Source of the DNA: Fidelibacterota bacterium
GTDB taxonomy: Bacteria; Fidelibacterota; Marinisomatia; Marinisomatales; UBA1611
Reading direction: 5' to 3'
Length of the DNA: 62,901 nucleotides
Assembly: GCA_028101095.1 (NCBI GenBank)
Contig: JAOHKG010000003.1
Coordinates: forward strand, 1-62,901
In this document: positions 1 to 62,901 of the stretch, in pieces
How positions within the stretch are numbered: position 1 is the first letter of the stretch
How the letters are laid out: each line of letters opens with the position of its first letter
Notes under the pieces: generated by a model
Seen by the model: the letters and a program-made list of their open reading frames with translations, nothing else
Databases searched by the model: none
What the model was told of the DNA's origin: nothing
Program-made: the position numbers and the translations under genes

Positions 1-110
1 AAACTTATCTTATTACAGAAACTTTTAAAAGAACAATAAGTTTCTTATATCTGCCACAATACAGTGTAATAAAATTATCTAAATAAACATCTGTATTTAT
101 TGGACTTATA

Positions 111-425
111 TTAATATCTTGGTATTTCTTTATCTATTTCTAACGACCAAGATTCTATTCCTCCAATAATGTTACTTACAATATAACCCTTGGGTTCTAA
201 AAAGAAACAAGCTTGCTGCGACCGAACTCCAGAATGACATATAATACCATAATTAACAGATTTTTCCAAAATTAAATAGTCATTAACAATCCTTGATAAA
301 GGTAGCTCTATACAATTATTTATTTTAGCTATCTCATATTCCCAAATTTCTCTTACATCTATTATTTTAAAATTTTTATTATTAACTAGCTGATTATTTG
401 CATCCTCTACAGACATATTATTCAT
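111..425 (-). CDS. Single-domain rhodanese-like sulfurtransferase
   Basis: 104-aa ORF with active-site loop CHSGVRS (CxxGxR[ST]). TAA stop. Confidence 0.8.
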   Translation of the reverse strand: MNNMSVEDANNQLVNNKNFKIIDVREIWEYEIAKINNCIELPLSRIVNDYLILEKSVNYGIICHSGVRSQQACFFLEPKGYIVSNIIGGIESWSLEIDKEIPRY

Positions 426-435
426 CTTAACTCCA

Positions 436-1119
436 TTATAATCTATGCTTTAAGTTTCTATCAGTTATTATAGAATGTACATTTTTTTTCAAACAAAAAT
501 CTATTCCCATATCAGTATTTACAGTCCAAACTATTAATCCATATTTATGTTTTTTAGATTCCTTTATTAATTTATTACTTAACATATCTGCCCTTATGTT
601 TAAATAATTTGGATGAATCCAATTTATAAGCCATAAATATTTCAGACCTTCAACTAAAAAAGCTGTTTTTATCTTCGTATGGTATAATTTTAAATAGATG
701 ATGACTATCGGATTAAAAGATGATATCATTATAAATTCTAAATTATTTTTTTCAATGCTTTTTATTAAACTTTTCACCGTTACCAAATCAAATAAAGATT
801 TAGTTTTTATTTCCAGATTATATTTTAATTTATTCGAATAATTTTTAAAGACCTCTTCAATAGTGGGTATTCTTTGTACTTCTAATGGATGTGACTTTAC
901 ACCCGCATTTAAATACTTTATATCATCGTATAATAAATCATAAATATAACCCACACCATCTGTCTCAGACTCTAAATCAAAATTATGTGAACAAACTACG
1001 ACCCTATCCTTTGTTGACACTAGGTCTAGCTCAACCCATTCAAACCCTATCTCCTTTGCTGATTCAATTGACCTTAGAGTGTTCTCTGGATATTTTTTTT
1101 TATACCCTCTGTGACTCAT
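436..1119 (-). CDS. Glycerophosphodiester phosphodiesterase (GDPD family), probably membrane-anchored
   Basis: HRG...ENT signature (MSHRGYKKKYPENTLRSIESA) and ELDL. The frame stays open upstream through a TM helix with no canonical start (see finding), so the true start is probably near 1221. Confidence 0.8.
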   Translation of the reverse strand: MSHRGYKKKYPENTLRSIESAKEIGFEWVELDLVSTKDRVVVCSHNFDLESETDGVGYIYDLLYDDIKYLNAGVKSHPLEVQRIPTIEEVFKNYSNKLKYNLEIKTKSLFDLVTVKSLIKSIEKNNLEFIMISSFNPIVIIYLKLYHTKIKTAFLVEGLKYLWLINWIHPNYLNIRADMLSNKLIKESKKHKYGLIVWTVNTDMGIDFCLKKNVHSIITDRNLKHRL

Positions 1120-1217
1120 ATATTTAAACCCATCATTAAAAAGATCTGTTTTTTTGACTTCCCAATAAAATCGATGTTTTGCAAGTAATAAAATAAAAGT
1201 TAATACTACTAGAAAGA

Positions 1218-3623
1218 TCAGGGGGCTAATAATAGTGTCCTCATTCCTTGCTGTGCTTTTAACGAATCTTCACTGAAATAAGTTTTTCTATAGCCTCCTG
1301 AATTATAGATAGCGGCTTGGTCTTTATAATTTGGACTATTTGGTAAACCTGATTGCCCAGTTGGTAAAATTATTTGAGTATTGTCCATGTTTGACAGATC
1401 TACTATTCTTCTCATTGATGCACCGGCTGTTTGTTTAAAGGATTTTGTAACTCTATAACCACCAGCATTTGGTGTTTTATCTGATCCTCCAGACCTAAAC
1501 GGGCCAACGCTCAGACTAAATATTCTTTCTAATAAACTTGACTTAGACAACATGTGCTTATGTGTTACGCTATGGGCGTCACCCCATTTCCAATTTGACC
1601 AATTAGGACCATATTTATTTTCAACTAAAGAAATTCCATCATAGATTGAATTTGTTAAAATTTCATCAAAACTCTCTATTCTATTTTTGGTTGCTATGTT
1701 ATCAACCCACGATGAATTTTTATGAACTATCAATTCTCTTAATTTTCTATGAACGAAATATTTTAACTCTGCAAACCCTTCATAATAGTTCTCGCCTAAC
1801 AATGATAGCTCATCGTAATAAATATTTTTGACTAATGATTTTATTATTGAATGAAAAATTAATGTAGCCTCTGAGTCTTTTGATTCAACGCAGTCCCATG
1901 ATTTTAGAAAAGTCATCGCTTTCTTAATTATAGGGGAGTCTTGTTTAATATCCTGTTCCAATAAAATAGGAAGAATCGCAGATGCAAACTCAGAAGTATA
2001 GTCTAGTTGAATTTTTTTCATATTATCTAGATCAACGGCCTCTATTTCTTCCAATCTTTTGTTTATCACTCGAATCCTACTTGGATCTGCCCACAATCCA
2101 CTTATATAGTACGGGAAATCTCCATCTATTGTCCTGTTATTCGCGGTAGAAATAAAACCTTTATTGGGATTATATAAAAATGGCATTTCTTCGAAAGGAA
2201 CCATTCCTTTCCAATCAAATAAAGGATTATCTCCAGGCTTAGGTACCATGCTGAAACCCTCTCTTCTTATTGGAATATATACCGCTGGTCTCCAGCCAAT
2301 ATTTCCATCTATATCTGCATAAATTATATTTTGTCCAGGTACACCAAAAGATCTTACTCCCTCTGTAAACTCCTCCCAGTTTCTCATATTATTAAGCTTA
2401 ACCCATGCATCCATTTCAGAGGTAATCCAATGACCTGTCCAGGACAAAGAGATTGCTTTATTTTGATCTTTGAGTAATGGGTGGATATCGCTAATTATAG
2501 GTCCATGATGTGTTGATCTAATAAAGATAGTAGTATCTCTTCCATTTTTTAACGGGATAAATTCTTTTACAATTGAAATTTCTCTCCACTTATCACCATG
2601 CCTGTATTGGTTATTATTATTTGGATTGATTTTTTCTACAAAGAAATCAACATCGTCAACCATTGTATTTGTGAAACCCCATGCTGTTCTTTCATTTTGA
2701 CCAATTACAGGAAGAGGAATACCCGCTAAGCATAATCCTGAAACATTAAACCTACCGCCTTTTAAGTGTATTTCATACCACCTAGAAGGTTGAGAAAATG
2801 CAAGATGGGGATCGTTTGCCAAAAAAGGCATCCCTGTTTTTGTTTTTTCCCCAGAGACAACCCAACTGTTAGAACCTATATCTGCTGAGGGATCACCTAA
2901 TATACCACGTAGATTGTTTTCAATGTTAAGAATGGCACTTAAGGTAGGTTCTATACCTTCTATAGATACGCTTGCTATTGTTGGGTTGTCCAATTCTAGG
3001 TCCGGTATCATTTCTAATAATTTATCTTTACCAAAATAGTTGTTTATCGCACCAAAAATAATTTCAGCCTTCCACGAGCCTTGCATTTCATGCGCCATCA
3101 TCCTTGCATAACCTGCTACAATCGATGGATCCCAATATGGCGGCTTAAAACCTAATATTTTAAACTCTAAAGGTAAATCTATGTATGCTTCATCAATATG
3201 ATAATTAATTCCATCACAAAAAGTTTCAAATATTTTTCTATTTTGAGGATCCATATTTTCAATCATTTTCTTACCCGTAGAGTGAATTTTCCATGTCCTT
3301 AAGTATATATCCGTTTTTAATAAATCGTTACCAAAAACAGAGGCAAGCTCTCCTTTTACTGCTAATGCAACTGTTGAAAGTTGAAACAGTCTCTCCCTTG
3401 CAGAAAGATACCCAGCTGTAAAAAACAAATCATCTTCATTTTCTGCAAATATATGAGGCACGCCATATGAACCAGTATATACTTTTACTGCTTTATTTAA
3501 ACCTTTAACCTTTATTTCCCCTTCGTACTTTGGTAATGGCGGGTGAAGCCAGGAAACTATTAAATAAACTAAAAATGGAATGAAAAACAGACTCAAAAGC
3601 ATGTATGGATATTTGTTTTTCAT
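1218..3623 (-). CDS. Penicillin/AHL acylase family protein (peptidase S45, Ntn hydrolase)
   Basis: 801 aa with an N-terminal hydrophobic anchor. Ntn nucleophile context DIGSNSWVVSG and NDPHL motif. TGA stop. Confidence 0.85.
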   Translation of the reverse strand: MKNKYPYMLLSLFFIPFLVYLIVSWLHPPLPKYEGEIKVKGLNKAVKVYTGSYGVPHIFAENEDDLFFTAGYLSARERLFQLSTVALAVKGELASVFGNDLLKTDIYLRTWKIHSTGKKMIENMDPQNRKIFETFCDGINYHIDEAYIDLPLEFKILGFKPPYWDPSIVAGYARMMAHEMQGSWKAEIIFGAINNYFGKDKLLEMIPDLELDNPTIASVSIEGIEPTLSAILNIENNLRGILGDPSADIGSNSWVVSGEKTKTGMPFLANDPHLAFSQPSRWYEIHLKGGRFNVSGLCLAGIPLPVIGQNERTAWGFTNTMVDDVDFFVEKINPNNNNQYRHGDKWREISIVKEFIPLKNGRDTTIFIRSTHHGPIISDIHPLLKDQNKAISLSWTGHWITSEMDAWVKLNNMRNWEEFTEGVRSFGVPGQNIIYADIDGNIGWRPAVYIPIRREGFSMVPKPGDNPLFDWKGMVPFEEMPFLYNPNKGFISTANNRTIDGDFPYYISGLWADPSRIRVINKRLEEIEAVDLDNMKKIQLDYTSEFASAILPILLEQDIKQDSPIIKKAMTFLKSWDCVESKDSEATLIFHSIIKSLVKNIYYDELSLLGENYYEGFAELKYFVHRKLRELIVHKNSSWVDNIATKNRIESFDEILTNSIYDGISLVENKYGPNWSNWKWGDAHSVTHKHMLSKSSLLERIFSLSVGPFRSGGSDKTPNAGGYRVTKSFKQTAGASMRRIVDLSNMDNTQIILPTGQSGLPNSPNYKDQAAIYNSGGYRKTYFSEDSLKAQQGMRTLLLAP

Positions 3624-5233
3624 TTATAAGCTTTTTTTTCGAAAAGAACCCATGATTCTGGGTCAATTATCAATTCAGAACTTTTAGGTATTACTATCTT
3701 TTTAGGGTTATTACTTAATTCTAGTTCTTTTTCTCTTAATCCATCAAAAGAATTATAATTAATAACAATCGGCATTTTAAAACCATCATCCTCCCACCAA
3801 ATATCAATAAACTTTTTATTTTTTATTATATTCTCTTTTATGTTTAGAATAGGGAGTTTTGCATTATTCCAATATTGATCAAAAAACCAACTTAATTCTT
3901 TTTTTGAATTCATTTCAATTAGGGTAACAAACTCGGAAGTTGTTGTTTGATTATTAGAGTGTTCTTTGGGAATGTATAAGAACTCTTTTAAACTTTCAAT
4001 TAAAATCTCTTTTCCAATTATATAACGAAGTGTGTGAAGTAAGTAGGCTCCTTTATAGTAAACATCATTATCGGTAAATACATCGATGCCCGAATTTGGT
4101 TGAGCAATGATTGGTTTTTTATTTTGAATATTTGACTCAAAATTGGTTTTAATGAAGTTTATCGATGTCTCTAAATTATATTTTTTCTCAATATATAATG
4201 CTTCCGCGTAAGTATTTATACCTTCATGGATCCAAAAGTCTGCCCAATCATAAACACTTAAAAAATTTCCCCACCATTCGTGTCCGATTTCGTGAAATAA
4301 AAGAAAATCATAGCCAAGATTGGTTTTTTTGTGGTTGTTACCGTAGGCAATTGCTGTCTGGTGCTCCATGCCCCAATATGGAGTTTGAACAATTCCAAAT
4401 TTTTCTTGAATCCAAGGGTATTGTCCAAAAAGACCAGCATAAAAACTCAGATATTCTTCAGCCGATTTTAATAACTCTATATCTTTATTTGTATCATTTG
4501 ACAATGTATAAAAAATCATTTTTAGAGGTTTATCTAATATATAGCCTGTTCTTTTAACTTCCTTAAAATCTCCTATTGTGAAATTTATATTATATGAACT
4601 AATTGGATAGTTTGTTTCCCAGACCCATGTATGCCAATAACCGCTACTTGGTTCTATCGATTTTAAAAGACCATTTGATACCACTTTTAAAGGTTTTGGA
4701 ACGGTTATTTTTATTTCTGCACCTTCTGCTTTATCGTTTGGATTAGACTTACTAGGGAACCAGATATGTCCGCCCTTTGATTGGCATGCAATACCCACCC
4801 AATGATTTCCATTTGAATCTTCATCCCAGATAATACCAGCTTCCCATGGAGGGCTTTTAGAAACTGGGGGTTTTCCAACATATTTTATTTCCAGAGAGTG
4901 TTCTTTAAATAGTTTAAGTCCGGTTTTAAGTATGTATACCTTATCATTTTTTTGTTCAAAGGCTAAGCTTGTTCCATTAATTGAGGTTCCAGATACTGTA
5001 TAATTTTTCAAGAGATCAATCTCTATATTTTTTACTTTTTGATACAGAACAAAAGTTATTATCGTGTTGCCTGAAATAATTTTTTTTTTAGGATCAACTT
5101 TTAAGTCTATATTATAAAAAACAATATCTAATGATTCTTGATCTTGAGATGATTTACTATCAATGTAAGAAGCAAAAGAATTATCAAATGAAAAAAAAAA
5201 TACTAGTTGAAATATGTATAAGAAAAATTTCAA
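3620..5233 (-). CDS. M1 family zinc aminopeptidase, secreted
   Basis: WGMEHQT (GxMEN-like) followed by HEIGHEWWGN, and a signal-like N-terminus. TGA stop overlaps the next start as ATGA. Confidence 0.85.
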   Translation of the reverse strand: MKFFLYIFQLVFFFSFDNSFASYIDSKSSQDQESLDIVFYNIDLKVDPKKKIISGNTIITFVLYQKVKNIEIDLLKNYTVSGTSINGTSLAFEQKNDKVYILKTGLKLFKEHSLEIKYVGKPPVSKSPPWEAGIIWDEDSNGNHWVGIACQSKGGHIWFPSKSNPNDKAEGAEIKITVPKPLKVVSNGLLKSIEPSSGYWHTWVWETNYPISSYNINFTIGDFKEVKRTGYILDKPLKMIFYTLSNDTNKDIELLKSAEEYLSFYAGLFGQYPWIQEKFGIVQTPYWGMEHQTAIAYGNNHKKTNLGYDFLLFHEIGHEWWGNFLSVYDWADFWIHEGINTYAEALYIEKKYNLETSINFIKTNFESNIQNKKPIIAQPNSGIDVFTDNDVYYKGAYLLHTLRYIIGKEILIESLKEFLYIPKEHSNNQTTTSEFVTLIEMNSKKELSWFFDQYWNNAKLPILNIKENIIKNKKFIDIWWEDDGFKMPIVINYNSFDGLREKELELSNNPKKIVIPKSSELIIDPESWVLFEKKAYK

Positions 5234-5685
5234 ACTTTTTCGACTTTATATTGATATTGATGGATTCCTTTGCTTTCATCTACTGTTATTATTTTTTTGA
5301 ATTGGAGGTTTATTTCCTTTGTGAAATTCTCAAAAAGCCGAATTCCTTTTCCAAAAATAAAAGGATGGGGAGTTACATACATATGGGTGATAAATGGCGA
5401 AAACCTTGAATATGTTATTCCACCCCCAATTATAAAGCATCGATTAGTAATAACATTATTAAGTACCAGTACTGGATCATCTTTTCTAGTAACAACTATG
5501 TTTTTTCTGCCACTTAACTCTTTAGATATTACTTTACGAGTATTAGAACCCATTATTATAGAGTGTCCTATTGTCTGTTTTTTGAAAAGAGGTAAATCCA
5601 AGGACCATGAAATCACCTCTTTGTTATGCCTAGCTATAAAACCATCAATAGTAACTGCTGCTATTAGAATGATTTCTTTTGGCAT
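5230..5685 (-). CDS. Dihydrofolate reductase family protein
   Basis: 151 aa. LIAAVTIDGFIA...IMGSNT...GRKNIVVTR...IIGGG layout matches the DHFR / RibD C-terminal fold. Confidence 0.7.
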   Translation of the reverse strand: MPKEIILIAAVTIDGFIARHNKEVISWSLDLPLFKKQTIGHSIIMGSNTRKVISKELSGRKNIVVTRKDDPVLVLNNVITNRCFIIGGGITYSRFSPFITHMYVTPHPFIFGKGIRLFENFTKEINLQFKKIITVDESKGIHQYQYKVEKV

Positions 5686-5688
5686 ACT

Positions 5689-8505
5689 TTATTTATAGAT
5701 TCTAGAAGATTTCCACTTTTCTAAATCTGTAAATGAACTTTTCATATTTGAGATGTTTTTATGGTTTTCAGCAAAAGTTACAACATTAATCATTTTTCGA
5801 CTTTTTGGTGAAACAACTTCATTAAAGACACTTAGGAGATTCTCTTTATTTATTTGATTTAAAGCATCTACTGTCTCCTCATCTCTAAAATAATTTATGT
5901 CATATTCGAATATTGCTGTTTTAAGTTTAGTGGCTTTTTCCAATATACTCATCGGCTTCTTTTCAAGCTCTTCAATACAAGAATCAATTATCTGTTTAAA
6001 TGTATTTTCATCCAATTTAACTATTTCATTTTCTGCAGATGAATAAATAAACTTATCTGCTCTTTTATCTAATTCACCACCATCGTAAACACCAGATTGA
6101 ATTAAAAAATTTAAGAAATACCTGTTTTTGATGTTTCTTGTATATGACCAAACAATGTAACCCAACTGCTGGTTTGTTCTCATTTCAGTGTAAAAAGGTT
6201 GCTGTAATACTTTGTCAATTACCATTGACATTGCCCTCGTTTTTGGTGAATCTTCACCAATCTCATATTGTCTAAAAAAGCATGAGTTATTAACTAACAA
6301 ATTATCTATATATTGTATATCTTCAGATTCTTCTAATTGGAGGTGCTTCAATTCAAAAGTTTCTTCTCTTTCAATTCCTACTGTACCCGTTTTATTATTG
6401 AACATTTCAACCACTTTCTCTGCCTGGTCTTTTTCAAAATCACCATAGACCATTGCTTCTACAAATGTTTTTTCATAAAGCGACTTACTGTATTTTTTTA
6501 TATTTTCTAATGTTGTTTTCTCGGCAACAACTAAGGACTCTTCCCAGGAAAACTTAATATTATTATAAATCTCTGGAGAAATTTCTCTAGTTTGTTGGTG
6601 TGCATCTGAGAGAGGAAAATTATTATAATTTCTTAGTATTTTATCTTTTATTGCATCAAACTGTTCATCGCTTATTGAAAAGTTTATTATTTGATTCAAA
6701 ACTGTTTCAAATAATATTATGGAAGATTCTGTATATCCGCTCACGTCTATATAGATTCCTTCATAACCTTCTTTAATACCGTAGTTAAGTCCTGCTTCTT
6801 TGGCTGGATAGCTTATTTCATTTAAGGATTCGTTAACACAGGCTGTATAAAAGCGTGAAAAAACCCTATGCTCTAGGTTCATTTTATCTTTAGGTAATAA
6901 AACTTTAAGACTTATAACGCCTTTTGGTCTTAGAAACTGATGGTCTTGCCCAAAATAAAGCTTTAAACCTTTTCCTTCATTAACCAACTCAGGATAAACC
7001 TTTTCTTTGTACTCTCTTCCTGGTACGGATGCTTTTTTTGGTATAAATGGATTTGAATTAGGCAGATGAAAATCAGATATAAGTTCAGAAGTTTTCAACT
7101 CCTCAAAAAAGCTAAGGTCTTCTGAATAAGAATATTTTGTTTGATAAAAGTGTTCTGTCTTGTCGACCTTCACACCTTTTGCAGTTAGATAAACTAACAT
7201 ATTCTGTGGCTTGATATGGGAAAGTAAATCATTATAATCTTTTGAGTTTTTATTATCATATATATAATTAATTCGCCCAGCATCTTCAATTGGGTACATC
7301 AGAACTTCATTCGCCAATTCAGTTGCTCTCCACATTCCCTCTCCTTTATTACTATATATTTCCTCGAGGTTTGACATCGCTTTGAGTTCATTAAAAATAT
7401 AATCTGGCCTATCGCTTTTTCTCATTAAATCTATGTAACTCATTGTTGCTTTTAAAACTTGCTTATATTCGCTAAGGCCTTCTTTTGTAAGCCCCACTCG
7501 AACAGATGCACTAGCATAATCGTTAGTTGTAGAACCCGCGCCTGCAGATAGTGTTGAAGCCCAACCCTTCTTTTTTAAGTACGATAATAGACTTCCCTCT
7601 CCTTCATGTCCTAAAATAGAGCCGAACTGTCTTCCCGGCTTACTTTTATATAATTGTCTTATGCCCGGCAAAGGAAACGCAAAGCTCAACTCTCTTATAT
7701 CTTTAACGGGTTCAACCTGAATTAAGCGGAAAGTGTTTTTTTCTTCAACAAAGTTAGGATCATATGTGTTTTTAGGTTTATTATAATTTTTTATTCCTGA
7801 AAAATATTGATTTGCAAGCTTTTCCATATCATCTAATGAATGTGTACTTAAAAGTGCAAGACCCATTCTATTCGAACTATAATATTTTTTATAAAATTTT
7901 AGTAATTCATCTCTAGTTGTGTTTCCAAGAGTTTCAAGGTTTCCAGTTCCAAATTTTTGTTCTGGGTGTCCTTCTTTTGCGAATAGGTTCGAAATTCTAT
8001 AAAGTCTTCTATAGTCATTCATAATGTTTTTTTGATGCTCTGAATTAACAGCATTTACTTCTCTTTCTGTGTATTCTTCTGTGAATAAGGGGCTGATGAA
8101 AAATTGAGAAAACCTATCCAAAGCGCCCTCAAATCCATCTGGTAAAACTTGGAATTGATAGTTAGTATGGTCTGGAGCTGTGTAAGCATTTGAATAACCA
8201 CCATAATTTTTTAAATATGTACTATACTCATCTACATCTGGAAATTTTTCTGTTCCTAAAAATAACATATGCTCTAGAAAATGAGCAAGACCTTCTCTTT
8301 CTTTTGGGTTATCTAAAGAACCGACTTCAACAGCAACAGATGCAGCAGAAACATTAAAGCTTGGGTCAGATATTAAATAAACTTTTAATCCATTTTCCAA
8401 TATGAGCGTTCTTGATTCTGATTTATCTAAAGGGTGTTTCATTTTAATATCTGTTCTAGTACAGCCAGTAATAATTATCAACGTTAATAATAAAACCTTT
8501 TTCAT
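5689..8505 (-). CDS. M16 (insulinase/pitrilysin-like) zinc peptidase, lipoprotein
   Basis: 938 aa with inverted zinc motif HFLEHMLF (HxxEH). Lipobox ITGC at the N-terminus. Confidence 0.85.
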   Translation of the reverse strand: MKKVLLLTLIIITGCTRTDIKMKHPLDKSESRTLILENGLKVYLISDPSFNVSAASVAVEVGSLDNPKEREGLAHFLEHMLFLGTEKFPDVDEYSTYLKNYGGYSNAYTAPDHTNYQFQVLPDGFEGALDRFSQFFISPLFTEEYTEREVNAVNSEHQKNIMNDYRRLYRISNLFAKEGHPEQKFGTGNLETLGNTTRDELLKFYKKYYSSNRMGLALLSTHSLDDMEKLANQYFSGIKNYNKPKNTYDPNFVEEKNTFRLIQVEPVKDIRELSFAFPLPGIRQLYKSKPGRQFGSILGHEGEGSLLSYLKKKGWASTLSAGAGSTTNDYASASVRVGLTKEGLSEYKQVLKATMSYIDLMRKSDRPDYIFNELKAMSNLEEIYSNKGEGMWRATELANEVLMYPIEDAGRINYIYDNKNSKDYNDLLSHIKPQNMLVYLTAKGVKVDKTEHFYQTKYSYSEDLSFFEELKTSELISDFHLPNSNPFIPKKASVPGREYKEKVYPELVNEGKGLKLYFGQDHQFLRPKGVISLKVLLPKDKMNLEHRVFSRFYTACVNESLNEISYPAKEAGLNYGIKEGYEGIYIDVSGYTESSIILFETVLNQIINFSISDEQFDAIKDKILRNYNNFPLSDAHQQTREISPEIYNNIKFSWEESLVVAEKTTLENIKKYSKSLYEKTFVEAMVYGDFEKDQAEKVVEMFNNKTGTVGIEREETFELKHLQLEESEDIQYIDNLLVNNSCFFRQYEIGEDSPKTRAMSMVIDKVLQQPFYTEMRTNQQLGYIVWSYTRNIKNRYFLNFLIQSGVYDGGELDKRADKFIYSSAENEIVKLDENTFKQIIDSCIEELEKKPMSILEKATKLKTAIFEYDINYFRDEETVDALNQINKENLLSVFNEVVSPKSRKMINVVTFAENHKNISNMKSSFTDLEKWKSSRIYK

Positions 8506-8530
8506 TTTTAATATTCTCCAATTTTCTACC

Positions 8531-11086
8531 CTAAACTTTTAAGGCTTTTTCAATAATATATATAAGGTATTTTCTGTGTGCCTTTGTTGGCTCATCTACA
8601 CCATTAAATCTAGATGCATATTTTTTTATTTTATTTAAATTTTCATATGCTGTTGCAACAGAAAGGTGATCATATTTACTCTTTCCCTTGTTGTATACAA
8701 TTTGAATCAGTCTATTTGTATATTCAACTTGCAAGTTCCTTCTCATTGAGTTGACGTTTGAGCCTGCGTCTGCAGAAAAACATGACGTTGTCAGGTCATG
8801 AAATACTTCCGTAAGTCCATACTTATTTCCATACAACTCAACATTTGAAATTCTTTTAATTACTTTCATATTTAAAACATGGTTAAAAATATTTTTCTGC
8901 ATATTTAAATACATATCTAATATATTCGGGTCTTTTGTTCCACTAAACCCTCTTCTTTCCCATTGTAAATAATTAAAAATCCCATCTGGCGTTTTAAATG
9001 CCTCTGGTGAAAAAACATATTTATTTAATAAGGTCATAGCCCATTTTTGTTGATCTTTAGGAACCGCTAGAAAAGGTTTTTCTTTTCCCTCCTCACCAAT
9101 CATTGCTCTATCCATATGTACACCACCAATCTGCCTTGAGATAATAGTTGCAGACTGAGAATACTCTCTATTTAAAATTAAAAATGCGTCTTTAAATGAG
9201 TGGTAAGACTCACCCTTAACTTCATAACGATTTCTAAGCTTCGGATAGAGAGACCTCACTACATCCATCCTCTCCTGCGCATAGGCAACTGGGTCATCAC
9301 TCAGATCATATATCATAATTCGAGGATCTATTCCTCTTCCAGGAGACCGCATATCATCAGAATCATTACCAAACATTAACTCAGGTTTTGAGGACTGGTT
9401 TAATAACTCTTTCACTCTTTCTTTTTCATCTTCTGGGTTTTTTAAAGAGGGAGTATAACCAAATTCAATAGCCCATAAATCATATGGGCCTGGTACAGTT
9501 GTATAAAATTGCCCGTGAGCGTTTGAACTTGTTCCTACATTTATGGAGGGATATTCCATAACGGAAGATGTAAGTCCTACTGGCTCCGTAATGTGTCGAT
9601 CGTGGATATTGTTAAAACTATGAAAATAGCTTGAAGCAAAATTATGGTTTAGTCCGTGGGTGTGCCCTATTTCATGTAAGGTTAGCCTAACAAGACTTTC
9701 ATATAAAATGCGGTGCTGTTCTAGTTCTGAATAATTACCTATTGAACCAACCGCTAGTTTTCCAAAAAAATTTCCTTGCTGTAGATGTGAACCTGCATGA
9801 CACCTTTTAAAACTCGAACTTGCTACATCTTCTTCATTGTGGGTTTCATATAACTTTTCATATTTTATTCTATTTGTAAAATAAACATACTCTAACATTA
9901 TATCTGCTCCAAGAATTTGACCTGTTCTTGGATTTACAAAAGAGGGTCCATATCCCCCAAAAGGCGGATTTGGTGAAGAAGTCCATCGTAATACATTGTA
10001 TCTAATATCTCCCGCATCCCACTCTGCATCATCTGGTTGCGTTTTGACTTCAACCGCATTTATTAATCCTGCTTTTTCGAATGCCTTATTCCAAGCTAAA
10101 GCACCTTCTTTTATTGCATCTCTAAACTCTAGGGGTGTTGTGTTTTCAATCCACCAGACTATTGGTTCTTTGACTTCTGAACGTTCCTGTTCGGGGTTCT
10201 TTTTTTCTAAGTTCCATCGATGTATCAGGTCTCTGTAGGGAGTTGGATCATCAGGTGAAGTCATATCTGTTACTTGCGTTGTGAAATAACCAACCCTTGG
10301 GTCTTCATACCTTGGTTTATAATTGTTTTTTGGAATTTGTATAAAACTATGCTGGATTGTTACATTTACAGATCTTGGATCTGTTAAACCCTTGTCTGAG
10401 CCCCAGTTTGTTGGAACGGGATTTGTATAAACATATTGAACTATTAAATCTGTGTTTTCAGGGTAGTTTTTAATGTTCTCATATTTGGTTCTCTCTTTTG
10501 CTAACCGACCAATTTTGAAAGGATTCTTATTTAAGCCACCCGGAATATAACCTCGTGTTATTTGATGAAGAGATTCTGTTAGAAAGAGGTTATCAACTCC
10601 AATTAAGACTCCTCCATCTTTTTCTGATATAATATTAGAAGATGCAAGAATTGCTGTACTGATATTAGAATTTGATGATTTAGAAAGAGGGTTTTTTGGG
10701 TCATAGTAAAAAGAATTGTTTTGAACTTCAAACTCTATTCTATTGAAATACCTCTTTAGGGTAAAAATTGTTGACCCCCGGTATCCCCCTTTCATAACAC
10801 CAGTGTTTGTTTGACCGTTTAAACCATGAACAAAATGAATATATTCTTTACCCAATTGTTCTTTCGCTATCAGCATAAAAAGTTTACCCTCTTTCTCATC
10901 TTGATAAAGAGTAAAAAGCCCAGGGATTTCTTTTTTTCCTTTTAATGATTCTTCCATGGTTTTTACTTTAGGTGTGTCAGTTGATTGTTCTTGCTTTGCT
11001 TCTTTTAAATCAGCTGCAACGGGTTTTTCTTCCTGTCCAAAACTATATGTAAATAATAAACCTGAAAAAACTAAAGTTCTGACCAT
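8531..11086 (-). CDS. Large secreted zinc metalloprotease (Met-zincin type)
   Basis: 851 aa with a signal-like N-terminus and HEIGHTHGLNHNF (HExxHxxGxxH). Confidence 0.75.
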   Translation of the reverse strand: MVRTLVFSGLLFTYSFGQEEKPVAADLKEAKQEQSTDTPKVKTMEESLKGKKEIPGLFTLYQDEKEGKLFMLIAKEQLGKEYIHFVHGLNGQTNTGVMKGGYRGSTIFTLKRYFNRIEFEVQNNSFYYDPKNPLSKSSNSNISTAILASSNIISEKDGGVLIGVDNLFLTESLHQITRGYIPGGLNKNPFKIGRLAKERTKYENIKNYPENTDLIVQYVYTNPVPTNWGSDKGLTDPRSVNVTIQHSFIQIPKNNYKPRYEDPRVGYFTTQVTDMTSPDDPTPYRDLIHRWNLEKKNPEQERSEVKEPIVWWIENTTPLEFRDAIKEGALAWNKAFEKAGLINAVEVKTQPDDAEWDAGDIRYNVLRWTSSPNPPFGGYGPSFVNPRTGQILGADIMLEYVYFTNRIKYEKLYETHNEEDVASSSFKRCHAGSHLQQGNFFGKLAVGSIGNYSELEQHRILYESLVRLTLHEIGHTHGLNHNFASSYFHSFNNIHDRHITEPVGLTSSVMEYPSINVGTSSNAHGQFYTTVPGPYDLWAIEFGYTPSLKNPEDEKERVKELLNQSSKPELMFGNDSDDMRSPGRGIDPRIMIYDLSDDPVAYAQERMDVVRSLYPKLRNRYEVKGESYHSFKDAFLILNREYSQSATIISRQIGGVHMDRAMIGEEGKEKPFLAVPKDQQKWAMTLLNKYVFSPEAFKTPDGIFNYLQWERRGFSGTKDPNILDMYLNMQKNIFNHVLNMKVIKRISNVELYGNKYGLTEVFHDLTTSCFSADAGSNVNSMRRNLQVEYTNRLIQIVYNKGKSKYDHLSVATAYENLNKIKKYASRFNGVDEPTKAHRKYLIYIIEKALKV

Positions 11087-11096
11087 TTTTAACTCC

Positions 11097-12515
11097 TTAT
11101 TTTGAAGGTATATATAGATCTGTCATTGTTCCTAGATATACTTCGGCTGCTGCTGCAAAAGTTTCTCCTAGCGTTGGGTGAGGATGAACTGTCAATCCAA
11201 TATCTTCAGCATCTGAACCCATCTCTATTGCTAAAGCCGCTTCACAGATCAAATCTCCAGCGGAAGGACCGACAATACCAGCACCTAAAACTTGTTTTGT
11301 TTCAGGGTCAAAAAGAATTTTAGTTTTTCCCTGTGAAGCATTTAAAATTTGCGCTTTTCCACTTGCCGCCCAAGGGAACTCTCCTTTTTCGTATGGTATT
11401 TTATCTTTTTTTGCTTTTAATTCAGTTAAACCTGTCCAAGCTACTTCTGGATCTGTGTAAACAACACTTGGTATCGCTCTTGGATCCATAACCGCAGGGT
11501 GCCCAGAAGCAACTTCTGCAGCAACTTTTCCTTCATGTGTAGCTTTATGAGCCAGCATTGGATTTCCAACAATATCTCCTATTGCGAAAATATTTTTTTG
11601 TGAGGTTCTTTGATATTCATCAACATCAATATAACCCTGTTCGTTAACAGTAATTTCTGCATTTTCTACTTTTAATAATCCCGTATTGGGTTTTCTGCCT
11701 ACAGAAACCAAAACCTTATTGTAGGTTTTAGTTTCTACTCCTTTCTCATTTTCGATTTCAACTGTTAATGTTTTATCTGTATTTGCATTAACAGAAATCA
11801 CCTTTGATGACAACATAATTGACGAAAACTGTTTTTTTAATTTTCTCTGTAACGGTTTAACAATATCTTTATCTGCCCCTGGAATTAAACCAGGAAGGAA
11901 CTCTACAACAGAGACAGCTGAACCTAATGAGGCATAAACTTGTCCTAATTCAACACCAATTACACCACCACCAATTACCAGTAAGCTTTCAGGTATATCT
12001 ACGAGGTCTAATGCTGTTTTTGAAGTTAAGACAGATGGGTGGTTTTTAGGTAGGCCCGGAATTAAAGAAGAGGAAGAACCCGCAGCTATAATACACTTTT
12101 TAAATATTATTTTTGTTGTGTTATTTTCACCTTCTACTAAAATTTGATTTGCCGATAAGAAAGAGGCAAGTCCTTGCATCGTTTCAACTTTTCTCACCTT
12201 GGCTAGTTGTTTAATTCCACTGTTTAACTGCGAAACAATTTTATTTTTATGGTTTCTAACCGCATCTAGATCAATTTGAGGTTTTGAGAAACTTACGCCT
12301 ATTTTTGAAAGATGTTTCGTTTCATCGATAACCTTAGCAATATGAAGCAATGCTTTTGAAGGGATACATCCTCGGTTTAAGCAGACTCCTCCAAGCTCAT
12401 CGTCTTTGTCAATAAGCAACACTTTCTGACCTAAGTCAGAAGCTCTAAATGCAGCTGCATACCCACCTGGACCAGATCCAATTACTACAAGGTCTATATC
12501 TTTTTCTTTAGTCAT
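11097..12515 (-). CDS. lpdA: Dihydrolipoyl dehydrogenase (E3)
   Basis: GSGPGGY FAD motif, redox-active disulfide GGVCLNRGCIPSK, C-terminal HPHPTLGE interface motif. Confidence 0.9.
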   Translation of the reverse strand: MTKEKDIDLVVIGSGPGGYAAAFRASDLGQKVLLIDKDDELGGVCLNRGCIPSKALLHIAKVIDETKHLSKIGVSFSKPQIDLDAVRNHKNKIVSQLNSGIKQLAKVRKVETMQGLASFLSANQILVEGENNTTKIIFKKCIIAAGSSSSLIPGLPKNHPSVLTSKTALDLVDIPESLLVIGGGVIGVELGQVYASLGSAVSVVEFLPGLIPGADKDIVKPLQRKLKKQFSSIMLSSKVISVNANTDKTLTVEIENEKGVETKTYNKVLVSVGRKPNTGLLKVENAEITVNEQGYIDVDEYQRTSQKNIFAIGDIVGNPMLAHKATHEGKVAAEVASGHPAVMDPRAIPSVVYTDPEVAWTGLTELKAKKDKIPYEKGEFPWAASGKAQILNASQGKTKILFDPETKQVLGAGIVGPSAGDLICEAALAIEMGSDAEDIGLTVHPHPTLGETFAAAAEVYLGTMTDLYIPSK

Positions 12516-12526
12516 TGAACTCTTTT

Positions 12527-13777
12527 TTATTTTGTGAAATTTTCTGCTTTTAATAAAATCTGATTGATGCGAGATGTAAACGTAGCAGCAGCAGCTCCAT
12601 CAATTACTCTATGATCATAAGAAACGGAGTAAGGCATTAAATATTTTGGTTCGAAATCTTTGCTTTCCTTATTAAACACAGGAGACCATTCGCTTCTAGA
12701 AACTCCCATAATTGCGACTTCCGGAGGATTAACAATTGGAGAAAAAGCTGTTCCCCCAATACCACCTAAACTTGAAATTGTGAAGGAACTTCCTTTTAAC
12801 TCCTCTGGTCTCAATTTTTTATCTCTGGCCCTTAAGCTTAACTCCATCAACTCTTCTGATAATTCAAAAATATTTTTTTTATCTACACTTTTAACGCAAG
12901 GAACCATTAATCCGTTAGGTGTATCGACAGCCACACCAATATTTACAAATTTTTTAATTACAAGGTTCTCCTCTACGTGGTCTAATGAGCTATTAAACCT
13001 TGGCATTTCTTTTAAAGCAATTGAAACCGCTTTCATTAAAAAAGGTAAAAATGTTACTTTTATATTTTTTTCTAAACCTTCTTTTTTTAACTTTTTTCTT
13101 AAAATGTCCACATCTGTTATATCTGCTTTATCATATTGAGTTACGTGAGGTATTTCTTGCCACGCTTGCTGGAGCCTTTGGCCTGTTATTTTATTAATCT
13201 TACTTAACTTTAAAGTCTCTATTTCACCCCATTGAGAAAAATCAATTTCTTTTTTTACAGTTACCGGTTTTCCTGTAGACATTGCCATCTGCATCTTAAT
13301 AAAACTATGAAGGTCTTCTTTCGTTGTTCTCTTTTTTGGTCCTGTACCATTTATTGTGCTCAGATTAATCCCTAGCTCTCGAGCAAGCCTTCTTACCCCA
13401 GGAGATGCAAACGAATCGTTGTTATTACCACTAATAAGTTTTTCTGTAACTAATTCAGGCTTTTTCTCAGCAGAGGGAATTTGGGCGACTAGAGATTCTT
13501 TTTCCAGTACATCTATTGTTCTTTCAGCAACTGAAACTTCTTCGCTTTCTATTTTTATTAATAACTGTCCTGTTGTTACCTCGTCTCCAGGGCTTACCAG
13601 TATTTCTAAAATCACCCCACTTACTTCTGTGGGTATCTCCATTGAAGCCTTATCTGATTCAAGCACAAGAACCGTTTCATCTTTGTGTACTTTTGTTCCA
13701 ACAGAAACCGAGACCTCACTTACTTCAGCTCCTTCAATTCCTTCTCCTAGATCGGGTAATAAAATTTCTTCAATCAC
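12527..13777 (-). CDS. aceF: Dihydrolipoamide acetyltransferase (E2 of pyruvate dehydrogenase)
   Basis: Lipoyl-lysine context ESDKASMEIP, E3-binding ASPGVRRLAREL, catalytic DHRVIDGA. Confidence 0.85.
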   Translation of the reverse strand: MIEEILLPDLGEGIEGAEVSEVSVSVGTKVHKDETVLVLESDKASMEIPTEVSGVILEILVSPGDEVTTGQLLIKIESEEVSVAERTIDVLEKESLVAQIPSAEKKPELVTEKLISGNNNDSFASPGVRRLARELGINLSTINGTGPKKRTTKEDLHSFIKMQMAMSTGKPVTVKKEIDFSQWGEIETLKLSKINKITGQRLQQAWQEIPHVTQYDKADITDVDILRKKLKKEGLEKNIKVTFLPFLMKAVSIALKEMPRFNSSLDHVEENLVIKKFVNIGVAVDTPNGLMVPCVKSVDKKNIFELSEELMELSLRARDKKLRPEELKGSSFTISSLGGIGGTAFSPIVNPPEVAIMGVSRSEWSPVFNKESKDFEPKYLMPYSVSYDHRVIDGAAAATFTSRINQILLKAENFTK

Positions 13778-13785
13778 ATTAATTC

Positions 13786-16440
13786 CTAAACTTTCATTGG
13801 GTTTGGTTTTTCTGAATCTAAACCATATTTTTCCATAACCTTACTTAATAATTTTGATTCTATTTTTTTATCTATTACTAAGCCTTGGATTGCTGAAAAA
13901 ACAATATAATATTCATCAATTTCAAAAAATTTCCGCAAAGAGCTCCTTGTTTCACTTCGTCCAAAACCATCTGTTCCTAAGGTTAAATACGTGTTTTTTA
14001 TGAAAGGCCTTATTTGCTCTGAAACAAGTTTCATATAATCCGTAACAGCAACTATTGGAGTTTGTACACTTTCTAAAGAGTTATTTAAAAAACTCTTTTT
14101 TATATTTTCTTTTGGATGGTTTTGGTTCCAGCGGTCTACTTCTTCCGCTTCTCTTCTCAACTCACTATAGCTTGTTACACTCCACACAGAAGATTCAACA
14201 CCCCAATCTTTTTTCAATAGTTCTGCTGCTGCTAATGCCTCAGTTAAAAGGGGACCACTCCCGAACAATTGTACGGACGCTTTTTTATTATCAACTACTT
14301 TGTATAAACCTTTTAAAACCTTTTTTTCTATGTTTTTTGGCATAGGGGGATGAACATAATTTTGATTTTCTAAAGTTAAATAATAGATAACATCTTTGTT
14401 TTCTTCAACCATTTCTTTAATGCCCACCTGAATAACAGTTGCTATCTCATAAGCATAAGCTAAATCATATGCTTTAATGTTGGGAGTAGCAGCAGCTGCA
14501 AGTAGACTGTGTCCATCTTGATGTTGTAAACCCTCTCCGTTTAACGTTGTTCTTCCCGCTGTTCCGCCTAGTAAAAACCCTCGCGCACGCATGTCACCAG
14601 CAGCCCAGATAAAATCCCAGACGCGTTGAAACCCAAACATAGAATAATAGATGTAAAACGGTATCATATGAGTTCCGTGAGTACTGTAACTCATTCCGGC
14701 TGCAATAAAAGAAGATATCGCCCCCGCCTCATTGATTCCTTCTTCTAATATTTGTCCATTTTTTGCTTCTTTGTAATATAAAAACTGATCTGAATCAACA
14801 GGTTCATAAAGTTGGCCAGAGTGCGCATAAATACCTAGTTGCCGAAATAATGGATCCATCCCAAAAGTTCGAGCTTCATCAGGTATTATTGGAACAATGT
14901 TTTTTCCTATATCTTTGTTTTTTGTAAGCAGCGTTAGCAAACGGACAAACGCCATTGTTGTCGAAATCTCCCTTTCGCCTGTACCTTCGTACATTTCTTT
15001 AAAAGAGCCTCTTTCTGGTGTTTTTAGATCTCGAGCTGTACTTTTTCTTTTAGGTAAAGAACCACCAAGTGAAGACCTTTTTTTCATCAAGTATTTAAAT
15101 TCTTCTGATTCTTCATCAAACTTATAAAAAGAAGCTTCTTTTGCCTCTTGTTTTGTAATCGGAACATCAAATCTATTCTTAAAATAAATAAGCTCGTCTT
15201 CTTTTAACTTCTTTTGGTTATGTGTGATGTTTTTTCCTTCTCCAGCATCACCTAAACCATAACCTTTTATTGTCCTAGCTAAAATAACGGTCGGTGAACC
15301 TTTATGGTTTACTGCTTCACTATATGCCGCATATACTTTCTGAGAATCATGGCCCCCGAGCCTCATGTTGCCCAACTCTTCATCTGATAGGTGGTCTACT
15401 AATTTTGACAGATCTGGATCTTTTCCAAAAAAGTTTTCTCTAAAGTAGGCACCACCTTCTACAACATACTTTAACATCTCACCATCAACAACTTCTTCTG
15501 TTCTTTTTAAGAATGCGCCTTTTGTATCCTTTTTAATTATTTCATCCCACTCAGAACCCCATATGACTTTTATCACATTCCAACCAGCACCCCTAAAGGC
15601 TCCTTCCAACTCTTGAATTACTTTTGAGTTTCCTCGAACTGGTCCGTCTAGTCTTTGTAGATTACAATTAACAACGAAAATTAAATTATCTAAGTCTTCT
15701 CTTGAAGCTAACGTTAAAGCTCCTGTTGACTCTGGCTCATCCATTTCACCATCACCCAAATAAGCAAAAACCTTTCTACTTGTTCTTTGTAAAAACCCCC
15801 TATCCATCATATAACGCATAAAGCGAGCCTGATAAATAGCCATTATCGGGCCAAGCCCCATAGATACAGTGGCAAATTGCCAATAGTCCGGCATCAAATA
15901 AGGGTGTGGATATGATGATAGCCCGCCCGCCGGTTCGAGCTCTCTTCTAAAGTTTAGTAGGTTTTTCTCTGTAAACACACCCTCTAAAAAGGACCGAGAA
16001 TACATCCCTGGAGATGCATGACCTTGAAAAAAAATTAGATCTTGACCTTCTTCATGTTCTAAACCTTTAAAAAAATGATTAAAAGCGACTTCATATAAAG
16101 TAGCAGCTGAGGCATAAGTAGAAATGTGCCCGCCAATTCCAGAGTTGTTCTTATTGGCTTTTGTAACCATAGCCATTGCGTTCCACCTTATGGCAGATTT
16201 TATTTTTCTTTCAATTACCTTATTGCCTGGATATTCTGGTTCTTGCTCTGGTAATATTGTATTGAGATACGGAGTATTTGTATTAAATGGTAACCTTGCG
16301 CCTTTTGCTTGGGCATAATCAATTAGTGTTTCCAACAGGAATCGAGCTCTTTCATATCCATGTTCTTCAAGAGCATCTTCAATAGACTCAATCCACTCTT
16401 GGGTTTCTTGAGGATCGTTATCGTTGTAATTGTTTATCAT
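13786..16440 (-). CDS. aceE: Pyruvate dehydrogenase E1 component, homodimeric type
   Basis: 884 aa single-chain E1 with ThDP-binding GDGEMDEPES...NCNLQRLDG. Lies upstream of aceF-lpdA. Confidence 0.9.
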   Translation of the reverse strand: MINNYNDNDPQETQEWIESIEDALEEHGYERARFLLETLIDYAQAKGARLPFNTNTPYLNTILPEQEPEYPGNKVIERKIKSAIRWNAMAMVTKANKNNSGIGGHISTYASAATLYEVAFNHFFKGLEHEEGQDLIFFQGHASPGMYSRSFLEGVFTEKNLLNFRRELEPAGGLSSYPHPYLMPDYWQFATVSMGLGPIMAIYQARFMRYMMDRGFLQRTSRKVFAYLGDGEMDEPESTGALTLASREDLDNLIFVVNCNLQRLDGPVRGNSKVIQELEGAFRGAGWNVIKVIWGSEWDEIIKKDTKGAFLKRTEEVVDGEMLKYVVEGGAYFRENFFGKDPDLSKLVDHLSDEELGNMRLGGHDSQKVYAAYSEAVNHKGSPTVILARTIKGYGLGDAGEGKNITHNQKKLKEDELIYFKNRFDVPITKQEAKEASFYKFDEESEEFKYLMKKRSSLGGSLPKRKSTARDLKTPERGSFKEMYEGTGEREISTTMAFVRLLTLLTKNKDIGKNIVPIIPDEARTFGMDPLFRQLGIYAHSGQLYEPVDSDQFLYYKEAKNGQILEEGINEAGAISSFIAAGMSYSTHGTHMIPFYIYYSMFGFQRVWDFIWAAGDMRARGFLLGGTAGRTTLNGEGLQHQDGHSLLAAAATPNIKAYDLAYAYEIATVIQVGIKEMVEENKDVIYYLTLENQNYVHPPMPKNIEKKVLKGLYKVVDNKKASVQLFGSGPLLTEALAAAELLKKDWGVESSVWSVTSYSELRREAEEVDRWNQNHPKENIKKSFLNNSLESVQTPIVAVTDYMKLVSEQIRPFIKNTYLTLGTDGFGRSETRSSLRKFFEIDEYYIVFSAIQGLVIDKKIESKLLSKVMEKYGLDSEKPNPMKV

Positions 16441-16523
16441 ATTAACTTTATTTTTTACATTATAATACAGCGCACAAGTTACAAAACTCGAAGGGTGTTT
16501 TCATAAACACTATAAATATTTTT

Positions 16524-17948
16524 TTAAACCTCAATCCTCTTCCAATCTCCCTCTCTAACTTTCCAGATCATTATCAAGGCAAACAACCCCATATAAAGAG
16601 GAAAGAGAACCCAAAGTATTTTAAAACCCATTCCTAGATGAAAACCAAAAAAATATGAACCTAAAACAACAATTATCCACACAAGAGCAGATTCAACTAA
16701 AGCGGGGAATATTGTGTTCCCGGCTCCAGAAAGCGCAAACCAAAGAATAAAACCTATTGCATCCAAAAACTGAACTGTGCCAAGCATGCGAAGTCCAAAC
16801 TTTCCCATTGTAATTATTTCAACATCAGAGGTAAATGTTGATAAGTAAAACTCAGGAAAAAAGATAAAGGTAAGACCCATTGTTCCCATTATATACTCTG
16901 CCAATCTAACTGATTCCTTAATGCTGTCTTCAGCCTTAGATATCTTTTTTTCGCCCATATATTTACTAACCAATGTGGAGCAGGCTTGACCAACACCAAG
17001 AGCTGGCATAAAAGATGCGTGCATAATCGTAAAAAGAACTTGTGTGGTGGCTAATTCAATTAGGCCTATCATGCCAACAATTTTATAAAAAACAGACCAA
17101 CCTAGGGCAATAACGGTTTCTTGGGCACCTTGCGGTGCAGCCAGCACGACCTGCTTTCGAAACATTTCCCTGTTTCCTTTTAAAGAAAATATATGAAAAC
17201 GGTTTTTTATTGTTTTTGAGAATAAATAGAATGAGTAGTGAAAAGACATCCAAACAGAAGCTACCAGCGTAGCTATTGCAGCACCCTTAACCCCCAGTGC
17301 TGGAAAATCCAACCAAACCCAAAGAGAGGAAAGAAAAGAAAGCTTAGGGTGTAGCTCAGAAAAAAAGTTGCTTACGCCAATCGAACCATAAATTAGACCT
17401 ATATTCAGATAAAGGTTTATAAGGTTGCTTATAACAGTTACAACTAAGTGGATTTTTGTTTTTTCAATGCCATTATAAAAACCCTGAAAGACAAAGCTAT
17501 ACGCTGAAAACAATAAACTAATTGAAATAATTGAAACATAATTTATTGCAAGCGGTGTAGCTGCAACGTCGTTAATAAAAAAAGGAATAATGTTTTTAGC
17601 CCAGATACAACCAACTATTGAAATAGGTAATCCATAGACAGTTGCCATAATTAGACCATTTCTAAAAGCTATTCCAACCTCCTCATACTTCTTTTGACCA
17701 ACTCTTCTTGAGGTAACTGTTTGAACAGCTGTTCTAATTCCCAAAACAACACTTAATGCCCCCCATAGAACCATGCCCCCCATTCCCGTAGCTGCTATTG
17801 CCGCCACCCCTAAATGACCAACCATTACTAAGTCAATAAGGCTCATTAAAACACGGCTTAAATTGCTTAAAATAATGGGGTATGAAAGAATCATAACCTC
17901 TTTGGAGATTGGTTTGTTTTGAGGAAAAACAAACCGAAGTATTCTCAT
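16524..17948 (-). CDS. MATE family efflux transporter
   Basis: 474 aa, about 12 TM segments, typical MATE N-terminal PIILSNL... pattern. Confidence 0.8.
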   Translation of the reverse strand: MRILRFVFPQNKPISKEVMILSYPIILSNLSRVLMSLIDLVMVGHLGVAAIAATGMGGMVLWGALSVVLGIRTAVQTVTSRRVGQKKYEEVGIAFRNGLIMATVYGLPISIVGCIWAKNIIPFFINDVAATPLAINYVSIISISLLFSAYSFVFQGFYNGIEKTKIHLVVTVISNLINLYLNIGLIYGSIGVSNFFSELHPKLSFLSSLWVWLDFPALGVKGAAIATLVASVWMSFHYSFYLFSKTIKNRFHIFSLKGNREMFRKQVVLAAPQGAQETVIALGWSVFYKIVGMIGLIELATTQVLFTIMHASFMPALGVGQACSTLVSKYMGEKKISKAEDSIKESVRLAEYIMGTMGLTFIFFPEFYLSTFTSDVEIITMGKFGLRMLGTVQFLDAIGFILWFALSGAGNTIFPALVESALVWIIVVLGSYFFGFHLGMGFKILWVLFPLYMGLFALIMIWKVREGDWKRIEV

Positions 17949-18214
17949 AAGCTCTCTACCGAAATATTGCTCTTCTTCAAAAAAGATTTTGTCTTGCTAC
18001 ATATCGGAGCAGAGGTCAACAGGCCTACTTTTTTATGGTCTTCTTTTTGTCTTACTTTTTGTGCAATTTCAAATATCTTAAACCCATCTTTCATAATAAT
18101 TCTAGATTTGCGATTTATGACTATAAATAGTTTTTTTTTTGAGTTTTCAAAAATTTTTGTTCGTGGTTTTAAGCCGTAAATATTAGGGTCAAGTTTTTTC
18201 ATTTTAACAAACAT
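17945..18214 (-). CDS. Hypothetical small protein, translationally coupled to the MATE gene
   Basis: 89-aa ORF whose stop overlaps the MATE start (ATGA). No motif recognised. Confidence 0.35.
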   Translation of the reverse strand: MFVKMKKLDPNIYGLKPRTKIFENSKKKLFIVINRKSRIIMKDGFKIFEIAQKVRQKEDHKKVGLLTSAPICSKTKSFLKKSNISVESL

Positions 18215-18252
18215 TTAGAACCAGAAATTAAACTATTAATTAAGAGGTTTTT

Positions 18253-19155
18253 ATGAACAATGTAGTCTTATCTGATAAAGTTAAAAAAGCATTAAACAAC
18301 CAGCTTCCAATACTTGCATTAGAATCTTCAATTTTATCCCAAGGTATGCCCTACCCAAACAGCTTAGAGTTCGCTAAAAAAGCTGAAAGTTTATGCCTGG
18401 AAGCAAAGGTTGTTCCTGCCACAATAGCAATTTTAAAGGGTGTAATACATGTTGGTTTAGAGGAAAATCAACTTAGAGAAATTTGTGAAAAAGAAACTAT
18501 AAAAAAAATATCTCTGCGCGAGTTAGGCGTTGCAGTCTCTAAAAAATGGGATGGTAGCACAACAGTTTCATCAACAATACAAATTGCACATGGTTGCGGT
18601 ATCAAGGTTTTTGCCACTGGGGGTATTGGAGGTGTCCACAAAACGCCACCCGATTATTACGATATATCTCAAGATATTTTAGCTCTGTCAAATAAACCAA
18701 TTATTGTTATAACTGCTGGCCCTAAAGCAATTTTAGATATAGAAAAAACAATTGAGGCCCTAGAAACAGCTAGCGTTACTCTGCTGGGTTACAAAACAAA
18801 AGAAGTCCCTTCTTTTTATTCAATAAAATCAAATTGTTTTGACCTCCATCAAGTCGATAGCGCAAGGGAAATTTCTGAAGTTTATACTAAAAACATTGAG
18901 GTTGGGCTATCTTCATCAACGTTGGTCTGTAATCCAATACCAAAAAAACACGAAATTCCCGCCAATGAAATAAAAGAAATAATTGAGCTGGCTTGTACCA
19001 CGGCTAAAAATAGAAATGTTTTCGGAAAAAGATTAACACCGTTTTTACTTAATGAGATCGTTAAAAAGACAAGGGGTAAAAGTTTAAGCGCTAATATAGA
19101 GTTGGCCTTGAACAACATCTCTCTTGGGATTGATATTTTAAGTTATCTTAAGTAA
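18253..19155 (+). CDS. psuG: Pseudouridine-5'-phosphate glycosidase
   Basis: ALESSILSQGMPYP...VFATGGIGGVH, characteristic of the IndA/PsuG family. Confidence 0.85.
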   Translation: MNNVVLSDKVKKALNNQLPILALESSILSQGMPYPNSLEFAKKAESLCLEAKVVPATIAILKGVIHVGLEENQLREICEKETIKKISLRELGVAVSKKWDGSTTVSSTIQIAHGCGIKVFATGGIGGVHKTPPDYYDISQDILALSNKPIIVITAGPKAILDIEKTIEALETASVTLLGYKTKEVPSFYSIKSNCFDLHQVDSAREISEVYTKNIEVGLSSSTLVCNPIPKKHEIPANEIKEIIELACTTAKNRNVFGKRLTPFLLNEIVKKTRGKSLSANIELALNNISLGIDILSYLK

Positions 19156-19222
19156 ATAAGACAAAAGGTCATGCTTCTTTATTTAGTCTGGTTTTTGCTT
19201 TTAATAAAACAAAGGTTTTAAA

Positions 19223-19423
19223 ATGATACTAACTTTTATGAAAAAGAATAAAAACATTTCATTAATATGTTTGTTTATTTTTGTTTTTATCTTGACAACA
19301 CTACTCTTTTCTTTCTTAATCCGTTTTGTTTTGCCTGCTGTTTTTTCATTTTGGGTAGCAAATATTGTTTACTTAAATGCGGTAAAAGGGAGCTTTAAAA
19401 AAAATATTACAAAAGAAATTTAA
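19223..19423 (+). CDS. Hypothetical small membrane protein
   Basis: 66 aa with two hydrophobic helices. No homology recognised. Confidence 0.3.
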   Translation: MILTFMKKNKNISLICLFIFVFILTTLLFSFLIRFVLPAVFSFWVANIVYLNAVKGSFKKNITKEI

Positions 19424-19429
19424 AAAGAA

Positions 19430-19918
19430 CTAAATACTTTTTCCAAAAACCTTAACACCAACGTAATGCCATACCGGTGACACTAAACCAATCATTTCAG
19501 AAATAAAAACTCCTTTTTCTGTCCTCTTTAAAAAATTTTTTCTTCCAACCGTATGAACAATTATTTTTTCTAAATCTGGTATTGGATTATATATTTTACT
19601 CATATCTGGAAATGTTGGGAAATTTTTGTACGGCGTTTTATTGAACAAAAAATTAGTGCCCGACTTATTCACATGGTCTATTATACAACAGTTCTTTTCA
19701 CAATCTTTAACCCTGTCTTCAATTTGAATATCTTTAATGTTGAATCTTATTTTAAGCTTGTAAAAAAACTCTGGGTTGACGCAGTTTAGATCCATCTGAA
19801 AAGGAACCAAAAAATTTCTGCTTTCTGATAAAAAAACAGAGTGGTTATATACATCTATTTTATCTTTATATTTGTAAGGTCTTTTTAAACTGTAGACAAA
19901 CATAAAATAAACTTGCAA
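19430..19918 (-). CDS. Short purine-nucleoside-phosphorylase-like protein (truncated or divergent)
   Basis: IIDHVNKSGTNFLF...FPTFPDMSKIYNP resembles the PNP block SDHINxxGxNPL...RFPDMSxAYD. Only 157-162 aa versus about 270 for PNPs. Start is TTG 19918 or ATG 19903. Confidence 0.5.
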   Translation of the reverse strand: MQVYFMFVYSLKRPYKYKDKIDVYNHSVFLSESRNFLVPFQMDLNCVNPEFFYKLKIRFNIKDIQIEDRVKDCEKNCCIIDHVNKSGTNFLFNKTPYKNFPTFPDMSKIYNPIPDLEKIIVHTVGRKNFLKRTEKGVFISEMIGLVSPVWHYVGVKVFGKSI

Positions 19919-19932
19919 TAATTTTTAATAAC

Positions 19933-20968
19933 ATGAAATATATTTTTATCTATTTACTTCTAACTTTTTCACTTCGCGGTCAATGAGCTCTTTGAAGTAA
20001 CCCTTCAATGCCGGTCGGCAATTCAGATAGCGGAGTAGGTTTATGGGCAGGACAAATAATGTTCGCTGTAGACAACATAAATCAGTATGTTGATTGGTGG
20101 CATAGCGCAATACCTGGACCGTCAGAAGGCTTTGATCATGAAGGAACGTTAATTTCAACAATAATTGTTCCTAAGGTAACGATTGGTTTATCAAACTATT
20201 GGAATTTAACACTTAGTCAGAGCCTTGGTAACAGATATATGAATTGGAATGGAGACACAACAACGATCCATCATCGCGACGAAGGAACATCTACGGACTT
20301 TTTTAATGCAATAGGTGGATATTTTGGCGATACACAAATTATTGCTCGCTACCTTTTATTTAATGATGGTGCTGGGGTTGGAAAAAGGTTTTTTATTGGT
20401 AGTGGTCTCAAAATACCTTCTGGGGCCACCCTAACTTCCGATCCTTATTTTTTAAATGGTGAACAAAAAACAGAGCATCGACATTTCAGTTTAAGCGAAG
20501 GTGCTTATAAATGGATTTTAGAATCACAATTCTTTAAAAAAAGAGATTTAAACCCTGTTTTTATAGGCGGAACTGTTTCAAGTGAAATACCGTTGAAAGA
20601 AAACAAATACGGCTTCAAAGCTTCATATGCTCATAGCCTATCTTTAAGCGCACTAACAAAAGAAATAAATAGTATAAGAGCCTCTATAGGAATAACGTGT
20701 GACTTTCGTTACACATCAAAAGCTTATTGGAACGGCGTCGCTGCACCAAACTCTGAAGCTACAATCCTAAACATTGGAGGGGGGGGGGCTTTGGAATCTT
20801 AATTCCGGAGTATTCGGTATAAGCATACAAAAACCATACTTTATTAAAGGTGCTTTTGCAAGCCTAGAAAGCCAACAGGAACAAAAACAAAAGGTTAAAA
20901 CCATACAAGTCTCTATTAGTTATAGAAAAATGTTTGACTATATTGTTCCATGGCTGGATTCTTTTTAA
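19933..20968 (+). pseudogene. Disrupted outer-membrane beta-barrel protein gene (or phase-variable OFF state)
   Basis: Signal-peptide-like MKYIFIYLLLTFSL from ATG 19933. In-frame TGA at 19984 and 19993. Body ORF 20008-20802, frameshift in the G10 tract, then tail ORF to 20968 ending ...VPWLDSF (terminal Phe). Confidence 0.55.
20779..20788 (+). repeat. G10 homopolymer inside the barrel gene
   Basis: Ten consecutive G in an AT-rich genome. G9 would join frame 1 to frame 2 and give a continuous ORF. Confidence 0.9.
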
Positions 20969-20980
20969 AGATATGTCAGT

Positions 20981-21673
20981 CTAGTTGTAAGAACCTCTTT
21001 GACCAAAGAGAAGAGTTCCCAGTCTAATCATAGTTGAACCTTCTTCAATTGCGATTTTATAATCGTTGCTCATCCCCATTGAGAGTTCACACATTTTTTT
21101 ATCTCCAAGAAAACTGTTTAAATTTTCTTTTAAATCTCTTAGAGTTTTAAACGAAGACCTAATTTTTTTTTCATCTGTTGTGAACGGAGCAACTGTCATT
21201 AAACCCGTTATTAAAACACCCGGTTCCTCAAAACAAGATAAAAGTTCCTCTTTTTCTTCTGGTAAAAACCCGTATTTTTGTTTTTCATTGCTTGTGTTAA
21301 CTTCAAGAAGAACTGAAATTTTCTTATCTGTTCTTTGTCCAAAATTTGACACTTTTTTTATAAGACTTGTGCTGTCAATAGAATCTATAGTATCAAAAAG
21401 ATTTAGACATCTTTTCAATTTATTTGATTGTAAATGACCAATAAATCTTTTTTTCAACCTTGGCATTGAATCAAAGGAACCAAATTTATCTGAAGCCTCT
21501 TGAACCCTGTTTTCACCTATGGATAAGAAACCTGCCTGGTAAGAATCTTCTATCGTTTTAAAGGGGTGTGTCTTTGTTACTGCAATTATCTCAACTTTAC
21601 TGTTGCGTTCAACTTTATTTTGAGAATTTAAAATATTTTCTTTTACAAGTTTTAACTTATCCTTTAACCCCAT
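20981..21673 (-). CDS. yggS: YggS family pyridoxal-phosphate homeostasis protein
   Basis: AVTKTHP (PLP lysine) and GENRVQEA motifs, 230 aa. Start overlaps the gyrA stop (TAATG). Confidence 0.85.
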   Translation of the reverse strand: MGLKDKLKLVKENILNSQNKVERNSKVEIIAVTKTHPFKTIEDSYQAGFLSIGENRVQEASDKFGSFDSMPRLKKRFIGHLQSNKLKRCLNLFDTIDSIDSTSLIKKVSNFGQRTDKKISVLLEVNTSNEKQKYGFLPEEKEELLSCFEEPGVLITGLMTVAPFTTDEKKIRSSFKTLRDLKENLNSFLGDKKMCELSMGMSNDYKIAIEEGSTMIRLGTLLFGQRGSYN

Positions 21674-24174
21674 TACACATCTTCGCTATCATCTTTTCCT
21701 TCAAAAACATCAATAGTTTTATTTTCTGGTTCTGGTGTTTCAACATCATCGCCAATAACACGAGTAATAGCAGAAATACTAGTACCACCATCCAACTTAA
21801 CAAGCTTAACCCCTTGAGTTGCCCGACCTATTGTTCTTATTGCTGCTACAGACTGCCTCATTAAAACACCTTGATTTGTTATTATGATAAGGTCATCCGA
21901 ATCAACAACTTCCATAATATTCACCATGTTACCCGTTTTAGGTGTGCACCTCATGGTCATAACGCCTTTTCCGCCTCTAGTTTGAGTTCTGTATTGAATA
22001 ATATCTGTACGTTTACCCATTCCTTTTTCCGTTGCAACTAGTATAGTACCTTCTCTTTTAACAATAAGCATACCAACCAACCTGTCTTTTGCAGAACCTA
22101 ACTTTATGCCTTTTACACCCATCGTTTTTCTACCACTAGGGCGAATATCTTTTTCTGAGAATCGAATTGATTTTCCTTCATAGGTACCAAGTAAAATGTC
22201 ATGTTCACCATTAGAGACCCTAGCTTCAATTAACTTATCACCATCTCTGATTTCAATAGCATATATCCCACCTTTTCTAGGTTTTCCATATGCAGATAAA
22301 ACTGTTTTTTTAACAATACCTTTTTCAGTTGCCATAACAATATAGTGCTGATCATCAAAGTCTTTAACACTAACGAAAGCTTCCACTCTTTCATTTGGCT
22401 CACACCCAATTAAGTTAACAATTGCACGACCCCTTGCCGCTCTTCCACCTTGAGGAATGTCATAAACCTTAAGCCAGTAACATTTTCCCTTGTCCGTAAA
22501 AAACAACATGTAGTTGTGTGTGTTTGCAATAAAGAGATGTTCTACAAAATCTTCGTCTTTACTCATCGCACCTTGAACGCCCCTTCCACCTCTTCTTTGG
22601 GTTCTATAAGTGTTTGCTGCTGTTCTTTTGATGTATCCCTGGTGAGTGATTGTTAAAACAACCTCTTCTTCCGCTATCATATCTTCCATAGAAAAGTCTG
22701 TATCAACCGGAATGATTTCTGTTCTTCTTGAGTCAGCATAAAGCTCACCAATCTCTTTCAGTTCAGATTTTATTATACCCATTCTTTGTTCTTTACTATC
22801 TAGAATTCCTTTTAAATGTGCAATAACTTTTATTATCTCTTTATATTCTGTTACAACTTTTTCAACTTCTAGGTTTGTTAGTTTTTGCAACCTCATGTCT
22901 AGTATTGCTTGAGACTGAACCTCTGAAAGATTAAAGTTGTTCATTAATCCTTCTTTTGCCTGAACAGGGTTTTTACTTCCTCTAATTATTTTAATGACTT
23001 CATCAATGTTATCAAGAGCAATTTTCAGCCCCTCTAATAAATGAGCCCTCGATTCTGCTTCTCTTAGCTCAAACTGCGTTCTTTTAACAACAATTTCATG
23101 ACGAAAATCAATAAAGTGATTTAAGATTTCTTTAATTGGCATTATTTTTGGAATACCTTTAACGAGAGCTAATAGTATTATGCCAAATGTGTCTTGAAGT
23201 TGGGTGTGTTTATATAATTGATTAAGAATGACTTCTGGTACGGCATCTCTTTTTGTTTCAATAACAACTCTTATTCCATCTTTATCTGATTCATCCCTAA
23301 GGTCCGTAATACCAACAATCTTCTTATCTCTAACTAAGTCTGCAATTTTTTCAACTAAGTTTGCTTTATTTGTTTGATAGGTGACTTCTGTAATAACAAT
23401 ACTATCTTTTCCATTAGCAGCGCTTTCAATGTGTGCTCTCGCACGCATTTTTATTTTTCCCCTTCCTGTTTCGTATGCTTGTTTTAGACCATCCATTCCC
23501 ATTATAAGGCCAGCAGTAGGAAAATCCGGTCCTTTTATATGTTGCATTAACCCTTCTGTTGTTATCTTTTTATTTTCTATTAATGCAATTAAGCCAGCAA
23601 TAATCTCTTTTAAATTGTGTGGAGGGATTTTTGTGGCCATTCCGACAGCAATTCCCTCAGAACCATTAACTAGTAATGTTGGGACAAGAGAAGGAAGAAC
23701 GGTTGGTTCTTTAAGTGTTTCATCAAAATTAAGACCCCAATCCACTGTGTCTTTTTCTAAGTCTTTTAACATTTCGCTAGAAAGTTTTGTCATTCGTGAT
23801 TCAGTATAACGCATTGCCGCAGCATTGTCTCCATCGATTGAACCAAAATTTCCCTGACCATCAACCAATTGATAGCGCATCGAAAACCCTTGAGCCATTC
23901 TAACAAGGGCATCGTAAACAGAACTATCTCCATGGGGGTGATATTTGCCTAAAACATCACCAACAATCCTTGCGGATTTTTTATATGGCCTGTTCCAACT
24001 TGAACCAAGTTCACTCATTCCAAATAAAATTCTTCTATGGACAGGTTTTAAACCATCTCTAACATCTGGTAGGGCTCTAGAAACAATAACAGACATTGAG
24101 TAGTTTAGGTAACTTTCTTTCATTTCTTCCACGATATCTCGTGGAAGGGTATTATCTCTATTAAAATCGACCAT
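21673..24174 (-). CDS. gyrA: DNA gyrase subunit A
   Basis: DGLKPVHRR, active-site AAMRYTE, QRDR-like [14 protein letters not shown]-terminal beta-pinwheel repeats. Confidence 0.95.
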
Positions 24175-24189
24175 GTTTTTCCTTAAATA

Positions 24190-26431
<2,242 letters not shown>

Positions 26432-26432
<1 letters not shown>

Positions 26433-27529
26433 TAACGTTGCAACCTTATTGTTTTTGAATTACTGTATTTTTTTAACAAACCACTATTCTCTACGTTTAA
26501 AATATCTGTTGTTGTAATAATCGTTTGTGTTCTTTTTGATTCTTCATCTCTAAACAAACTTAACATTGCGACAATTTTTTTACTTCTTTCGAGGTCTAGT
26601 TTTGCAAAAAGATCATCTAACAAAAGAGTAGGATACACTCCTGTGTTCTTTTTTAAAAAAAGCATTTCTGTTACTTTTAATAAGAAAAGTGTCAGCTTGT
26701 GTTCACCTTGCGAACCATACTCCCTAAGGGTTTTCCCATTCCAAAAGAAAGTTATGTCATCTTTGTGGGGACCATACGAAGTCCTTCCTCTTGCTATGTC
26801 TTTATTTTCTCTTTTTTTAAGGTTTTCTAGAATTTCTTCTTTGTTTTTTAGCTCTGTTGTCGACGAGGTTTTAATATCTAGTGTTCTATCATATTGATCA
26901 ACAGTTGAAAGAAATAAGTTGTTAAACATTAAAAGGTGCTCAAACCTCTCTCCCCAAAGTTTCTCTGCTTTTTCTGATAATAGGTTGTCCCATGGTGATA
27001 ACTGGTTTTTTTTAGTTTTATCATCACGTATGTTTTGTAATGCTGCGTTTCTTTGTTTAAGTGCCCTATTGTATTCTTGTAATGAGTTAATATATTTTTT
27101 ATTTGAAACAGAAAACATTTTATCAATGAACTGTCTTCTTTGTAATGGTGCGCCTTTTGTAATTGGTTGTTCTTCTGGGGATAAAACAACGACATTATTT
27201 TGTCCTATTAACTCTTTCCTGTTAAGTATCAGTTTCCCATTTACTTTAATTTTACTGCTTGTTTTTTCAACTTGTGCAGATATGATGTTTTTTACTTTCT
27301 TTTTTGAAAAGACAGCTTTTAATAATGAGGTTTTTTTATCTTCCTTTATTAACTGAGCTTGTTTGTGTGTTTTAAAGCTTTTCCCGTAGGTAAGTAGGTG
27401 TATCGCCTCCAAAACAGATGTTTTACCAGAACCATTTTCACCCCAAATCACCGTGATGCCTTTACTAAATTCGAAGTGATTACTGTTGTGGTTTCTAAAC
27501 GAAGAAAGAGATAGAGAATCAATAGACAA
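26432..27529 (-). CDS. recF: DNA replication and repair protein RecF
   Basis: Walker A GENGSGKTSVLEAI, signature SQGEHK, Walker B LLLDD. Confidence 0.9.
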
Positions 27530-27547
27530 CTAGTTTTATCTTTTTCT

Positions 27548-28660
27548 TTAATCATTTAACCTAATTGGCATAAGCAACATTAAGTTTTCAACATCTTTTT
27601 TCTCCGATGTTGAACTAAAGAGAGCTGCACTAACAGGAGTGCTAAAATTAGCAATAATTGTTTTTCCCGGAATATGGTTAACAACATCTTTTAAATATTC
27701 AGCGTTATACCCAATTGTTAAATCTTCTCCTTTAAATTCAGCTTTAACCGACTCAACTGCCTTTGATGATTTTTCCGGGTCCTCTGTTGTTATTAGACAA
27801 GAATTTGAAGATAAAGACATTGCAACTTGGTGTGTTGATTTATTAGAAAAGATTGACACTCTTCTGATTGCCCCTAAAAGAACCTCTTTTTCGGATTTAA
27901 GCTCTTTGTTGTTTTCTTTAGGAATTACACTTTCGTAATCTGGAAATTTTTCTCCAATAATTCGTGTAGAAATGACATCTTTTTTGATTTTTGCCGATAA
28001 GTGAGATTCACCAATAGACAATATCACGTCATCTTCACTTAGATATGAAGACATATAACTCAAAAACTTTTTTGGTATTATAATTTCACCTTGGAAGTTT
28101 TTTGAGGTGAAGTTTTTTCTCCTGTGTCTTACAAGCCTATGCCCATCTGTTGATACAGCAATTAAACCTTCTTTAGTAAATTTAAAGAGAACGCCGGTTA
28201 GGGCTGGTTTTAACTCATCCTTGCTTACAGCAAAAGTAGTTGCGTTTATAATTTCTTTGAGGTCTTTACCCGAGATATTTATATCAGATTGGTTTTCCTG
28301 GACTAATGGCTGGGGAAACTCTTCTGGTGGTTTAGCCATTAAATCGTAATCACCTGTATCTGTGTGTATTTTAGCTCTATTTTTACTATCTACCTCTAGA
28401 GTTATTCTTGTTTCAGGGAGTTCGTTTGTTATTTCCAATAAGGTTTTTAAAGGTAGCGCTGTTGAACCTTTTGTCTCGAGACTAGAGGGAACGTTTATTT
28501 CGATTGTTAATTCTAGGTCCGTCGATCTAAATATTGTTTTACTGTCGTCAGCCTCTATATAAACACAACCTAAAATTGGTAATGTTGTTCTTGTTGGTGT
28601 GGCTTTGGAAAGTTTTTGTAGTGCTTTTTGTAGTTCTGTTTTTGATGTGGAAAACTTCAT
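27548..28660 (-). CDS. dnaN: DNA polymerase III beta sliding clamp
   Basis: 370 aa with three-domain clamp layout and C-terminal MLLMPIRL. Lies upstream of recF. Confidence 0.9.
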   Translation of the reverse strand: MKFSTSKTELQKALQKLSKATPTRTTLPILGCVYIEADDSKTIFRSTDLELTIEINVPSSLETKGSTALPLKTLLEITNELPETRITLEVDSKNRAKIHTDTGDYDLMAKPPEEFPQPLVQENQSDINISGKDLKEIINATTFAVSKDELKPALTGVLFKFTKEGLIAVSTDGHRLVRHRRKNFTSKNFQGEIIIPKKFLSYMSSYLSEDDVILSIGESHLSAKIKKDVISTRIIGEKFPDYESVIPKENNKELKSEKEVLLGAIRRVSIFSNKSTHQVAMSLSSNSCLITTEDPEKSSKAVESVKAEFKGEDLTIGYNAEYLKDVVNHIPGKTIIANFSTPVSAALFSSTSEKKDVENLMLLMPIRLND

Positions 28661-28748
28661 AATTGGTACCCTGAAAAAAGAATAATTGTCAAATTAATTT
28701 AATAAACTAACTTACCAAGGTCTTTGTTTTTATGAAAGAGTTTATAGA

Positions 28749-30623
28749 CTATTTTTGTATTTTATAAACTTGAACCTCACTTCTCTTTCCTTTTACTTTT
28801 ATAGGTTTAAGTTTTTTATAATTAAAAGTTTTTTTAGTCTCGAACCAGACAGAGTCAGATGTTATTATTTCGTCTGGACCAGCAGCGGAGCACAACCGCG
28901 CACCTAAATTAACCGTGTCTCCTATTACGGTATAATCCATTAATTCTTTAGAACCTATATTTCCAGAAACAACTAACCCTTTATTTATTCCAATACCAAC
29001 TTTTATAGGTTTTTCGTTTTCAATAATCTGTTGTTTGTTAAATGTTTTAATTTTATCTTGCATTTCTATTGCGGTTTTAACAGCTCTTTCAGTATCGTCC
29101 TTAGATGATGTTGGTGCGCCAAAAACAATCATTAATTCGTCGCCAATTATTTTATCTAGTGTTCCATTATTTTTAAAAACAATGTCAATCATAAGGGAAA
29201 AATAACTATTTAAGGTTGAGACAACTTTTTCCGGTTCCATTTTTTCCGACATTGATGTAAACCCTCGTATATCTGAAAAAAGGACCGTCACCTCTCTTTT
29301 TTCACCGCCTAAATTTAACTTAGCATCGTCCTCTAATAGTTTCTCTACCACCTGTTTTGAAACATATCTTTTAAATGTTTTCTTGATTTTACTTACGTCT
29401 GTTATATCTTCAATTGCAAGGACAGATCCTTTTATTTTTTTGTCTTTATCTACTCTTGGTGATGTTGAAAAGTTTATCCTTGTTTCTTCAGAAACGCTTA
29501 AAAAAGGTATATTTACTATTTTGTTTTTTTCATTCTTTGTTTCGGTTTTAATAATTAGTTCAATTATTTCTTCATCTTTTTCAAATAAATACATATAATG
29601 GTTTCCAATTATATCCTCTTTTTCTTTTTTTAATATCTTAAGCCCTGCACTATTAATAGAGTCTATTTCTCCAAGAATATTGATAGTGATAACACCTGTT
29701 GCAATACTGCTTAGTATACTTTCATTAAAGTTTTTTTCTTTTGTTATGTCTTTGAATAACGCTGCGTTCTCCATTGCAACAGCGGCCTGATTACTTAACG
29801 CCATTAAAAGATCTAGGTCTAAACTGTTAAATTCTTCAACTCCCTTTCTGGTTTCTTTGTTGCATAAAACCATATAACCTAAGGTTTTGTTTTTTACCTG
29901 TAGTGGTGTAATAATTAGGTTGCTCTCTTTTAGTTTTTTTTGAAGGGTTGTTTTATCTTTTTCTACCAAAAACAAACCTTTTTTATTTCCCTTTATCTCT
30001 TGAAATACTTTTAATTTTTTTGATATTAAGCTCTTTTCTTCATCCCAATTGAACGTTGATATTGGTTCTAAAATAAGATTATCTTTTTTTTGAATTAACA
30101 ACATTCCTTTTGATGCGTTCAATATGCCAACAGACCTCCAAAGCACATCTTCAGATAATTCATCAACGTTTAAAACTGAACTTATTGCAACACTTATATC
30201 AAATAATGTTTCTAATTCTAATAATTTTAGACTTATTTCTCTTTTTTTACTGTCTAATTCTTTGATTAAGTGGTGATTATAGAGGGCTTTAGTTAAATGA
30301 CTTGATATTATACTCATTATTTTAACATCTAGATCAGTGAAAGATTGATTCATAAACTTATTACCAATGCAAAATACGCCAAGTAAATCTTGTTTATGAA
30401 ATAAAGGAATTAATATTTTTATTTTTTGTTTTTTAAGATCTTCCTTTATTTTATTGTTTATTGAAGTGTTTTTTTCATTAATATAAAAAAGGTTTTGTTC
30501 TTTCTTTTTATTTAAATCTTTAAATAAATCAGATGGGTTTATTTCTTTTGAAAATCCTTGAGTTGCTAAAAAGTGCGTATCTTTTTCTTTTTTTACAACA
30601 ATAATAGCGCCTTTAGATGCCAT
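28749..30623 (-). CDS. GAF-GAF-PAS class III adenylate cyclase
   Basis: C-terminal cyclase homology domain VTVLFSDIRGFTSMSE...KIIGDELMIVFGAP...YTVIGDTVNLGARL, with Lys/Asp specificity pair suggesting ATP. The first GAF continues upstream of the listed Met, to about 30770. Confidence 0.8.
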   Translation of the reverse strand: MASKGAIIVVKKEKDTHFLATQGFSKEINPSDLFKDLNKKKEQNLFYINEKNTSINNKIKEDLKKQKIKILIPLFHKQDLLGVFCIGNKFMNQSFTDLDVKIMSIISSHLTKALYNHHLIKELDSKKREISLKLLELETLFDISVAISSVLNVDELSEDVLWRSVGILNASKGMLLIQKKDNLILEPISTFNWDEEKSLISKKLKVFQEIKGNKKGLFLVEKDKTTLQKKLKESNLIITPLQVKNKTLGYMVLCNKETRKGVEEFNSLDLDLLMALSNQAAVAMENAALFKDITKEKNFNESILSSIATGVITINILGEIDSINSAGLKILKKEKEDIIGNHYMYLFEKDEEIIELIIKTETKNEKNKIVNIPFLSVSEETRINFSTSPRVDKDKKIKGSVLAIEDITDVSKIKKTFKRYVSKQVVEKLLEDDAKLNLGGEKREVTVLFSDIRGFTSMSEKMEPEKVVSTLNSYFSLMIDIVFKNNGTLDKIIGDELMIVFGAPTSSKDDTERAVKTAIEMQDKIKTFNKQQIIENEKPIKVGIGINKGLVVSGNIGSKELMDYTVIGDTVNLGARLCSAAGPDEIITSDSVWFETKKTFNYKKLKPIKVKGKRSEVQVYKIQK

Positions 30624-30763
30624 TATTGTTCCAAGGGTTAACCTTAATATACCGGAACCTATTTTATGAATCTTCTCTGCATCAATTAAAACTTCACCTA
30701 GTTCATTTATTGAAGATAAATAATAATCAAGTTGGTCGAGGTTATTTACCTCTGTGTTTTTTG

Positions 30764-31108
30764 TTATAATATTCCTTCTAAAGCTTCATTTTCTGAATAA
30801 AAAACAGATGAATATTTTGTTAAACCCATTATATTAAACGTTTTCTCTACAATGGGGGCTAAATTGTAATAACCTAGTTTACCGTCCACGTCTTGTAGTT
30901 TTTCTATAATTTCTATTAATATCGAAACACCTATACTATTTACAACTTTTGTGTTTTCTAGGTCTAATAAAAAAAACTTACTTTTATCTTCTATTTCTTT
31001 ATAACAAACCTCTGATATTTTTTCTCCACCTACATTATTTAAATAACCAGATGTTTTTATTACAACAATTTCACCTTCCTTCCTAACCTCTAAATTAAAA
31101 TCTGACAT
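30764..31108 (-). CDS. STAS-domain anti-sigma-factor antagonist (RsbV/SpoIIAA-like)
   Basis: 114 aa with LDLENTKVVNSIGVSILI, carrying the conserved phosphorylatable Ser context. Confidence 0.8.
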   Translation of the reverse strand: MSDFNLEVRKEGEIVVIKTSGYLNNVGGEKISEVCYKEIEDKSKFFLLDLENTKVVNSIGVSILIEIIEKLQDVDGKLGYYNLAPIVEKTFNIMGLTKYSSVFYSENEALEGIL

Positions 31109-31119
31109 ATATTCCTTTT

Positions 31120-31536
31120 TTATTTTTTCTTTGTCATCGTTACAGTTGTACCTTCTTCTGTACTTTCAAATTTAACTGTGTCCATTAGCTCTTTTATTAA
31201 TTGTAAACCCCAGCCTCTTTTATAATCTGAACCTAACTTCTCTTCAATTTTAGGTATAGCAACTTTAGACTTGTCAAAACCTATACCTTTATCTGTTACT
31301 TGTATTTCGAGTAAGTCATCTTTTATTTTAAAATGTATTTCAATTTGTTTATCCGATTCACTGTGTTCAAAAGCATTAATACAAGCTTCTATTAGAGCCA
31401 TATTTATTTCTGCCGCTTGATCATCATTTAAACCCATATGTTTAGATACGACTTCAGCTGTCTTAGTAGCTGCTAACTCCATATCTGGTAAAACAGGTAA
31501 AGTTAATTCAACTACAGGAGGTTTTACTTTTACCAT
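31120..31536 (-). CDS. RsbW/SpoIIAB-like anti-sigma-factor serine kinase (HATPase_c)
   Basis: 138 aa with N-box EACINAFEHS, G1 DKGIGFD and G2 GWGLQLIKEL. Confidence 0.75.
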   Translation of the reverse strand: MVKVKPPVVELTLPVLPDMELAATKTAEVVSKHMGLNDDQAAEINMALIEACINAFEHSESDKQIEIHFKIKDDLLEIQVTDKGIGFDKSKVAIPKIEEKLGSDYKRGWGLQLIKELMDTVKFESTEEGTTVTMTKKK

Positions 31537-31874
31537 CTTATTAACCTTTATTTACATATTTAATTCTTCATAAAGTAATATAAAAAAAAAGATATAACAA
31601 TTTTGTTTTTAGATAATTGTTTTATAAAACAATATAACTTATTTAATTACTTTTTTATTATATAGTACGTTCAAATGTTAACATCTTTAAGAACACAAAC
31701 TACAAAACTCTGTTTTTATATGTACTTAAGAATTTTTAAAAAAATATTCAACTGTTTATAAGTTTATAAAAAACTTGATAAACTTATAGTTGTTAAGAAA
31801 AAAAAACATAAATTTCTTTAAATAATAAAAAAAAAAACTTAGAAAATGTATGTTGATAAAAAAGTTGATAACTA

Positions 31875-33149
31875 TTAATTAAAAACCTTAATAAAAATTT
31901 CTTTTTTTGCGGAAGCTATCCAATCTTTATAATAATCCATTTTCTTTTTATTTAAGGCTAAATTTTCAATTTCAAACCAATGGTCTTTTAAATTAGCTTT
32001 TCCGCCAGGTTTAACCCCTTCTATCCAAATTAAATGAAATCCTAAGTCAGAGTTAATAGGAGGACTACAAGCACCTGTATCTATATATTTTAAAGCTTGC
32101 CCTATTTCAGGAATAGAGTATGATAAAGGATCTATCCAGCCTAAATCTCCACCAATTTTTTGAGTTGTAATATCACTAGTGTATAAAGAAACATTTTTAA
32201 TAAAATCACTAATTGTTTTAATCGAGTCTTTCTGTAAAGACATTGCAAAATTATAAGCTTTTTCTTGATCTTTTTTAGTTATTTCTGGGGTAAGTAGAAT
32301 ATGCCTTACTTTTATTTTATCACCCTTCTTTTCTTCGGTTTCAATTAAATGATAACCAAACTCAGTTTTTATTGGACCAACAAGGTCTCCTTCTTGGGCA
32401 CTAAAAGCGGCTACTTCAAAATTTTTAACTAAAGATCCGCGACTTACCCAACCGAGAGAACCACCTGTTTTTTTCGAACCCGGGTCTACTGAGTTTTTTA
32501 GTGCTATATCTTCAAACAACGATCCATTCAATATTTCTTTTTTAAAACCAAGTATTGTTTCTTTCGTTTTTTCTGTAGATTGCAAACTAGGTTTTATTGG
32601 AATTAAAATATGTCTTACTTTTGTTTTTAAAGGCACAGAAGGCAAGCTATCTTTATATGTTTTATAAAAAGAAACAACACCAGGTCTAGTTATAGAAACA
32701 GAGGCCATTAAACTTTGCTGGTATTTTTCCGACACCAATCGATCTCGCATATCAAACCAAAACTCTCTTTTAAAATCATTAATACTTTGTCCCAAAGCTT
32801 CTTCTGTTTTTTTCTTACTACCCGCTTGAAAAATTAAAGTTTGAACCTGTTGATCAAGTGATTTATCAACTTCTTTTTCATCCACTAAAACGGAATCTAA
32901 TTCCGCCATTCTTAAAAGTATTTTTTGGTCTATCATGTTTTTTAAAACGTTACTTTGTAGCTTCATAAACTTTTCAGGATCAATATTTGGGTTAATTTTA
33001 CTTTGCACTGCTGACATGTTTACCATTTGCGCTAAATCACTCTTTAAAATAAGATGATCTTCAACAACAGCAGCAACACCATCTATGTATTGAACAGGTT
33101 CTTCACAAAAAACAAAAACAATAAAAAACAAAAACAGAAACTTTTTCAT
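31875..33149 (-). CDS. SurA-like periplasmic chaperone / parvulin PPIase (two parvulin domains)
   Basis: Signal peptide, SurA-N-like region, and two parvulin cores (VRHILI...FGYHLI and VRHILL...GFHLIW). Confidence 0.8.
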   Translation of the reverse strand: MKKFLFLFFIVFVFCEEPVQYIDGVAAVVEDHLILKSDLAQMVNMSAVQSKINPNIDPEKFMKLQSNVLKNMIDQKILLRMAELDSVLVDEKEVDKSLDQQVQTLIFQAGSKKKTEEALGQSINDFKREFWFDMRDRLVSEKYQQSLMASVSITRPGVVSFYKTYKDSLPSVPLKTKVRHILIPIKPSLQSTEKTKETILGFKKEILNGSLFEDIALKNSVDPGSKKTGGSLGWVSRGSLVKNFEVAAFSAQEGDLVGPIKTEFGYHLIETEEKKGDKIKVRHILLTPEITKKDQEKAYNFAMSLQKDSIKTISDFIKNVSLYTSDITTQKIGGDLGWIDPLSYSIPEIGQALKYIDTGACSPPINSDLGFHLIWIEGVKPGGKANLKDHWFEIENLALNKKKMDYYKDWIASAKKEIFIKVFN

Positions 33150-33155
33150 ATTTAT

Positions 33156-33944
33156 TTAATAATTAAGGTTAATAAAAACATCACTTTCTCTTTTTAAACT
33201 ATCTAACAATAAAGAGGTTCCTTTTATGTTAACTTTTTTTATAAGACGTTGATAAATTTCATCATGAACATCTTCTAATCCAAAAAAAGAACCCTTTTTA
33301 TAACGAGAGACAACCTCAAAGATATGGTGTTTTTTGTTAAAAAAAACAGGCCCAACAAGAGGTTGTTTAGAATTAAAAATAAGATCATTAATTTCTTTCG
33401 ATAAAGTGCCCCGCTGAATATAACCAGAGTCTTTTAAATATTTATCTACATTAAAAGATTTTTTGGTTCTTGAAAGCTGGTTTTTAATTTTTTTTGCTGA
33501 ATCCAAACTTTCAGATAAAAAATGTCTAGCAAAAACACCATCTTGTTTTCGAATAAAACTTGATTTATTATTGTTATAGTAAGTTAAAACAGCTTTTTTT
33601 GTTATTTTACTTACAACACTAGTTTTTGTTTCGATAAAAGAAGATATAACAAGGTCTTTGTAATATTTTTCTGTTTTTTCTTTCAATACACGATCGTTTA
33701 AAAAACCTTCTTTTTTAGCTTCACCAAAAAGAACTTGATTGTTTACCCAGGTATTAACAAAAACAGAAATATCTTTCTTATTCATATTGGGTTTGACTAG
33801 TTGGGTTGGGAGGTTTTTAAAGAAAAGTTTTTTCTTACCAACCCGAGCTAAGACAACATCATCATTATCTTTTACGCTACTACAAGAGAGAATAAAAAAG
33901 AGAAAAATAATTATTTTATTGTTTTTAGCTGATATTTTTATCAT
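33156..33944 (-). CDS. SurA-N/PpiC-like chaperone lipoprotein
   Basis: Lipobox ILSC, a single degenerate parvulin-like segment (ARHFL...HHIFEVV), adjacent to the SurA-like gene. Confidence 0.6.
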   Translation of the reverse strand: MIKISAKNNKIIIFLFFILSCSSVKDNDDVVLARVGKKKLFFKNLPTQLVKPNMNKKDISVFVNTWVNNQVLFGEAKKEGFLNDRVLKEKTEKYYKDLVISSFIETKTSVVSKITKKAVLTYYNNNKSSFIRKQDGVFARHFLSESLDSAKKIKNQLSRTKKSFNVDKYLKDSGYIQRGTLSKEINDLIFNSKQPLVGPVFFNKKHHIFEVVSRYKKGSFFGLEDVHDEIYQRLIKKVNIKGTSLLLDSLKRESDVFINLNY

Positions 33945-36900
33945 TAAAAAATGGTTCTATTTCAAACAAAAGAAGAAAGGCGCGCTCAACCCCACTAACA
34001 GAAAAAACAATAACAAGGTTTCCCTTTGTATCCTTCTTGTAATGAAAACCGTTTAAGTTTTCACTTTTAAAAGAATTTAAAAGGCTAAAAAGGTTTTCTA
34101 GTGTTTTAAACACCCCTAAGTCACTTAAAGTTAAAGAAAAGGAGGTGTCTTTTATATAAATTTTATTAATACAAGAATCTCTAAAGATTAACTTAACGTG
34201 TGAAAAAAGAAACAACCTTTCTGTTTCCACCGGTAGGTTTCCAAACCTATCAACTAAGCTCTTTTTTATTCTTAAAAGGTCTGAGAGTGTTTTAGTTTTT
34301 GAAAGCTGGAAATAAAAATCAACCCGAATGGATCTATTAGAAACGTATTTTTCACCAATTTCAGTAAGAAAGTCACCAAAAATAATTACGTCCTGTCTTT
34401 TTTCAATTTGATTCTTTTCAAGGTTAATTTCGTCTTGTAAAATTTCACAATACAACTCGAACCCCACAGAAGATATATTTCCACTTTGCTTATAACCAAA
34501 AAGACTACCTGCACCTCTAATTTCTAAGTCCTTAACTGAAAGGGTGTAACCAGAACCAAGTGCGTTGTTTTCTTCAACGGCTTTTAAACGAAGGTGTGCG
34601 TCTTGCGAAAGTTGTTTTTGTGGAACAAGTAAAAGACAGCGAGCTTGTTTTTCTCCACGGCCAACACGTCCACGAATTTGATAAAGTTGAGAGAGTCCGA
34701 AATCCTGTGCATTGTTTATAATTATTGTGTTTGCGTTGGTAACATCTAAACCTGACTCAATTATTGTTGTGCAAACTAAAATGTCAATTTTACCAGAAAA
34801 AAAAGAAAGAACAATTGGTTCAAGTTCTTTGCTTGGTATTTTTCCACTAACACCTTCTATTTTAACGTTTTTAAATCTGTTTTTAATCTTATTTATAATT
34901 ATAGGAATAGACTTAATGTCGTTATGGAGAAAATAGGTTTGGCCACCCCTTTCTAATTCAAATTCAATTGTTGAAAAAATTAAATCCCAATTAAAATAAC
35001 GAACACTTGTTAAAATAGGTCTCCTTGATTTAGGGGGGGTCAAAATGGTGCTTAAATCCCTCAAACCAACCAATGATTGCTGCAGTGTTCTAGGGATAGG
35101 TGTAGCCGTTAAAGTTAAAACATCTAAATGGTTTTTTAGTGATCGAATTTTTTCTTTATGTTTTACTCCAAAACGATGCTCTTCATCAATAACCAATAAA
35201 GAAAGGTTTGGAATGTCAACATCACCAGAAAGAACCCTGTGTGTTCCGACTAAAACATCAACGACACCCTTTTTTAAACCCTCTAAGGTTTTAGTTTGTT
35301 CTTTTTTAGATCTAAAGCGAGACAGCAACCCAACTCTTACACCTAGAGGCTCAAGACGCTCTTTACAGGTAATGTAGTGTTGATCTGCTAAAATTGTAGT
35401 TGGGCACAAAAGAATAGACGCCTTATTTGAAAGACAACTTTTAAAAATAGCCCGAAGAGCAACCTCTGTTTTACCAAACCCCACATCTCCACAAACAAGA
35501 CGATCCATTGGTTTTTGACCATTCATATCAACAAAAACATCTTCTATTGCTTTTTTCTGGTCAGGAGTTTCAATGAAAGAGAAGGAAGAAGAAAGGGCCC
35601 CATCAAGATCATTTTCAATTACGTAAGAAAAACCTCTTTTTTTATTTTTTTCGGTATATAAAGAAATCAATTCTTTCGCAAAAAGACGAACAGCTTTTTT
35701 TGTTTTTTGTAGTTCTAAATTCCAACGCTTTGACCCAAGCGATGAAATTTTTGGGTCTCTTTTCGTACCAACATATTGATGAATTAACGATAGCTGGTCC
35801 AAAGAGACATAAACTATTGAACCTTTACTATATTCTATTTGGACAGATTCACCCGTTCTTAGAGCTTCATCTCTAAAAACAAGCCCTTTAAAAAGACCAA
35901 CGCCAAAAGATTTGTGAACGATAAAATCTCCAATAGCCAAACCAGCTATAGAGTTTTTGTTTAGTTGATCTATATTGTTCTGCGCTTTCAAGCTAAGAGG
36001 CTTGGTTTCCCTCTCTATATCTAATACAGAAACAACCAAAAGGTTAAAGGTTTTTATGTAAAAACTTTTATTTAAAAAGCCAACACTTTTCACAAAGTCT
36101 TTTTTTTCAAACCAAGAAAGGCTTTCTTCTGTTCCACCCGCTAAAAACACAGAAACATCTTCTCCAAAGTTTTCTTTTACATCAGAAGGTTTCCGTATGA
36201 AGACTTCTAATGCGCTAATGTTGTTGAACTTGTATACATCACCATCACCAAAAAACACTTTACCGAGGCTGTCACTTAAACAAACATACCTATCAAAGAC
36301 ACAAAAAAGACCCATAAGGCTAGTTTTATCAACAGCTTGGCTCTCTTTTGAAAACTCTTTTAACGATATAAAATCATGGTTTTTTTCTGTTAGTTGGCTC
36401 AGCGTGTTAAAGGTTGAAATGGAACCAACTGTATCAAAATCAAAAGACAGCCTAAAAGGTTTTTTAAAGTGTTTTGGGTATATGTCAACCACATCACCCC
36501 TGTTAGCATAATAACCCGGTTCGTAAACAAGCTCTGTTCTGGCATAACCCGTTTTCTGTAAAAACAAGATTAGCTCTGATATATCACAGCTATCACCAAC
36601 ATTTAAACGAAACTCTTTTAATCTTTTTTCTATATTTTTAGGTATTTCTTCCTCTTCCAGGGACTTTTTAGTACCAATACAACAGAAGGTCTTTTCTGTC
36701 GCTAAATTAATTAACGCTTCTTTTCTATATGTTGATTCTTCCGTGTTAAACCCCGGAACGGCTTCTCCATTAAAACTTTTAGGGTAATAAAGAAAGTTGT
36801 TATTATGTTCTTTCGCTTTATTAAAAAACTTTTGTGCCAAACTTTCTTTTTCAAAAACAATAAAAAAACTGGTTTTAGAGGATTTTATTAGATCGGTTAA

Positions 36901-37014
36901 AAACAAGATACCGGCACCCAAAGTAAAACCGCCCAAATTAGGCTTCTCATAAAAAGATTTAATTAAATCTTTTGAATAAAAAAGTTCGTTCGTTGTTTGT
37001 TTCACGTGAAACAA
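33925..37014 (-). CDS. mfd: Transcription-repair coupling factor
   Basis: 1029 aa with helicase motifs GDVGFGKTEVA, DEEHRFGV, QLYQIRGRVGRG and a CarD-like segment. Start is TTG 37014 or GTG 37005. Confidence 0.9.
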   Translation of the reverse strand: MFHVKQTTNELFYSKDLIKSFYEKPNLGGFTLGAGILFLTDLIKSSKTSFFIVFEKESLAQKFFNKAKEHNNNFLYYPKSFNGEAVPGFNTEESTYRKEALINLATEKTFCCIGTKKSLEEEEIPKNIEKRLKEFRLNVGDSCDISELILFLQKTGYARTELVYEPGYYANRGDVVDIYPKHFKKPFRLSFDFDTVGSISTFNTLSQLTEKNHDFISLKEFSKESQAVDKTSLMGLFCVFDRYVCLSDSLGKVFFGDGDVYKFNNISALEVFIRKPSDVKENFGEDVSVFLAGGTEESLSWFEKKDFVKSVGFLNKSFYIKTFNLLVVSVLDIERETKPLSLKAQNNIDQLNKNSIAGLAIGDFIVHKSFGVGLFKGLVFRDEALRTGESVQIEYSKGSIVYVSLDQLSLIHQYVGTKRDPKISSLGSKRWNLELQKTKKAVRLFAKELISLYTEKNKKRGFSYVIENDLDGALSSSFSFIETPDQKKAIEDVFVDMNGQKPMDRLVCGDVGFGKTEVALRAIFKSCLSNKASILLCPTTILADQHYITCKERLEPLGVRVGLLSRFRSKKEQTKTLEGLKKGVVDVLVGTHRVLSGDVDIPNLSLLVIDEEHRFGVKHKEKIRSLKNHLDVLTLTATPIPRTLQQSLVGLRDLSTILTPPKSRRPILTSVRYFNWDLIFSTIEFELERGGQTYFLHNDIKSIPIIINKIKNRFKNVKIEGVSGKIPSKELEPIVLSFFSGKIDILVCTTIIESGLDVTNANTIIINNAQDFGLSQLYQIRGRVGRGEKQARCLLLVPQKQLSQDAHLRLKAVEENNALGSGYTLSVKDLEIRGAGSLFGYKQSGNISSVGFELYCEILQDEINLEKNQIEKRQDVIIFGDFLTEIGEKYVSNRSIRVDFYFQLSKTKTLSDLLRIKKSLVDRFGNLPVETERLFLFSHVKLIFRDSCINKIYIKDTSFSLTLSDLGVFKTLENLFSLLNSFKSENLNGFHYKKDTKGNLVIVFSVSGVERAFLLLFEIEPFFNDKNIS
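36997..37014. promoter_or_regulatory. Perfect palindrome TTGTTTCACGTGAAACAA at the mnmG-stop / mfd-start junction
   Basis: 18-bp perfect dyad. The core GTTTCACGTGAAAC is identical to the one at 38857-38870. Confidence 0.6.
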
Positions 37015-37015
37015 C

Positions 37016-38863
37016 TCACTTTAAAACGTTAATTATTAACACTGTTGAATCTGACGGTTTTATTCCGGATATACGATTAGCCTGACCAATTGTCTCTGGC
37101 CTAACTAAGTTAAATTTTTCTATAGCTTCTTTTGAGAGGCCTTTTATTGAGTTATAGTCGAAGGTTTTTGGGATTTTTGTTTTTTCGTGTTTTTTAAGCT
37201 TTTCTATTTCTTTTAGGTGTCTTTTAATATATCCCTCATATTTTATTTCCGACTCCACATCAAAAAGAATATCATCAACCAACCACAAAGGTAACGCATC
37301 CGACTCTTCATAGAAGTTTATAGGGAGGTCTTTAATGGAAAAACCGGGCCTTTTTATCAGCTCTGTCGCTGGTTTTGCCTGTGGTATTTTAATTTTTAAA
37401 GAAATATGTTCTGGCTTTATGGATGTTTTTAACCTGTTGTTAATCTTGGTTCTTTTAGACTTCACATTTAACAAGATGTTTCTTTTATCAAAGGGTAAGA
37501 GGTTGTGTTTACTGGAGTCTTCCTGAAGTCTGTCTGCGGTGTTTGATATTCTTAACATTAACCGGTATTCTGCTCTAGATGTAAACATTCTATAAGGCTC
37601 TAATGTGTCTTTTGTAATTAAATCATCAATCATTACACCTGTATAAGAAGAAGAGCGACTTAACACCAAGGGTTCTTTCTCTTTCGCGTATGACGCTGCA
37701 TTGATACCGGAAAGTAAGCCTTGCGCAGCTGCCTCTTCATAACCAGAGGTCCCATTCATTTGCCCTGCAAAAAACAAACCGGAAACATCTTTAGTTTCTA
37801 ATGTGTTTTTTAATTGGGCTGGAGGAAAAAAGTCATACTCAATTGCATAACCAGGTCTAAAAAACTCTACTTTTTCTAAACCATCAATTTCTCTTAATGC
37901 TTTGATTTGTATTTCCTCTGGAAGGCTCGTTGAAAAACCGTTTAAATATATTTGATCTGAGTTTTCCCATTCAGGCTCTAGAAATAAACTATGAGAACCT
38001 CTCTGTGAAAAACGATGAATTTTATCTTCAATTGAAGGGCAATACCGGGGCCCCACTCCCCCAATGTCACCGGAAAACATTGGAGATTTATTTTTATTAT
38101 CGGAAATTATTTCATGTGTGTTTAGGTTCGTGTTTACTAAATGACAGAGTTCATTTTTAGGTTTAAAGTCTCCTGTAAAATAAGAAAAAGGAACTGGGTA
38201 TTTGTCCCCCTCTTCTATCTGTGTCTTGCTCCAATCTATGGAGTGTTTGTTAAGCCTAGGTGGCGTTCCCGTTTTAAGCCTCCCAGAACGAAAACCTAAA
38301 GAAACAAGAGATTCAGTTAGGCCCTCAGCTCTCTCCTCCCCCATTCTACCCGCTAGTATTTTTCGATCACCAACGTGTATGATACCAGATAAAAAAGTGC
38401 CACTAGTTACAACAAGTGATTTAGTTCGTAGTGTTTCCCCGGATCTCAGTTTCACTCCCGATATTTTTTCTCCAGAAACAGAAACAGAAACAACCTCACC
38501 TTCAAGCAAATTTATGTTTTGTTTTTTTATCTCTCGCACAACGGTTCTTTCATATAAACGTTTGTCTATCTGGGCGCGCGGAGACCAAACTGCTCGCCCC
38601 TTCGTTTTGTTTAATGTTTTAAACTGGATACCCGTCTGATCCGCAAAGGTTGCCATTTTCCCACCCAACACATCAATTTCTCTTACAATTTGACCCTTTG
38701 CCAACCCTCCAATAGCGGGATTACACGACATTCTCCCTAGTGCCGCAACATCCATTGTAACTATAAGAACCTCACAATTAAGGTGTTTAGAAATTAAAGA
38801 GGCCTCTACACCTGCATGGCCCCCACCAACAACGATAACATCCCAAAGAGTGGAGTGTTTCAC
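37016..38863 (-). CDS. mnmG: tRNA uridine 5-carboxymethylaminomethyl modification enzyme MnmG
   Basis: VVGGGHAGVEA FAD motif and family-typical length (615 aa). GTG start. Confidence 0.95.
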   Translation of the reverse strand: MKHSTLWDVIVVGGGHAGVEASLISKHLNCEVLIVTMDVAALGRMSCNPAIGGLAKGQIVREIDVLGGKMATFADQTGIQFKTLNKTKGRAVWSPRAQIDKRLYERTVVREIKKQNINLLEGEVVSVSVSGEKISGVKLRSGETLRTKSLVVTSGTFLSGIIHVGDRKILAGRMGEERAEGLTESLVSLGFRSGRLKTGTPPRLNKHSIDWSKTQIEEGDKYPVPFSYFTGDFKPKNELCHLVNTNLNTHEIISDNKNKSPMFSGDIGGVGPRYCPSIEDKIHRFSQRGSHSLFLEPEWENSDQIYLNGFSTSLPEEIQIKALREIDGLEKVEFFRPGYAIEYDFFPPAQLKNTLETKDVSGLFFAGQMNGTSGYEEAAAQGLLSGINAASYAKEKEPLVLSRSSSYTGVMIDDLITKDTLEPYRMFTSRAEYRLMLRISNTADRLQEDSSKHNLLPFDKRNILLNVKSKRTKINNRLKTSIKPEHISLKIKIPQAKPATELIKRPGFSIKDLPINFYEESDALPLWLVDDILFDVESEIKYEGYIKRHLKEIEKLKKHEKTKIPKTFDYNSIKGLSKEAIEKFNLVRPETIGQANRISGIKPSDSTVLIINVLK

Positions 38864-38870
38864 GTGAAAC
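38857..38870. promoter_or_regulatory. Perfect palindrome GTTTCACGTGAAAC at the mnmE-stop / mnmG-start junction
   Basis: 14-bp perfect dyad. The mnmG GTG start forms the first three bases of the second half-site. Confidence 0.6.
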
Positions 38871-40195
38871 TATTTACCAACGCAAAAGTTAGAGAAGACG
38901 CCGTTTAAAACATCTTCAGAATTTACTTTTCCTAAAAAAACAGAAAGAAAATTCATGGAATCTTTTATTTCAAAAGCGACAAGCTCAAGTTCTGGTTTGT
39001 TGTTTTTTAAAATATTTAAGGCGGAGGTTAAAGAGGATAGGCTTTTTTCCAGGGCATCTTTTTGCCTAAGGTTGTTTATAGTTGAGTCGGTTGAGAAGTT
39101 GTTTTCTGTTACCAAAAGCTTTAATCTCTCCAGTAAAAGGTCAACGCCCTGGTTTTTTAGCGCCGATATATAAAAATAAGAAGGTTTTTTTACAAGACCA
39201 GCCTTTATTGAGTCTGTTTTATTATAAACATGTATTGTTTTTTTTGAATGCTTGGTTTCTATTTTTTTAATTTTTGGAGAAGACATTGAAATAATAATAT
39301 CTGCTCGCTCTATTTCTTTAGAGGCGCGCAGAACACCTTCTTTTTCAATGGGGTTGTCTGTGTTTGTAATACCGGCGGTATCAATAAGAAGAACGGGAAC
39401 ACCTGAGAGTGTTATTTCAGATGTTATTGTGTCGCGAGTGGTACCAGAAACACTACTCGTAATACTCCTGTTTTCACCAAGAAGGCAATTCATCAAAGTT
39501 GATTTTCCAACATTTGGTTTTCCAACCAAAGCTATTCTAAGCCCCTGGGTGTATGCCAGACCCATACTGTAAGAGTTTAAAATAGAACGAACCTTTAAGC
39601 AGCTGTTTTTTAATACCTTAAGGTAGTTGTTAACATTTTCAGGTAGGTGTGTATCTAGTTCTGAAACATCAAACTCAAATTCCAAAGAAGATAAAATAGA
39701 AAGAAGGTCTTTTTGTATTTTAAGAACTGTTGACGAAACAGAGCCAGACAAGTTTTTATTTTGATGTAAGGCCGCTTCTTCGGACCTTGAGTTAATCAGG
39801 TCTCCTACAGCTTCCGCTTGAATAAGGTCTAATTTACCGTTCAAAAAAGCTCTTTTTGTGAACTCTCCCGGCTCAGCTATTTTTGCACCTAAAAAACACG
39901 CTCTTTTTATAATTGAATCAACAATTACAGGATTTCCATGACACGAGATTTCAACTATATCTTCTCCGGTGTATGAGTTGGGGTTTCTGAAATAAGTAAA
40001 AAGGGCTTCGTCTATTTTCTTTTTAGAGTCTATAAAAACAGAAGAAAGTACAACAACCCTATCCCGAAGAACCATACTGTCGCTTGCTAGGCTTTGGGCT
40101 ATTAACAGTGCTTTTTCACCACTTAATCTAATTATTGAAACACTTCCTCTACCAAAAGGTGTTGCTTGAGCAACGATGGTGTGGCTGTCGTACAT
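38870..40195 (-). CDS. mnmE: tRNA modification GTPase MnmE
   Basis: G1 GKPNVGKSTLMN, DTAG, and C-terminal FCVGK (CxGK) motif. Confidence 0.9.
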   Translation of the reverse strand: MYDSHTIVAQATPFGRGSVSIIRLSGEKALLIAQSLASDSMVLRDRVVVLSSVFIDSKKKIDEALFTYFRNPNSYTGEDIVEISCHGNPVIVDSIIKRACFLGAKIAEPGEFTKRAFLNGKLDLIQAEAVGDLINSRSEEAALHQNKNLSGSVSSTVLKIQKDLLSILSSLEFEFDVSELDTHLPENVNNYLKVLKNSCLKVRSILNSYSMGLAYTQGLRIALVGKPNVGKSTLMNCLLGENRSITSSVSGTTRDTITSEITLSGVPVLLIDTAGITNTDNPIEKEGVLRASKEIERADIIISMSSPKIKKIETKHSKKTIHVYNKTDSIKAGLVKKPSYFYISALKNQGVDLLLERLKLLVTENNFSTDSTINNLRQKDALEKSLSSLTSALNILKNNKPELELVAFEIKDSMNFLSVFLGKVNSEDVLNGVFSNFCVGK

Positions 40196-40197
40196 GG

Positions 40198-41895
40198 TTA
40201 CCGTGGCGTTGGTGGTTTGGTCTGCGCGGTGCTTGGAACAAGTTTTTGTTGGAGGATTGTTAAAATATTGAAAAGGGTGTAATAAAGGTTTAAACCTGAG
40301 GGAAACGAATTAAACATTAAAAAGAAAAAACCAGTCATAAAATATTGCATAGTTTTCTGCTGTGGTTGTTGTGCCCCTGGAGCCATCATACGCTGTTGGA
40401 TAAACATAGAAACAACCATTAAAACAGGAAGAACAGATATTTGGTTTCCGTAAATCGGAATCGTAAAAGGTAGATGTATTATTGTATCAGGAGCAGAGAG
40501 GTCTCTTATCCACCAAACAAAAGGCTCAGCCCTAAGCTCTATTGTGGTTCTAAACACTTGAAAAAGCGCCAATAACAAGGGCATTTGAAGTAGCATTGGA
40601 AGGCACCCACCTAAAGGGTTCACACCTTTTTCTTTATAGAGCTGCATCGTCGCTTGGTTAAGCTTTTGGGGGTTGTTTTTATATTTATCTCTTAAAGCGT
40701 TTACTTCGGGTTGTATGGTTTGCATTGCTGCAGTGGACTGGTAACTTTTTTTTGTTAGCGGGTAGACAATTAGTTTAACTAAAAAAGAAAAAATTATCAA
40801 AACAATACCGTAGTTAGGAACAATCTTATGGATTTCTTTAAGGCTGTACAAAACACCCTTTGATATTGGTCTTATAAAAGACCACCCAAAATCCATAACC
40901 ATATCAAGATTAACAGATAGCGTTTTAATTTGATCGTATTCTAAAGGACCTAGGTATAAGGTAAACCCCGATTCTCTTCCAGATTCAACAACAAAGGAAG
41001 CGTTGTATGTTTCATTTTCTTGAAAATCGGAAGAAAGAAGGGTTTTTTCAACGATATTTGGTTCATTGGGCACCAGAGCTGAGATAAAGTATTTTGTTCT
41101 GATTGCAACCCAATCTGCTGGCCCATTAAATGTTTGTTCTTCGCTTTTACCGGACTTTACTTTTTGTTTTTCAAGCTCCCCACCTTGATAAACATAAGAT
41201 TGAAAATATGTTTGGTCTCCAACAACATCGTCTTCAGTGGGTGCCAGGCCACCATACCAACCAAACTCTAGATCTCTAAAAATTTGATTTCTAATTGTAC
41301 TGCAGTCGATCTGTACCTGAATAGCGTAGGAGTCAGGTAAAAATGTTAATTTTTTTGTTATTTTTTCTCCCAAAACAACAAGAGAAAACTCAAGGGTATG
41401 TTCTTCTTCTATAGTTAAAGGTGTGTATTCAGTTTCAAGTTTCCATGATTGATTTACATTTATTGGGTTTCCATCAAGGTCTTCTATAAAGAACAAAAGA
41501 TTTTCACTTTTTAATCCTGAAAGAAGGTCTACAGGCAGACTATCCGGTTTGAGGTAATTTTTTATAATAAAAGAGGTAAAGGTGCCACCATTGAGGGAAC
41601 TAACTGTTGCTTGATAGAGGTTGTTTTCAATCTTTGTGACAGTTTCGGTAAACAGGGTGTTTGGTTTGGTTTCTTTTTTTTCACCTTCTTCTGTTGGGGA
41701 AAAGCCCTTGCCTTCTGTTTTGTTGTTAACAACATCATTTGAATCGGTTGGGTTACCTAAAACTACAACCTCCTCAACTTGTGAGGGGGGAGATACAAAA
41801 TCCATATATTTAGGTGTAAATATTAAAACAACGGAGATAAGTAAGAATGCAAGTAGTGTGTTTCTATCCATTTTATTCCACGGGGTCATAGCCAC
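40198..41895 (-). CDS. yidC: Membrane protein insertase YidC
   Basis: 565 aa with a large periplasmic P1 domain and the conserved core ...GCLPMLLQMP.... Confidence 0.9.
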   Translation of the reverse strand: MAMTPWNKMDRNTLLAFLLISVVLIFTPKYMDFVSPPSQVEEVVVLGNPTDSNDVVNNKTEGKGFSPTEEGEKKETKPNTLFTETVTKIENNLYQATVSSLNGGTFTSFIIKNYLKPDSLPVDLLSGLKSENLLFFIEDLDGNPINVNQSWKLETEYTPLTIEEEHTLEFSLVVLGEKITKKLTFLPDSYAIQVQIDCSTIRNQIFRDLEFGWYGGLAPTEDDVVGDQTYFQSYVYQGGELEKQKVKSGKSEEQTFNGPADWVAIRTKYFISALVPNEPNIVEKTLLSSDFQENETYNASFVVESGRESGFTLYLGPLEYDQIKTLSVNLDMVMDFGWSFIRPISKGVLYSLKEIHKIVPNYGIVLIIFSFLVKLIVYPLTKKSYQSTAAMQTIQPEVNALRDKYKNNPQKLNQATMQLYKEKGVNPLGGCLPMLLQMPLLLALFQVFRTTIELRAEPFVWWIRDLSAPDTIIHLPFTIPIYGNQISVLPVLMVVSMFIQQRMMAPGAQQPQQKTMQYFMTGFFFLMFNSFPSGLNLYYTLFNILTILQQKLVPSTAQTKPPTPR

Positions 41896-42112
41896 CAGAA
41901 TTAAAAGGGTGACATTTAATTATACGAAAAAATATTAATTTAATTGAAACGAAGAGGTTTTTTTCCTTGAGTGCGTCGATTGCATATTGTGAACAGGTTG
42001 GACTAAAGCGGCAACTTGGGGCAAAAAAGGGGGATAATAAAAGCTGGTAACCTTTTGTTAATAAGTGCAGAAAAAACCGCAGTGAGCGATCAAAGGTGTT
42101 TAAAAAAGGCAT
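41873..42112 (-). CDS. yidD: Membrane protein insertion efficiency factor YidD
   Basis: 79 aa with LLSPFF...CRFSPTCSQYAIDAL signature. Confidence 0.85.
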   Translation of the reverse strand: MPFLNTFDRSLRFFLHLLTKGYQLLLSPFFAPSCRFSPTCSQYAIDALKEKNLFVSIKLIFFRIIKCHPFNSGGYDPVE

Positions 42113-42128
42113 TGTTTAAAAATACTTT

Positions 42129-42263
42129 TTATAGCGCTAAACGTTTACGGCCTTTTTTCCTGCGTCTTTTTAAAACGTTTCTTCCGCCAACTGTTGCTGT
42201 TCTGGCCCTGAAGCCATGTTTGTTTCTTCTTTTTCTCTTGCTTGGTTGATATGTTCTTTTCAT
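42129..42263 (-). CDS. rpmH: 50S ribosomal protein L34
   Basis: Not in the ORF track (44 aa). Hand translation gives [44 protein letters not shown], with a TAA stop. Confidence 0.9.
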
Positions 42264-42426
42264 TTTCTTCTTTTGTTATTGTATTAAAGCCCGGGAAAAT
42301 ACAGAAAGACTGGGATTAACACAAAAAATAAATAGCTTAAATAAAACAAGAAAGAAAACAATAAACTTTAGTTTTTTTGTTGACTCTAATGGTGTGTTTT
42401 TACGTAATTTTTAACTGAAACATCTA

Positions 42427-42446
42427 TGTGGACAACTTGTGGATAA
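42427..42446. promoter_or_regulatory. Two tandem DnaA boxes overlapping the dnaA start codon
   Basis: TGTGGACAA (42427-42435, one mismatch) and TGTGGATAA (42438-42446, perfect reverse complement of TTATCCACA). They are 11 bp apart and in the same orientation. Confidence 0.6.
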
Positions 42447-43800
42447 CAATATAAACAACCACGTTTCTCTGTGGAACTTGGTATATGAAAAACTGAAAGA
42501 ATTGCTTCCGGGGCACGCCATTAACACGTGGTTTGAGCCGTTAGTTCCCATTACGATAACAGATGAAGAGTTGGTAATAGAGGTGCCAAATCAATTTTCT
42601 TACGAATGGATAGACTCTCATTATCAAAAAAACCTGGTAGACGCAATTGGAGTAGTTACTGAAAACCAAATATCTTATCGTTTTATTGTTTCTGCGAAGG
42701 GGCAAAAAAAGCAAAAAGAGGAGTCTGAGTCTTATAAAAAAGTAGAAAAAGTAGTAGAACCCGCCCCAAACAACCTTAATAAGACATACACCTTCAAGTC
42801 TTTTATTAAAGGAGCCAATAATGAATTCGCTAAGTCAGCGGCACAGTCTGTTTCTGAATCTCCAGGAAAAAATTCGTTCAACCCTTTAATCATTTATGGT
42901 GGCGTAGGTCTAGGGAAGACACATTTGATTCATTCTATCGGAAATAAAATACATGAGAAGAACCCACGGTCCAAAGTTGTTATAGTTACAAGTGAAAAGT
43001 TTACATTAGACTTTGTCAACAGTTTACGAAAGAATAGAACAATAGAGTTTGCACAACAGTATAGAAATGCGGATGTTTTGTTAATTGACGATATTCAATT
43101 CTTTAGGGGAAAAGAACAAACCCAAGAACAGTTTTTTCACACTTTTAACGTTTTACAACAAGCTGGAAAACAAATCGTTATGACAACTGATAAATATCCA
43201 GCAGAAATTAAAGGACTTCAAGAAAGACTACTTTCACGGTTTCAATCAGGGTTGTCCGTTGACATACAACCCCCCAATCTAGAAATTAGAATAGCTATTC
43301 TACTAGAGAAGGCTGAACAGAACGGGATACGTTTAGATTATAATATTATTGAGTTCATCGCAAAACATATTAAAAAGAACGTTCGTGACCTCGAAGGTGC
43401 TATTATTAGAATTTTAGCTAAATCATCGTTGATGAACAAAGAAATAGATTTTCAGCTTGTTAAAGAAGTTATTCGTGAAAGAATAGGTTCTAGTTTTAGC
43501 CCAGAACTGAGCATAGAAGACGTTGTAAAAAAGGTATCCGAAATAAGCAATGTTTCAGAAATAGAAATTGTAGGTAAAAGCCGTAAGATGGAAGTTGCTG
43601 AAGCTCGGCAAGTTTCTATGTACTTATGCAGAAAAATAATTGGAACATCTCTTAACAACATCGGTGTCTTTTTCGGTGGAAGAGACCACTCTACGGTAAT
43701 ACATGCTGTGAAAACTATTGATGAGAAAATTATAAATAAAAAACATATTAAAGAGCAAATAGAGTCAATTAAACAAGAGTTAGATTTTTCCCTTGCATGA
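42439..43800 (+). CDS. dnaA: Chromosomal replication initiator DnaA
   Basis: Walker A GGVGLGKTHL, DDIQF, and C-terminal DNA-binding HSTVIHA segment. GTG start. Confidence 0.95.
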   Translation: MDNNINNHVSLWNLVYEKLKELLPGHAINTWFEPLVPITITDEELVIEVPNQFSYEWIDSHYQKNLVDAIGVVTENQISYRFIVSAKGQKKQKEESESYKKVEKVVEPAPNNLNKTYTFKSFIKGANNEFAKSAAQSVSESPGKNSFNPLIIYGGVGLGKTHLIHSIGNKIHEKNPRSKVVIVTSEKFTLDFVNSLRKNRTIEFAQQYRNADVLLIDDIQFFRGKEQTQEQFFHTFNVLQQAGKQIVMTTDKYPAEIKGLQERLLSRFQSGLSVDIQPPNLEIRIAILLEKAEQNGIRLDYNIIEFIAKHIKKNVRDLEGAIIRILAKSSLMNKEIDFQLVKEVIRERIGSSFSPELSIEDVVKKVSEISNVSEIEIVGKSRKMEVAEARQVSMYLCRKIIGTSLNNIGVFFGGRDHSTVIHAVKTIDEKIINKKHIKEQIESIKQELDFSLA

Positions 43801-43810
43801 AATTTTAACA

Positions 43811-43838
43811 AGAGGCTAATTAACCTCTGTTTTAGTTA
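43811..43838 (+). terminator. Weak hairpin plus T-rich tail after dnaA
   Basis: AGAGG-ctaattaa-CCTCT followed by GTTTTAGTT. The stem is only 5 bp. Confidence 0.3.
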
Positions 43839-43927
43839 GAATAGTTATTTACTCTGTTTAAATTTTAACAGTTAAACTTTGGTTTATTTTAGATATAAAA
43901 AACATTTAAACGATATGGAGTTATGTT

Positions 43928-44365
43928 ATGCAAAAGAGCAGTATTAATAAAGTTATAATTGTCGGTTACCTAGGTCAAAACCCAGAAGCAAGATTTACCC
44001 CTCAAGGCACAGCGGTTACCAATATAAGTGTCGCAACAAAAGAATCATGGAAGAATCAAAGTGGGGAATTGCAAGAAAGAACCGAATGGCACAGGATTGA
44101 CATGTATGGTAAAATGGCAGAAACCGCATCTCAATACTTAACTAAAGGACAACTTGTTTACGTAGAGGGCCGCCTTAAAACTGACGAATGGGACGATAAA
44201 GAAACAGGTGCGAAAAGAAGAGCAACTAAAGTACAGTGTGATAGTTTTACTATGCTCGGGAGAAAAGGTGATTCCAACGGACAAGGTTCCTCAATGGCCT
44301 CGGCACCGTCAGCACCATCAGCACCATCAGTATCATCTATGGACGACGACGACTTACCTTTTTAA
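43928..44365 (+). CDS. ssb: Single-stranded DNA-binding protein
   Basis: OB-fold N-terminus, Gly/Ser/Pro linker, acidic tip DDDDLPF. Confidence 0.9.
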   Translation: MQKSSINKVIIVGYLGQNPEARFTPQGTAVTNISVATKESWKNQSGELQERTEWHRIDMYGKMAETASQYLTKGQLVYVEGRLKTDEWDDKETGAKRRATKVQCDSFTMLGRKGDSNGQGSSMASAPSAPSAPSVSSMDDDDLPF

Positions 44366-44394
44366 ATGTTTTTTAAGAGATTTTTAAATGTCAA

Positions 44395-45153
44395 ATGGTC
44401 GGAAAAGAATATCTAAATAAATTTCATCCAAAACCTTCTTTCGTTAGAAGGCAAGTTGGGTATATTGCCTTACTCATTGGCTGTGTTGTTGCAAAAATTG
44501 TTGTTCGTGGAAAGTGGCATTTACCTAAAAAAAAAGGTTTTATAATTGCGTCTAACCATTTTAGTATTTTAGATCCACCCTTTTTCAAATATGCCATTCA
44601 AAAACCAATAAACTTCCTAGCCGCAAGTGACCAAGAAGTAAACGGGGCTTTTGTCTGGGCGCTCCACCTTTATGGTTTTATTCCTATAGACAGAGAAAAC
44701 CTTGCGCCTTCAACTATTAAAAAAGCAAAAAAAGTTTTAAAAAATGGAGAAATTTTAGGGATTTTTCCAGAAGGAACAACAACCTCACCTGTTTTAAAAA
44801 AACCTAAAAATGGAGCGGTTTTTTTATCAACGGTTGAAAAAGCACCAATTGTTCCAATTTCAATCTATGGAGCAGAAACGATATGGCAAGATATTTTTAA
44901 AGGAATTCGGCCCAGGGTATATATAAATATTGGGAAGCCTTTTGGGCCCTTCGATATAAGGGGGACTAAAAGTGAAAAATTAATTAAAACAGAGTCTGTC
45001 GGGTCAGAAATGGCTGCAAGGATTGCATCGCTATTACCTAAAAGCAAAAGAGGGGAGTATAAAAATGACATTAGAATTAAAAGATATCAAAAAGAAAACA
45101 AGATAGTTCCGGCAGATGCTATAATTAGTCCTTATTATGACCCGTTATTATAA
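44395..45153 (+). CDS. Lysophospholipid (1-acylglycerol-3-phosphate) acyltransferase family protein
   Basis: HX4D block NHFSILD and FPEGTT block. Confidence 0.75.
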   Translation: MVGKEYLNKFHPKPSFVRRQVGYIALLIGCVVAKIVVRGKWHLPKKKGFIIASNHFSILDPPFFKYAIQKPINFLAASDQEVNGAFVWALHLYGFIPIDRENLAPSTIKKAKKVLKNGEILGIFPEGTTTSPVLKKPKNGAVFLSTVEKAPIVPISIYGAETIWQDIFKGIRPRVYINIGKPFGPFDIRGTKSEKLIKTESVGSEMAARIASLLPKSKRGEYKNDIRIKRYQKENKIVPADAIISPYYDPLL

Positions 45154-46003
45154 AATATATACCAAATAAAATAAACCCACCTCCAATTACAGCTTCTAAC
45201 GGAAGTTCCTCTGAAAAAAGAATAAAACCAAAAACTGATGCTATTAATGGTTCACCCAAAGGCACGGAAGCTACAGCCGTTGGTGATAAAAATTTTATTG
45301 AATAATTTAAAAGGTTGTGACCCAATATAGAGGGAACAAAGCCGAGAAAAAGAAGCCAGATAAATTGTTCTTTTTTAAAGCTCAGTAGGTCATCTCCTGT
45401 AAGTAAAGCTAATAAAGCAATTGTAATTGAAGCGATAAGAAAGAGAGTTCTTCCATAGGTTGTGTTTTCAGTGTTTTTTCTGATTTTTGCTGCGAATATA
45501 TATGTTACCGCAATACACATACCGCTTAAAAGAGATAGAAAGTTTCCATATAATAACTTCGTATCAAGATTTATGCTTTGTCCTTGAACAATTAAAAGAC
45601 CAATCGTAGAAATACTAAGACCCCAATAAACTTCTTTCTCAAATTTTGTACCCTTTAAGAAAGCTACAAGTGTTGTAAAAAAAGGCCCCGTTGTTGCCAA
45701 TAAAGTAGCATTTGCAATAGAGGTGTTTCTCACCCCGAGAAAAAAGAATGAAAAATGAAGACCTAGACTTATTCCTGCAATTAAAATTCTCTTTTTATTG
45801 GTTCTTGATAAAAAAGATGGTTTTTTTGATAGGCTATATATCCACAAAAAACTACTCGCAAGAAGCATTCTCCAAAAAGCCAGCGTTAAAGCAGGGACAG
45901 TTGCTACATATCTAATGACCAGTGACGTTGAGCTTACCGATATTAAAGCAATGGTGAGTAAAAGATAGAGTTGAGTTGAAAACTTTTTATTCCGGGAAAT
46001 CAT
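45125..46003 (-). CDS. EamA/DMT family transporter
   Basis: 292 aa, 10 TM segments, two EamA-like halves. Confidence 0.75.
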   Translation of the reverse strand: MISRNKKFSTQLYLLLTIALISVSSTSLVIRYVATVPALTLAFWRMLLASSFLWIYSLSKKPSFLSRTNKKRILIAGISLGLHFSFFFLGVRNTSIANATLLATTGPFFTTLVAFLKGTKFEKEVYWGLSISTIGLLIVQGQSINLDTKLLYGNFLSLLSGMCIAVTYIFAAKIRKNTENTTYGRTLFLIASITIALLALLTGDDLLSFKKEQFIWLLFLGFVPSILGHNLLNYSIKFLSPTAVASVPLGEPLIASVFGFILFSEELPLEAVIGGGFILFGIYFIITGHNKD

Positions 46004-47375
46004 TTAAAATAGAAACAATGCAAGATGTTAGTTTTTTTGCATAAGGTATATGTAAAAATTCATTTGGCCCATGTGCGTTTGACTCTGGTCCCAATACACC
46101 CGTTATAACAAATTGAGCTTTTGGAAATTGATCTCCAAGCATCGCCATAAATGGAATAGTTCCACCCTCACCCATACTAGATGGAGGGTTTTTGAAATAA
46201 GTATTTGAAGCTGAACGTATTGCACTTTCAAGCCAAGGAGACATTGGTGGCGCGCTCCAACCGGAAGCAGGCTCTTCAAACTCTATTGAAACCTTTGCAT
46301 TGTAAGGAGGATTATCAGTAAGGGCTCTTTTAAGAGCTTCCTGAGCTTTATTTTGGTCAACCAATGGTGGAATTCTCATTGAGAGCTTTAAACTTGTATA
46401 AGGTCTTAAAACATTACCCGCATCTTTAGAACTCGGTAAACCATCTGCACCAACAATAGACAAAGCCGGTTTCCAGGTTGTTCTGAGATGACCTTCTATC
46501 GGGTTATCTGTGGAGGGAGAAACAGGAAAACTTTGATGTTCTTCTAAAATAGCAACCAACTGCACCACACCATCCCTTATGTGCGCCGGAATATCTGTTT
46601 TTAATTCGTCTAATAAAATTTCACCAGTGTTTTCATCTTCTATCCTTGATAAAAGTTGTCGTATTATTCTAAAAGAGGAAGGTATATATCCGCTTATTCC
46701 AGAGTGCATACCTTCATTAAGAACCTCAACTTTTAGCGTTCCACCAATTAAACCCCTCAAAGAGTTTGTTGTCCAAAAGCGCTTGTAATCTTCTGTTCCA
46801 GAGTCCAGGCAAACAACTAAATTTGGTTCCCCAATTAAATCAGAACAAAGCTCCATATAGTGTGGAAGGTCTGGAGATCCGCTTTCTTCACAAAACTCAA
46901 TTAAAACTAAAATTCGAGGTAAGCGACAATTGTTTTTTTGTAATGTTTTTATAGCACATAGCGACGCAAACAGAGCATAACCATCATCAGCGCCACCACG
47001 ACCATAAAGTTTTTCATCAATTAATACCGGCTTCCAAGGACCCTTATCATTATCCCAACCTTCCATTTCAGGCTGTTTATCTAAATGGCCATACATTAAA
47101 ACATTGCCGCTCTTTTCACCTGGTATATCAATTAAAATTATAGGAGTTCTTCCGTCTGATTCTTTAATTGATAAAGTAGCATTCTTTGGTAAATGCTTTT
47201 TTGTCCAATCCGCAGCAAGCTCAAGAACCTTATCCATATGTCCGTTTGCTTTCCAGTTTTTATCAAAGGAGGGAGACTTGTTTGGGATTTTTATATATTC
47301 AGTTAACGTTGGGGTAATATGAGTGTCCCAAAACGAATCTACTTCTAGTTGAATTTTCTTATTGTCTATTTTCAT
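45987..47375 (-). CDS. M20 family metallopeptidase (dipeptidase-like)
   Basis: YGHLDKQP and GRGGADDGY metal-ligand blocks, 462 aa. Confidence 0.8.
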   Translation of the reverse strand: MKIDNKKIQLEVDSFWDTHITPTLTEYIKIPNKSPSFDKNWKANGHMDKVLELAADWTKKHLPKNATLSIKESDGRTPIILIDIPGEKSGNVLMYGHLDKQPEMEGWDNDKGPWKPVLIDEKLYGRGGADDGYALFASLCAIKTLQKNNCRLPRILVLIEFCEESGSPDLPHYMELCSDLIGEPNLVVCLDSGTEDYKRFWTTNSLRGLIGGTLKVEVLNEGMHSGISGYIPSSFRIIRQLLSRIEDENTGEILLDELKTDIPAHIRDGVVQLVAILEEHQSFPVSPSTDNPIEGHLRTTWKPALSIVGADGLPSSKDAGNVLRPYTSLKLSMRIPPLVDQNKAQEALKRALTDNPPYNAKVSIEFEEPASGWSAPPMSPWLESAIRSASNTYFKNPPSSMGEGGTIPFMAMLGDQFPKAQFVITGVLGPESNAHGPNEFLHIPYAKKLTSCIVSILNDFPE

Positions 47376-47381
47376 TTTATT

Positions 47382-48659
47382 TTAACCTGTTATATTTTTA
47401 TAAATTCTTCCATTTTTCATCACAAAAAAAGTTTTTTGTAATAAAGAAATATCATCAAGGGGGTTTCCTTTTACAGCAACAATATCAGCAATTTTTCCAA
47501 TTTCTAAAGAGCCTAAATCAGTTTCAACTCCCAAAAGCTTAGCGGAGTTTATTGTTGCAGATTTAATTGCATCAAGAGGTTTCATTCCCTGCTCTACCAT
47601 GTAAACAAATTCTTTTGCATTTTCGCCATGAAGAGAAACACCTGAATCTGTTCCAAATGCAATTTTTACATTTCCCTCTAAAGCCTTTTTGAATGATTTT
47701 TTAATTTTAGGACCAATTAGTTCAGCTTTTTTTCGGATTAACTCTGGGTAATACCCAACATCTTTAGCTTTTGTAGAAACAAATTCCCCCGCTGATATAG
47801 TTGGAACATAATAAGTCCCGTATTCTTTCATTAACAATAGTGATTCTTGGTCCATTAATGTTCCATGCTCTATAGACCTAACACCAGCACGAACAGCTCT
47901 TTTTATACCTTCTGGACCATGAGCATGAGCTGCAACATGCATGTTATAATCTGTTGCAGTTTCAACAATAGCTCGTATTTCTTCTTCGCTGAACTGAGGG
48001 TTTTGACCACTTTTCCCAAGACTAAGAACGCCCCCGGTAGCTGTAATTTTTATTAGATCAGAACCTCTTTTATATTGATGTCGCACAGCCTTAGCTGCCT
48101 CGATCGCACCATTGATTACTCCAGAGGAGGGGCCGGGATCACCCATAAGTTCATATTTCATTCCGTTTGTTGGATCGGCATGACCACCAGTGGTTGCAAT
48201 TGCTTGACCTGCGCTAAATATCCTAGGTCCGGGAAGTAAGCCGTTTTTTATTGCATCTCGTAGCGAGTTATTAATTGGTCCCCCCAAGTCTCGTACAGTA
48301 GTAAAGCCAGCAAACAATGTTTTTTCAGCAAAAATTATGGATTGATATGCATAGTCATCTAAGTTCTTTGTATACCTCTCTAAATACTTTTTTTTGTTTG
48401 ATTCACCAGAAAGGTGTGTGTGCATATCCATTAATCCGGGAAGAACAGTATACTCATTCAAATCAATTAAAACATCATCTGGTCCGGGGTTTGTATACCC
48501 TTCAGCAATATCAATTATTCTATCTTTATCAATGAAAATTGAAACAACTTTTGATATGGGTTTTTCTGATCCGTCTATTAAAACGCCACAGTGTAATATT
48601 ATGACTTGTGAAAACAGAGAGTGGAAAATAAAAAAGAAGAGGGTGAAACTTTTGGTCAT
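47382..48659 (-). CDS. Secreted metal-dependent amidohydrolase
   Basis: Signal-like N-terminus, DMHTHL, AHAHG and FGTDSG blocks of the amidohydrolase superfamily. Confidence 0.8.
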   Translation of the reverse strand: MTKSFTLFFFIFHSLFSQVIILHCGVLIDGSEKPISKVVSIFIDKDRIIDIAEGYTNPGPDDVLIDLNEYTVLPGLMDMHTHLSGESNKKKYLERYTKNLDDYAYQSIIFAEKTLFAGFTTVRDLGGPINNSLRDAIKNGLLPGPRIFSAGQAIATTGGHADPTNGMKYELMGDPGPSSGVINGAIEAAKAVRHQYKRGSDLIKITATGGVLSLGKSGQNPQFSEEEIRAIVETATDYNMHVAAHAHGPEGIKRAVRAGVRSIEHGTLMDQESLLLMKEYGTYYVPTISAGEFVSTKAKDVGYYPELIRKKAELIGPKIKKSFKKALEGNVKIAFGTDSGVSLHGENAKEFVYMVEQGMKPLDAIKSATINSAKLLGVETDLGSLEIGKIADIVAVKGNPLDDISLLQKTFFVMKNGRIYKNITG

Positions 48660-48683
48660 CAGGTTGAGAATAGGGTATTTAGG

Positions 48684-49490
48684 TTAGCTTTTATTTTTAT
48701 TTATTTCTCGAACAACTTTTTTTTGTAAAAAATTTTTAAAAAAAGTGTTTAAAAAAGGAATTAAACTTAGTTTTTTAGGAACATAGATTGTTTTTTTATC
48801 TTTTTTTATACCATCTATAATACTTTTTACACAAGACTCTAGGCTAACGGATTGACTTGTATGTTTTCTAGATTCATCTTTATGTTTTTTTCCATCAGCT
48901 CGGAAAGAGTTTCCTCTTAGATTTGTCCCTCTAATCCAACTTAAAACAGCTTCTAGTATGGTAATTTCTTCTTTGTTTTCCATTGAAATAGTTTCTAAAA
49001 AACCATGAAGGGCATGCTTTGAAGCAACATATCCGGAATGGTTTGGAAAACCCATAAGAGCTTGAGCGGTAGAACAACTAACAATTTTACCCTTTGATTT
49101 TTTCAAAAAAGGAATTGCGGCAAAGCAACAGTTTACAGACCCTAAATAGTTTGTTTTCATCAGGTCTGAAAAAAAGCTGGGGTCTGTTATTTCATCAAAC
49201 TTCGCCCACATACTTATACCCGCATTTAAGACTAAGCCATCGATTTGCCCAAATTTTTCGATAGTCCTGTCTATTAAACTTTGACATTGTTTTAGATTTG
49301 TTATATCTGTTTGAACATAAATGGCTTCTCCACCAGAAGTATTAATTTTTTCAGAAACTTTTTTAAGTTTATGTTCGGTTCTTGCAGCGCAAACAACTTT
49401 GGCACCCTCTTTTGACAGCTGCTTAGATAATTCCTCCCCAATACCTGAAGAAGCCCCTGTTATAATGAATACTTTATTCTTTAGAAGCAT
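48684..49490 (-). CDS. Short-chain dehydrogenase/reductase; candidate acyl/alkyl-DHAP reductase
   Basis: TGASSGIGEE, NAG and YVASKHAL (YxxxK) identify an SDR. The specific role is inferred only from operon context. Confidence 0.8.
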   Translation of the reverse strand: MLLKNKVFIITGASSGIGEELSKQLSKEGAKVVCAARTEHKLKKVSEKINTSGGEAIYVQTDITNLKQCQSLIDRTIEKFGQIDGLVLNAGISMWAKFDEITDPSFFSDLMKTNYLGSVNCCFAAIPFLKKSKGKIVSCSTAQALMGFPNHSGYVASKHALHGFLETISMENKEEITILEAVLSWIRGTNLRGNSFRADGKKHKDESRKHTSQSVSLESCVKSIIDGIKKDKKTIYVPKKLSLIPFLNTFFKNFLQKKVVREINKNKS

Positions 49491-49504
49491 ATTTATATAA
49501 AACT

Positions 49505-51262
49505 CTAATCGTTTACAATATTGTTGTCTACTCCAAAAATGTTTTTTGGATCCTGATCTTTTTTAATTCCTTTTATCAATGATATACTGCCATTGGAGAT
49601 TGTATCTTTCATAAAGTCTTTTCTTAATTTACCAACTCCATGATGATGTGATATTGAACCACCGTTCTTTATAAAGTTAGCCCTCATAGCATATTCAATC
49701 TCTGTAAAAACATCTTCGGGTCTCTCTATTCCATCGTAACACATTGCAATTGTGTTATACATGCAAACACCGGTGTGATATATTTTTGAAATTCGAGAGG
49801 TGAAAAACGGCTTACCGGGAAGATTATGTTTTTTATGTAGTTCGTTTAAGAGTTTATGGGCCTCTTCTTTCACCTGATTTATCTTAGACCAGGGAACAGA
49901 GGTTTCCATTGTTTCACCTAAGATGTTTTGTGTAAATATCAGTTCTCTTATATAGGCAATCACCATTGTTGCAAGGTACCCGCTCTTTCCGGTACTCTCA
50001 CCGGCAACAAAACCATTATGTTTTTTTGAAAGTGATTTTAAGTTTTTCAATTGCTGTTTTACTTCTTGAGAAGAACCTTCAATCTTAAATGTAGCAGCCG
50101 TAAACTTTTCGGGATCAAACTTTTTTATATTAAAGAGATAGTATTTGGTTAACTTATCTAAAAAGCCACCGACACCCTCTTTTTTTTCTTTTAGAGAACT
50201 TCCTAATCTAATTTGAAGGTTATCAGCTAATCGGGAGCTTGCGGGAACCATATTTGAATGATATAAGTCATACATAAATGAAACTCCGCTTTCCCAACTA
50301 TAAAATAAAATAGATTCATATGTAGACTTTTCTGGTAACCGATGGACTTTTAAAGTTGCTTTTGTTATTATTCCAAGGTTCCCCTCTGAACCAAATAAAA
50401 GGTTTTGAGCTTTTATTCCAATTGAAGCTCTTGTCAACGGTTCTATTTGGTTTATAGTTCCAGTTGGTGTAATCATTGTTATATTTTGAACAATATCTTC
50501 GATATTTCCATATCTATGTTTTTTCATACCCGCGGCATTGGTAGAAATCCATCCACCTACGGTTGAGAACTCATAGCTATCTGGTTCATGTCCAGCTGTT
50601 AGACCCTTATCGTTGAGTTGTTTCTCTAATTCTTTTCCAGTTATACCAGAATAAACAGAGACCATTAGATTTTTTTCATCAATACTTTCAATTGAGTTCA
50701 TCCTTCTGGTGTCTACGGAAACAATCATTCTTTTTTCTTTTTTTGGTGGTCTTAGTGCGTTTGTTACATTTGTACCGCCACCATAAGGAATAAGACAAAC
50801 ATCATGTTTCTTTGCAAGTTCGACCAAGCGAATTGTTTCTTCTTCATTCTCTATGTAAAAAACTAAATCTGTAAATTTTTCTAGTTTATTATATAAAACT
50901 TTATATACTTCGTCTGTGGAGTGTTGTCCATGACTATGAAGAAGACGCTCATTGTTTTCGATTGAGTATCTGTCTTCATCAAAAGTTTCCTTCATTTCTT
51001 TCACAAACATTTCGTTAATGTTCGGTTTTTCGATATATTTAACTTTTAGTTCTTTAACTTTTGGTTCTTTTTCTATTTCTATTTCAAGTATACTTTCAAC
51101 GAAAGGAATAAAACTTGTCAGTTTTTTACCACAAACAGGATATCTGTTTCCTGAGAATGTTACCGCTTTATTATCTTCTATGATAAAAGCGGAATCCTTA
51201 TAACCCCACTTGTGTCCCCAGTTCTCATCGTTCACACCAAAAAATTTTTTATTATCACTCAT
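49505..51262 (-). CDS. Alkyldihydroxyacetonephosphate synthase-like FAD oxidase (AGPS/ADPS homologue)
   Basis: WGHKWGYKDS N-terminal block, FAD/PCMH PYGGGTNV, GHEPDSYEFSTVGGWISTNAAGMKKHRYGNIEDIV, and HHH loop SISHHHGVGKLR. The track's longest ORF starts at 51298; Met at 51262 leaves a 4-nt gap to the upstream stop. Confidence 0.8.
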   Translation of the reverse strand: MSDNKKFFGVNDENWGHKWGYKDSAFIIEDNKAVTFSGNRYPVCGKKLTSFIPFVESILEIEIEKEPKVKELKVKYIEKPNINEMFVKEMKETFDEDRYSIENNERLLHSHGQHSTDEVYKVLYNKLEKFTDLVFYIENEEETIRLVELAKKHDVCLIPYGGGTNVTNALRPPKKEKRMIVSVDTRRMNSIESIDEKNLMVSVYSGITGKELEKQLNDKGLTAGHEPDSYEFSTVGGWISTNAAGMKKHRYGNIEDIVQNITMITPTGTINQIEPLTRASIGIKAQNLLFGSEGNLGIITKATLKVHRLPEKSTYESILFYSWESGVSFMYDLYHSNMVPASSRLADNLQIRLGSSLKEKKEGVGGFLDKLTKYYLFNIKKFDPEKFTAATFKIEGSSQEVKQQLKNLKSLSKKHNGFVAGESTGKSGYLATMVIAYIRELIFTQNILGETMETSVPWSKINQVKEEAHKLLNELHKKHNLPGKPFFTSRISKIYHTGVCMYNTIAMCYDGIERPEDVFTEIEYAMRANFIKNGGSISHHHGVGKLRKDFMKDTISNGSISLIKGIKKDQDPKNIFGVDNNIVND

Positions 51263-51983
51263 ATAACGATCTCGCTTTGTCTTTAATTTTTTGTTCAAGT
51301 TCTAATGTCATTTTATCTACAGCTTCAGAAATTTCTTCTTTTGAAGCATTGCTACTGTTTAAAAACGATTTAGGGTATATAGGTTCAAGAATGTATACAA
51401 TAATTCTAGAAGGTCTCATTAATATTTGATCTTTTGGCCATGCTTTGTGTGATCCGAAAATAACGGCTGGCAGAATTGGTTTATTAAGGCTAATAGCAAA
51501 GCTTGAGGCTCCTTTTTTAAACGCAGTTATATTTCCGGGTTTGCCTCGGGTACCCTCAGGAAAAAAAATTAAACACCTTTTATTATAATCCATAAACGAT
51601 TGACATAACTTAAGAGTATCTTTTATGGATAGTTGCCTCACGCCGTCTATTTTGCGATCTATTGGAATTAAGTTCATAACAGTGTTGATTAAAAATTTTC
51701 TAATCCAACTATCAAACCAATAATCTTTTGCAGCAAGCATTCCAAAATGATTAAAACTTTTTTGTGCAGAGGCAGATAAGAGAGCTACATCCATGTGGCT
51801 ATTGTGGTTACTACAGAAAATATACGATGAGTCGGGAATGTTTTCACGTCCGTAGACTTTTAAAGGTGTGTAGAAAATAAAAACAAGTTTACTGTATAAG
51901 TAAAAAAGCGTTTTCCAAATTTTAAAATAGAAAGGTTGATTCCCCAGCAAATATTTAAACTTGGGGTTTTCTAATACTCCCAT
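51255..51983 (-). CDS. HX4D glycerolipid acyltransferase; candidate DHAP acyltransferase
   Basis: NHNSHMD and FFPEGTRG blocks. The track's longest ORF starts at 52049; Met at 51983 leaves an 8-nt gap after the upstream stop. Confidence 0.75.
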   Translation of the reverse strand: MGVLENPKFKYLLGNQPFYFKIWKTLFYLYSKLVFIFYTPLKVYGRENIPDSSYIFCSNHNSHMDVALLSASAQKSFNHFGMLAAKDYWFDSWIRKFLINTVMNLIPIDRKIDGVRQLSIKDTLKLCQSFMDYNKRCLIFFPEGTRGKPGNITAFKKGASSFAISLNKPILPAVIFGSHKAWPKDQILMRPSRIIVYILEPIYPKSFLNSSNASKEEISEAVDKMTLELEQKIKDKARSLYE

Positions 51984-51991
51984 GAAAGGAT

Positions 51992-53152
51992 TTATTTTCT
52001 TCCATATTTCATATGTGCGTCCGTCCAAGTGTGTGAACCAATAGCACAAATTAGAGAAATCTCTAGAGCCAATGCGGAACCAGCAATTATTTCTGCTAGT
52101 TTCCTTGAGGAATGTTCTCCTTCATTACAGCCAAGAAGTTCTAAGTTTTTGTTTTGCATTTTAAGGCGGGTTCCGCCACCAATTGTTCCAACTGTTAATG
52201 ATGGAAGTGTTAGTTTAAACTTCAGCCCGTCTTCTCTTTTTTCTATACCAATATGAGCGATGCTGTTTTCTGCTACACATGCAGCATCTTGTCCAGTCGC
52301 CAAATAAATAGCTGTTAATGCATTAGAGACGTGCAGTCCGTTTCCATGCGTTCCCGCCATGCTAGATACAATGGGGAAAAAACTCCAGGAATCAAATAAA
52401 ATATCAGGATCCATTTTTAAAACTCTTTTCATCACACTATTCTTAATGGTTGTTTCTGCCGTAACCGCATGTCCGCGACCGAGTAGCATATTTCGAACAG
52501 AGGCTTTTTTATCACTGTTTAAATTTGATTCTAAAATATAATTCTGATTTGTTTTCTTCTGAATAAATTCGCAAGCTACCTGGGCTGCAAGTGTAACCAT
52601 ATTCTGCCCAGCTGCGTTGCTCGTGTTTAATACAATATCGAGTATTACATAGTTTTGTACTGTATATTGATCTATCCTTAAAACTTTACCGTGGCTTGTA
52701 GTGCTTTCGGCAACATTTATAATTTCTTTTTCATTCGCTTTCACCCAGTTCTGAAACTTCATGCTTTCATCAATATTGTCAAAAATAAAAACTGGAGCAC
52801 GAGAAAGCTCTTGTCTAAAGTGGCGCGCAACAGTTCCACCGCTAATATTTGCAGCATAAATACCACGATTCATTGACATCGACAAAGTTCCTTCAAGAGT
52901 ACAAAGAGGTATACAAAACTCACCCTGAGCATAAGCACCATCTAGAGAAAGTGGTCCGACAACAGACATAGGAACCTGCATAAAACCAACATGGTTTTCA
53001 ATAATTCCCTGAAGGTCTTCTGCGTTATCCCGACTTGTGTCATCAATTTCTACACCAGAAAACTGTTTAACCCATTCTTTTCTAGCATCTGTATCTTCTT
53101 GTTTGTAGCCCCTGGGAATAGAAACATTTCGTTCATTGTTTTGATCAGACAT
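51992..53152 (-). CDS. HMG-CoA reductase-like NAD(P)H thioester reductase (catalytic domain only)
   Basis: ENHVGFMQVPMSVVGPL, TLEGTLSMSMNRG, SDKK, GQDAAC, TVGTIGGGT and C-terminal His, laid out as in class I HMGR. The cofactor block reads NAAGQNM instead of DAMGxNM. Confidence 0.75.
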   Translation of the reverse strand: MSDQNNERNVSIPRGYKQEDTDARKEWVKQFSGVEIDDTSRDNAEDLQGIIENHVGFMQVPMSVVGPLSLDGAYAQGEFCIPLCTLEGTLSMSMNRGIYAANISGGTVARHFRQELSRAPVFIFDNIDESMKFQNWVKANEKEIINVAESTTSHGKVLRIDQYTVQNYVILDIVLNTSNAAGQNMVTLAAQVACEFIQKKTNQNYILESNLNSDKKASVRNMLLGRGHAVTAETTIKNSVMKRVLKMDPDILFDSWSFFPIVSSMAGTHGNGLHVSNALTAIYLATGQDAACVAENSIAHIGIEKREDGLKFKLTLPSLTVGTIGGGTRLKMQNKNLELLGCNEGEHSSRKLAEIIAGSALALEISLICAIGSHTWTDAHMKYGRK

Positions 53153-53307
53153 ATTTAAGTTTTTTCTTTGATTTAATTAAAAGTTAACATTTATCGATTC
53201 TTTTACCCAACAGAGCACTTCACGATATATAAATATACAGGAATGAATAAAGATTTTCCAACATAAATACGGGTTATAAAAAACAGTTTCAAGGTTAAGA
53301 ATTAAGG

Positions 53308-54348
53308 TTAATACCTTCTGTTTTTATTTTGATTTTTATCAAAAACAGGTTCTCCTGTTTCTGGGTCAAACTCTACACCCGAGGACTTTTTTTTAATAGG
53401 GATTCCTGTTTCTGGATTAAACTCTAACCCCGAAGGTGGCTTTTTAATAGGGTCTCCCGATTCTGGATCAAACTCTAACACCGGGTTTATTTTAGGTCTT
53501 GGCAGTGGAGTAAGTTGGTTTCCCTTTTTTAAACTAGTGTTAAAAAAGTTAAAACCCAAGCTAGCACTTATTGTCGGGTATTTTTCCGCCACACTAATAT
53601 CATATACACCTTTTAAATTCAAAAACTTAGAACTAAGTAGAGAAGCATCTATTTGAAGAGTAGTAGAAGTGTTCATTCCAAAAAGGCTAAAAATAGAACT
53701 GAAATTTTCTACTCCGAGAGTAATTCCAACCCCCTTCATTAAAAAGTTATAAGAAGCTCCTTGATACCTCTCCGGTTCCTGTGAACCGTAGGTAAAGATA
53801 CTGTGTAACCCTCCATAAAAAGGGTTTTTCTTAGACGTTGTTGTTTTAATGGATTGAATTGAATGAATCGCGGTACCAATTTCAACATTTTTATTTAGTT
53901 CAATATTTATTCCAGCTTTGAAGGGTCTCCGGTTTTTTGAATTTATATATTTTTTGTACTCGAGACCAACATGCCACGCGAATGGACTCCCGCCCCCTAC
54001 ACCAACTCCACCAGATAAACCAGCTTCTGAATTTTTATACCCCTTTAATATTGACATTTCTCCTCTTAAGCCTGCTAATCCAGTATTGACACTTAATCCT
54101 TGATATGAACCATTATTCCAATAATAATTATAAGAATAATTTTCACTGGGAGATATATACCCAAGATTTCCTTCGGGAGCGATGTTCAAAGACCCATTAA
54201 AGGATGTTGCTTTTTCCCCTTCTTCCAATATTTTTGACGTTCTGATATGGGAATTATTATAACAACCAGAAAGTATAAACAAAAAAAGCGGAAAAAGAAG
54301 AATCCTTTTTATCAACTTAGCTGGCAAAAATAATATATGAAACCACAT
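53308..54348 (-). CDS. Hypothetical lipoprotein, Gly-rich barrel-like, with C-terminal EFDPETG repeats
   Basis: Lipobox LSGC, alternating Gly/aromatic strands, three tandem repeats at the C-terminus. Confidence 0.6.
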   Translation of the reverse strand: MWFHILFLPAKLIKRILLFPLFLFILSGCYNNSHIRTSKILEEGEKATSFNGSLNIAPEGNLGYISPSENYSYNYYWNNGSYQGLSVNTGLAGLRGEMSILKGYKNSEAGLSGGVGVGGGSPFAWHVGLEYKKYINSKNRRPFKAGINIELNKNVEIGTAIHSIQSIKTTTSKKNPFYGGLHSIFTYGSQEPERYQGASYNFLMKGVGITLGVENFSSIFSLFGMNTSTTLQIDASLLSSKFLNLKGVYDISVAEKYPTISASLGFNFFNTSLKKGNQLTPLPRPKINPVLEFDPESGDPIKKPPSGLEFNPETGIPIKKKSSGVEFDPETGEPVFDKNQNKNRRY

Positions 54349-55228
54349 AGACTACGAACCCTGGAATTATAAGATATTCAGGTTTTCGCTTAAGGGTTAT
54401 AGACGGTCCAAACATTTCTATATATTCAAGATAGTTCAATGGATTTGCGATAGCCTCATCATATTCTTGTTGTGATATTATGTTTGTTTCTAGCAATTCT
54501 ACTGGTGACCGGCCATCAACAATTTTTACGAATTGTTTTTTTGTTATTTGTCCGGAGTAATATCTTTGATATACCCCTTCTCGAGGTTTTCTTTTACCCT
54601 TTTTAGTTTTTTCAATAAAATGTTTATTCTCTAATATTTTTTCTATCTCATCTTGAACCAACGCACGGATTTCTTTCTCTGTTAGATAGCGTTTTTCGGA
54701 TTCTTCTTTTTTTACGTCATCAATTTTGGTGTCTAAACCTGGAAAGTCTGGGTTTAATATGTTTGTTTTTGGTACAACTTCTTTGCTTGGGCTCTCAATC
54801 AAAGGTTTGGTTGTTTTAGTTATGTTTTCAACGTCTTCTTTTGGTTTTTTTTGGATTACAGTCTTTTTTTCAGCTTCTTTCTGCTTCTTTTCTCGAAGTA
54901 AAGTTGTATTAAAAACATCTGGGATGTTTGCTACCCATTCACCGGTCATTGGATCCAGCTCAGGTGGGAAAAGAATTTCTTCTGAAAGAGTGTTTTCATC
55001 GCAATTATAAGATAGAATTAAGCCTGAATTAGATTTCACAATTTCAATACTTTCGCAAGAGAAATATTCAATTTTATCATCGATTAAAACGTGAATGTGG
55101 TTCATATATGTACCCAAAAACTCACCACGAACTGTTTCCTTTTTTTCTTTAAAGAAAAAATTAACTTCAGTAGCAAACCCAATGCTTAGATTGAAAAAAA
55201 TAAAAATAAGCCACTTTGTTTTAACCAT
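54317..55228 (-). CDS. Hypothetical envelope protein (signal peptide, Lys/Glu-rich linker, C-terminal TM anchor)
   Basis: 303 aa. N-terminal hydrophobic segment, small beta motif, DPMTGEW, charged coil, terminal helix YLIIPGFVVYVVSYIIFAS. Confidence 0.55.
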   Translation of the reverse strand: MVKTKWLIFIFFNLSIGFATEVNFFFKEKKETVRGEFLGTYMNHIHVLIDDKIEYFSCESIEIVKSNSGLILSYNCDENTLSEEILFPPELDPMTGEWVANIPDVFNTTLLREKKQKEAEKKTVIQKKPKEDVENITKTTKPLIESPSKEVVPKTNILNPDFPGLDTKIDDVKKEESEKRYLTEKEIRALVQDEIEKILENKHFIEKTKKGKRKPREGVYQRYYSGQITKKQFVKIVDGRSPVELLETNIISQQEYDEAIANPLNYLEYIEMFGPSITLKRKPEYLIIPGFVVYVVSYIIFAS

Positions 55229-55694
55229 ACGTCTTGCCTGAAATATCTATTTTTAAAGGTTTATAAAAAGTATTTCTTCCAAGTAAAGCACCCAAAGTTG
55301 CCCCAACAAAAGTAAAAACTTTTTCGTGTTGATCACTAAAACTTTCTTTGGAAACAATAAGGGTTAAATATCCAATAGCACCCCCAAAAACGGATACACT
55401 TGTTGCCAAAAAAAACTCTGCTTTTTGAGGGACAATAAGTACGTAATCAATATTATTGTGGCTAAAGAGATTGTGGTTTATTCCATCCGAAACAATAAAA
55501 CTTTCAGGTGTTACAGTGACGAGTTCTCCCTGAACCTCCATCTTACCGGGTCCAACAAAACGAATTGTCTTTCCAGAATAGTTGTTTTTGAAATTTTCTA
55601 AGCGCGTAATTTTTACAGACTCAGAACGCAAAGCGGTCTGGGAAAAGATAAGTGACATAAAAACTATCGCAATAAATATTATTTTTAAAGTCAT
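55221..55694 (-). CDS. Hypothetical small envelope protein with glycine-zipper helices
   Basis: 157 aa. Signal peptide, small beta motif, GGAIGY and GATLGALLG glycine zippers. Confidence 0.55.
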   Translation of the reverse strand: MTLKIIFIAIVFMSLIFSQTALRSESVKITRLENFKNNYSGKTIRFVGPGKMEVQGELVTVTPESFIVSDGINHNLFSHNNIDYVLIVPQKAEFFLATSVSVFGGAIGYLTLIVSKESFSDQHEKVFTFVGATLGALLGRNTFYKPLKIDISGKTYG

Positions 55695-55705
55695 ACTAAG
55701 CTTTT

Positions 55706-57214
55706 CTAAAACTCAAAAAACTCCCAATAAAAATCTATATAAGGTTGTTGAAAATGAAGACCAATCTTAAAAGTTTCATTGAGGGTGTATTGTAAGCCAA
55801 AATCAAAATCCACCATACTTACGCTTCCAGCTGCAGACTCTAAAGAAAAAGCGGCTGTTCCATCATCGCCTAAATAATCTGAGGCTAAATCAGAAAAGTT
55901 CATTGCTCGGTACCCATTGTCTATCCATGCAGACCCTAAAAACTTTAAATCTTTTCTTAAGTCATATTCTAGAGAAGCCCAGGCGCGAAAAGGAACTTTA
56001 TATAGTTTTTCCGTACTCCAGCTTACAACACGTTCGCTTCCACCAATATTAACAGAAGGTTTAAGAAACTCATTTCTATCCAGAAAAGCATTTGAGGCTT
56101 TTATTCCTGTTGACCAACCAATTTTTCCTCTTCCAGTTGGATTAACCCTCCTTGATGAAAAAACAAGATAAGCTTCTATGTAGAAACGATCAGCATTGAC
56201 AGATTCATTTGTTACATCCGTTACACTAATATCTTTCATGGAGCCTTTAAGTTCATTTAATGGAATCGGTTCGCTTTCACCTTCTGCATTTTCACTATCA
56301 ATAGTTATAGCATGCGCATACCTAGAGACAATACTTTCAGCTGGATATTTTCTATGAAGACCAAGCCCCCAAGATGCTGCAACTTCTTTTTGAGCTGATT
56401 TTTTATGATAAAATCGCATTCTAGGATGAAGGTTTAGGTCGTTATTAAAATTTGAACCAATTTTAGAAGTTATCATAAACCTATCTGTTAATCCATACCC
56501 AATAGACAAGCCACTAAGATAAAAAGTGTTTCCTGCTAGTGGAAAAGCTGTAGGGTCTAAAAAAACATTTATCAGTTTAGATTCACCTTGGTAAAACTTT
56601 GTTCTTTCTTCAGATTTTCTATCTAAAACTCCACCATGGTAGCGTTTCATTTTTTGAATATCTCTTTTCTGAACAACAGCATCGCCGTATTGTGTTCTTA
56701 TAACAAACTCTTCTGCTGTTTCGCCCAGAACAGAACCAATAAAAAACTCACCGTTTTTATTCGTTATTTCTGCTGATTCTTCAAGAAACTGCTCAGAGGG
56801 AATGTTGAATGTTCCACTTGAAGTCTTTAATCTAATAACTTCATTTTCAATTGATAAAATCTCACCCTCTCTAATGGTTCCATCTAAAAAATGAAACCGT
56901 TTTTGCATACCAGTTTCTAGAGAAGTAGCAACCGTTAAATCTCTTTTTATTGTTTTTGTTGTTTCTTTTTCTACTGGTTTTTTAATGCTTTGGCTTTGAA
57001 AGCCTTTTATTACTTCTGCGCCTTGCATGCGGTTCAAATCGTCAAGAGGCGCACCATATTGACTCAGCAAATGGTTGTACAAGTCTTGACTAGAAAAACC
57101 TGCGCTAGCAGAAAGAGATTCTATTGCCGTTTTTTGACCAGGGAGAATGTTTCCCGACTGACTTAATAAAAAAGATGAAAGAAAAAATACCAATATAGAA
57201 TAGATTGGTTTCAT
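55706..57214 (-). CDS. Hypothetical outer-membrane beta-barrel protein with N-terminal soluble repeats
   Basis: 502 aa. Signal peptide, two small beta motifs, about 300-aa alternating-strand region ending ...YWEFFEF (terminal Phe). Confidence 0.6.
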   Translation of the reverse strand: MKPIYSILVFFLSSFLLSQSGNILPGQKTAIESLSASAGFSSQDLYNHLLSQYGAPLDDLNRMQGAEVIKGFQSQSIKKPVEKETTKTIKRDLTVATSLETGMQKRFHFLDGTIREGEILSIENEVIRLKTSSGTFNIPSEQFLEESAEITNKNGEFFIGSVLGETAEEFVIRTQYGDAVVQKRDIQKMKRYHGGVLDRKSEERTKFYQGESKLINVFLDPTAFPLAGNTFYLSGLSIGYGLTDRFMITSKIGSNFNNDLNLHPRMRFYHKKSAQKEVAASWGLGLHRKYPAESIVSRYAHAITIDSENAEGESEPIPLNELKGSMKDISVTDVTNESVNADRFYIEAYLVFSSRRVNPTGRGKIGWSTGIKASNAFLDRNEFLKPSVNIGGSERVVSWSTEKLYKVPFRAWASLEYDLRKDLKFLGSAWIDNGYRAMNFSDLASDYLGDDGTAAFSLESAAGSVSMVDFDFGLQYTLNETFKIGLHFQQPYIDFYWEFFEF

Positions 57215-57369
57215 AATAATGGTTCCCCTAGTTAAGGTTTTTGTTTTATCTTGTTGTTTTAAACTTAAAACTAAAAAATAACAAAAGCCTTTTTATTATT
57301 GCAACAGGCTTAAGCTATGATTAACTTTAATTAAGTAAAAGTTAAAAAACAAGGGCAATTTAATAAATA

Positions 57370-58068
57370 GTGAAAAACACTACAGAAATAATTAACGACT
57401 TGATGGAGCTACGCGGCATGAAAAGAAAGCGAGACGTTGCTCAGTACTTTGGTGTTAGCCCTCAGGCATTAAGCATTTGGATCGCAAAAGATCAAATACC
57501 TCCTAAGCATTTATTAAAACTATCAAGGCAGGAAAAAATGGAAAGCATTTCTCGTTCTACTTCTTACAATAAGCTCAATAATACAGAAACAACAGATGAG
57601 CTAGAGACAGTAGTTAACTATTTAATGAAAGAAAACTTAAGGTTAAAAGAGGAGTTGAGGGAGTTTAAATCAAAACAAAAAACCTCTGACACATCAAACA
57701 ACCAAGGTGTGTTTGATAAAATTATAGCAGACTCGCTCTATATTTCGGGGAAAGTTTCTGATGGAATTATTACTGAAATTGATGGAAGTTGGGAAAAAAT
57801 AATGGGATACAAACCAAATAATCTGGTCGGGAAATCTTATGATAGGGATGATTTAATTCACCCAGATGATTTAAAAGCAGCAAAAAAAATACAAGAAAAA
57901 CTAAAAAACTCTGAATCAATCACTTTCTCTAAATATAGTACTATACAAAGATGGAAGAACGGCGAAACTGGAAAATATATAATGTTGAGTATGGTTTGGG
58001 ATATTAATGTAAATGAGGATCTTGCATTAATAGTTTGTAAACCAATTGATGGGTTCATTTCGGATTAA
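57370..58068 (+). CDS. HTH (phage CI-repressor-like) / coiled-coil / PAS regulator
   Basis: KRDVAQYFGVSPQALSIWIAKDQIPPKHLL helix-turn-helix, LKEELREFK coil, PAS-like GIITEIDGSWEKIMGYKPNNLVGKSY. GTG start. Confidence 0.65.
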   Translation: MKNTTEIINDLMELRGMKRKRDVAQYFGVSPQALSIWIAKDQIPPKHLLKLSRQEKMESISRSTSYNKLNNTETTDELETVVNYLMKENLRLKEELREFKSKQKTSDTSNNQGVFDKIIADSLYISGKVSDGIITEIDGSWEKIMGYKPNNLVGKSYDRDDLIHPDDLKAAKKIQEKLKNSESITFSKYSTIQRWKNGETGKYIMLSMVWDINVNEDLALIVCKPIDGFISD

Positions 58069-58077
58069 AATAAGTTT

Positions 58078-58485
58078 ATGGGGGCAATTCTATTTGCCGG
58101 TTTAATTAGGGTCTCATTTGTATTGAGTGAGGGTAAAAGCAATGCCCCCAAAAAATTAGAGTTAGAAGATAAAAAAGGAGCAAGAAGTTTAATTAAAATT
58201 AATAATCTCCGAGATGAGAATGTAATGAAAAAAATAAATAGAATAGGAATCCGATTCTCAGTTTGATCCTCTTGTAGGAATCATTGGTGGTATGGTGTAG
58301 AATATTTTATTTCTGAGCAATTTTCTTTGGGCGGTGAAGTCTCAATGAACTTTGTAATGAACGAATGGAAAAATGAAAACCAAGACGAATACGATTATGA
58401 TGATAACGAAAATATATCAGAGGACTGTAGGTTAACTCCTGGAGTAGTTCTTATTCAATTTATTTTTAATTATTATTTTGATTGA
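58078..58485 (+). pseudogene. Possible small outer-membrane barrel remnant split by an in-frame TGA
   Basis: The 62-aa ORF ends at TGA 58264-58266. The same frame continues ...WWYGVEYFISEQFSLGGEVSMNF...GVVLIQFIFNYYFD, and its TGA overlaps the next ATG (TGATG). Confidence 0.3.
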
Positions 58486-59441
58486 TGAATATTTTTAACG
58501 ATATCCTATTTGCTGTAACAAGAGAGGATTATAAAATAGAGCATCAAACAATAATAGAAAGAAACTATAAAAAAATTCTTACAGTTTGTTCAGGTGGTTG
58601 CACGCCACTGTCATTGAAAGCATTATCAAAAAACTTGATGGTAACCGCATTTGACATTAACCCACATCAATTAATACATTTGAATAATAAAACTAAGCTC
58701 ACCCAGACAAAAAAATTAAAACAATTAAATGCAGGCTTTAAAGGTGATATGGCTCTTAATCAATGTGGGAAATTTGAAAAAATGTTCCAAGTTTTTAGAG
58801 TTTCATTTATTAAAAATATAACTACTGAATCTGAAATAGAAGAACTCTTCAATCTCAAAACTGAGGAGAAAAAGAGAAATTATATCATATTAAGTTGGTT
58901 AAAGAACTCGAATATTAAAACCCCTTTTAAAAAAGTGTTTAACGATGAAGTAATAGAATCAATCTTTAGTAAGCGGGCAACGCAACATGCTACTCCAGGT
59001 ACGTATATTGAGTATTTTTTTAATAAGATAATGAATTCTTTTAAATCGAATAATTTTTACAAAAACCCTTTTCTACAGCACATTTTTTTAGGATATTATT
59101 TGAAAGAAAGTTTTATGCCATACATTAATTATCAAAAAGAATTAAAGATCAAAACCGTTCTTGGTACTGTTCATGATGTTCCCAATATTGAAACATATGA
59201 TTTGGTCAGCCTATCTAATCTGTTCGATTGGTGTGATACACAGTTTGTAAAGCAATGTGCATCGTACTTATCTAAGCTTAGATCCGGATCAGGTATTATT
59301 CTAAGGCAGCTAAACAATGACAAAAACTGGTATCCTATTTTTAAAAATCAATTTGAAGAAGACACTTCATTCAATACTTATTGGAAAAAAAATGATAGGA
59401 GCATGTTTTACGATCATTTTAGACTTTTCATAAAAAAATGA
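58485..59441 (+). CDS. BtaA-like (DUF3419) SAM-dependent 3-amino-3-carboxypropyl-transferase family protein
   Basis: FAVTREDY..., ILTVCSGGCTPLSL, AFDINPHQLIHLN, LSNLFDWCD blocks as in BtaA. It is shorter (318 aa) than BtaA. The track starts it at TTG 58482. Confidence 0.65.
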   Translation: MNIFNDILFAVTREDYKIEHQTIIERNYKKILTVCSGGCTPLSLKALSKNLMVTAFDINPHQLIHLNNKTKLTQTKKLKQLNAGFKGDMALNQCGKFEKMFQVFRVSFIKNITTESEIEELFNLKTEEKKRNYIILSWLKNSNIKTPFKKVFNDEVIESIFSKRATQHATPGTYIEYFFNKIMNSFKSNNFYKNPFLQHIFLGYYLKESFMPYINYQKELKIKTVLGTVHDVPNIETYDLVSLSNLFDWCDTQFVKQCASYLSKLRSGSGIILRQLNNDKNWYPIFKNQFEEDTSFNTYWKKNDRSMFYDHFRLFIKK

Positions 59442-60334
59442 ATTTATTATTTCAAGTTTGCGATGAAGAAGGCTTATCTAAATACGTCCAAGAATTAAAA
59501 GAGATCGAAGAAAATATCTTATATCCTTTAGAAAATGGCGCAGAATCATTTAGAATAAGTCACGGAAAGATGTACACTCCATTTTTTACAAATCAAGGCT
59601 ATAAAACAAGGTTTCTTGTAATAAAAGATGGGCAAAAAGTTATAGGTGGGATTGTTGCTATTTGGAAAAACATAACAATATCAAATCAAATACATAAACT
59701 TCTATATGTTGCAGATTTAAAATTAAAAAAAGGTTATAGAGGGAAAGGTGTTATTAAAAGAAGTCTTTCTTACTTATTTATAAGATGGCCTTTTATAAAA
59801 AACTTTCAAGGGTGGGATTTAATATACTTTTGTGCAATGCAAAGACGAGAAGTTGGAGTAGATAAAACGTTTAAAGGGATGCACTTAGGAAGGTTGGCAA
59901 AACCAGTTGCTGAACTTTTTATATATATGGTTGACCCAAAGTTATTTTCGGATCATAATTTTTCTAGACTAGAGTACAGACCCTTAAAACATATAAATTT
60001 GAGCCAAGATCGGGAAAAAAATGTTCTTTGGAACGATGGAATAAAAGATATTATTTCAAATAAAAACGGGCAGAAAATCAAACTTGGGCACTTAAACCCA
60101 GAAATATTTATCAAGTTAAATAAAAAAAAATTTGATGATGCGATCAAAGAAATAAAAGAGAAAACAGGTAGTTTAGCTTGTTTTTCGATTGATACAAAAG
60201 AACAAGAAAAACTAGATTGGCTTAAAGAAATGGGCTTACAATCAGAGACAAAATGTAAAATATTTTCATTCAGTCCTTTCTCATTTGGATCTATTAAATC
60301 TAATACATTTTATATATCAACAGGAGAAATATAA
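59438..60334 (+). CDS. Hypothetical protein with GNAT-like acyltransferase core
   Basis: VIGGIVAIW...LLYVADLKLKKGYRGKGVIKRSL resembles GNAT motif A. ATGA overlap with the upstream gene. Confidence 0.45.
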   Translation: MNLLFQVCDEEGLSKYVQELKEIEENILYPLENGAESFRISHGKMYTPFFTNQGYKTRFLVIKDGQKVIGGIVAIWKNITISNQIHKLLYVADLKLKKGYRGKGVIKRSLSYLFIRWPFIKNFQGWDLIYFCAMQRREVGVDKTFKGMHLGRLAKPVAELFIYMVDPKLFSDHNFSRLEYRPLKHINLSQDREKNVLWNDGIKDIISNKNGQKIKLGHLNPEIFIKLNKKKFDDAIKEIKEKTGSLACFSIDTKEQEKLDWLKEMGLQSETKCKIFSFSPFSFGSIKSNTFYISTGEI

Positions 60335-60985
60335 ATGAAGACATTTATAAGAACACTTAAGCAAAAAACTCCAATACACAAAAACTATTATTTCGCAAAG
60401 TTGAGAAATGATGAATTAACGCTGGAAGAGTTTCAAAAATCACAACTTAACTTTTTCGATGCAGTTCTTTCATTTACAAAACCAATGTTTATAATCTCAA
60501 GCAAATTAGATTCGTACGAACAGAGACTGTTAGTTTTAGAAAATATTTTCGAAGAACATGGTAATGGTGACATAACAAAAAATCATGGAAACACATTTGA
60601 GGAGTATTTAATTTTACTTGGAGTAAATAAAAAAGAGATAAAAAACCGTAGGGTAAATAAGTCATCACAAAATTTTAATCTTTCTTTGATAGAATACTCC
60701 CAAAAAGAATCTACGTACTTTAGTTTAGCAATGATGGGAATCATTGAAGAAAGGTATTCTGAAATGTCAAAACTAATATCAGAAAAATTATTAAAAAACA
60801 AATGGCTAACAGAGGAAACGCTAGTCCACTATAAAGTTCATGAAAAATTAGACATTGAACACGCAGAGTCTTTTTATCATTTAATAAGTTCTAAGTGGTT
60901 AGATAAAAACATACGAAATGATATAAAAAAAGGGCTTCTGTTCGGAAATAATTTGATTTTAAATTTATATACAGATCTGCTTTGA
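60335..60985 (+). CDS. Heme-oxygenase-like diiron oxidase/oxygenase (HDO; CADD/PqqC/TenA-like fold)
   Basis: FEEHGNGDITKNH, IIEERY and HEKLDIEHAESF give a 3-His/3-carboxylate-type ligand pattern. Confidence 0.7.
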   Translation: MKTFIRTLKQKTPIHKNYYFAKLRNDELTLEEFQKSQLNFFDAVLSFTKPMFIISSKLDSYEQRLLVLENIFEEHGNGDITKNHGNTFEEYLILLGVNKKEIKNRRVNKSSQNFNLSLIEYSQKESTYFSLAMMGIIEERYSEMSKLISEKLLKNKWLTEETLVHYKVHEKLDIEHAESFYHLISSKWLDKNIRNDIKKGLLFGNNLILNLYTDLL

Positions 60986-60986
60986 T

Positions 60987-61026
60987 CAGATTACAATTAA
61001 TACATATTTTTTAATCTGTATTTTTA
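60987..61026 (+). terminator. Possible weak terminator after the HDO gene
   Basis: CAGATTA (60987-60993) pairs with TAATCTG (61012-61018), followed by TATTTTT. The stem is AT-rich and the loop is large. Confidence 0.25.
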
Positions 61027-61057
61027 AATATAAACCTTAATGATAATAACGAACTAA

Positions 61058-61290
61058 AGATCTTATTTTTTAAATGAGTTTTCTTCAAATTATCATGATC
61101 CAAAGAGAAGAAACTTTGACTTATATTCAGGTGATATAGATGGAACAAATATGAAGAGAATTACTTTTTTTGACGGGTTTGATGGATTCCCCATGTTTAG
61201 CCCAAAGGGAAAATATCTTGTTTTTACATCTAATAGAAATCAATTAAAAAAAGTGATACAAACTTGTTCATCGCTGAATGGAAAAATTAA
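61058..61290 (+). pseudogene. 3' remnant of a PD40/TolB-like beta-propeller gene, frameshifted
   Basis: ...DLYSGDIDGTNMKRITFFDGFDGFPMFSPKGKYLVFTSNRNQLKK, then A7 tract 61246-61252. One extra A would give SDTNLFIAEWKN with TAA overlapping ATG 61290. No 5' part is present. Confidence 0.5.
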
Positions 61291-62237
61291 TGAAATTATT
61301 TTTTAGTACTATCTTTTTTCTAAACCTTTGTTTAGCTCAATCGTCAGAAAATGTTGTAATACCTTTTGATATTCTTGACAACATTGGTGATGTTGAAAGT
61401 CTAGAAAGTTTGGACCCTGAACAATTAATGACCGTACAGAAAGCATTAGGTGGAATAAAAGTTGATGGAAAGCTTGGACCCGAAACTATGAAAGCAATGC
61501 GGGGATATTTTGCTTATTTAAAAATTTTAGAAAGGCTCAATGGTTCTATTCCAAAAGAATATATTAAAGAAGCTTTTTCTCATTCGAAGCTAGAAATTCA
61601 CAAAGAAATAGCAGATCGATTTGCTAGACCGTATGAAAAAAAGACATGGGTGGAATACAGAAAAATATTTGTAAAAGAATCTAGGATAGCATCTGGAGCA
61701 AAGTTCTATAAAGAAAACAAAAAACTTATCTCTGAAATATCGGATAAATATTCAATGGACCCATTCATCATCGTAACTATTGCAGGAGTTGAAAGTAATT
61801 ATGGTGTTCATCACTCTCAGTTTTCAGTATTTAATTCCTTATACACGCAGATTCAAGAAATGCCCAGAAGGTCAAAATGGGCTACAAAAGAACTCGCAGA
61901 GTTTTTAAAATATTGTTTCAATGATAAACTCGACCCTCAAGAGATAGGAGGTTCATATGCAGGAGCGTTTGGGTTTGGTCAATTCATTCCCTCTAGTTTC
62001 ACAAGATATTCTATCGACTATAATAATAATGGTGTAAGAGAACCCTATAGCTGGCCAGATGTTTTAGGTAGCATAGCTAATTATCTTCGCATGAATGGGT
62101 ATGAGTCAGATAGTAATAATTATGAAGAAGATGGAGACATCTGGAAAGCTATTTATGCGTACAATCATTCGGATAACTATGTTATGGCTGTATTAGAATT
62201 AACAGAAGAGATAAGAAAGAGAGCTAAAGCTGAATAA
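61278..62237 (+). CDS. Lytic murein transglycosylase (MltB/SLT_2-like) with PG-binding domain
   Basis: Signal peptide, PG_binding_1-like VQKALGGIKVDGKLGPETMKAM, catalytic region AGVESNYG...GAFGFGQFIPSSF. Alternative start is ATG 61290. Confidence 0.8.
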   Translation: MEKLMKLFFSTIFFLNLCLAQSSENVVIPFDILDNIGDVESLESLDPEQLMTVQKALGGIKVDGKLGPETMKAMRGYFAYLKILERLNGSIPKEYIKEAFSHSKLEIHKEIADRFARPYEKKTWVEYRKIFVKESRIASGAKFYKENKKLISEISDKYSMDPFIIVTIAGVESNYGVHHSQFSVFNSLYTQIQEMPRRSKWATKELAEFLKYCFNDKLDPQEIGGSYAGAFGFGQFIPSSFTRYSIDYNNNGVREPYSWPDVLGSIANYLRMNGYESDSNNYEEDGDIWKAIYAYNHSDNYVMAVLELTEEIRKRAKAE

Positions 62238-62901
62238 CAATAAAGGTTTAATTGGGGATAACAACTATTATAAAAATGTTGTTCTCAATTATGAATTGTA
62301 TAATTCTTTTTTTATAACCCTTCCTTTTGGTGGATTGAAGAATATTGGAAACCTGATCCCAATTTTAAATGAGTTTTTTACAAATGAGTTGAAAAAAGGT
62401 AAAAACCCCGAAGAAATTATTAATGAATTTTTCACTACTCATACAAACATAAAAAAAGAGTCAGATAAACATCAGTTTCTTTTTAAAATAATTCAATATA
62501 CGGAAAGACAAATAGTTTTAATTGATGCAATTGAAGATGCATATTTTTCTAAGATTAATAATGTTAGAGGAGATGGCACAATTGATTCTGTTTTTAATAG
62601 ACTAGCAGACTCAGACCTAAGAATTAAAGAAATATCAAGTGATTTAAAAAAGTTTTCCTCGAGGATTGTATTAACCGCACATCCTACTCAGTTTTACCCA
62701 AGTAGAGTTCTTGGAATTATTGATGAGTTAAAACATAAAATTGTATCTAATGACCCATCTGCAATCCGGGATGTTTTGATTCAATTAGGTTGGACACCTT
62801 TTTTCAAAAAAAGAAAACCATCTCCTTTTGAAGAGGCTTCAAAACTTGTTTGGTATTTAGAAAACGTTTTTTTTCATGTCTCCTCTAATTTATTAAAAAA
62901 C
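62230..62901 (+). CDS. ppc: Phosphoenolpyruvate carboxylase, 5' partial (runs off the window)
   Basis: Hand translation of frame 1 gives ...YELYNSFFITLPF...RIVLTAHPTQFYP (PEPC signature VLTAHPTQ). There is no ATG/GTG before the conserved N-terminal block, so the start is uncertain (CTG 62230 or ATT 62251). Confidence 0.8.
   Translation, partial: MNNNKGLIGDNNYYKNVVLNYELYNSFFITLPFGGLKNIGNLIPILNEFFTNELKKGKNPEEIINEFFTTHTNIKKESDKHQFLFKIIQYTERQIVLIDAIEDAYFSKINNVRGDGTIDSVFNRLADSDLRIKEISSDLKKFSSRIVLTAHPTQFYPSRVLGIIDELKHKIVSNDPSAIRDVLIQLGWTPFFKKRKPSPFEEASKLVWYLENVFFHVSSNLLKN

Follow-up and report, generated by a model that had tools for sequence, protein, structure and literature searches.

The bacterium Myxococcus xanthus is already known to have an operon centred on an alkyl-DHAP synthase (AGPS) of the animal type, MXAN_1676-MXAN_1675-MXAN_1674 (PMC9131029, PMC13012113). 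Its AGPS is about 42% identical to the human enzyme, and the operon carries the same four activities that we propose for a gene cassette of a marine SAR406/Marinimicrobia bacterium: an alcohol-forming reductase, an acyltransferase, AGPS and an NAD(P)-dependent reductase. However, AGPS comes first in the M. xanthus gene order, and the alcohol-forming step there falls to 'FARAT', in which a Rossmann-fold FAR (PF07993) and a GNPAT-like acyltransferase are joined in one polypeptide. The cassette described here has an unrelated HMGR-fold reductase instead, and its small PlsC-type acyltransferase is a separate protein encoded by the next gene; Pfam found no PF07993 protein within the cassette. The last genes also differ, encoding an extended SDR (NAD-dependent epimerase/dehydratase) in M. 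xanthus and a classical SDR in our locus.

The four reactions proposed for the cassette are the same as those of the animal peroxisomal pathway (FAR1/2, GNPAT, AGPS and DHRS7B/PexRAP). Animal AGPS is clearly orthologous to the protein in our locus, sharing Arg419, Tyr578, the HHH loop and an N-terminal domain with a 17-residue insert, and in animals alkyl-DHAP reduction is performed by an SDR, as we propose here. The animal genes, however, are dispersed and their products organelle-targeted; the reductase is a FAR rather than an HMGR-fold enzyme, and GNPAT is a protein of ~680 aa.

FcrA of Natronomonas pharaonis and 'Ca. Promineifilum breve' belongs to a family of HMGR-class-I-like fatty acyl-CoA reductases characterised in 2025 (PMC11948995). 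Its signature is an acidic residue in place of Ser684, a bulky aromatic residue in place of Leu862 and loss of Lys735 (generally to small residues), with the catalytic residues retained. The protein in our locus has the same fold, catalytic residues and replacements (Ser684→Glu, Leu862→Trp, Lys735 lost). Characterised FcrA, however, carries an N-terminal lipid-binding 'Lad' domain and acts with WS/DGAT in wax-ester synthesis (PMC11948995), whereas our protein is without the N-terminal extension, has Phe at the Lys735 position and belongs to a subgroup whose genes directly adjoin AGPS. P. breve has no such fixed cassette, its AGPS gene lying nine genes away from FcrA.

Layout of the locus

The window, i.e., the whole stretch of DNA analysed, comprises 62,901 nt from Fidelibacterota bacterium (GCA_028101095.1 JAOHKG010000003.1:1-62901). 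The cassette (shown as 48,684-53,152) consists of four co-directional minus-strand genes (53152..48684) in the order HMGR-like reductase, PlsC-type HX4D acyltransferase, AGPS and classical SDR. The features are as follows.

51992..53152, minus strand: FcrA-like (HMG-CoA-reductase-fold) predicted fatty acyl-CoA reductase, 386 aa (Pfam HMG-CoA_red, 333 bits)
51255..51983 (ORF 51255-52049), minus strand: PlsC/LPLAT-family acyltransferase, 242 aa from Met23 (PF01553, 74 bits)
49505..51262 (ORF 49505-51298), minus strand: animal-type AGPS (EC 2.5.1.26), 585 aa from Met13 (FAD_binding_4 and FAD-oxidase_C)
48684..49490, minus strand: classical SDR, 268 aa (adh_short, 158 bits)
53153..53307, minus strand: intergenic spacer of 155 nt, 5' of the first gene; probable operon promoter region
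44395..45153, plus strand: second PlsC-family acyltransferase, 252 aa (PF01553, 82 bits; TIGR00530, 89 bits)

All four co-directional ORFs of the original prediction were present on the minus strand, and the motifs quoted for them all appeared in the translations (WGHKWGYKDS, GHEPDSYEFSTVGGWISTNAAGMKKHRYGNIED, SISHHHGVG and the HX4D motif HNSHMD). Gaps of 4-14 nt had also been claimed when internal Met starts were used. This held at two junctions, with 8 nt between the stop of the HMGR-like gene and the acyltransferase start (Met23, ATG at 51983), and 14 nt between AGPS and the SDR. However, there is no gap between the acyltransferase and AGPS genes: with AGPS starting at Met13 (ATG at 51262), which gives the 585 aa length of essentially all homologs, the two genes share 8 nt at the acyltransferase stop (ATGAGTGA).

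The 155-nt spacer is the sole sizeable non-coding gap flanking the cassette. It contains one weak sigma-70-like match (53261..53232), and the promoter scan overall scored no better than with shuffled sequence.

Recurrence of the gene order

The four-gene order was found at 14 of 17 Marinimicrobia species-level genome loci, the other three being cut by contig ends; at every locus not truncated in this way the cassette was unchanged, and it was also present on 26 metagenome contigs. In Marinimicrobia, it lies a few kb from dnaA, in a housekeeping region of streamlined genomes. Ten FcrA-like genes from outside the lineage of the window were examined. For nine of them, an AGPS-type FAD gene is either the immediate neighbour or separated by a single gene, while the sequence around the tenth ends after the acyltransferase; the full four-gene order is present at seven of the ten loci, with unrelated flanks. 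Cassettes with different flanks occur in Verrucomicrobiales and Ignavibacteriales, and probably in KSB1, where the contig is truncated. An order that recurs in this way in Marinimicrobia loci, on metagenome contigs and in other phyla is far from anything expected by chance.

The AGPS in the cassette is of the animal type in Marinimicrobia and of the Dictyostelium type in the other phyla. The Dictyostelium-type cassettes (Verrucomicrobiales, Ignavibacteriales and others; loci L018-L024 and L026) have the same order and tight spacing, and their proteins are 41-52% (FcrA-like), 32-44% (acyltransferase) and 31-39% (SDR) identical to those of the window. Their AGPS, however, is of the other subtype: it is ~30% identical to the window AGPS and scores 455 bits against Dictyostelium ADPS, its best solved match, versus 312 bits against the guinea pig enzyme. 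The acyltransferase or the SDR is missing from some variants, and in Verrucomicrobia there is an additional acyltransferase gene. Other bacteria with an animal-type AGPS have a PF07993 Rossmann-type FAR beside it, not an FcrA-like gene, and M. xanthus MXAN_1676-1675-1674 conforms to this pattern (PMC9131029). Since one or other of these reductases is found next to AGPS, the neighbouring position appears to be a slot for an alcohol-forming reductase.

AGPS, the acyltransferases and the SDR

The cassette AGPS has a VAO/PCMH-type FAD-binding domain (PF01565, 119 bits) and a C-terminal cap (PF02913, 102 bits). With phmmer, it matched guinea pig AGPS (4BBY) over query residues 29-592 at 446 bits (E = 2.5e-132; 40% identity) and Dictyostelium ADPS (2UUU) at 283 bits (E = 6e-83), whereas the next-best VAO-family match, LctD, reached only 93 bits (2e-25). 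The AGPS-specific N-terminal block also aligns, the 17-residue insert being common to the cassette and guinea pig enzymes. Equivalents of Arg419, Tyr578 and His615-617 (the HHH loop; guinea pig numbering) are kept, and the Y578F mutant entry 4BCA aligns with the Tyr of the cassette protein at that position. Every related cassette encodes an AGPS with these residues, which are invariant in 121 homologs. The gap between 446 and 93 bits, with the conserved catalytic residues, rules out a glycolate or D-lactate oxidase, as the original prediction had maintained. By family, the FAD enzyme can thus be assigned with solid confidence as a true alkyl-DHAP synthase, of predicted activity. The wider claim, of an AGPS-based, eukaryote-style ether-lipid operon, agrees with all of the computational tests that were run, among them this identity and the neighbourhoods, in which the genes proved to be co-conserved within Marinimicrobia and across phyla.

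We put at roughly three in four the probability that the four genes form one operon making 1-O-alkyl-sn-glycerol-3-phosphate, the precursor of plasmanyl ether glycerolipids; for such a route we infer what the reductase, acyltransferase and SDR act on, as well as which lipid is made in the end. The FcrA-like enzyme would convert long-chain acyl-CoA, with 2 NADPH, to fatty alcohol, and the PlsC-type acyltransferase would convert DHAP to 1-acyl-DHAP. AGPS would then form the ether bond (1-acyl-DHAP + fatty alcohol → 1-O-alkyl-DHAP + fatty acid), in an FAD-dependent, overall non-redox step that would not require oxygen. Finally, the SDR would use NADPH to reduce the keto group of 1-O-alkyl-DHAP, giving 1-O-alkyl-sn-glycerol-3-phosphate, and a general PlsC, possibly that encoded at 44395-45153, would acylate the sn-2 position.

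The translation of the operon acyltransferase contains FPEGTRG (the EGTR phosphate-binding block) as well as the HX4D motif. The protein resembles PlsC, not any known DHAP acyltransferase: it matches TIGR00530 (AGP_acyltrn), and its best (and only) solved-structure match is the 1-acyl-G3P acyltransferase PlsC of T. maritima (5KYM, E = 3e-16). In Marinimicrobia, Verrucomicrobiales, Ignavibacteriales and others, its gene lies between the FcrA-like gene and AGPS, and because it sits between an alcohol-forming reductase and AGPS we propose, from this gene context, that the enzyme acts on DHAP. Alternatively, the pathway could run as proposed but with this enzyme as the sn-2 AGPAT for 1-alkyl-G3P, the acyl-DHAP coming from an unlinked enzyme. 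This is unlikely in our judgement, although it would suit the PlsC and AGP_acyltrn matches, the AGPAT-like domain of myxobacterial ElbD (PMC9131029) and the two variant clusters that are without an adjacent acyltransferase. In verrucomicrobial clusters, one acyltransferase gene precedes AGPS and another directly follows the SDR, which fits two separate acylation steps, and in most Marinimicrobia loci the second PlsC-like gene (44395..45153) is syntenic ~3.5 kb downstream of the cassette. Moreover, AGPS absolutely requires acyl-DHAP, and to our knowledge bacteria otherwise have no dedicated DHAP acyltransferase. The 44395..45153 protein, a possible member of the system, is a candidate sn-2 acyltransferase for 1-alkyl-G3P, or else a housekeeping PlsC; the second verrucomicrobial acyltransferase is just 26% identical to it.

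The SDR scores 235 bits on NF004825, over its cut-off of 215, while its matches among PDB structures were generic. Its translation contains TGASSGIG, LNAG, a Ser...YxxxK catalytic set and an Arg after strand β2, the last being typical of NADP(H)-preferring SDRs. With few exceptions, the loci have this gene as the next one after AGPS, even where AGPS occurs without an FcrA-like gene, and this context leads us to propose an NADPH-dependent 1-O-alkyl-DHAP (and acyl-DHAP) reductase. The product of that step, 1-alkyl-G3P, would be an entry point to phospholipid synthesis, which argues against a second alternative, i.e., that the products are ether compounds other than bulk membrane phospholipids, such as neutral alkyl-diacylglycerols/storage lipids or a scarce signalling lipid (cf. 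TG-1). The window contains nothing that would specify the head group, and FcrA was discovered in the synthesis of a storage lipid, wax ester (PMC11948995). In M. xanthus, moreover, the AGPS route is minor, deletion of the AGPS homolog having lowered ether lipids only slightly, and one of its ether lipids is the neutral signal TG-1 (PMC9131029). Against this, no WS/DGAT-type gene was found in the window or related loci, and the housekeeping site near dnaA in streamlined genomes argues for a constitutive membrane role; we consider this alternative distinctly improbable.

The HMGR-like reductase and the cassette as a unit

The HMGR-like protein retains equivalents of the catalytic residues E559/D690/K691/N755/D767/H866; E87, K215, D289 and H380 (equivalent to Glu559, Lys691, Asp767 and His866) are invariant or nearly so in 120 homologs. 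The HMG-binding positions, by contrast, are altered, S684 to Glu208, K735 to Phe259 and L862 to Trp376 (hHMGR numbering), and this signature (Glu, no Lys, Trp) is held across the 120 Marinimicrobia-type homologs. The spacing of the three residues is identical to that of Glu360/Gly411/Trp528 in N. pharaonis FcrA (PMC11948995), although Phe259 is bulky, unlike the small residues of characterised FcrA. In a neighbour-joining (NJ) tree, which included no named FcrA reference, the protein fell outside the canonical HMGR clade (nine S/K/L-signature sequences, including the solved 6HR7) in 89 of 100 bootstraps. It fell in an AGPS-linked subgroup (weakly supported, 45/100), apart from an N-terminally extended group that presumably corresponds to the Lad-type FcrA assayed in PMC11948995. 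Fusions to fatty-acyl-AMP-ligase and ACP domains occur among its relatives.

Canonical HMG-CoA reductase (EC 1.1.1.34) was rejected as an identity, the score on the HMGR equivalog TIGR00533 being 274 bits against a cut-off of 441.8. That the gene nevertheless encodes a genuine mevalonate-pathway enzyme, its adjacency to AGPS being without functional meaning, is barely credible: public annotations do name orthologs hydroxymethylglutaryl-CoA reductase, and the Pfam match is strong (333 bits) with all catalytic residues present, but the positions that bind the HMG carboxylate (S684 and K735) carry other residues, an FcrA that was assayed failed to reduce HMG-CoA (PMC11948995), no mevalonate-pathway gene lies within the 63-kb window or adjoins the FcrA-like gene at any locus examined, and in several phyla the gene keeps its place next to AGPS while the flanks are unrelated. 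The original prediction had offered no role for the HMGR-like partner. The FcrA signature and the position outside the canonical clade point to the HMGR-like protein as the probable supplier of the fatty alcohol needed by AGPS; with this alcohol source, the cassette would constitute a complete four-step pathway.

The four-gene layout had been put forward as undescribed. Our literature search found no description of the conserved operon, but the claim of novelty was too strong: of 134 Black Sea Marinisomatota MAGs, 49 had been reported to carry Agps homologs (PMC11868695), and a role for FcrA in feeding AGPS or ether-lipid synthesis had been speculated upon (PMC11948995). The cassette is a new variant on a known ether-lipid pathway, its function being predicted. 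More tentatively, and at somewhat less than even odds, the FcrA-like/acyltransferase/AGPS/SDR set may be a self-contained, oxygen-independent ether-lipid cassette, unrecognised as a unit, that occurs in several phyla and belongs to the origin-proximal core of SAR406/Marinimicrobia. For the sole cultured member of the Marinimicrobia, the lipid data are FAME (PMC11652737). If the cassette is active, SAR406/Marinimicrobia, which are very abundant in the deep ocean, would be a major and as yet unassigned source of the 1-O-monoalkyl glycerol ethers that occur in ocean particles and sediments. The occupation of the AGPS slot by either an animal-type or a Dictyostelium-type enzyme would, if true, mean that the AGPSs of eukaryotes go back to two or more bacterial lineages, and not only to myxobacteria.

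The cassette and the predicted functions of its products

Between 48684 and 53152 the minus strand of the window carries four ORFs whose products belong, in order of transcription, to the Pfam families HMG-CoA_red, Acyltransferase (PF01553), FAD_binding_4 plus FAD-oxidase_C, and adh_short. Start codons were chosen from homolog lengths:

53152 (ATG), minus strand, HMGR-like gene
51983 (ATG, Met23 of the ORF), minus strand, acyltransferase
51262 (ATG, Met13), minus strand, alkyl-DHAP synthase (AGPS), giving 585 aa as in essentially all homologs
49490 (ATG), minus strand, SDR

With these starts, 8 nt lie between the first two genes, the acyltransferase and AGPS genes overlap by 8 nt (ATGAGTGA), and 14 nt separate AGPS from the SDR gene. 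The original prediction of four co-directional genes separated by short gaps therefore held for direction and for two junctions, but the remaining junction is an overlap. The first gene is preceded by a 155-nt spacer, and a promoter/terminator scan of 47300-53500 returned match counts equal to those in shuffled sequence.

The FAD enzyme is predicted to be an AGPS. It matched the solved guinea-pig AGPS (4BBY) over residues 29-592, with 446 bits and E = 2.5e-132, and Dictyostelium ADPS (2UUU) with 6e-83, whereas the next VAO-family match, LctD, scored 93 bits. Its score with the glycolate-oxidase model TIGR00387 was 156 bits, below the cut-off of 568. Residues corresponding to Arg419, Tyr578 and His615-617 (guinea-pig numbering) were kept, and were invariant in 121 homologs. 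All of the motifs cited in the original prediction were present. These scores and conserved residues set the protein apart from D-lactate and glycolate dehydrogenases, and a glycolate or D-lactate oxidase can be dismissed on the difference between 446 and 93 bits.

Enzymes of a large group that is sister to class-I HMGR were shown in 2025 to convert C14-C18 acyl-CoA to fatty alcohol (PMC11948995). These HMGR-fold fatty acyl-CoA reductases (FcrA) neither reduce HMG-CoA nor are inhibited by simvastatin; they retain the catalytic residues, have Glu in place of Ser684 (human HMGR numbering) and a bulky aromatic residue in place of Leu862, and lack Lys735 (PMC11948995). In the window protein, Glu208, Trp376 and Phe259 occupy the Ser684, Leu862 and Lys735 positions, with the same spacing as Glu360/Trp528/Gly411 of N. 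pharaonis, and E87, D214, K215, N277, D289 and H380 are retained. The FcrA-type pattern was present in 120 Marinimicrobia-type homologs, and the HMGR equivalog model gave the window protein 274 bits against a cut-off of 441.8 bits. In a tree built by neighbour joining from the best representatives at 50% identity, which contained no named FcrA reference sequence, nine canonical Ser/Lys/Leu sequences, including the solved archaeal HMGR 6HR7, formed a separate clade (89/100 bootstraps), and the window protein grouped among Glu/Phe-type sequences; the clade uniting AGPS-linked FcrA-like proteins had 45/100 support. The supplement of the FcrA paper (PMC11948995) mentions neither Marinimicrobia, AGPS nor reference accessions. 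The signature residues mark the protein as FcrA-type rather than as a reductase of the mevalonate pathway.

Among FcrA-like relatives (P0247, P0251, P0264, P0314; P0260, P0263, P0306) there were fusions to AMP-binding and PP-binding domains (FAAL-ACP), and also to APH/EcKL kinase-like domains. The fusions to fatty acyl-AMP ligase and phosphopantetheine carrier domains argue for fatty acyl thioesters as substrate. A 2026 preprint (PMC13596139) assigns 1-O-alkylglycerol kinase activity to the APH-fold kinase domain of ACAD10, so the kinase fusions may be another link to ether-lipid metabolism.

The cassette acyltransferase has the HX4D and EGTR blocks, and its only solved relative in a PDB search was T. 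maritima PlsC. The SDR has the full classical motif set and passed the generic model NF004825, and its PDB matches were unspecific, i.e., generic SDRs only. Their proposed substrates, DHAP and alkyl-DHAP respectively, are suggested by gene context and by the needs of AGPS.

Conservation of the cassette and probable exchange of its parts

Co-conservation of the four genes, on which the original prediction had depended, was borne out. We recovered 17 species-level Marinimicrobia genomes with the AGPS protein (59-87% identity): 14 had the complete order FcrA-like, acyltransferase, AGPS, SDR, three were cut by contig ends, and none of the 17 provided a counter-example. Sampling from the FcrA side outside the window's lineage yielded ten loci, seven of them with the full order and unrelated flanks:

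L018, L026: Verrucomicrobiales, full order plus a second acyltransferase after the SDR
L019: Ignavibacteriales complete genome CP065001.1, full order
L020, L021, L023: three further contigs, full order
L027: distant 50%-GC Marinimicrobia lineage, full order
L022: variant, FcrA-like, AGPS, SDR
L024: variant, FcrA-like and AGPS only
L025: KSB1 contig, which stops after the acyltransferase

In a metagenome scan, 26 contigs with an AGPS at least 50% identical to that of the window carried the cassette. The fifth gene of the verrucomicrobial cassettes, a second PF01553 acyltransferase, lies directly after the SDR (L018:11425-12081; L026:11477-12136), and together with the first would cover both DHAP and sn-2 acylation.

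Three genes downstream of the cassette, on the same strand, were considered as members and rejected:

47382-48659, minus strand, amidohydrolase
45987-47375, minus strand, M20 peptidase
45125-46003, minus strand, EamA

The amidohydrolase was absent from five Marinimicrobia loci, an extra gene often follows the SDR, and none of the three lies beside the cassette in other phyla. Because they are variable, we regard them as ordinary synteny outside the unit.

The cassette AGPSs compared (window, L018-L024, L026 and L027) comprised two subtypes with reciprocal best matches among solved structures. The AGPSs of the window (49505-51262) and L027 were 40% and 44% identical to the guinea-pig enzyme but only ~30% identical to those of the Verrucomicrobia/Ignavibacteria cassettes, which shared 42-72% identity among themselves. 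PDB scores for the window AGPS were 446 (guinea pig) versus 283 (Dictyostelium), and for the Ignavibacteriales AGPS (L019:8896-10641) 455 (Dictyostelium) versus 312 (guinea pig). A 17-residue N-terminal insert was common to the Marinimicrobia (window) and guinea-pig enzymes and absent from the others. Between the two kinds of cassette, identity was 41-55% for the FcrA-like protein, 32-48% for the acyltransferase and 31-44% for the SDR. The simplest reading of these sequence comparisons is that one AGPS subtype displaced the other inside a conserved operon. The origin of AGPS is not settled in PMC13012113, and the existence of two subtypes matters for the debate on where the eukaryotic ether-lipid pathway came from.

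Animal-type AGPS, i.e., that nearest the guinea-pig enzyme, was also found (39-53% identity) on ~40 metagenome contigs from higher-GC bacteria, and on none of them was an FcrA-like gene present within 5 kb; in many, an SDR followed AGPS. Ten neighbours scanned from these contigs included four Rossmann-type reductases (FARs, PF07993), one of which terminates a PKS-like protein, and one acyltransferase. The AGPS of M. xanthus is likewise accompanied by a fusion of FAR and GNPAT and by an NAD-dependent reductase (PMC9131029, PMC13012113). The slot beside AGPS is thus taken by either of two unrelated, predicted alcohol-forming acyl reductases. This interchange is the strongest argument for the function of the FcrA-like protein, and would represent a clean case of non-orthologous displacement. 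On one metagenome contig (L073:78-7718), the gene for a 1570-aa PKS-like protein (DH-ER-KR-ACP, ending in a PF07993 reductase) immediately precedes those for an animal-type AGPS and an SDR, which suggests that a polyketide-made alcohol feeds AGPS.

Proposed pathway and its significance

The FcrA-like protein would reduce acyl-CoA with 2 NADPH to a fatty alcohol, the acyltransferase would acylate DHAP, AGPS would exchange the acyl group for the alcohol to form the ether bond, and the SDR would reduce the ketone, yielding 1-O-alkyl-sn-glycerol-3-phosphate. Homology, signature residues and gene context are the basis of all these predicted functions. Plasmanyl lipids would be finished by a PlsC and general phospholipid enzymes. 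One candidate is a second PlsC-family acyltransferase, whose gene lies next to ssb and keeps its synteny with the cassette across most Marinimicrobia loci:

44395-45153, plus strand, PlsC-family acyltransferase

Its product could either serve as the housekeeping PlsC or acylate 1-alkyl-G3P at sn-2. No step would require oxygen, which fits lineages also living in oxygen-minimum zones. Since no PEDS1/CarF-like desaturase was seen within the window, alkyl rather than alkenyl ethers would be expected.

AGPS homologs have been counted by BLAST in 49 of 134 Marinisomatota MAGs (PMC11868695), and that FcrA may feed AGPS was speculated in PMC11948995 on the example of 'Ca. Promineifilum', where AGPS lies nine genes from FcrA. 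Reviews place bacterial aerobic ether-lipid/plasmalogen synthesis essentially in Myxococcota (PMC13012113). In the open-access full-text literature we found no account of FcrA-like/acyltransferase/AGPS/SDR as a fixed cassette, of its occurrence in several phyla, or of an AGPS subtype swap. The earlier claim of an undescribed layout may hold for the fixed cassette; AGPS homologs in Marinisomatota and the FcrA-AGPS idea were already published. The IJSEM description of the phylum's only cultured member gives FAMEs only.

If the assignments are correct, a large bacterial group annotated as 'HMG-CoA reductase' would gain a role in supplying fatty alcohol for ether lipids, and AGPS-based synthesis would reach beyond myxobacteria to several phyla via a compact cassette. 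Non-isoprenoid alkyl glycerol ethers are biomarkers in use, and their water-column sources are poorly constrained. Particulate matter from the Atlantic and the Southern Ocean contains 1-O-MAGEs (Hernandez-Sanchez et al. 2014, as cited in PMC5552659), and cassette-bearing SAR406 are a plausible source.

Genomic setting

Close homologs are labelled Candidatus Marinimicrobia/Neomarinimicrobiota, i.e., SAR406; GC content of the window is ~34%. A 7339-bp JGI metagenome contig (L028, Ga0233432_10010786) shows 100% protein identity to the window for all four cassette genes, and thus represents the same population independently sampled. Rfam and tRNA scans across the window gave no matches.

An origin-proximal housekeeping block occupies 21673-43800. 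The sign of the GC skew flips near 40 kb, and only ~5-9 kb separate dnaA from the cassette. Other features of the window are:

436-1119, glycerophosphodiester phosphodiesterase
11097-16440, pyruvate dehydrogenase E1-E2-E3, full set
18253-19155, indigoidine-synthase-A-like gene
21673-28660, minus strand, gyrA, gyrB, recF-like, dnaN
28749-30623, minus strand, GAF-PAS adenylate/guanylate cyclase, between dnaN and SurA-like chaperone genes
33925-41895, minus strand, mfd, mnmG, mnmE, yidC
42439-43800, plus strand, dnaA, with a 543-nt spacer before the gene

Many genes in 1-19155 encode peptide or protein degradation functions (penicillin amidase family, M1, M16, Met-zincin DUF4953 peptidase). Directly upstream of the cassette, 53308-57214 (minus strand) holds four consecutive genes whose products have hydrophobic N-termini; they had no Pfam or NCBIfam match, and several Marinimicrobia genomes have weakly conserved counterparts (28-68% identity). 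At 58482-60985 (plus strand), three genes that overlap or abut encode a DUF3419 protein, of a family that includes the betaine-lipid enzyme BtaA, a 298-aa protein and a heme-oxygenase-like/CADD-family iron enzyme, and may form a small lipid- or metabolite-modifying cluster.

Follow-up and report, generated by a model that had tools for sequence, protein, structure and literature searches.

A putative FcrA-type fatty acyl-CoA reductase encoded with AGPS in a conserved, probable ether-lipid operon of SAR406/Marinisomatota

FcrA enzymes and known AGPS pathways

FcrA is an HMG-CoA reductase (HMGR)-derived, NADPH-dependent fatty acyl-CoA reductase that yields fatty alcohol (Grossi et al. 2025, ISME J, PMC11948995). 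The characterized enzyme takes acyl-CoA and not HMG-CoA, for which changes in the substrate pocket were proposed by the authors as a possible reason, and some FcrAs were suggested to feed alkylglycerone-phosphate synthase (AGPS) and ether lipids (PMC11948995). The pocket criteria used below, which concern the positions of Ser684, Lys735 and Leu862 in human HMGR, were taken from the same paper: the FcrA of Natronomonas pharaonis has an acidic Glu360 at the Ser684 position and a bulky Trp528 at the Leu862 position, while Lys735 (printed as 'Lys795'), which contacts the HMG carboxylate, is replaced in FcrA, generally by a small residue (PMC11948995). Biochemical hallmarks of FcrA are the NADPH-dependent conversion of acyl-CoAs of C14 or longer to alcohols and insensitivity to statins. 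AGPS homologues have already been reported in Marinisomatota (PMC11868695). The literature consulted for a prior description of the operon reported here mentioned an HMGR-like partner of AGPS nowhere, and that on isoprenoid pathways in Marinimicrobia contained nothing specific.

In Myxococcus, AGPS shares an operon with a FAR fused to an acyltransferase and with an NAD-dependent reductase (PMC9131029), so that a conventional FAR occupies the place held by FcrA in the SAR406 operon. The four activities predicted for the latter match those of M. xanthus MXAN_1676-1675-1674 and of the eukaryotic peroxisomal pathway (FAR1, GNPAT, AGPS and acyl/alkyl-DHAP reductase). The reductase of these pathways is a Rossmann-fold FAR (fused to the acyltransferase in Myxococcus), whereas that of the SAR406 operon has an unrelated HMGR fold and would be a non-homologous substitute. 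The SAR406 operon also differs in its acyltransferase, which is small and of PlsC type instead of GNPAT-like, and in its last reductase, a classical SDR in place of an epimerase/dehydratase-family protein. A further parallel is provided by ElbD-type enzymes (FadD-ACP-FAR-acyltransferase), whose activate-then-reduce logic is mirrored by some distant relatives of the SAR406 protein in which AMP-binding and ACP domains are fused to an HMGR-like domain, a fusion that ties these relatives to fatty-acid activation. The SAR406 protein itself is unfused, and the reductase domains of the two groups are unrelated in fold.

The fcrA-type protein and its substrate pocket

The window, i.e., the whole 62,901-nucleotide stretch of DNA that was analyzed, contained the following features:

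53153..53307, minus strand: upstream intergenic region of 155 nt, a putative promoter region (low confidence)
51992..53152, minus strand: fcrA-type gene, an ATG-to-stop ORF of 386 aa
51255..51983, minus strand: PlsC-family acyltransferase gene, 242 aa, with H60NSHMD65 (HX4D) and FPEGTRG motifs
49505..51262, minus strand: AGPS (alkylglycerone-phosphate synthase) gene, 585 aa, with the SHHHGVGK motif kept
48684..49490, minus strand: classical SDR gene, 268 aa, with TGASSGIG and Y154xxxK, the catalytic Tyr-Lys pair being intact

The ORF at 53152..51992 encoded a stand-alone class-I HMGR catalytic domain, exactly as delimited by a first-pass annotation, which gave no strand. Pfam HMG-CoA_red (PF00368) matched residues 22-385 (333 bits, E 2e-99), and the best PDB match was an archaeal HMGR, 6hr7 of Methanothermococcus (residues 19-385, 242 bits, E 7.5e-71). 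All of the motifs listed in that annotation were present: TLEG, NAAGQNM, SDKK and GQDAAC start at residues 85, 179, 213 and 287, respectively, and the C-terminal His is H380. E87, K215, D289 and H380 aligned with the catalytic E559, K691, D767 and H866 of human HMGR, and the residues aligned with human S565, R590, K692, H752 and N755 were conserved. The fold, the dimer/tetramer-type catalytic domain and the tetrad are shared with canonical class-I HMGRs (EC 1.1.1.34; human 1DQ8/1DQ9, Methanothermococcus 6HR7 and Streptomyces), and the chemistry expected from these residues is the same, namely, a four-electron reduction of a CoA thioester to a primary alcohol. In contrast to the canonical enzymes, the protein lacked Ser684, Lys735, Leu862 and the DAMG motif, and its score of 274.4 bits against the NCBIfam HMGR equivalog TIGR00533 was below the cutoff of 441.8. 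The gene is under purifying selection, with a dN/dS of 0.03 relative to the closest ortholog.

Ser, Lys and Leu were found at the three pocket positions in all of the mevalonate-linked HMGRs examined (n = 4; the human, Arabidopsis and Methanothermococcus structures and one Streptomyces HMGR located within an mvk-mvaD-pmk-fni-HMGR-hmgs cluster). In the fcrA-type protein, the Ser684 position was occupied by Glu208, seven residues before K215; the Lys735 position by Phe259 (F258 in some alignments), 44 residues after the catalytic Lys; and the Leu862 position by Trp376, four residues before H380. Close homologs had E or D at the first of these positions, F or Y at the second and W or F (116/116) at the third. 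Pb-FcrA of Ca. Promineifilum breve (CUS01882.1) and the N. pharaonis homolog have the same class-I core and Glu/Lys/Asp/His tetrad and exhibit the same three changes with equal spacing (an acidic residue at -7 and a non-Lys residue at +44 from the catalytic Lys and an aromatic residue at -4 from the His); likewise, no mevalonate genes are located nearby. The fcrA-type protein differs from these enzymes in being core-only, with neither an N-terminal Lad domain nor an ACP domain, in having Phe/Tyr at the Lys735 position, where the Lys is gone and the replacement is bulky and not small, and in having Asn for the Asp of the DAMG loop.

This loop reads DAMG or DASG in all four reference HMGRs, usually DAAGQN or DASGQN in FcrA-like proteins and NAAGQN in the fcrA-type protein. 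The altered cofactor loop highlighted by the first-pass annotation was, hence, peculiar to this clade only at its first position, which was Asn (N179) in 116/116 close homologs and Glu in a relative from Caldithrix, the remainder being normal for FcrA-like proteins. The Asp-to-Asn change and the bulky Phe/Tyr in place of Lys735 might be signs that, among FcrAs, this clade is distinct in its cofactor or chain-length specificity.

Canonical-signature HMGRs formed their own bipartition in neighbor-joining (NJ) trees comprising 148 and 153 sequences (bootstrap values of 86% and 74%; a distance method applied to top hits only), and the fcrA-type protein fell on the FcrA-signature side. Assignment to the FcrA clade is suggested by the diagnostic residues and by the placement apart from canonical HMGRs in these distance trees; identity to other FcrA-like representatives was only ∼35 to 45%. 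AGPS-linked FcrA-like proteins constituted a single subclade with 96% NJ bootstrap support. A protein search of a plasmid collection recovered a mevalonate cluster of Streptomyces and stand-alone HMGR-like copies of Alteromonas and Vibrio, which served as controls, but neither a haloarchaeal FcrA nor an AGPS operon carried on a plasmid.

Structure, transcription and conservation of the operon

The genes are arranged in the order fcrA, acyltransferase, AGPS and SDR, the last being the final gene of the conserved module. Spacing within the operon was tight, with 8 nt between fcrA and the acyltransferase gene, an 8-nt overlap between the latter and the AGPS gene and 14 nt between the AGPS and SDR genes. 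The contrast with the 155-nt gap upstream of fcrA and the first position of the fcrA-type gene in every related locus support its placement at the head of the operon, in agreement with the first-pass annotation. A weak sigma-70-like match (TTGGAA-18-TATATT) was present upstream of fcrA at 53261-53232; scans for promoters and terminators around the operon produced matches that were no commoner than in shuffled sequence. No acyl-CoA synthetase is encoded in the operon. A suggestion that the downstream genes (DUF3419, unknown and iron-redox) match the neighborhood of the Alteromonas HMGR-like gene was rejected by tblastn.

The operon was covered in four metatranscriptomes, with contigs crossing the fcrA/acyltransferase, acyltransferase/AGPS and AGPS/SDR junctions; these contigs are unstranded, and DNA may be present in metatranscriptomes. 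One RNA contig ended at 53259, inside the upstream intergenic region. Another, X25 (52020-54091), ran from the upstream gene into fcrA, indicating that the operon may also be reached by read-through from upstream.

AGPS was identified by a match of residues 17-580 to guinea-pig AGPS (4bby; 445 bits, E 2e-132). The acyltransferase fell short of the TIGR00530 cutoff and, among PDB entries, matched PlsC (5kym) best. Its genomic context points to acylation of DHAP (glycerone-phosphate) as the candidate function, the alternative being that it is an sn-2 acyltransferase. The SDR is a candidate acyl/alkyl-DHAP reductase by virtue of its conserved position in the operon.

The gene order was kept in all related genome loci long enough to show it, including a Caldithrix locus (51% identity), while the flanking genes differed between loci. 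In a scan of 19 related loci, genes 2 and 3 were visible in 17 and all four genes in 14. All or part of the module also followed the fcrA-type gene in six further representatives (41 to 45% identity) from unrelated settings with GC contents of 33 to 61%. AGPS was not found near five relatives from outside the AGPS-linked subclade.

Proposed pathway and alternative explanations

Together, the sequence, phylogeny, synteny and expression data support the proposal of the first-pass annotation that an HMGR fold was recruited as the alcohol-supplying reductase for AGPS. The probability that the fcrA-type gene encodes an FcrA-type fatty acyl-CoA reductase feeding AGPS in an ether-lipid operon was put at roughly 0.8. 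The protein retains the HMGR catalytic machinery, by which hydride is transferred twice in succession to a CoA thioester. With an HMG-binding pocket remodeled for a long unbranched acyl chain, it would convert a long-chain acyl-CoA (or acyl-thioester) to a primary fatty alcohol; substrate, chain length and cofactor are all inferred. The acyltransferase would form 1-acyl-DHAP, AGPS would replace the acyl group by the fatty alcohol that FcrA supplies to produce 1-O-alkyl-DHAP, and the SDR would reduce the ketone to yield 1-O-alkyl-glycerol-3-phosphate. The four genes would, in this pathway, represent a self-contained cassette for producing precursors of 1-O-alkyl (plasmanyl-type) ether lipids in SAR406/Marinisomatota.

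An ordinary class-I HMGR making mevalonate, whose proximity to AGPS would be either coincidental or due to a link between isoprenoid alcohols and ether lipids, would account for the strong Pfam match, the archaeal HMGR as best PDB match, the intact tetrad and the annotation of the homologs. Such an enzyme would, however, be expected neither to have Phe and Glu in place of the carboxylate-binding Lys735 and Ser684, together with Trp for Leu862, nor to score below the equivalog cutoff, and the characterized FcrA, for which pocket changes are the proposed possible cause, does not reduce HMG-CoA (PMC11948995). Pfam scans of the main ORFs of the window detected no mevalonate-pathway gene, as the first-pass annotation had noted, and when the window and 20 related loci (357 kb) were searched by tblastn with mvk, mvaD, pmk, fni and hmgs of Streptomyces, the HMGR-like gene was the sole match. 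Conservation of the AGPS synteny across lineages argues against coincidence. Identity as a mevalonate-pathway HMGR is, on these sequence comparisons, very unlikely, and the supply of isoprenoid alcohols by an ordinary HMGR, which the first-pass annotation had offered as its alternative, was not upheld. A main role for the fatty alcohols in neutral lipids such as wax esters, the situation in haloarchaea, with the AGPS link being secondary, is suggested by the discovery of FcrA via wax-ester synthesis and by the presence of FcrA in ∼25% of predicted wax-ester-producing bacteria. This role appears extremely improbable, given that the gene and AGPS are translationally packed together in each of the related loci and that the product belongs to an AGPS-linked subclade; the Pfam scans also detected no wax synthase (WS/DGAT) domain in the main ORFs of the window. 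The same scans revealed no FAR-type (NAD_binding_4) reductase, bearing out the earlier statement that the operon contains none.

The protein could also be an FcrA-like thioester reductase with another substrate or product, such as acyl-ACP, NADH as the cofactor, another chain length or branching, or release of an aldehyde. The absence of an acyl-CoA synthetase from the operon and the fusion of some relatives to ACP domains, which implies phosphopantetheine-bound substrates, are consistent with this explanation. So are two features of the sequence: the Asp of the conserved DAMGxN loop is replaced by an Asn particular to this clade (by Glu in Caldithrix), and the Lys735 position has a bulky Phe/Tyr as opposed to the small residues described for FcrA. 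Against it, the equivalents of S565, R590, K692, H752 and N755 are conserved, a pattern shared with CoA-using enzymes; the operon calls for a four-electron reduction, since the substrate of AGPS is a free fatty alcohol; and the characterized FcrA uses acyl-CoA and NADPH (PMC11948995). An alternative specificity of this kind was considered unlikely, at a probability of about one in eight. In most versions, the alcohol would still feed AGPS.

The FcrA-type acyl-CoA reductase proposed here would not be a new function for the HMGR family, as had been claimed in the first-pass annotation, since FcrA was described in February 2025 and a link to AGPS was suggested at that time (PMC11948995). The protein would instead be a new member of FcrA for which the genomic evidence of an ether-lipid role is unusually strong. 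The published case linking FcrA and AGPS is one of loose co-occurrence, and AGPS lies nine genes away in P. breve; here, AGPS is located directly within a four-gene operon that is conserved across lineages and transcribed in the ocean. There is slightly better than an even chance that the AGPS-linked FcrA subclade represents a compact cassette occurring in very different backgrounds, with an HMGR-fold enzyme replacing FAR as the alcohol supplier. The operon would turn the missing source of fatty alcohol for FAR-less bacterial AGPS pathways into a directly testable four-gene unit.

SAR406/Marinisomatota are among the most abundant bacterial groups of the deep ocean. These abundant uncultured marine bacteria are candidates for the production of alkyl glycerol ether lipids, compounds that serve as geochemical biomarkers. 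If the cassette interpretation is correct, the non-isoprenoid 1-O-alkyl glycerol ether lipids of marine water columns and sediments would have a real source in SAR406/Marinisomatota and the other carriers. The fcrA-type protein and its homologs are labeled HMG-CoA reductase in the source databases, a label that would wrongly imply a mevalonate pathway in SAR406 and that identification as FcrA would correct.

The HMGR-like gene and its operon

The HMGR-like protein is encoded within a compact operon; for the three downstream genes, start sites follow those called independently on a metagenome contig of identical sequence. Between fcrA and the acyltransferase gene lie 8 nt, the acyltransferase and AGPS genes overlap by 8 nt, and 14 nt separate AGPS from the SDR gene. 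A gap of 155 nt lies 5' of fcrA.

51992-53152, minus strand: fcrA-type gene, a single ATG-to-stop ORF of 386 aa
51983-51255, minus strand: PlsC-family acyltransferase, 242 aa, with HX4D and FPEGTRG motifs
51262-49505, minus strand: AGPS, 585 aa, HHH motif kept
49490-48684, minus strand: classical SDR, 268 aa

The 386-aa protein matched Pfam PF00368 over residues 22 to 385 (333 bits), and its closest solved structure was 6hr7 (E = 7.5e-71, residues 19 to 385), the class-I HMGR of Methanothermococcus thermolithotrophicus, with the plant and human enzymes ranking next. These matches confirmed the view of the first-pass annotation that the protein is a stand-alone HMG-CoA-reductase catalytic domain, and all of the motifs it had listed were present (TLEG at 85, NAAGQNM at 179, SDKK at 213, GQDAAC at 287 and the C-terminal His380). 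The NCBI HMGR equivalog model gave 274 bits versus a cutoff of 441.8, a score so far under the cutoff that the protein was already flagged as atypical. The dN/dS ratio of fcrA was 0.03 relative to the closest ortholog, synonymous sites being saturated at greater distances, indicating that purifying selection on it is strong and, hence, that it is no decaying paralog. On sequence, the 585-aa protein was unambiguously assigned as an alkylglycerone-phosphate synthase, with a match to guinea-pig AGPS (445 bits, E = 2e-132) that covers nearly its full length.

The remaining window is ordinary chromosome around the replication origin, containing dnaA, dnaN, recF, gyrB, gyrA, yidC, mnmE, mnmG, peptidases and pyruvate dehydrogenase. 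G+C content is 34%. Close homologs carry the labels Candidatus Marinimicrobia or Neomarinimicrobiota (SAR406). Domain scans of the main ORFs detected no mevalonate-pathway gene in the window, as previously noted; the Rossmann-type FAR said to be missing from the operon was not found anywhere in the window, nor was a wax synthase. When the complete Streptomyces mevalonate gene set was searched by tblastn against 357 kb of window and related loci, the HMGR-like gene alone was matched.

A second PlsC-type acyltransferase (252 aa; 44395-45153, plus strand) is located ~6 kb from the operon beside ssb and dnaA, a position kept among relatives, and scored 89 bits with TIGR00530 versus 67 bits for the operon copy. 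This is probably the housekeeping sn-2 acyltransferase, and the operon enzyme would, therefore, be a specialised paralog. Upstream of fcrA, a row of four genes (346, 303, 157 and 502 aa; 53308-57214, minus strand) matched no Pfam or NCBIfam family and are kept in the closest relatives only, at 30 to 68% identity; contig depth in RNA run X25 at 54209-55000 was ~4 to 6 times that of the operon. In the origin region (26432-43800), dnaA lies on the plus strand, opposite in orientation to recF, dnaN, yidC, mnmE and mnmG on the minus strand; gyrB and gyrA are found at slightly lower coordinates (21673-26160). The 543-nt intergenic gap before dnaA (41896-42438) is a candidate oriC.

Assignment to the FcrA-like enzymes

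A large monophyletic group annotated as class-I HMGR was shown by Grossi et al. (ISME J, 2025) to consist of fatty acyl-CoA reductases and named FcrA (PMC11948995). With NADPH as reductant, purified FcrA of Ca. Promineifilum breve formed fatty alcohols from acyl-CoAs of at least C14; it did not reduce HMG-CoA and was not inhibited by simvastatin (PMC11948995). FcrA retains the catalytic Glu559, Lys691, Asp767 and His866 (human numbering), and three pocket changes distinguish it: Leu862 to a bulky residue (Trp528 in N. pharaonis), Ser684 to Glu, and the conserved HMG-binding Lys, printed as 'Lys795', to a non-Lys and generally small residue (PMC11948995). By residue position the printed 'Lys795' is read here as Lys735, since in the human enzyme and that of N. 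pharaonis alike it follows the catalytic Lys by 44 residues. In statin and HMG complex structures, Lys735 forms the salt bridge to the HMG carboxylate.

Besides 255 homologs, the alignment of the window protein included three PDB HMGRs, and controls were added in a later one. Catalytic positions were occupied by E87, K215, D289 and H380, and the discriminating pocket positions by E208, F259 and W376. All mevalonate-tied enzymes examined (n = 4; human, Arabidopsis, Methanothermococcus and one Streptomyces HMGR sited within an mvk-mvaD-pmk-fni-HMGR-hmgs cluster) had S/K/L at these three positions. A query-like pocket of E/D, non-K and F/W was present in most of 150 representatives from an exhaustive search and in stand-alone Vibrio and Alteromonas copies. 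The cofactor loop, previously considered altered, was mostly the ordinary FcrA-like form DAAGQN/DASGQN; its first residue alone is peculiar: all of the close homologs (116/116) have Asn there, and the Caldithrix relative has Glu. Canonical-signature sequences formed their own NJ bipartition (86% bootstrap, 74% with more controls), with the query on the opposite side. Every published sequence-level feature of FcrA was found in the window protein, which departed from canonical HMGR in equivalog score, HMG-binding residues, DAMG loop and mevalonate-pathway context.

Linkage to AGPS across genomes

A genome scan yielded 19 loci, from Marinisomatota MAGs and one Caldithrix MAG (51% identity). The acyltransferase and AGPS genes came next in 17/17 loci extending beyond the HMGR-like gene, and the SDR was also kept in all 14 reaching far enough. 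Gene order and spacing were as in the window, with varying flanking genes. Context was further checked in the six nearest representatives beyond this group (41 to 45% identity), whose loci range from 33% to 61% G+C and have unrelated neighbourhoods.

Module genes at the loci of the six representatives
P0123, P0125: all four module genes
P0121: HMGR-like, AGPS, SDR
P0124, P0122: HMGR-like, then AGPS
P0126: HMGR-like, then acyltransferase, where the short contig stops

These six formed a single 15-member clade with the Marinisomatota and Caldithrix sequences (96% bootstrap). No AGPS was found near the gene in five relatives outside it (the Alteromonas, Vibrio and Streptomyces copies, P0135, and P0128, which bears an extra N-terminal domain). 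The window protein can thus be placed in an AGPS-linked subclade of FcrA-like enzymes.

The earlier suggestion of an HMGR-fold reductase converting acyl-CoA to fatty alcohol and feeding AGPS thus appears right from FcrA sequence criteria and AGPS synteny; its claim of a new function for the family was anticipated by the publication of FcrA in February 2025 (PMC11948995). Some FcrAs were suggested there to supply AGPS, the sole example being P. breve, with AGPS nine genes off (PMC11948995), and AGPS homologues have been reported in Marinisomatota (49/134 Black Sea MAGs; PMC11868695). No description of the tight four-gene operon, of a distinct FcrA subclade with which it recurs in different lineages or of the operon's transcription in the ocean was found in the searchable literature.

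One MAG with the label 'uncultured Lentisphaeria bacterium' (L008, CAZVSF010000005.1) has the four-gene operon, its FcrA-like protein being 79% identical to that of the window, and shows Marinisomatota-like synteny; an error in binning or in the taxonomy label is the probable cause. A divergently transcribed trio near the fcrA operon (window 58482-60985, plus strand) is conserved in several Marinisomatota genomes (L003 6785-9228, L006 140-1096, L009 1845-4345 and L010 1189-3689) and directly adjoins fcrA in L003 and L006. Its products are a DUF3419 protein, of a family of BtaA-like lipid head-group transferases, a protein of 298 aa matching no family and a Haem_oxygenas_2/CADD-like iron redox enzyme, and the trio may be another lipid-modifying unit. 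Homology of the trio to the Alteromonas plasmid neighbourhood was considered and rejected, there being none.

Transcription, proposed pathway and related systems

At least 20 marine metagenome runs contained near-verbatim operon sequence, as did many metatranscriptomes. In four RNA runs (X25 to X28), assembled contigs covered the four genes and every internal junction.

RNA contigs spanning the operon junctions
fcrA/acyltransferase: X26 51883-53259; X28 51771-52546; X25 51509-52012
acyltransferase/AGPS: X25 50746-51374; X27 51239-51488; X28 51049-51374
AGPS/SDR: X25 48663-49678; X27 48918-49870; X26 49209-49882

None of the longest RNA contigs listed crossed the gap beyond the SDR. This pattern fits a four-gene transcript, with the reservation that the contigs are strandless, open to DNA carry-over and indicative of presence rather than absence. 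One X25 contig connects the upstream gene with fcrA, and consensus promoter and terminator scans at the operon gave matches no better than chance.

By analogy with class-I HMGR and characterised FcrA, NAD(P)H would deliver hydride to the thioester carbonyl to form a hemithioacetal, CoA would depart with the assistance of His380 and a second NAD(P)H would reduce the aldehyde, with Glu87, Lys215 and Asp289 in their HMGR roles. In the proposal of Grossi et al., the acidic residue that takes the place of Ser684 repels the HMG carboxylate, whose salt bridge is abolished when the Lys is lost, and an aromatic in place of Leu862 keeps out the branched HMG moiety and packs on the straight chain (PMC11948995); Glu208, Phe259 and Trp376 would have these three roles. 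The operon acyltransferase is the candidate maker of 1-acyl-DHAP, and the SDR would reduce 1-O-alkyl-DHAP to 1-O-alkyl-G3P. The analysis establishes the fold and residues of the protein, the identity of AGPS, the synteny, the clade structure, the selection and the transcription; substrates, cofactor, lipid product and the roles of acyltransferase and SDR are inferred.

The same four activities occur in the Myxococcus xanthus operon MXAN_1676-1674, where AGPS is accompanied by a fusion of FAR with an acyltransferase and by an NAD-dependent reductase (PMC9131029; PMC13012113). The alcohol-forming slot is filled by a conventional FAR in that operon but by the HMGR-like gene here, a pattern that would be expected of non-homologous replacement.

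Several distant relatives have a fused AMP-binding fatty-acid-activating domain and ACP, a logic like that of ElbD and carboxylic-acid reductases. Many FcrA-like relatives of 800 to 1450 aa (P0140, P0142, P0143, P0186 and P0144) end in an APH/EcKL-type kinase domain at the C-terminus, and AMP-binding and ACP domains are present at the N-terminus of some. The kinase fusion, unmentioned in the FcrA paper text consulted (PMC11948995), suggests phosphorylation of fatty alcohol or a regulatory role. In P0150 a PilZ (c-di-GMP-binding) domain is N-terminal to the FcrA-like domain, a hint that some bacteria control fatty-alcohol synthesis through a second messenger. Stand-alone genes annotated 'hydroxymethylglutaryl-CoA reductase' on plasmids of Vibrio fluvialis (L023, 5758-7020) and Alteromonas macleodii (L021, 8025-9191) had neither mevalonate nor AGPS neighbours. 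The pocket residues of their products are of the FcrA type (D/T/F and A/S/W), and both probably represent FcrA-like enzymes under a wrong annotation; their hosts are easily cultured, and they could serve for experiments.

Follow-up and report, generated by a model that had tools for sequence, protein, structure and literature searches.

A Marinimicrobia envelope gene set with two predicted outer-membrane barrels and two small membrane-anchored proteins, possibly a periplasmic scaffold

What might four adjoining genes for exported proteins do together? The question is raised by a 62,901-nt stretch of DNA (the window), which is Marinimicrobia (SAR406) chromosomal DNA with dnaA nearby. The four open reading frames, here called A to D, all lie on the minus strand, exactly where a first-pass annotation had placed them. 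We find that they form a real, transcribed, cell-envelope gene set that is specific to uncultured marine Marinimicrobia, comprising two outer-membrane barrel proteins (A and D, both by prediction) and two small membrane-anchored proteins (B and C), with parts shared among them.

55706-57214, minus strand: gene A, 502 aa; signal peptide, three-helix domain, two beta-modules and predicted C-terminal outer-membrane beta-barrel, ending ...YWEFFEF
55221-55694, minus strand: gene B, 157 aa; signal peptide, probable beta-module (aa ~40-90), Gly-rich hydrophobic hairpin (~95-141) and conserved FYKPLKIDISG tail
54317-55228, minus strand: gene C, 303 aa; signal peptide, beta-module with a conserved Cys pair (aa ~20-80), Lys/Glu-rich spacer (106-250) and hydrophobic anchor (285-303)
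53308-54348, minus strand: gene D, 346 aa; lipoprotein signal LSGC (Cys29), predicted barrel of ~10 strands (aa 46-270), then a Pro-rich linker and three DPxTGE-type repeats (aa 271-346)

The genes overlap or abut, as had been described: B and C share 8 nt, C and D share 32 nt, and an 11-nt gap separates A from B. The export signals reported for all four products are likewise present, with signal-type segments in A (hydrophobic, aa 3-18), B and C, and LSGC in D.

The core of the set is A, which is modelled as an outer-membrane beta-barrel. It has a signal peptide, a predicted barrel and an aromatic end to its C-terminal strand, as in a BAM substrate, and homologue alignments show an invariant C-terminus (D494 F Y W E F x E F502). 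Its AF2 model (pLDDT 71, pTM 0.44) divides as follows.

56987-57151, minus strand: A aa 22-76, three-helix domain; AF2 helices 25-37, 42-53 and 62-73, pLDDT 83-88
56792-56905, minus strand: A aa 104-141, beta-module 1, predicted Sm/SH3-like small barrel; AF2 strands 104-139, pLDDT 85-89
56636-56779, minus strand: A aa 146-193, beta-module 2; AF2 strands 146-193
55709-56539, minus strand: A aa ~226-502, predicted beta-barrel domain; AF2 strand pattern, pLDDT 45-86

Foldseek pairs A with outer-membrane barrels at E 3e-5 to 1e-3, including OmpT (Vibrio), OmpC, FadL, AlgE and LptD. The best matches are porins, chitoporin, AlgE and FadL/TodX; the probability against porins is 1.00, though TM is just 0.2-0.3, and LptD is a generic barrel match (TM 0.11-0.15). 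Together with the AF2 model, the porin, FadL and LptD matches, low as their TM-scores are, agree with the earlier description of A as a Phe-terminated barrel. By the usual topology of such barrels, the N-terminal extension of A would be periplasmic. Its two small beta units (104-139 and 146-193) are modelled at pLDDT 80-89, and Foldseek matches of A to Spt5-containing and Tudor chains were assigned to these modules because the aligned length is short. The three-helix domain (pattern ILPGQKxAI..LS..AGF..L..YL..YG..L..LSR.QGA.VIK.FQ) has no match in Pfam or the PDB, and insertions of it also occur in C-like proteins, in E-like proteins and in a lipoprotein resembling CsgG/DUF3280.

D, first described as a barrel-like lipoprotein, is by prediction a membrane-type barrel in its own right, so that the set would contain two barrels. 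It has 35 homologues, and G28 and C29 of the lipobox are invariant in an alignment of 21 homologues. The AF2 model (pTM 0.59) has 10 long antiparallel strands, the last of which ends in FNFF directly before the linker; with the lipobox, these features fit a predicted BAM substrate, as for A. Foldseek matches include OpcA (TMt 0.43), the Legionella Dot/Icm porin I (0.46), OmpT/Pla, EspP and intimin, with E-values of only 1e-3 to 1e-2. The tail consists of 76 aa of repeats modelled at low confidence, and the number of repeats differs among homologues and among RNA contigs.

This arrangement raises the idea of surface display or secretion, in which D would act as a miniature inverse autotransporter whose Pro linker and DPxTGE repeats are threaded through its own barrel or that of A, exposing adhesive repeats. 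The order barrel, Pro-rich linker, repeats is suggestive, EspP, intimin and invasin beta-domains are among the fold matches, and variable repeat number is common in surface repeats. We nevertheless consider this very unlikely: D matches intimin/invasin at TMt 0.33-0.36 as against 0.43-0.46 for plain 10-strand barrels, and no Pfam autotransporter family matches. In the long D forms of other lineages (P0143-P0154) the tail runs into a hydrophobic C-terminal membrane domain, which is hard to square with export through a barrel, and E-type partners carry N-terminal repeats on C-terminally anchored proteins. As for the secretion/anchoring device first suggested, none of the results obtained points to secretion.

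The two smaller proteins appear built to sit in a membrane. B follows A in 14 loci, and its N-terminus (MTLKIIFIAIVFMSLIFSQTAL) contains no Cys; the signal peptide is of the ordinary kind, lacking a lipobox. Its hairpin opens with a hydrophobic Gly-rich segment (aa 100-114); for the name 'glycine zipper' given to it earlier, Pfam offers only a sub-threshold match to PF05433 (13.1 vs 24.2 bits, E 0.092). The hairpin and FYKPL tail align with an FYKxL segment of E-type proteins in the alignment consensus columns, and a combined B/E profile gives weak Sm/LSm matches in the PDB. C, with 47 homologues, has invariant C58, C76 and D92-G96 and an invariant stretch LFPPELDPMTGE at aa 86-97 that contains DPMTGE. 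Its spacer is 145 aa long with 41% charged residues, and the hydrophobic segment that follows lies at the extreme C-terminus.

A beta-module common to the first three proteins had been proposed from inspection, and statistical comparison supports it for both copies in A and for C, and weakly for B. An iterative profile started from a relative's module reached A 153-190 at E 2e-5 in round 2, before any A sequence was included, and after two further rounds of the same jackhmmer search it also reached A 107-141 (E 5.5e-7), linking E-type modules to both copies. With hhalign, A module 2 matches the E-type module at P 3.3e-5, while B gives 2.3e-4 against A module 2, 8.5e-4 against C and 1.3e-3 against E-type modules; the window B protein has iterative-profile E-values of ~2. 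By these profile comparisons the module falls within NCBIfam NF047433 (Lepto_7_Nterm), a named and uncharacterised domain shared with Leptospira families, so it is not new. The homology shows through family members and iterated profiles, the window proteins themselves falling under the curated cut-off of 43 bits. For example, 11 of 29 aligned C-family members match the full model over the same columns (aa 8-67, corresponding to window C aa ~20-66; up to 42 bits, best E 5.7e-11), and a short paralogue of A (P0234) scores 48.6 bits, whereas window A reaches 17.1 bits (E 0.0034, aa 147-188) and the NF047433 HMM has no match in window B or window C.

The second shared element is the DPxTGE motif, noted before in C and D and found here in one copy in C and in two strict copies in D (three counting FNPETGI), with one probable chance match elsewhere in the window. 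Across 28 related loci the first 3 kb downstream of A (22 kaa) contain 64 copies, compared with 5 in 130 kaa elsewhere, and a DPxTGE protein lies directly 3' of A in 21 of the 22 loci having enough sequence. In E-type partners, the repeats are N-terminal and the anchors C-terminal. A stand-alone short paralogue of A, which has two modules and the barrel without the helical domain, has no DPxTGE neighbour, and therefore a simple rule that the module binds the motif is not supported; partners instead track the helical-domain form of A.

Distribution shows which parts of the set are constant. All 467 A homologues are metagenomic, just 227 of 1.84 billion representative clusters match the A profile, and the 31 genome loci with A are almost all from Marinimicrobia. 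Synteny extends to other genomes: the complete A-B-C-D order occurs in three related loci (L001, L004 and L011) and partial sets in many others (L010, for example, has A and B only), many lineages having another partner type. Almost always, one to three small exported proteins follow A, made from one parts kit: beta-module, DPxTGE turn motifs, helical domain, Gly-rich hydrophobic hairpin, C-terminal membrane anchor and lipidated 10-strand barrel. A common C-terminal membrane domain recurs on E proteins, on the long forms of D and on C-like proteins. B, C and D are the kit-built partners in the window. The unit that stays constant across the phylum comprises A, an HTH-PAS regulator divergent from it and one or more DPxTGE proteins, with B, C and D as fast-evolving, domain-shuffled cassettes. 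The four genes first proposed as an operon do adjoin and are syntenic elsewhere, but what is conserved is not that fixed set: A and the regulator are joined by variable DPxTGE- or module-bearing partners.

One could go further and take A and its regulator as the whole functional unit, with B, C and D being lineage-specific envelope proteins that evolve fast in a permissive downstream spot. Their identities between the window and L011 (B 47%, C 30% and D 36%, vs A 68% and HMGR 90%) and their patchy presence across loci would fit, yet we regard this as rather improbable. Where partner genes are present their order is always A, B, C, D; the window genes overlap; a single RNA contig takes in the 3' end of A, the whole of B and some of C; these proteins have modules and the helical domain in common with A; and DPxTGE is strongly enriched downstream of A.

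The regulator lies outside the interval of the first-pass annotation and is the most constant neighbour of A, divergent in 25 of 31 loci.

57370-58068, plus strand: divergent regulator, 232 aa, CI/Cro-type HTH plus PAS (Pfam PAS_3 6.5e-8, Phage_CI_repr 4.1e-6)
57290-57345, no strand assigned: conserved intergenic element, CTTGTTTTTTAA-N5-ACTTAA-N6-TTAAGCATAGCTTAA on the A-sense strand

The element was aligned across 8 loci with A proteins sharing 59-68% identity with window A, and it includes a perfect 8-nt inverted repeat (57321-57328 and 57338-57345). It falls between RNA contig ends at 57229 on the A side (two runs) and 57353 on the regulator side (two runs), and is a candidate operator and promoter region. 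Metatranscriptome contigs also cover the regulator. In all four metatranscriptomes the A contigs are deepest and D shallowest, and in the two deepest runs (X26 and X28) depth declines from A through B/C to D, contig depth being a poor measure of expression.

These observations bear on a reading in which A is a regulated, substrate-specific channel, i.e., a porin- or FadL-like uptake pore switched by a signal through the HTH-PAS protein, with B to D accessory or unrelated. The best fold matches of A, its constant divergent regulator with a conserved operator-like element, RNA contigs deepest for A as for abundant porins, and a divergent HTH gene of its own at the stand-alone paralogue all favour a channel. 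We judge it unlikely, if well worth keeping in view: the TM-scores are only 0.2-0.3, no Pfam porin family matches, and a channel leaves the periplasmic helix and module extension and the part-sharing followers of A unexplained.

A role in outer-membrane lipid handling is suggested by the other flank, where HMG-CoA reductase (HMGR) follows D in the window, L001 and L011, near genes for a PlsC-type acyltransferase, a GlcD/alkyl-DHAP-synthase-type FAD-linked oxidase and an SDR. One RNA contig (52020-54091, X26 record 12) runs from HMGR into D, the sequence 3' of D shows no convincing terminator, FadL/TodX are among the fold matches of A, and PlsC-like genes lie near several loci of the A paralogue. 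This tie is a long shot in our estimate, as the adjacency is confined to the closest relatives, unrelated genes follow A in most loci, and no catalytic or lipid-binding family matches A-D in Pfam or NCBIfam.

The reading we tentatively favour, while placing it short of probable, is that the set forms a scaffold or tether, facing the periplasm, around A as an abundant barrel of the outer membrane. B and C, themselves anchored in a membrane, would connect to the two barrels, A and D, by way of the modules, helical domain and DPxTGE motifs, and the charged spacer of C would be long enough to span much of the periplasm. Such an assembly would serve a structural, tethering or docking purpose and be neither an enzyme nor a secretion system of the classical kind; we infer the contacts among the products, the membrane of each anchor and this function. 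The scaffold reading is favoured by the restriction to Marinimicrobia, two barrels with periplasmic extensions, shared and shuffled parts, DPxTGE enrichment downstream of A, fixed gene order, an RNA contig spanning A-B-C, and the spacer and terminal anchor of C. Against it stand the short paralogue lacking a DPxTGE neighbour, the non-universal B, C and D, and the low-confidence barrel model of A with its low Foldseek TM-scores, and a dedicated regulator is no less fitting for a channel expressed under certain conditions than for a structural protein.

How does the set compare with known systems? The first-pass annotation could assign no known machine, and profile, PDB and fold searches of A-D gave none either. 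No Bam, Lpt, Tol-Pal, T9SS or curli component family matches in Pfam or NCBIfam, and Pfam, NCBIfam, PDB sequence and Foldseek searches give no link to those systems, OmpA or autotransporters. A CsgG domain occurs only in the unrelated P0288, which shares the helical domain of A.

Among the closest families is the LA_0442/LA_0875 N-terminal domain (NF047433), with its related and likewise uncharacterised Leptospira families LA_3334, LB_137, LIC_13076 and PTPDL, on which a literature search found nothing. As in Lepto_7_Nterm, a signal peptide precedes a ~40-aa beta-module of pattern h.h.L..G..h.G.h......h.h.T..G.h.h....I; unlike in Leptospira, the module is here carried by a barrel ending in Phe and by tail-anchored proteins, in another phylum. 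The DPxTGE repeats resemble the short (Y/F)DPxTG(E/K) repeats of Pfam DUF2963 (PF11178), itself uncharacterised. Window D scores 18.3 against a gathering threshold of 22.6 bits, P0291, a relative, reaches 26.4 bits, the scores of several E-type proteins lie above or close to the cut-off, and 6 of 16 B/E members match (best E 1.4e-6).

B resembles SlyB and the glycine-zipper 2TM lipoproteins (PF05433) in setting a Gly-rich two-helix hairpin beside a small beta domain. Membership was rejected on score (13.1 vs 24.2 bits required) and the missing lipobox, and the domain order of SlyB is the reverse. D is like the small 10-12-strand barrels (OpcA, OmpT/Pla, Dot/Icm porin I, intimin/EspP beta-domains; best TMt 0.43-0.46), with no sequence-family match among them, and unlike them is lipidated at Cys29 (by its lipobox) and has a DPxTGE-repeat tail. 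Assignment of D to the inverse autotransporters (intimin/invasin) was also rejected (no Pfam match; TMt 0.33-0.36; a 76-aa tail of low-confidence repeats). C recalls the TonB/TolA connectors in having a single anchor in the membrane, a long spacer that is charged and contains Pro, and a small globular domain at its end, but its anchor is C-terminal, behind a cleavable signal peptide; Pfam and NCBIfam find no TonB_C or TolA domain in A-D, and no ExbBD/TolQR genes lie within 5 kb.

For A, the general plan parallels that of the OmpA and OmpM tethers. OmpM1 is among its generic barrel matches in Foldseek (rank 37), and the peptidoglycan-binding OmpA_C and SLH domains have no Pfam/NCBIfam match in A-D at E up to 1. 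Like those tethers, A would combine a barrel abundant in the outer membrane with a folded extension into the periplasm; unlike theirs, its extension is a helical domain and two Sm/SH3-like modules.

The first-pass annotation placed a four-gene envelope operon at 53308-57214, and ORF calling finds the four genes on the minus strand at exactly those coordinates:

55706-57214, minus strand: A, a 502-aa barrel protein
55221-55694, minus strand: B, a 157-aa Gly-rich hairpin protein
54317-55228, minus strand: C, a 303-aa tail-anchored protein
53308-54348, minus strand: D, a 346-aa lipoprotein barrel

The gap between A and B is 11 nt; the overlaps are 8 nt for B/C and 32 nt for C/D. The export signals claimed for all four products are confirmed by hydropathy and sequence inspection: A, B and C have N-terminal signal-type segments, and D has an LSGC lipobox whose G28 and C29 are invariant among 21 homologues. 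B also contains a Gly-rich hydrophobic hairpin, and C has a 145-aa spacer (41% charged residues) and ends in a hydrophobic segment of 19 residues.

The window is ordinary chromosomal DNA (G+C ~33%), with dnaA, yidC, mnmE, mnmG, gyrA and mfd close by. Within ~40000-43800, dnaA (42439-43800, plus strand) adjoins yidC, mnmE and mnmG on the opposite strand, and the cumulative GC skew of the window turns at ~40 kb. The window probably spans the replication origin, ~12 kb from A-D.

A has 467 detectable homologues, every one metagenomic and unnamed. An exhaustive profile search of 1.84 billion representative proteins matched only 227 clusters at E <= 0.001, so the family is small and lineage-restricted. 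Scanning at one genome per species gave 31 loci with A, nearly all from Candidatus Marinimicrobia/Neomarinimicrobiota (SAR406) and a few with other bin labels. All homologues and loci in this analysis come from metagenomes or single-cell genomes, and many seawater metagenomes contain DNA near-identical to the A-D locus. Marinimicrobia occur widely in marine metagenomes, essentially nothing of their cell surface has been characterised, and we know of no cultured representative.

An AlphaFold2 model of A, built on a 40-sequence alignment (mean pLDDT 71, pTM 0.44), predicts the following parts:

N-terminus: signal helix
aa 25-73: three-helix domain (pLDDT 83-88)
between the helical domain and the beta units: disordered linker
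aa 104-139 and 146-193: two small beta units (pLDDT 80-89)
aa ~230-498: beta-rich C-terminal region (lower confidence)

Foldseek against the PDB matched A to the outer-membrane barrels Vibrio OmpT, OmpC, chitoporin, AlgE, FadL and LptD (E 3e-5 to 1e-3, with TM just 0.1-0.3). It also matched a Spt5-containing chain and a Tudor domain, which we attribute to the two beta units, hereafter modules. The C-terminus of A (...IDFYWEFxEF) is invariant among homologues, as would be expected of a barrel-assembly signal, and together with the low-TM barrel matches it supports the Phe-terminated barrel proposed earlier. A has no significant Pfam, NCBIfam or PDB sequence match.

The AlphaFold2 model of D (pLDDT 66, pTM 0.59) has ~10 long antiparallel strands in aa 46-270, followed by a disordered tail. 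Its closest folds by Foldseek are membrane barrels of 10-12 strands, including OpcA (TMt 0.43) and Legionella Dot/Icm porin I (0.46), as well as OmpT/Pla, EspP and intimin (E 1e-3 to 1e-2). The ten-strand model and these matches point to D being a second barrel, lipidated and followed by a Pro-rich linker and three repeats of the DPxTGE type, a short motif of C and D. Homology between the A and D barrels was rejected (hhalign P 0.38). Direct Pfam and NCBIfam scans of A-D gave sub-threshold matches only, and PDB sequence searches with profiles of the A, B/E, C, D and helical-domain families gave nothing significant. The first-pass annotation could assign none of them to a known machine, and profile, PDB sequence and Foldseek fold searches link A-D to no characterised machine.

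D also varies in length. One metatranscriptome contig skips 119 nt of the repeat tail (D region 53375-53495) and has 17 other letters instead, a net loss of 34 codons or ~two repeats, and a second skips 46 nt in the barrel region (window 54091-54138). Members of the D homologue alignment likewise differ by one 17-aa repeat. These length variants and homologue differences point to repeat-number polymorphism in natural populations.

The beta-rich module said to be shared by the first three proteins was correctly recognised as a pattern. HMMs built from A's two modules alone were too narrow, finding neither B, C and the E-type proteins (partners that replace B-D downstream of more distant A) nor each other, a problem later solved with more distant paralogues. 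With hhalign, A module 2 matches the E-type module (P 3.3e-5) and B (P 2.3e-4), and B matches C (P 8.5e-4) and E (P 1.3e-3). An iterative search seeded with the module of P0291, a C-like/E-like protein, picked up A 153-190 (E 2e-5) while its profile still contained no A sequence, and A 107-141 (E 5.5e-7) two rounds later; over the iterations B scored no better than E 0.02-3 and C was never picked up. The NCBIfam family NF047433 (Lepto_7_Nterm), the N-terminal domain of Leptospira LA_0442/LA_0875, is matched by a short paralogue of A (48.6 bits, cut-off 43 bits) and, over the full model, by 11 of the 29 C family members (best E 5.7e-11, in columns corresponding to aa ~20-66 of the window's C). 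A combined B/E profile has weak matches in the PDB, five of seven being Sm/LSm folds. Because of the hhalign, iterated-profile and NF047433 matches, we conclude that A (twice) and C share a single kind of Sm/SH3-like module, from a named but uncharacterised domain family. The claim therefore stands for these two proteins, and B, where the evidence is weak (hhalign P 2.3e-4 to 1.3e-3), probably carries the module too. Literature searches on the Leptospira families by name and on outer-membrane metaproteomics of Marinimicrobia yielded no usable paper. The module itself is already named in NF047433.

Synteny was assessed by tblastn of the window proteins against the 31 loci and by reading downstream ORFs. 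In 25 loci an HTH-PAS regulator gene (57370-58068; Pfam PAS_3, CI-repressor HTH) lies next to A in divergent orientation; B comes after A in 14 loci, and C and D are found in six each. The complete A-B-C-D order occurs in L001, L004 and L011, and is followed by the HMG-CoA reductase gene (HMGR) in L001 and L011. The four genes are thus syntenic in other genomes, but they are not a fixed unit: only three of the 31 loci have the full order, and elsewhere the partners vary. On one reading there is no unit beyond A and its regulator, which we consider unlikely. B, C and D diverge much faster than A: between L011 and the window, identity is 47% for B, 30% for C and 36% for D vs 68% for A and 90% for HMGR.

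Loci whose A is ~50% identical have E-type proteins (~240 aa) instead of B-D. These comprise a signal peptide, two to three DPxTGE repeats, one module, a Gly-rich hydrophobic segment, an FYKxL amphipathic stretch and a C-terminal anchor; B looks like such a protein minus the repeats and final anchor. The E-type C-terminal membrane domain also occurs on 450-aa D forms and some C-like proteins. The three-helix domain of A is inserted in C-like/E-like proteins (P0197, P0198, P0200, P0291, P0306, P0352) and is also present in P0288, a CsgG/DUF3280-like lipoprotein with a SHOCT tail. P0288 (425 aa), which came from the search of representative proteins, matched CsgG (PF03783) and DUF3280 at its N-terminus and SHOCT at its C-terminus. 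With this occurrence in P0288, the helical domain is a mobile envelope module and not private to A. Its interpretation as a PG_binding_1-like peptidoglycan-binding bundle was dropped, Pfam giving only weak Linker_histone and DUF3072 noise. Shuffling of domains on this scale among genes of a single neighbourhood speaks for a shared functional context.

Long D forms (~450-490 aa) include P0143-P0154, L004 4551-6029, L006 3975-5303 and two tandem copies in L028 (9455-10903 and 10918-12267). In these, the barrel and DPxTGE repeats lead into a hydrophobic segment rich in Gly, then an amphipathic stretch and, at the very end, a hydrophobic helix. On paper, a single long D polypeptide would combine an outer-membrane barrel and, at its opposite end, an anchor of the inner-membrane type. 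The contigs holding long D P0150 and C-like P0196 begin at the gene itself. That D displays the repeats on the cell surface in the manner of an inverse autotransporter is improbable, given the membrane anchor at the end of the long D forms. In L010 (9494-12456), the gene directly after B starts MNSDQLLETVNTFWDNHITPTL, and a multi-pass membrane protein comes next. Going by position and size, the two may be counterparts of the M20 peptidase (45987-47375) and the EamA transporter (45125-46003) of the window; if so, one lineage has the ~8-kb stretch from C to an amidohydrolase (47382-55228) and the other lacks it.

The genes downstream of D are as follows:

51992-53152, minus strand: HMG-CoA reductase, directly downstream of D
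51255-52049, minus strand: PlsC-type acyltransferase
49505-51298, minus strand: 597-aa FAD-linked oxidase of the GlcD/alkyl-DHAP-synthase type
48684-49490, minus strand: short-chain dehydrogenase

This run (48684-53152) could be an ether-lipid or isoprenoid-lipid cassette, and its reductase-acyltransferase-oxidase order recurs in L011. A functional link between A-D and these genes has little probability in our view, since only close relatives have them side by side. On the far side of the HTH-PAS gene, downstream of it, 58482-60985 (plus strand) encodes a DUF3419 protein (BtaA-type betaine-lipid synthase family), a 298-aa protein without a Pfam match and a haem-oxygenase-like 'iron-containing redox enzyme' (PF14518), which may be another lipid-remodelling set.

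The 155-nt spacer between A and the HTH-PAS gene contains a ~45-nt element (window 57290-57345) that is conserved where A is 59-68% identical to the window's A (L001, L003, L004, L011, L019, L028, L030). The element includes a perfect 8-nt inverted repeat (57321-57328 / 57338-57345), and its inverted repeats are of the CTTAA-N6-TTAAG type. More distant lineages (L013/L014, L020/L029) have other sequences in that position that are no less palindromic, a pattern suggestive of co-evolution between operator and regulator. The window has another PAS signalling protein, a 624-aa GAF-PAS-adenylate/guanylate cyclase (28749-30623, minus strand). A scan for sigma-70 promoters and for terminators was uninformative, giving fewer promoter-like sites than shuffled sequences did and no terminator downstream of D; the consensus may not fit this phylum.

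RNA coverage was taken from contigs of four marine metatranscriptomes, where depth is a poor measure of expression and contaminating DNA is possible. Depth peaks over A. In run X26, contig depth is ~520 over A, ~120 over B/C, ~33 over D and HMGR, and 65 upstream; in runs X27 and X28 it is ~30 over A vs 1-15 elsewhere. A single RNA contig (54664-55996) reaches from the 3' end of A through the whole of B into C, and the conserved element lies between recurrent contig ends at 57229 (A side) and 57353 (regulator side), each found in two runs. Even so, the contigs show transcription of A-D in the ocean, with A as the dominant message. A might simply be a regulated solute channel with B-D as accessories, a reading we hold possible if somewhat unlikely; A would then still be a good candidate for a major SAR406 surface protein, of use for metaproteomics, phage receptors and cell-sorting probes.

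The DPxTGE motif was claimed to be common to C and D, and it is: in the 62.9-kb window it occurs only in C (LDPMTGE, family-invariant) and D (FDPESGD, FNPETGI and FDPETGE), plus one likely chance match. Across 28 related loci, ORFs starting <=3 kb downstream of A (22 kaa) contain 64 motifs vs 5 in the other 130 kaa, and in 21 of the 22 loci whose downstream sequence is >=900 bp long, A is immediately followed by a motif-bearing protein. The uncharacterised Pfam family DUF2963 weakly matches the repeats. DPxTGE resembles the eukaryotic Kelch-binding ETGE/DPSTGE motif, which raises the speculative possibility that it might dock to a beta-propeller of the periplasm, TolB for example.

The short paralogue of A, found at 80 marine metagenome loci, serves as a control: it has a signal peptide, two clear modules and a barrel, and no helical domain. 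As a stand-alone gene it lacks both a DPxTGE neighbour and the HTH-PAS gene, and has a small divergent HTH gene instead (seen in L033 and L069; HTH_3 by Pfam in L033 only). In L033, L069 and L084 it is followed by a ~360-390-aa gene, with an endonuclease/exonuclease/phosphatase family match (PF03372) in L084, where this was checked, and then by a 245-aa protein with a signal peptide and no Pfam match. When it is in tandem with A, a DPxTGE protein again comes directly after A. The motif-bearing partners therefore go with A proper and not with modules as such, which weakens a simple rule that modules bind DPxTGE.

As a rule, both ends of outer-membrane barrels face the periplasm, so the helix-and-module extension of A and the tail of D would be periplasmic. 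C would be a tail-anchored periplasmic protein, and B would be anchored by its hairpin. The reading we tentatively prefer, as the most economical, is that of a scaffold or tether facing the periplasm, organised around an abundant barrel and held by shared parts. A bolder version, which we think quite unlikely, is a new trans-envelope linkage system of SAR406: in this periplasmic domain-motif network, the abundant barrel would present its helical domain and Sm/SH3-like modules to dock the partners' DPxTGE turn motifs, and in some lineages 450-aa D forms would covalently bridge both membranes through their barrel and inner-membrane-type anchor.

The overall observation of the first-pass annotation is confirmed, and its interpretation is in part supported and refined. 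The result is a phylum-wide, transcribed outer-membrane protein with a dedicated regulator and domain-shuffled partners, none in Pfam, and the locus is of interest both for SAR406 biology and for the unexplained NF047433 module. Leptospira uses this module in many unexplained paralogues, and the proposed interactions, if true, would give it a first functional handle. If the parts interact as proposed, they would represent a new way to organise or bridge the Gram-negative envelope. The locus, whose function we only infer, is an uncharacterised version, specific to its lineage, of a theme already familiar, in which outer-membrane barrels that carry periplasmic domains are accompanied by anchored partners.

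Follow-up and report, generated by a model that had tools for sequence, protein, structure and literature searches.

Do three adjacent genes in a Fidelibacterota genome, which appear to encode a BtaA-like transferase, a GNAT-type acyltransferase and a heme-oxygenase-like dimetal oxidase (HDO), form one pathway, and what would it make? The genes (ORF1 to ORF3, the trio) are located in the window, i.e. the whole stretch of 62,901 nucleotides that was analysed. An earlier note on this DNA had given their coordinates, an ATGA overlap and a 0-nt gap; the ORF positions agreed in every point (Table 1). The ORF2 ATG overlaps the stop codon of ORF1 as ATGA, and the ORF2 TAA ends at 60334, directly followed by the ORF3 ATG. 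ORF1 starts at ATG 58485, the start that is also used in its homologues (318 aa); a TTG is located one codon upstream. A small ORF immediately 5' of ORF1 was discarded: Fidelibacterota clades do not share it, and in the window it is disrupted. A single metatranscriptome contig spans 58310-61630, i.e. all three genes. Thus, the trio is transcribed in the ocean. An Rfam scan of the window had no matches, and promoter and terminator scans performed no better than shuffles.

Table 1. Coordinates of the trio and of a candidate regulator in the window.
Feature	Coordinates	Strand	Product
ORF1	58485..59441	+	318 aa, DUF3419/BtaA-family class-I SAM-dependent transferase, compact form
ORF2	59438..60334	+	298 aa, tandem-GNAT, N-myristoyltransferase-like predicted acyl-CoA N-acyltransferase
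ORF3	60335..60985	+	predicted heme-oxygenase-like dimetal oxidase (HDO), PF14518
Candidate regulator	57370..58068	+	232-aa HTH (CI-repressor type) + PAS protein

The candidate regulator matched PAS_3 with 33 bits and Phage_CI_repr with 27.5 bits (Pfam). It is found upstream of the trio and on the same strand in the Fidelibacterota loci L001, L004 and L007; clustering of the neighbouring genes of related loci did not find it beside the trio outside of Fidelibacterota. From synteny, it is possible that it regulates the trio.

Next, the question is whether the three genes belong together. The earlier note had left room for a trio that is conserved nowhere else. Neighbourhood mining found it kept together in about 150 loci from at least five bacterial phyla. 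The carriers are Fidelibacterota/SAR406, i.e. the lineage of the window, Myxococcota including Myxococcus xanthus, Planctomycetota including a MAG, and Hahella. Further copies are located on a plasmid of Mycobacterium riyadhense, the only match in a tblastn search of plasmids, and on metagenome contigs with GC contents of 22-75%. Among 90 loci found via ORF1 or ORF2, 76 had all three genes, and 8 of the remaining 14 end at contig edges. Six Myxococcota loci carry ORF1 and ORF2 with no HDO nearby. No gene replaces it in these six loci; ribosomal protein S1 or unrelated genes follow. Conversely, 80 metagenome loci were found via the HDO alone, and almost all of those with enough flanking sequence have ORF1 and ORF2 adjacent. 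What looked like a fusion of ORF2 and ORF3 in locus L081 was caused by masked letters (a run of N) between them. The genes occur in two orders, 1-2-3 and 1-3-2. The same three partners in two orders argue for a functional connection and not for inherited synteny. Co-conservation is far above chance and the trio is a real functional unit. Because it is kept together in at least five phyla, the three proteins very probably share a pathway and make one product.

This bears on the explanation that the adjacency is fortuitous or that the genes are part of a mobile or defence element. The copy on the Mycobacterium plasmid would fit. The census of about 150 loci across phyla with two gene orders refutes it, PADLOC models had no matches to the three proteins at E up to 0.01, and the chromosomal position of the trio is conserved in Fidelibacterota. 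We consider this explanation practically eliminated.

What do the individual proteins do? ORF1 matched PF11899 (DUF3419, Pfam) with 65.4 bits, above the cut-off of 28.2, in agreement with the assignment to the BtaA/DUF3419 family in the earlier note; the M. xanthus orthologue, located at 7009-7998 of locus L077, scored 69.6 bits. The match consists of two stretches, the better one running from residues 85-314 on profile positions 123-382 of 385. Judged from the family-profile match, ORF1 is strongly diverged from BtaA and about 70-100 aa shorter. The earlier note had put the difference at about 100 aa. Because the match covers most of the 385-position profile, ORF1 is a compact family member and not a truncated one. 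A search retrieved 317 homologues, each of 318-320 aa, which some sources label Fidelibacterota or BtaA. In a cross-phylum alignment the conserved blocks were SGGC (motif I), D57-x-N-P-x-Q, LSN-x-F-D-W, RQLNN and DRS-x-FY. Across phyla, S36-G-G-C39 and D57 vary little or not at all. They are features of a class-I SAM-binding core, and ORF1 has kept the SAM-binding blocks of such a fold. The AF2 model (pLDDT 91) has a Rossmann core into which a helical segment is inserted, splitting it at about residues 60-215. To our knowledge, the only characterised members of PF11899 are BtaA/BTA1, which transfer an aminocarboxypropyl group. We propose the same transfer as the first step of the trio.

Alternatively, ORF1 may be an ordinary methyltransferase on a DUF3419 scaffold. 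The module would then methylate, acylate and oxidise, and no SAM-derived homoserine moiety would be involved. The class-I Rossmann fold is that of methyltransferases, and all structural neighbours of ORF1 are methyltransferases. However, these are only weak matches to generic methyltransferases (best E 2e-3, TM 0.33), and no close relative is present in the PDB. The M. xanthus orthologue scored 29.7 bits with Methyltransf_25 (cut-off 27, no qualifying stretch). A reassignment to an ordinary methyltransferase family had been envisaged in the earlier note; for the window protein methyltransferase profiles matched only far below their cut-offs. The sequence of ORF1 does not discriminate aminocarboxypropyl from methyl transfer, and we know of no sequence marker for aminocarboxypropyl transfer. 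On the other side, the significant and near full-length Pfam match is PF11899, with aminocarboxypropyl transferases as its characterised members. Simple methylation by ORF1 is thus unlikely.

In the DGTS pathway of Rhodobacter and Agrobacterium (BTA1 in algae) BtaA is accompanied by the N-methyltransferase BtaB. In contrast, a BtaB-like methyltransferase gene is absent beside the trio, as already stated for the window in the earlier note, and from all of about 170 related loci; no such family recurred in the clustering. Instead, the fixed partners of ORF1 are a predicted N-acyltransferase and an HDO. Therefore, the amine is probably acylated and not trimethylated.

ORF2 as a single sequence remained below the Pfam cut-offs for GNAT (15 bits, E about 0.02). 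A family profile matched the GNAT AAC(2') in the PDB at E=8e-5, from strand 4 to helix 3. The CoA-loop motif R-G-K-G-V is at positions 101-105, and R-G-x-G-[VI] is conserved in the family, of which an exhaustive profile search retrieved 617 representatives of about 300 aa. The AlphaFold model (pLDDT 86) matched N-myristoyltransferase (NMT) in all of the best 50 Foldseek hits in the PDB (E about 2e-8, probability 1.00, TM about 0.5). From this model, ORF2 is probably a tandem GNAT most like NMT. Thus, the GNAT assignment of the earlier note stood and was refined to a tandem, NMT-like GNAT with a near-invariant C-terminus. As in eukaryotic NMT, the CoA loop is in the N-terminal half and the C-terminal residue is fixed. 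ORF2 ends with S-T-G-E-I-COOH, and the family pattern T-x-[E/D]-I-COOH is almost invariant: a terminal Ile is present in 96 of 99 complete homologues and Glu-Ile in 85 of 99. A divergent clade, which includes the Mycobacterium protein, also ends with T-x-[ED]-I. In NMT the terminal carboxylate is the catalytic base. The differences to NMT are evident as well. ORF2 is about 100 aa shorter, the TM-score is only about 0.5, Pfam NMT and NMT_C did not match at E up to 1, and sequence searches of the PDB returned no NMT. Because ORF2 is bacterial and operon-linked to small-molecule enzymes, an N-terminal glycine of a protein is an improbable acceptor.

ORF3 matched PF14518 with 51.8 bits (cut-off 28.9; Pfam). 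The ligands E74, H84, E138, H169, D173 and H176 align with E81, H88, E142, H174, D178 and H181 of CADD, and an alignment showed that this 3-His/3-carboxylate set is invariant across phyla. The full diiron ligand set that the earlier note had recognised is thereby substantiated. ORF3 shares the Pfam family, and the ligand set on the same helices, with CADD/NePabS, which form p-aminobenzoate (pABA), with BesC, HrmI/BelK and UndA. It remained below the cut-off of every curated HDO subfamily, e.g. 19.9 bits for BesC (NF042919, cut-off 500). It differs from the known HDOs as it forms a clade of its own, whose defining feature is the obligatory presence of DUF3419 and GNAT genes beside it. A function has been validated for only about a dozen HDOs, and a term search in the text of a 2026 review of these enzymes returned neither lipid nor acetyltransferase (PMC13108848).

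The best PDB sequence matches of ORF3 were CADD/pABA synthases (2e-8), HrmI (1e-6) and BesC (1e-6). Could ORF3 then be a CADD-type, self-sacrificing pABA synthase and the operon serve folate synthesis? pABA synthases are its best matches in NCBIfam, too. However, the score for TIGR04305 (CADD) was 47.6 bits, far below the cut-off of 200, and that of the M. xanthus orthologue was only 15.8. In CADD, Tyr27 and Lys152 are the sacrificial residues (PMC13108848). They align with F20 and I148 of ORF3; the ORF3 family has Phe/Leu and Ile/Val at these positions, i.e. equivalents of both residues are absent. Further, CADD needs neither a DUF3419 nor a GNAT partner. With both sacrificial residues absent and such a low curated score, we reject CADD-like pABA synthesis as very improbable. 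Amino-acid moieties are the targets of all the nearest characterised relatives of ORF3 (pABA synthases, HrmI, BesC).

The surrounding genes may indicate what kind of molecule is made. The only accessory gene that recurs across phyla codes for a membrane desaturase/hydroxylase-family protein (PF00487). It is absent from this window and adjoins the trio in Myxococcota, Planctomycetota and some Fidelibacterota. Thus, this gene belongs to the module in many lineages. As no other gene recurs across lineages, the module appears to be self-sufficient. The best curated match of the PF00487 protein was GntB, a hydroxylase of free arginine, followed by the carotenoid enzymes CrtR and CrtW. GntB likewise belongs to the desaturase family and acts on a polar substrate; the score of the accessory protein, however, is far below the GntB cut-off (78 vs 380). 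RtxC of rhizobitoxine biosynthesis is another membrane desaturase-family enzyme with a polar substrate. Because of the closeness to GntB and then to CrtR/CrtW, this partner does not prove a lipid substrate. In Mycobacterium, an RND transporter (MmpL-type) adjoins the trio. Together, the transporter and the recurring membrane partner hint at an amphiphilic product. Two candidate partners were dismissed. A sulfotransferase is no general partner, as it is restricted to the Fidelibacterota loci L004-L008. The PMT_2 glycosyltransferases found close to the trio in M. xanthus and L007 showed no homology to each other at E 1e-5 (the M. xanthus type is present in 7 loci, the L007 type in 2). Consistently linked lipid-synthesis genes were not found in the clustering of related loci.

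The same module may also yield a small, soluble product. ORF1 would use SAM and a small acceptor to make a non-proteinogenic amino acid, either of an X-substituted homoserine or of a diaminobutyrate type. Like HrmI and BesC, which act in this way on lysine derivatives, the HDO would then N-oxygenate, cleave or desaturate this amino acid, and the GNAT would acetylate or acylate it, e.g. in hydroxamate formation or for self-protection. Such a compound might serve as a metallophore, an antimetabolite, a signal or an osmolyte. Several observations agree with this. The nearest characterised HDOs have free amino acids as substrates and the accessory protein is closest to an enzyme of free arginine. 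Membrane or hydrophobic segments were not detected in ORF1, ORF2 or ORF3, and all three look soluble. The distribution is patchy, including a plasmid with an adjacent exporter, and some Fidelibacterota carry a sulfotransferase gene downstream of the trio. Against it, the conserved and apparently vertical position in the streamlined SAR406 genomes and in Myxococcota fits a housekeeping function in the envelope better. Receptor, transporter or resistance genes do not recur in related loci. The NMT-like fold of ORF2 suggests a long acyl chain, and BtaA, the sole characterised member of the ORF1 family, acts on a lipid. We consider a soluble product rather unlikely.

Most likely, the product is an N-acylated, oxidised homoserine-type lipid or lipo-amino acid. 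The trio would be a single operon-encoded pathway whose inputs are all common compounds: SAM, acyl-CoA or acyl-ACP, O2 and a widespread acceptor. First, as family membership suggests, the BtaA-like ORF1 would move the 3-amino-3-carboxypropyl (homoserine-type) group from SAM to an acceptor nucleophile, most likely a hydroxyl or an amine of a glycerolipid or another amphiphile, and methylthioadenosine would be released. Second, going by fold and motifs, acyl-CoA would be bound in the N-terminal GNAT half of ORF2 and the new alpha-amino group would be acylated, with the invariant C-terminal carboxylate as the catalytic base as in NMT. Third, considering ligands and nearest relatives, the dimetal site of ORF3 would activate O2 and oxidise the product in its amino-acid part; the reaction could be an oxidative decarboxylation or C-C cleavage, a desaturation or an N-oxygenation. 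Further modification may come from the membrane desaturase/hydroxylase-family enzyme in many lineages and from the sulfotransferase in some Fidelibacterota. The cell envelope would thereby receive an N-acyl homoserine-type lipid or lipo-amino acid that contains no phosphorus. To aminocarboxypropyl transfer followed by N-acylation and O2-dependent tailoring of an amphiphile we give somewhat less than an even chance. Points that count against this scheme include the divergence of ORF1, the lack of membrane segments, the modest TM-score with NMT and the six loci that lack the HDO.

A comparable set of enzymes operates in the maturation of microcin C. There, MccD/MccE unite aminocarboxypropyl transfer from SAM by an enzyme with a methyltransferase fold, the removal of a carboxyl group and acetylation by a GNAT. 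The reactions proposed for the trio resemble this combination, and the enzymes share superfamilies. The differences are that MccE decarboxylates with PLP and not with an HDO, and that the substrate is a peptidyl-nucleotide. The trio appears to be an undescribed pathway assembled from known enzyme families, whose function we infer. A literature search that combined DUF3419 or BtaA with HDOs, Myxococcus or iron-containing redox enzymes yielded no paper on the trio, in line with the statement in the earlier note that a pathway with these three proteins is not described.

What are the implications? A whole HDO clade has two obligatory partners, and its substrate is constrained by these neighbours. 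In SAR406, which is abundant and uncultured, the position of the trio is conserved; we know of no membrane chemistry for this lineage. It is also present in M. xanthus, in which knock-outs and lipidomics are routine. Our tentative proposal, possible though doubtful, is that SAR406, myxobacteria, planctomycetes and some mycobacteria make a previously unrecognised phosphorus-free envelope lipid or lipo-amino acid, with a SAM-derived head group of the homoserine type that would be N-acylated by an NMT-like enzyme with a C-terminal carboxylate base and then oxidised at a dimetal site. If so, DUF3419, for which BtaA is the only characterised activity known to us, would gain a new function. A new reaction and a new clade would be added to the HDOs, and ORF2 would be the first bacterial NMT-like acyltransferase of small molecules. 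If the product is a small metabolite, it would be a new SAM-derived amino-acid natural product. If it is a phosphorus-free lipid, it would bear on the phosphorus economy of marine bacteria.

The three reading frames of the cassette lie exactly where the earlier note had placed them. They encode a DUF3419/BtaA-family protein (ORF1), a GNAT-like protein (ORF2) and a heme-oxygenase-like dimetal oxidase, HDO (ORF3), none of which contains a hydrophobic segment. G+C around this trio is about 30% and dnaA is about 15 kb away. Homologues carry the names Fidelibacterota or Neomarinimicrobiota (Marinimicrobia/SAR406) and originate from Tara and other marine samples. A 3321-nt marine metatranscriptome contig (58310-61630) spans all three genes, with DNA carry-over being possible.

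Trio genes and other features of the window
Feature	Position	Strand	Remarks
mnmE/trmE, yidC, dnaA, ssb, clustered	38870-44365		
dnaA	42439-43800		
Short-chain dehydrogenase	48684-49490	-	
FAD_binding_4/FAD-oxidase_C protein	49505-51298	-	597 aa; alkyl-DHAP synthase-like
PlsC-type acyltransferase	51255-52049	-	
NADPH-type HMG-CoA reductase	51992-53152	-	
Four ORFs	53308-57214	-	346, 303, 157, 502 aa; between HMG-CoA reductase and regulator genes
Broken gene	58078-58480	+	directly upstream of ORF1; in-frame TGA 58264-58266, frame shift near 58290
ORF1	58485-59441	+	318 aa
ORF2	59438-60334	+	298 aa; ATG overlaps ORF1 stop as ATGA
ORF3	60335-60985	+	216 aa; ATG directly after ORF2 TAA, spacer 0
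Lytic transglycosylase	61278-62237		after the trio

ORF1 matched PF11899 (DUF3419) over nearly the whole profile with 65.4 bits (cut-off 28.2), and in the profile search all its matches to methyltransferase models were far under their cut-offs. This upheld the proposed BtaA-like assignment; ORF1 is a compact form of the DUF3419 domain. In the AlphaFold model (pLDDT 91) a Rossmann core is interrupted by a long helical insertion. Foldseek retrieved no close solved relative (best match E 2e-3, TM 0.33), and the neighbours were all generic class-I methyltransferases. That ORF1 is a plain methyltransferase is unlikely.

A single ORF2 sequence gave GNAT matches below threshold only. A profile built from 50 members of the ORF2 family matched the GNAT AAC(2') across the CoA-binding strand-helix (E 8e-5), and the top 50 PDB matches of the AlphaFold model (pLDDT 86) were N-myristoyltransferases (E ~2e-8, TM ~0.5). 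By its model ORF2 is thus a tandem GNAT, in line with the GNAT-type motif noticed earlier in this protein. C-termini of proteins ordinarily vary freely. That of ORF2 is near-invariant: Ile is the last residue in 96 of 99 complete homologues, preceded by Glu in 85, and a divergent clade (258-325 aa, gene order DUF3419-HDO-GNAT, including a Mycobacterium protein) also ends in T-x-[E/D]-I. N-myristoyltransferase uses its terminal carboxylate as catalytic base. From the similar fold and the fixed C-terminus we infer that ORF2 may use its terminal carboxylate in the same manner, although by sequence it is not a member of the N-myristoyltransferase family.

ORF3 matched PF14518 with 51.8 bits (cut-off 28.9). 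In the alignment E74, H84, E138, H169, D173 and H176 correspond to CADD's six metal ligands, and they are invariant among orthologues from five phyla. The full diiron ligand set claimed in the earlier note is therefore present, and the sequence marks ORF3 as a bona fide HDO in a clade of its own. It is about equally distant from pABA synthases (E 2e-8), HrmI (1e-6) and BesC (1e-6); UndA gave no detectable match in this comparison. Tyr27 and Lys152, to which a 2026 review assigns sacrificial roles in CADD (PMC13108848), are absent from the HDO of the trio, the aligned residues being Phe/Leu and Ile/Val. ORF3 is therefore not a pABA synthase. A folate role for the trio is highly improbable and essentially excluded. 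According to the same review, the substrates of validated HDOs are fatty acids or amino acids (PMC13108848). A substrate with an amino-acid moiety would agree with the expected product of an aminocarboxypropyl transferase.

The refuting condition set in the earlier note, that the trio is co-conserved nowhere else, clearly did not hold. Fidelibacterota contigs with an ORF1 just 48-59% identical carry a 319/298/216-aa trio at an unchanged chromosomal position. An exhaustive profile search with ORF2 yielded 617 cluster representatives, which are about 300 aa long. Scanning species-representative genomes, seeded by ORF2 relatives, gave 78 loci, nearly all from Myxococcota (Myxococcus xanthus, Corallococcus, Pyxidicoccus, Archangium, Polyangiaceae, Nannocystaceae) plus one Planctomycetota MAG. 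HMMs of the three proteins recovered the complete trio from 76 of 90 loci. Of the 14 others, eight end at contig edges; six, all Myxococcota (L024, L029, L041, L046, L054, L058), have ORF1 and ORF2 adjacent and no HDO within 8 kb. L041 and L024 showed no obvious substitute gene. In these six the HDO may be encoded elsewhere in the genome or be dispensable. A metagenome scan seeded by the HDO alone gave 237 relatives; among the best 80 loci (G+C 22-75%) ORF1 and ORF2 adjoin the HDO, in either order, in almost all with sufficient flank. The order DUF3419-GNAT-HDO also occurs in Hahella ganghwensis and a low-GC lineage, DUF3419-HDO-GNAT in one Planctomycetes genome and on a 472-kb linear plasmid of Mycobacterium riyadhense (NZ_OY970457.1, 411858-424832). 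Because the same partners are kept across phyla and through a change of gene order, this is strong evidence for one pathway; chance adjacency or a defence element has a negligible probability and is essentially excluded. On this plasmid PE/PPE genes lie on one side of the trio and an RND-family (MmpL-like) transporter follows it, which suggests that the product is exported in mycobacteria.

Genes called greedily from 103 loci were clustered for an accessory-gene census. The sole family recurrent across lineages was a membrane protein of the fatty-acid-desaturase family (PF00487), with orthologues (phmmer E 1e-64 to 1e-77) in Fidelibacterota L004-L008, in about 19 loci of Myxococcaceae and in several more, and absent from the window. 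Among curated models its best match was GntB, which acts as arginine gamma-hydroxylase in guanitoxin synthesis; CrtR and CrtW came next, and all scored far under their cut-offs. A sulfotransferase follows the trio in some Fidelibacterota only. In L004 (8523-10672) and L007 (8630-10787), from other Fidelibacterota clades, it is of the PAPS type (372-410 aa) and is accompanied by the convergent desaturase-family gene; the window has neither, and a lytic transglycosylase gene instead. No BtaB-like methyltransferase, lipid-synthesis, receptor or resistance gene recurred among the clustered loci, which agrees with the noted lack of BtaB. With no recurrent partner but the PF00487 protein, the module appears self-sufficient and must draw on common metabolites.

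Further features of the window were recorded. Four consecutive genes (48684-53152) resemble a bacterial ether-lipid/isoprenoid cluster; in L007/L008, at least the FAD oxidase, acyltransferase and HMG-CoA reductase keep this side of the trio. The four ORFs at 53308-57214, syntenic in L001-L008, several with signal-peptide-like N-termini, have counterparts without a Pfam family on record in related Fidelibacterota and may be lineage-specific envelope proteins. The related locus L001 carries the broken gene in intact form; its 195-aa product is outer-membrane-barrel-like and has ...FIFNYYFE as its last residues. A variant in metatranscriptome run X25, with a G inserted after 58288 (depth ~31/146), would bring the C-terminal part back into frame, and natural populations therefore appear to be polymorphic for the break. 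With mnmE/trmE, yidC, dnaA and ssb clustered and the GC skew changing sign near 40 kb, the region of the chromosomal replication origin probably lies within the window. G+C is lowest at 30001-32000 (25% vs ~33% average).

We tentatively favor the following pathway. ORF1 would move the 3-amino-3-carboxypropyl group of SAM onto a common amphiphilic acceptor, at a hydroxyl or an amine. ORF2 would N-acylate the new alpha-amine from acyl-CoA, and ORF3 would use O2 to oxidize the amino-acid part, whether through decarboxylation or cleavage, through desaturation or through N-oxygenation. Further decoration could come from the desaturase-family enzyme and the sulfotransferase in loci that have them. 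Possibly, if rather doubtfully, what these genes make is instead soluble: a non-proteinogenic amino acid, a hydroxamate or an antimetabolite. The family assignments and the trio as a unit stood; the interpretation as a whole is partly supported and sharpened, and its chemistry is still a proposal. The first enzyme family is common to the BtaA/BtaB route to DGTS; however, the defining BtaB pairing is absent and ORF1 is much shorter, and the trio is therefore not filed as a DGTS pathway. The combination is reminiscent of MccD/MccE of microcin C, which joins aminocarboxypropyl transfer, decarboxylation and a GNAT.

Full-text literature searches found, in keeping with the earlier note, no paper on this trio and none that links HDOs to DUF3419 or BtaA; the text of the HDO review, searched by term, has no mention of a lipid or acetyltransferase (PMC13108848). 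All three enzymes of this undescribed and widely conserved pathway come from known superfamilies. For researchers of HDOs and bacterial lipids the trio is a well-constrained, widespread and expressed target, with orthologues in the genetically tractable model M. xanthus.
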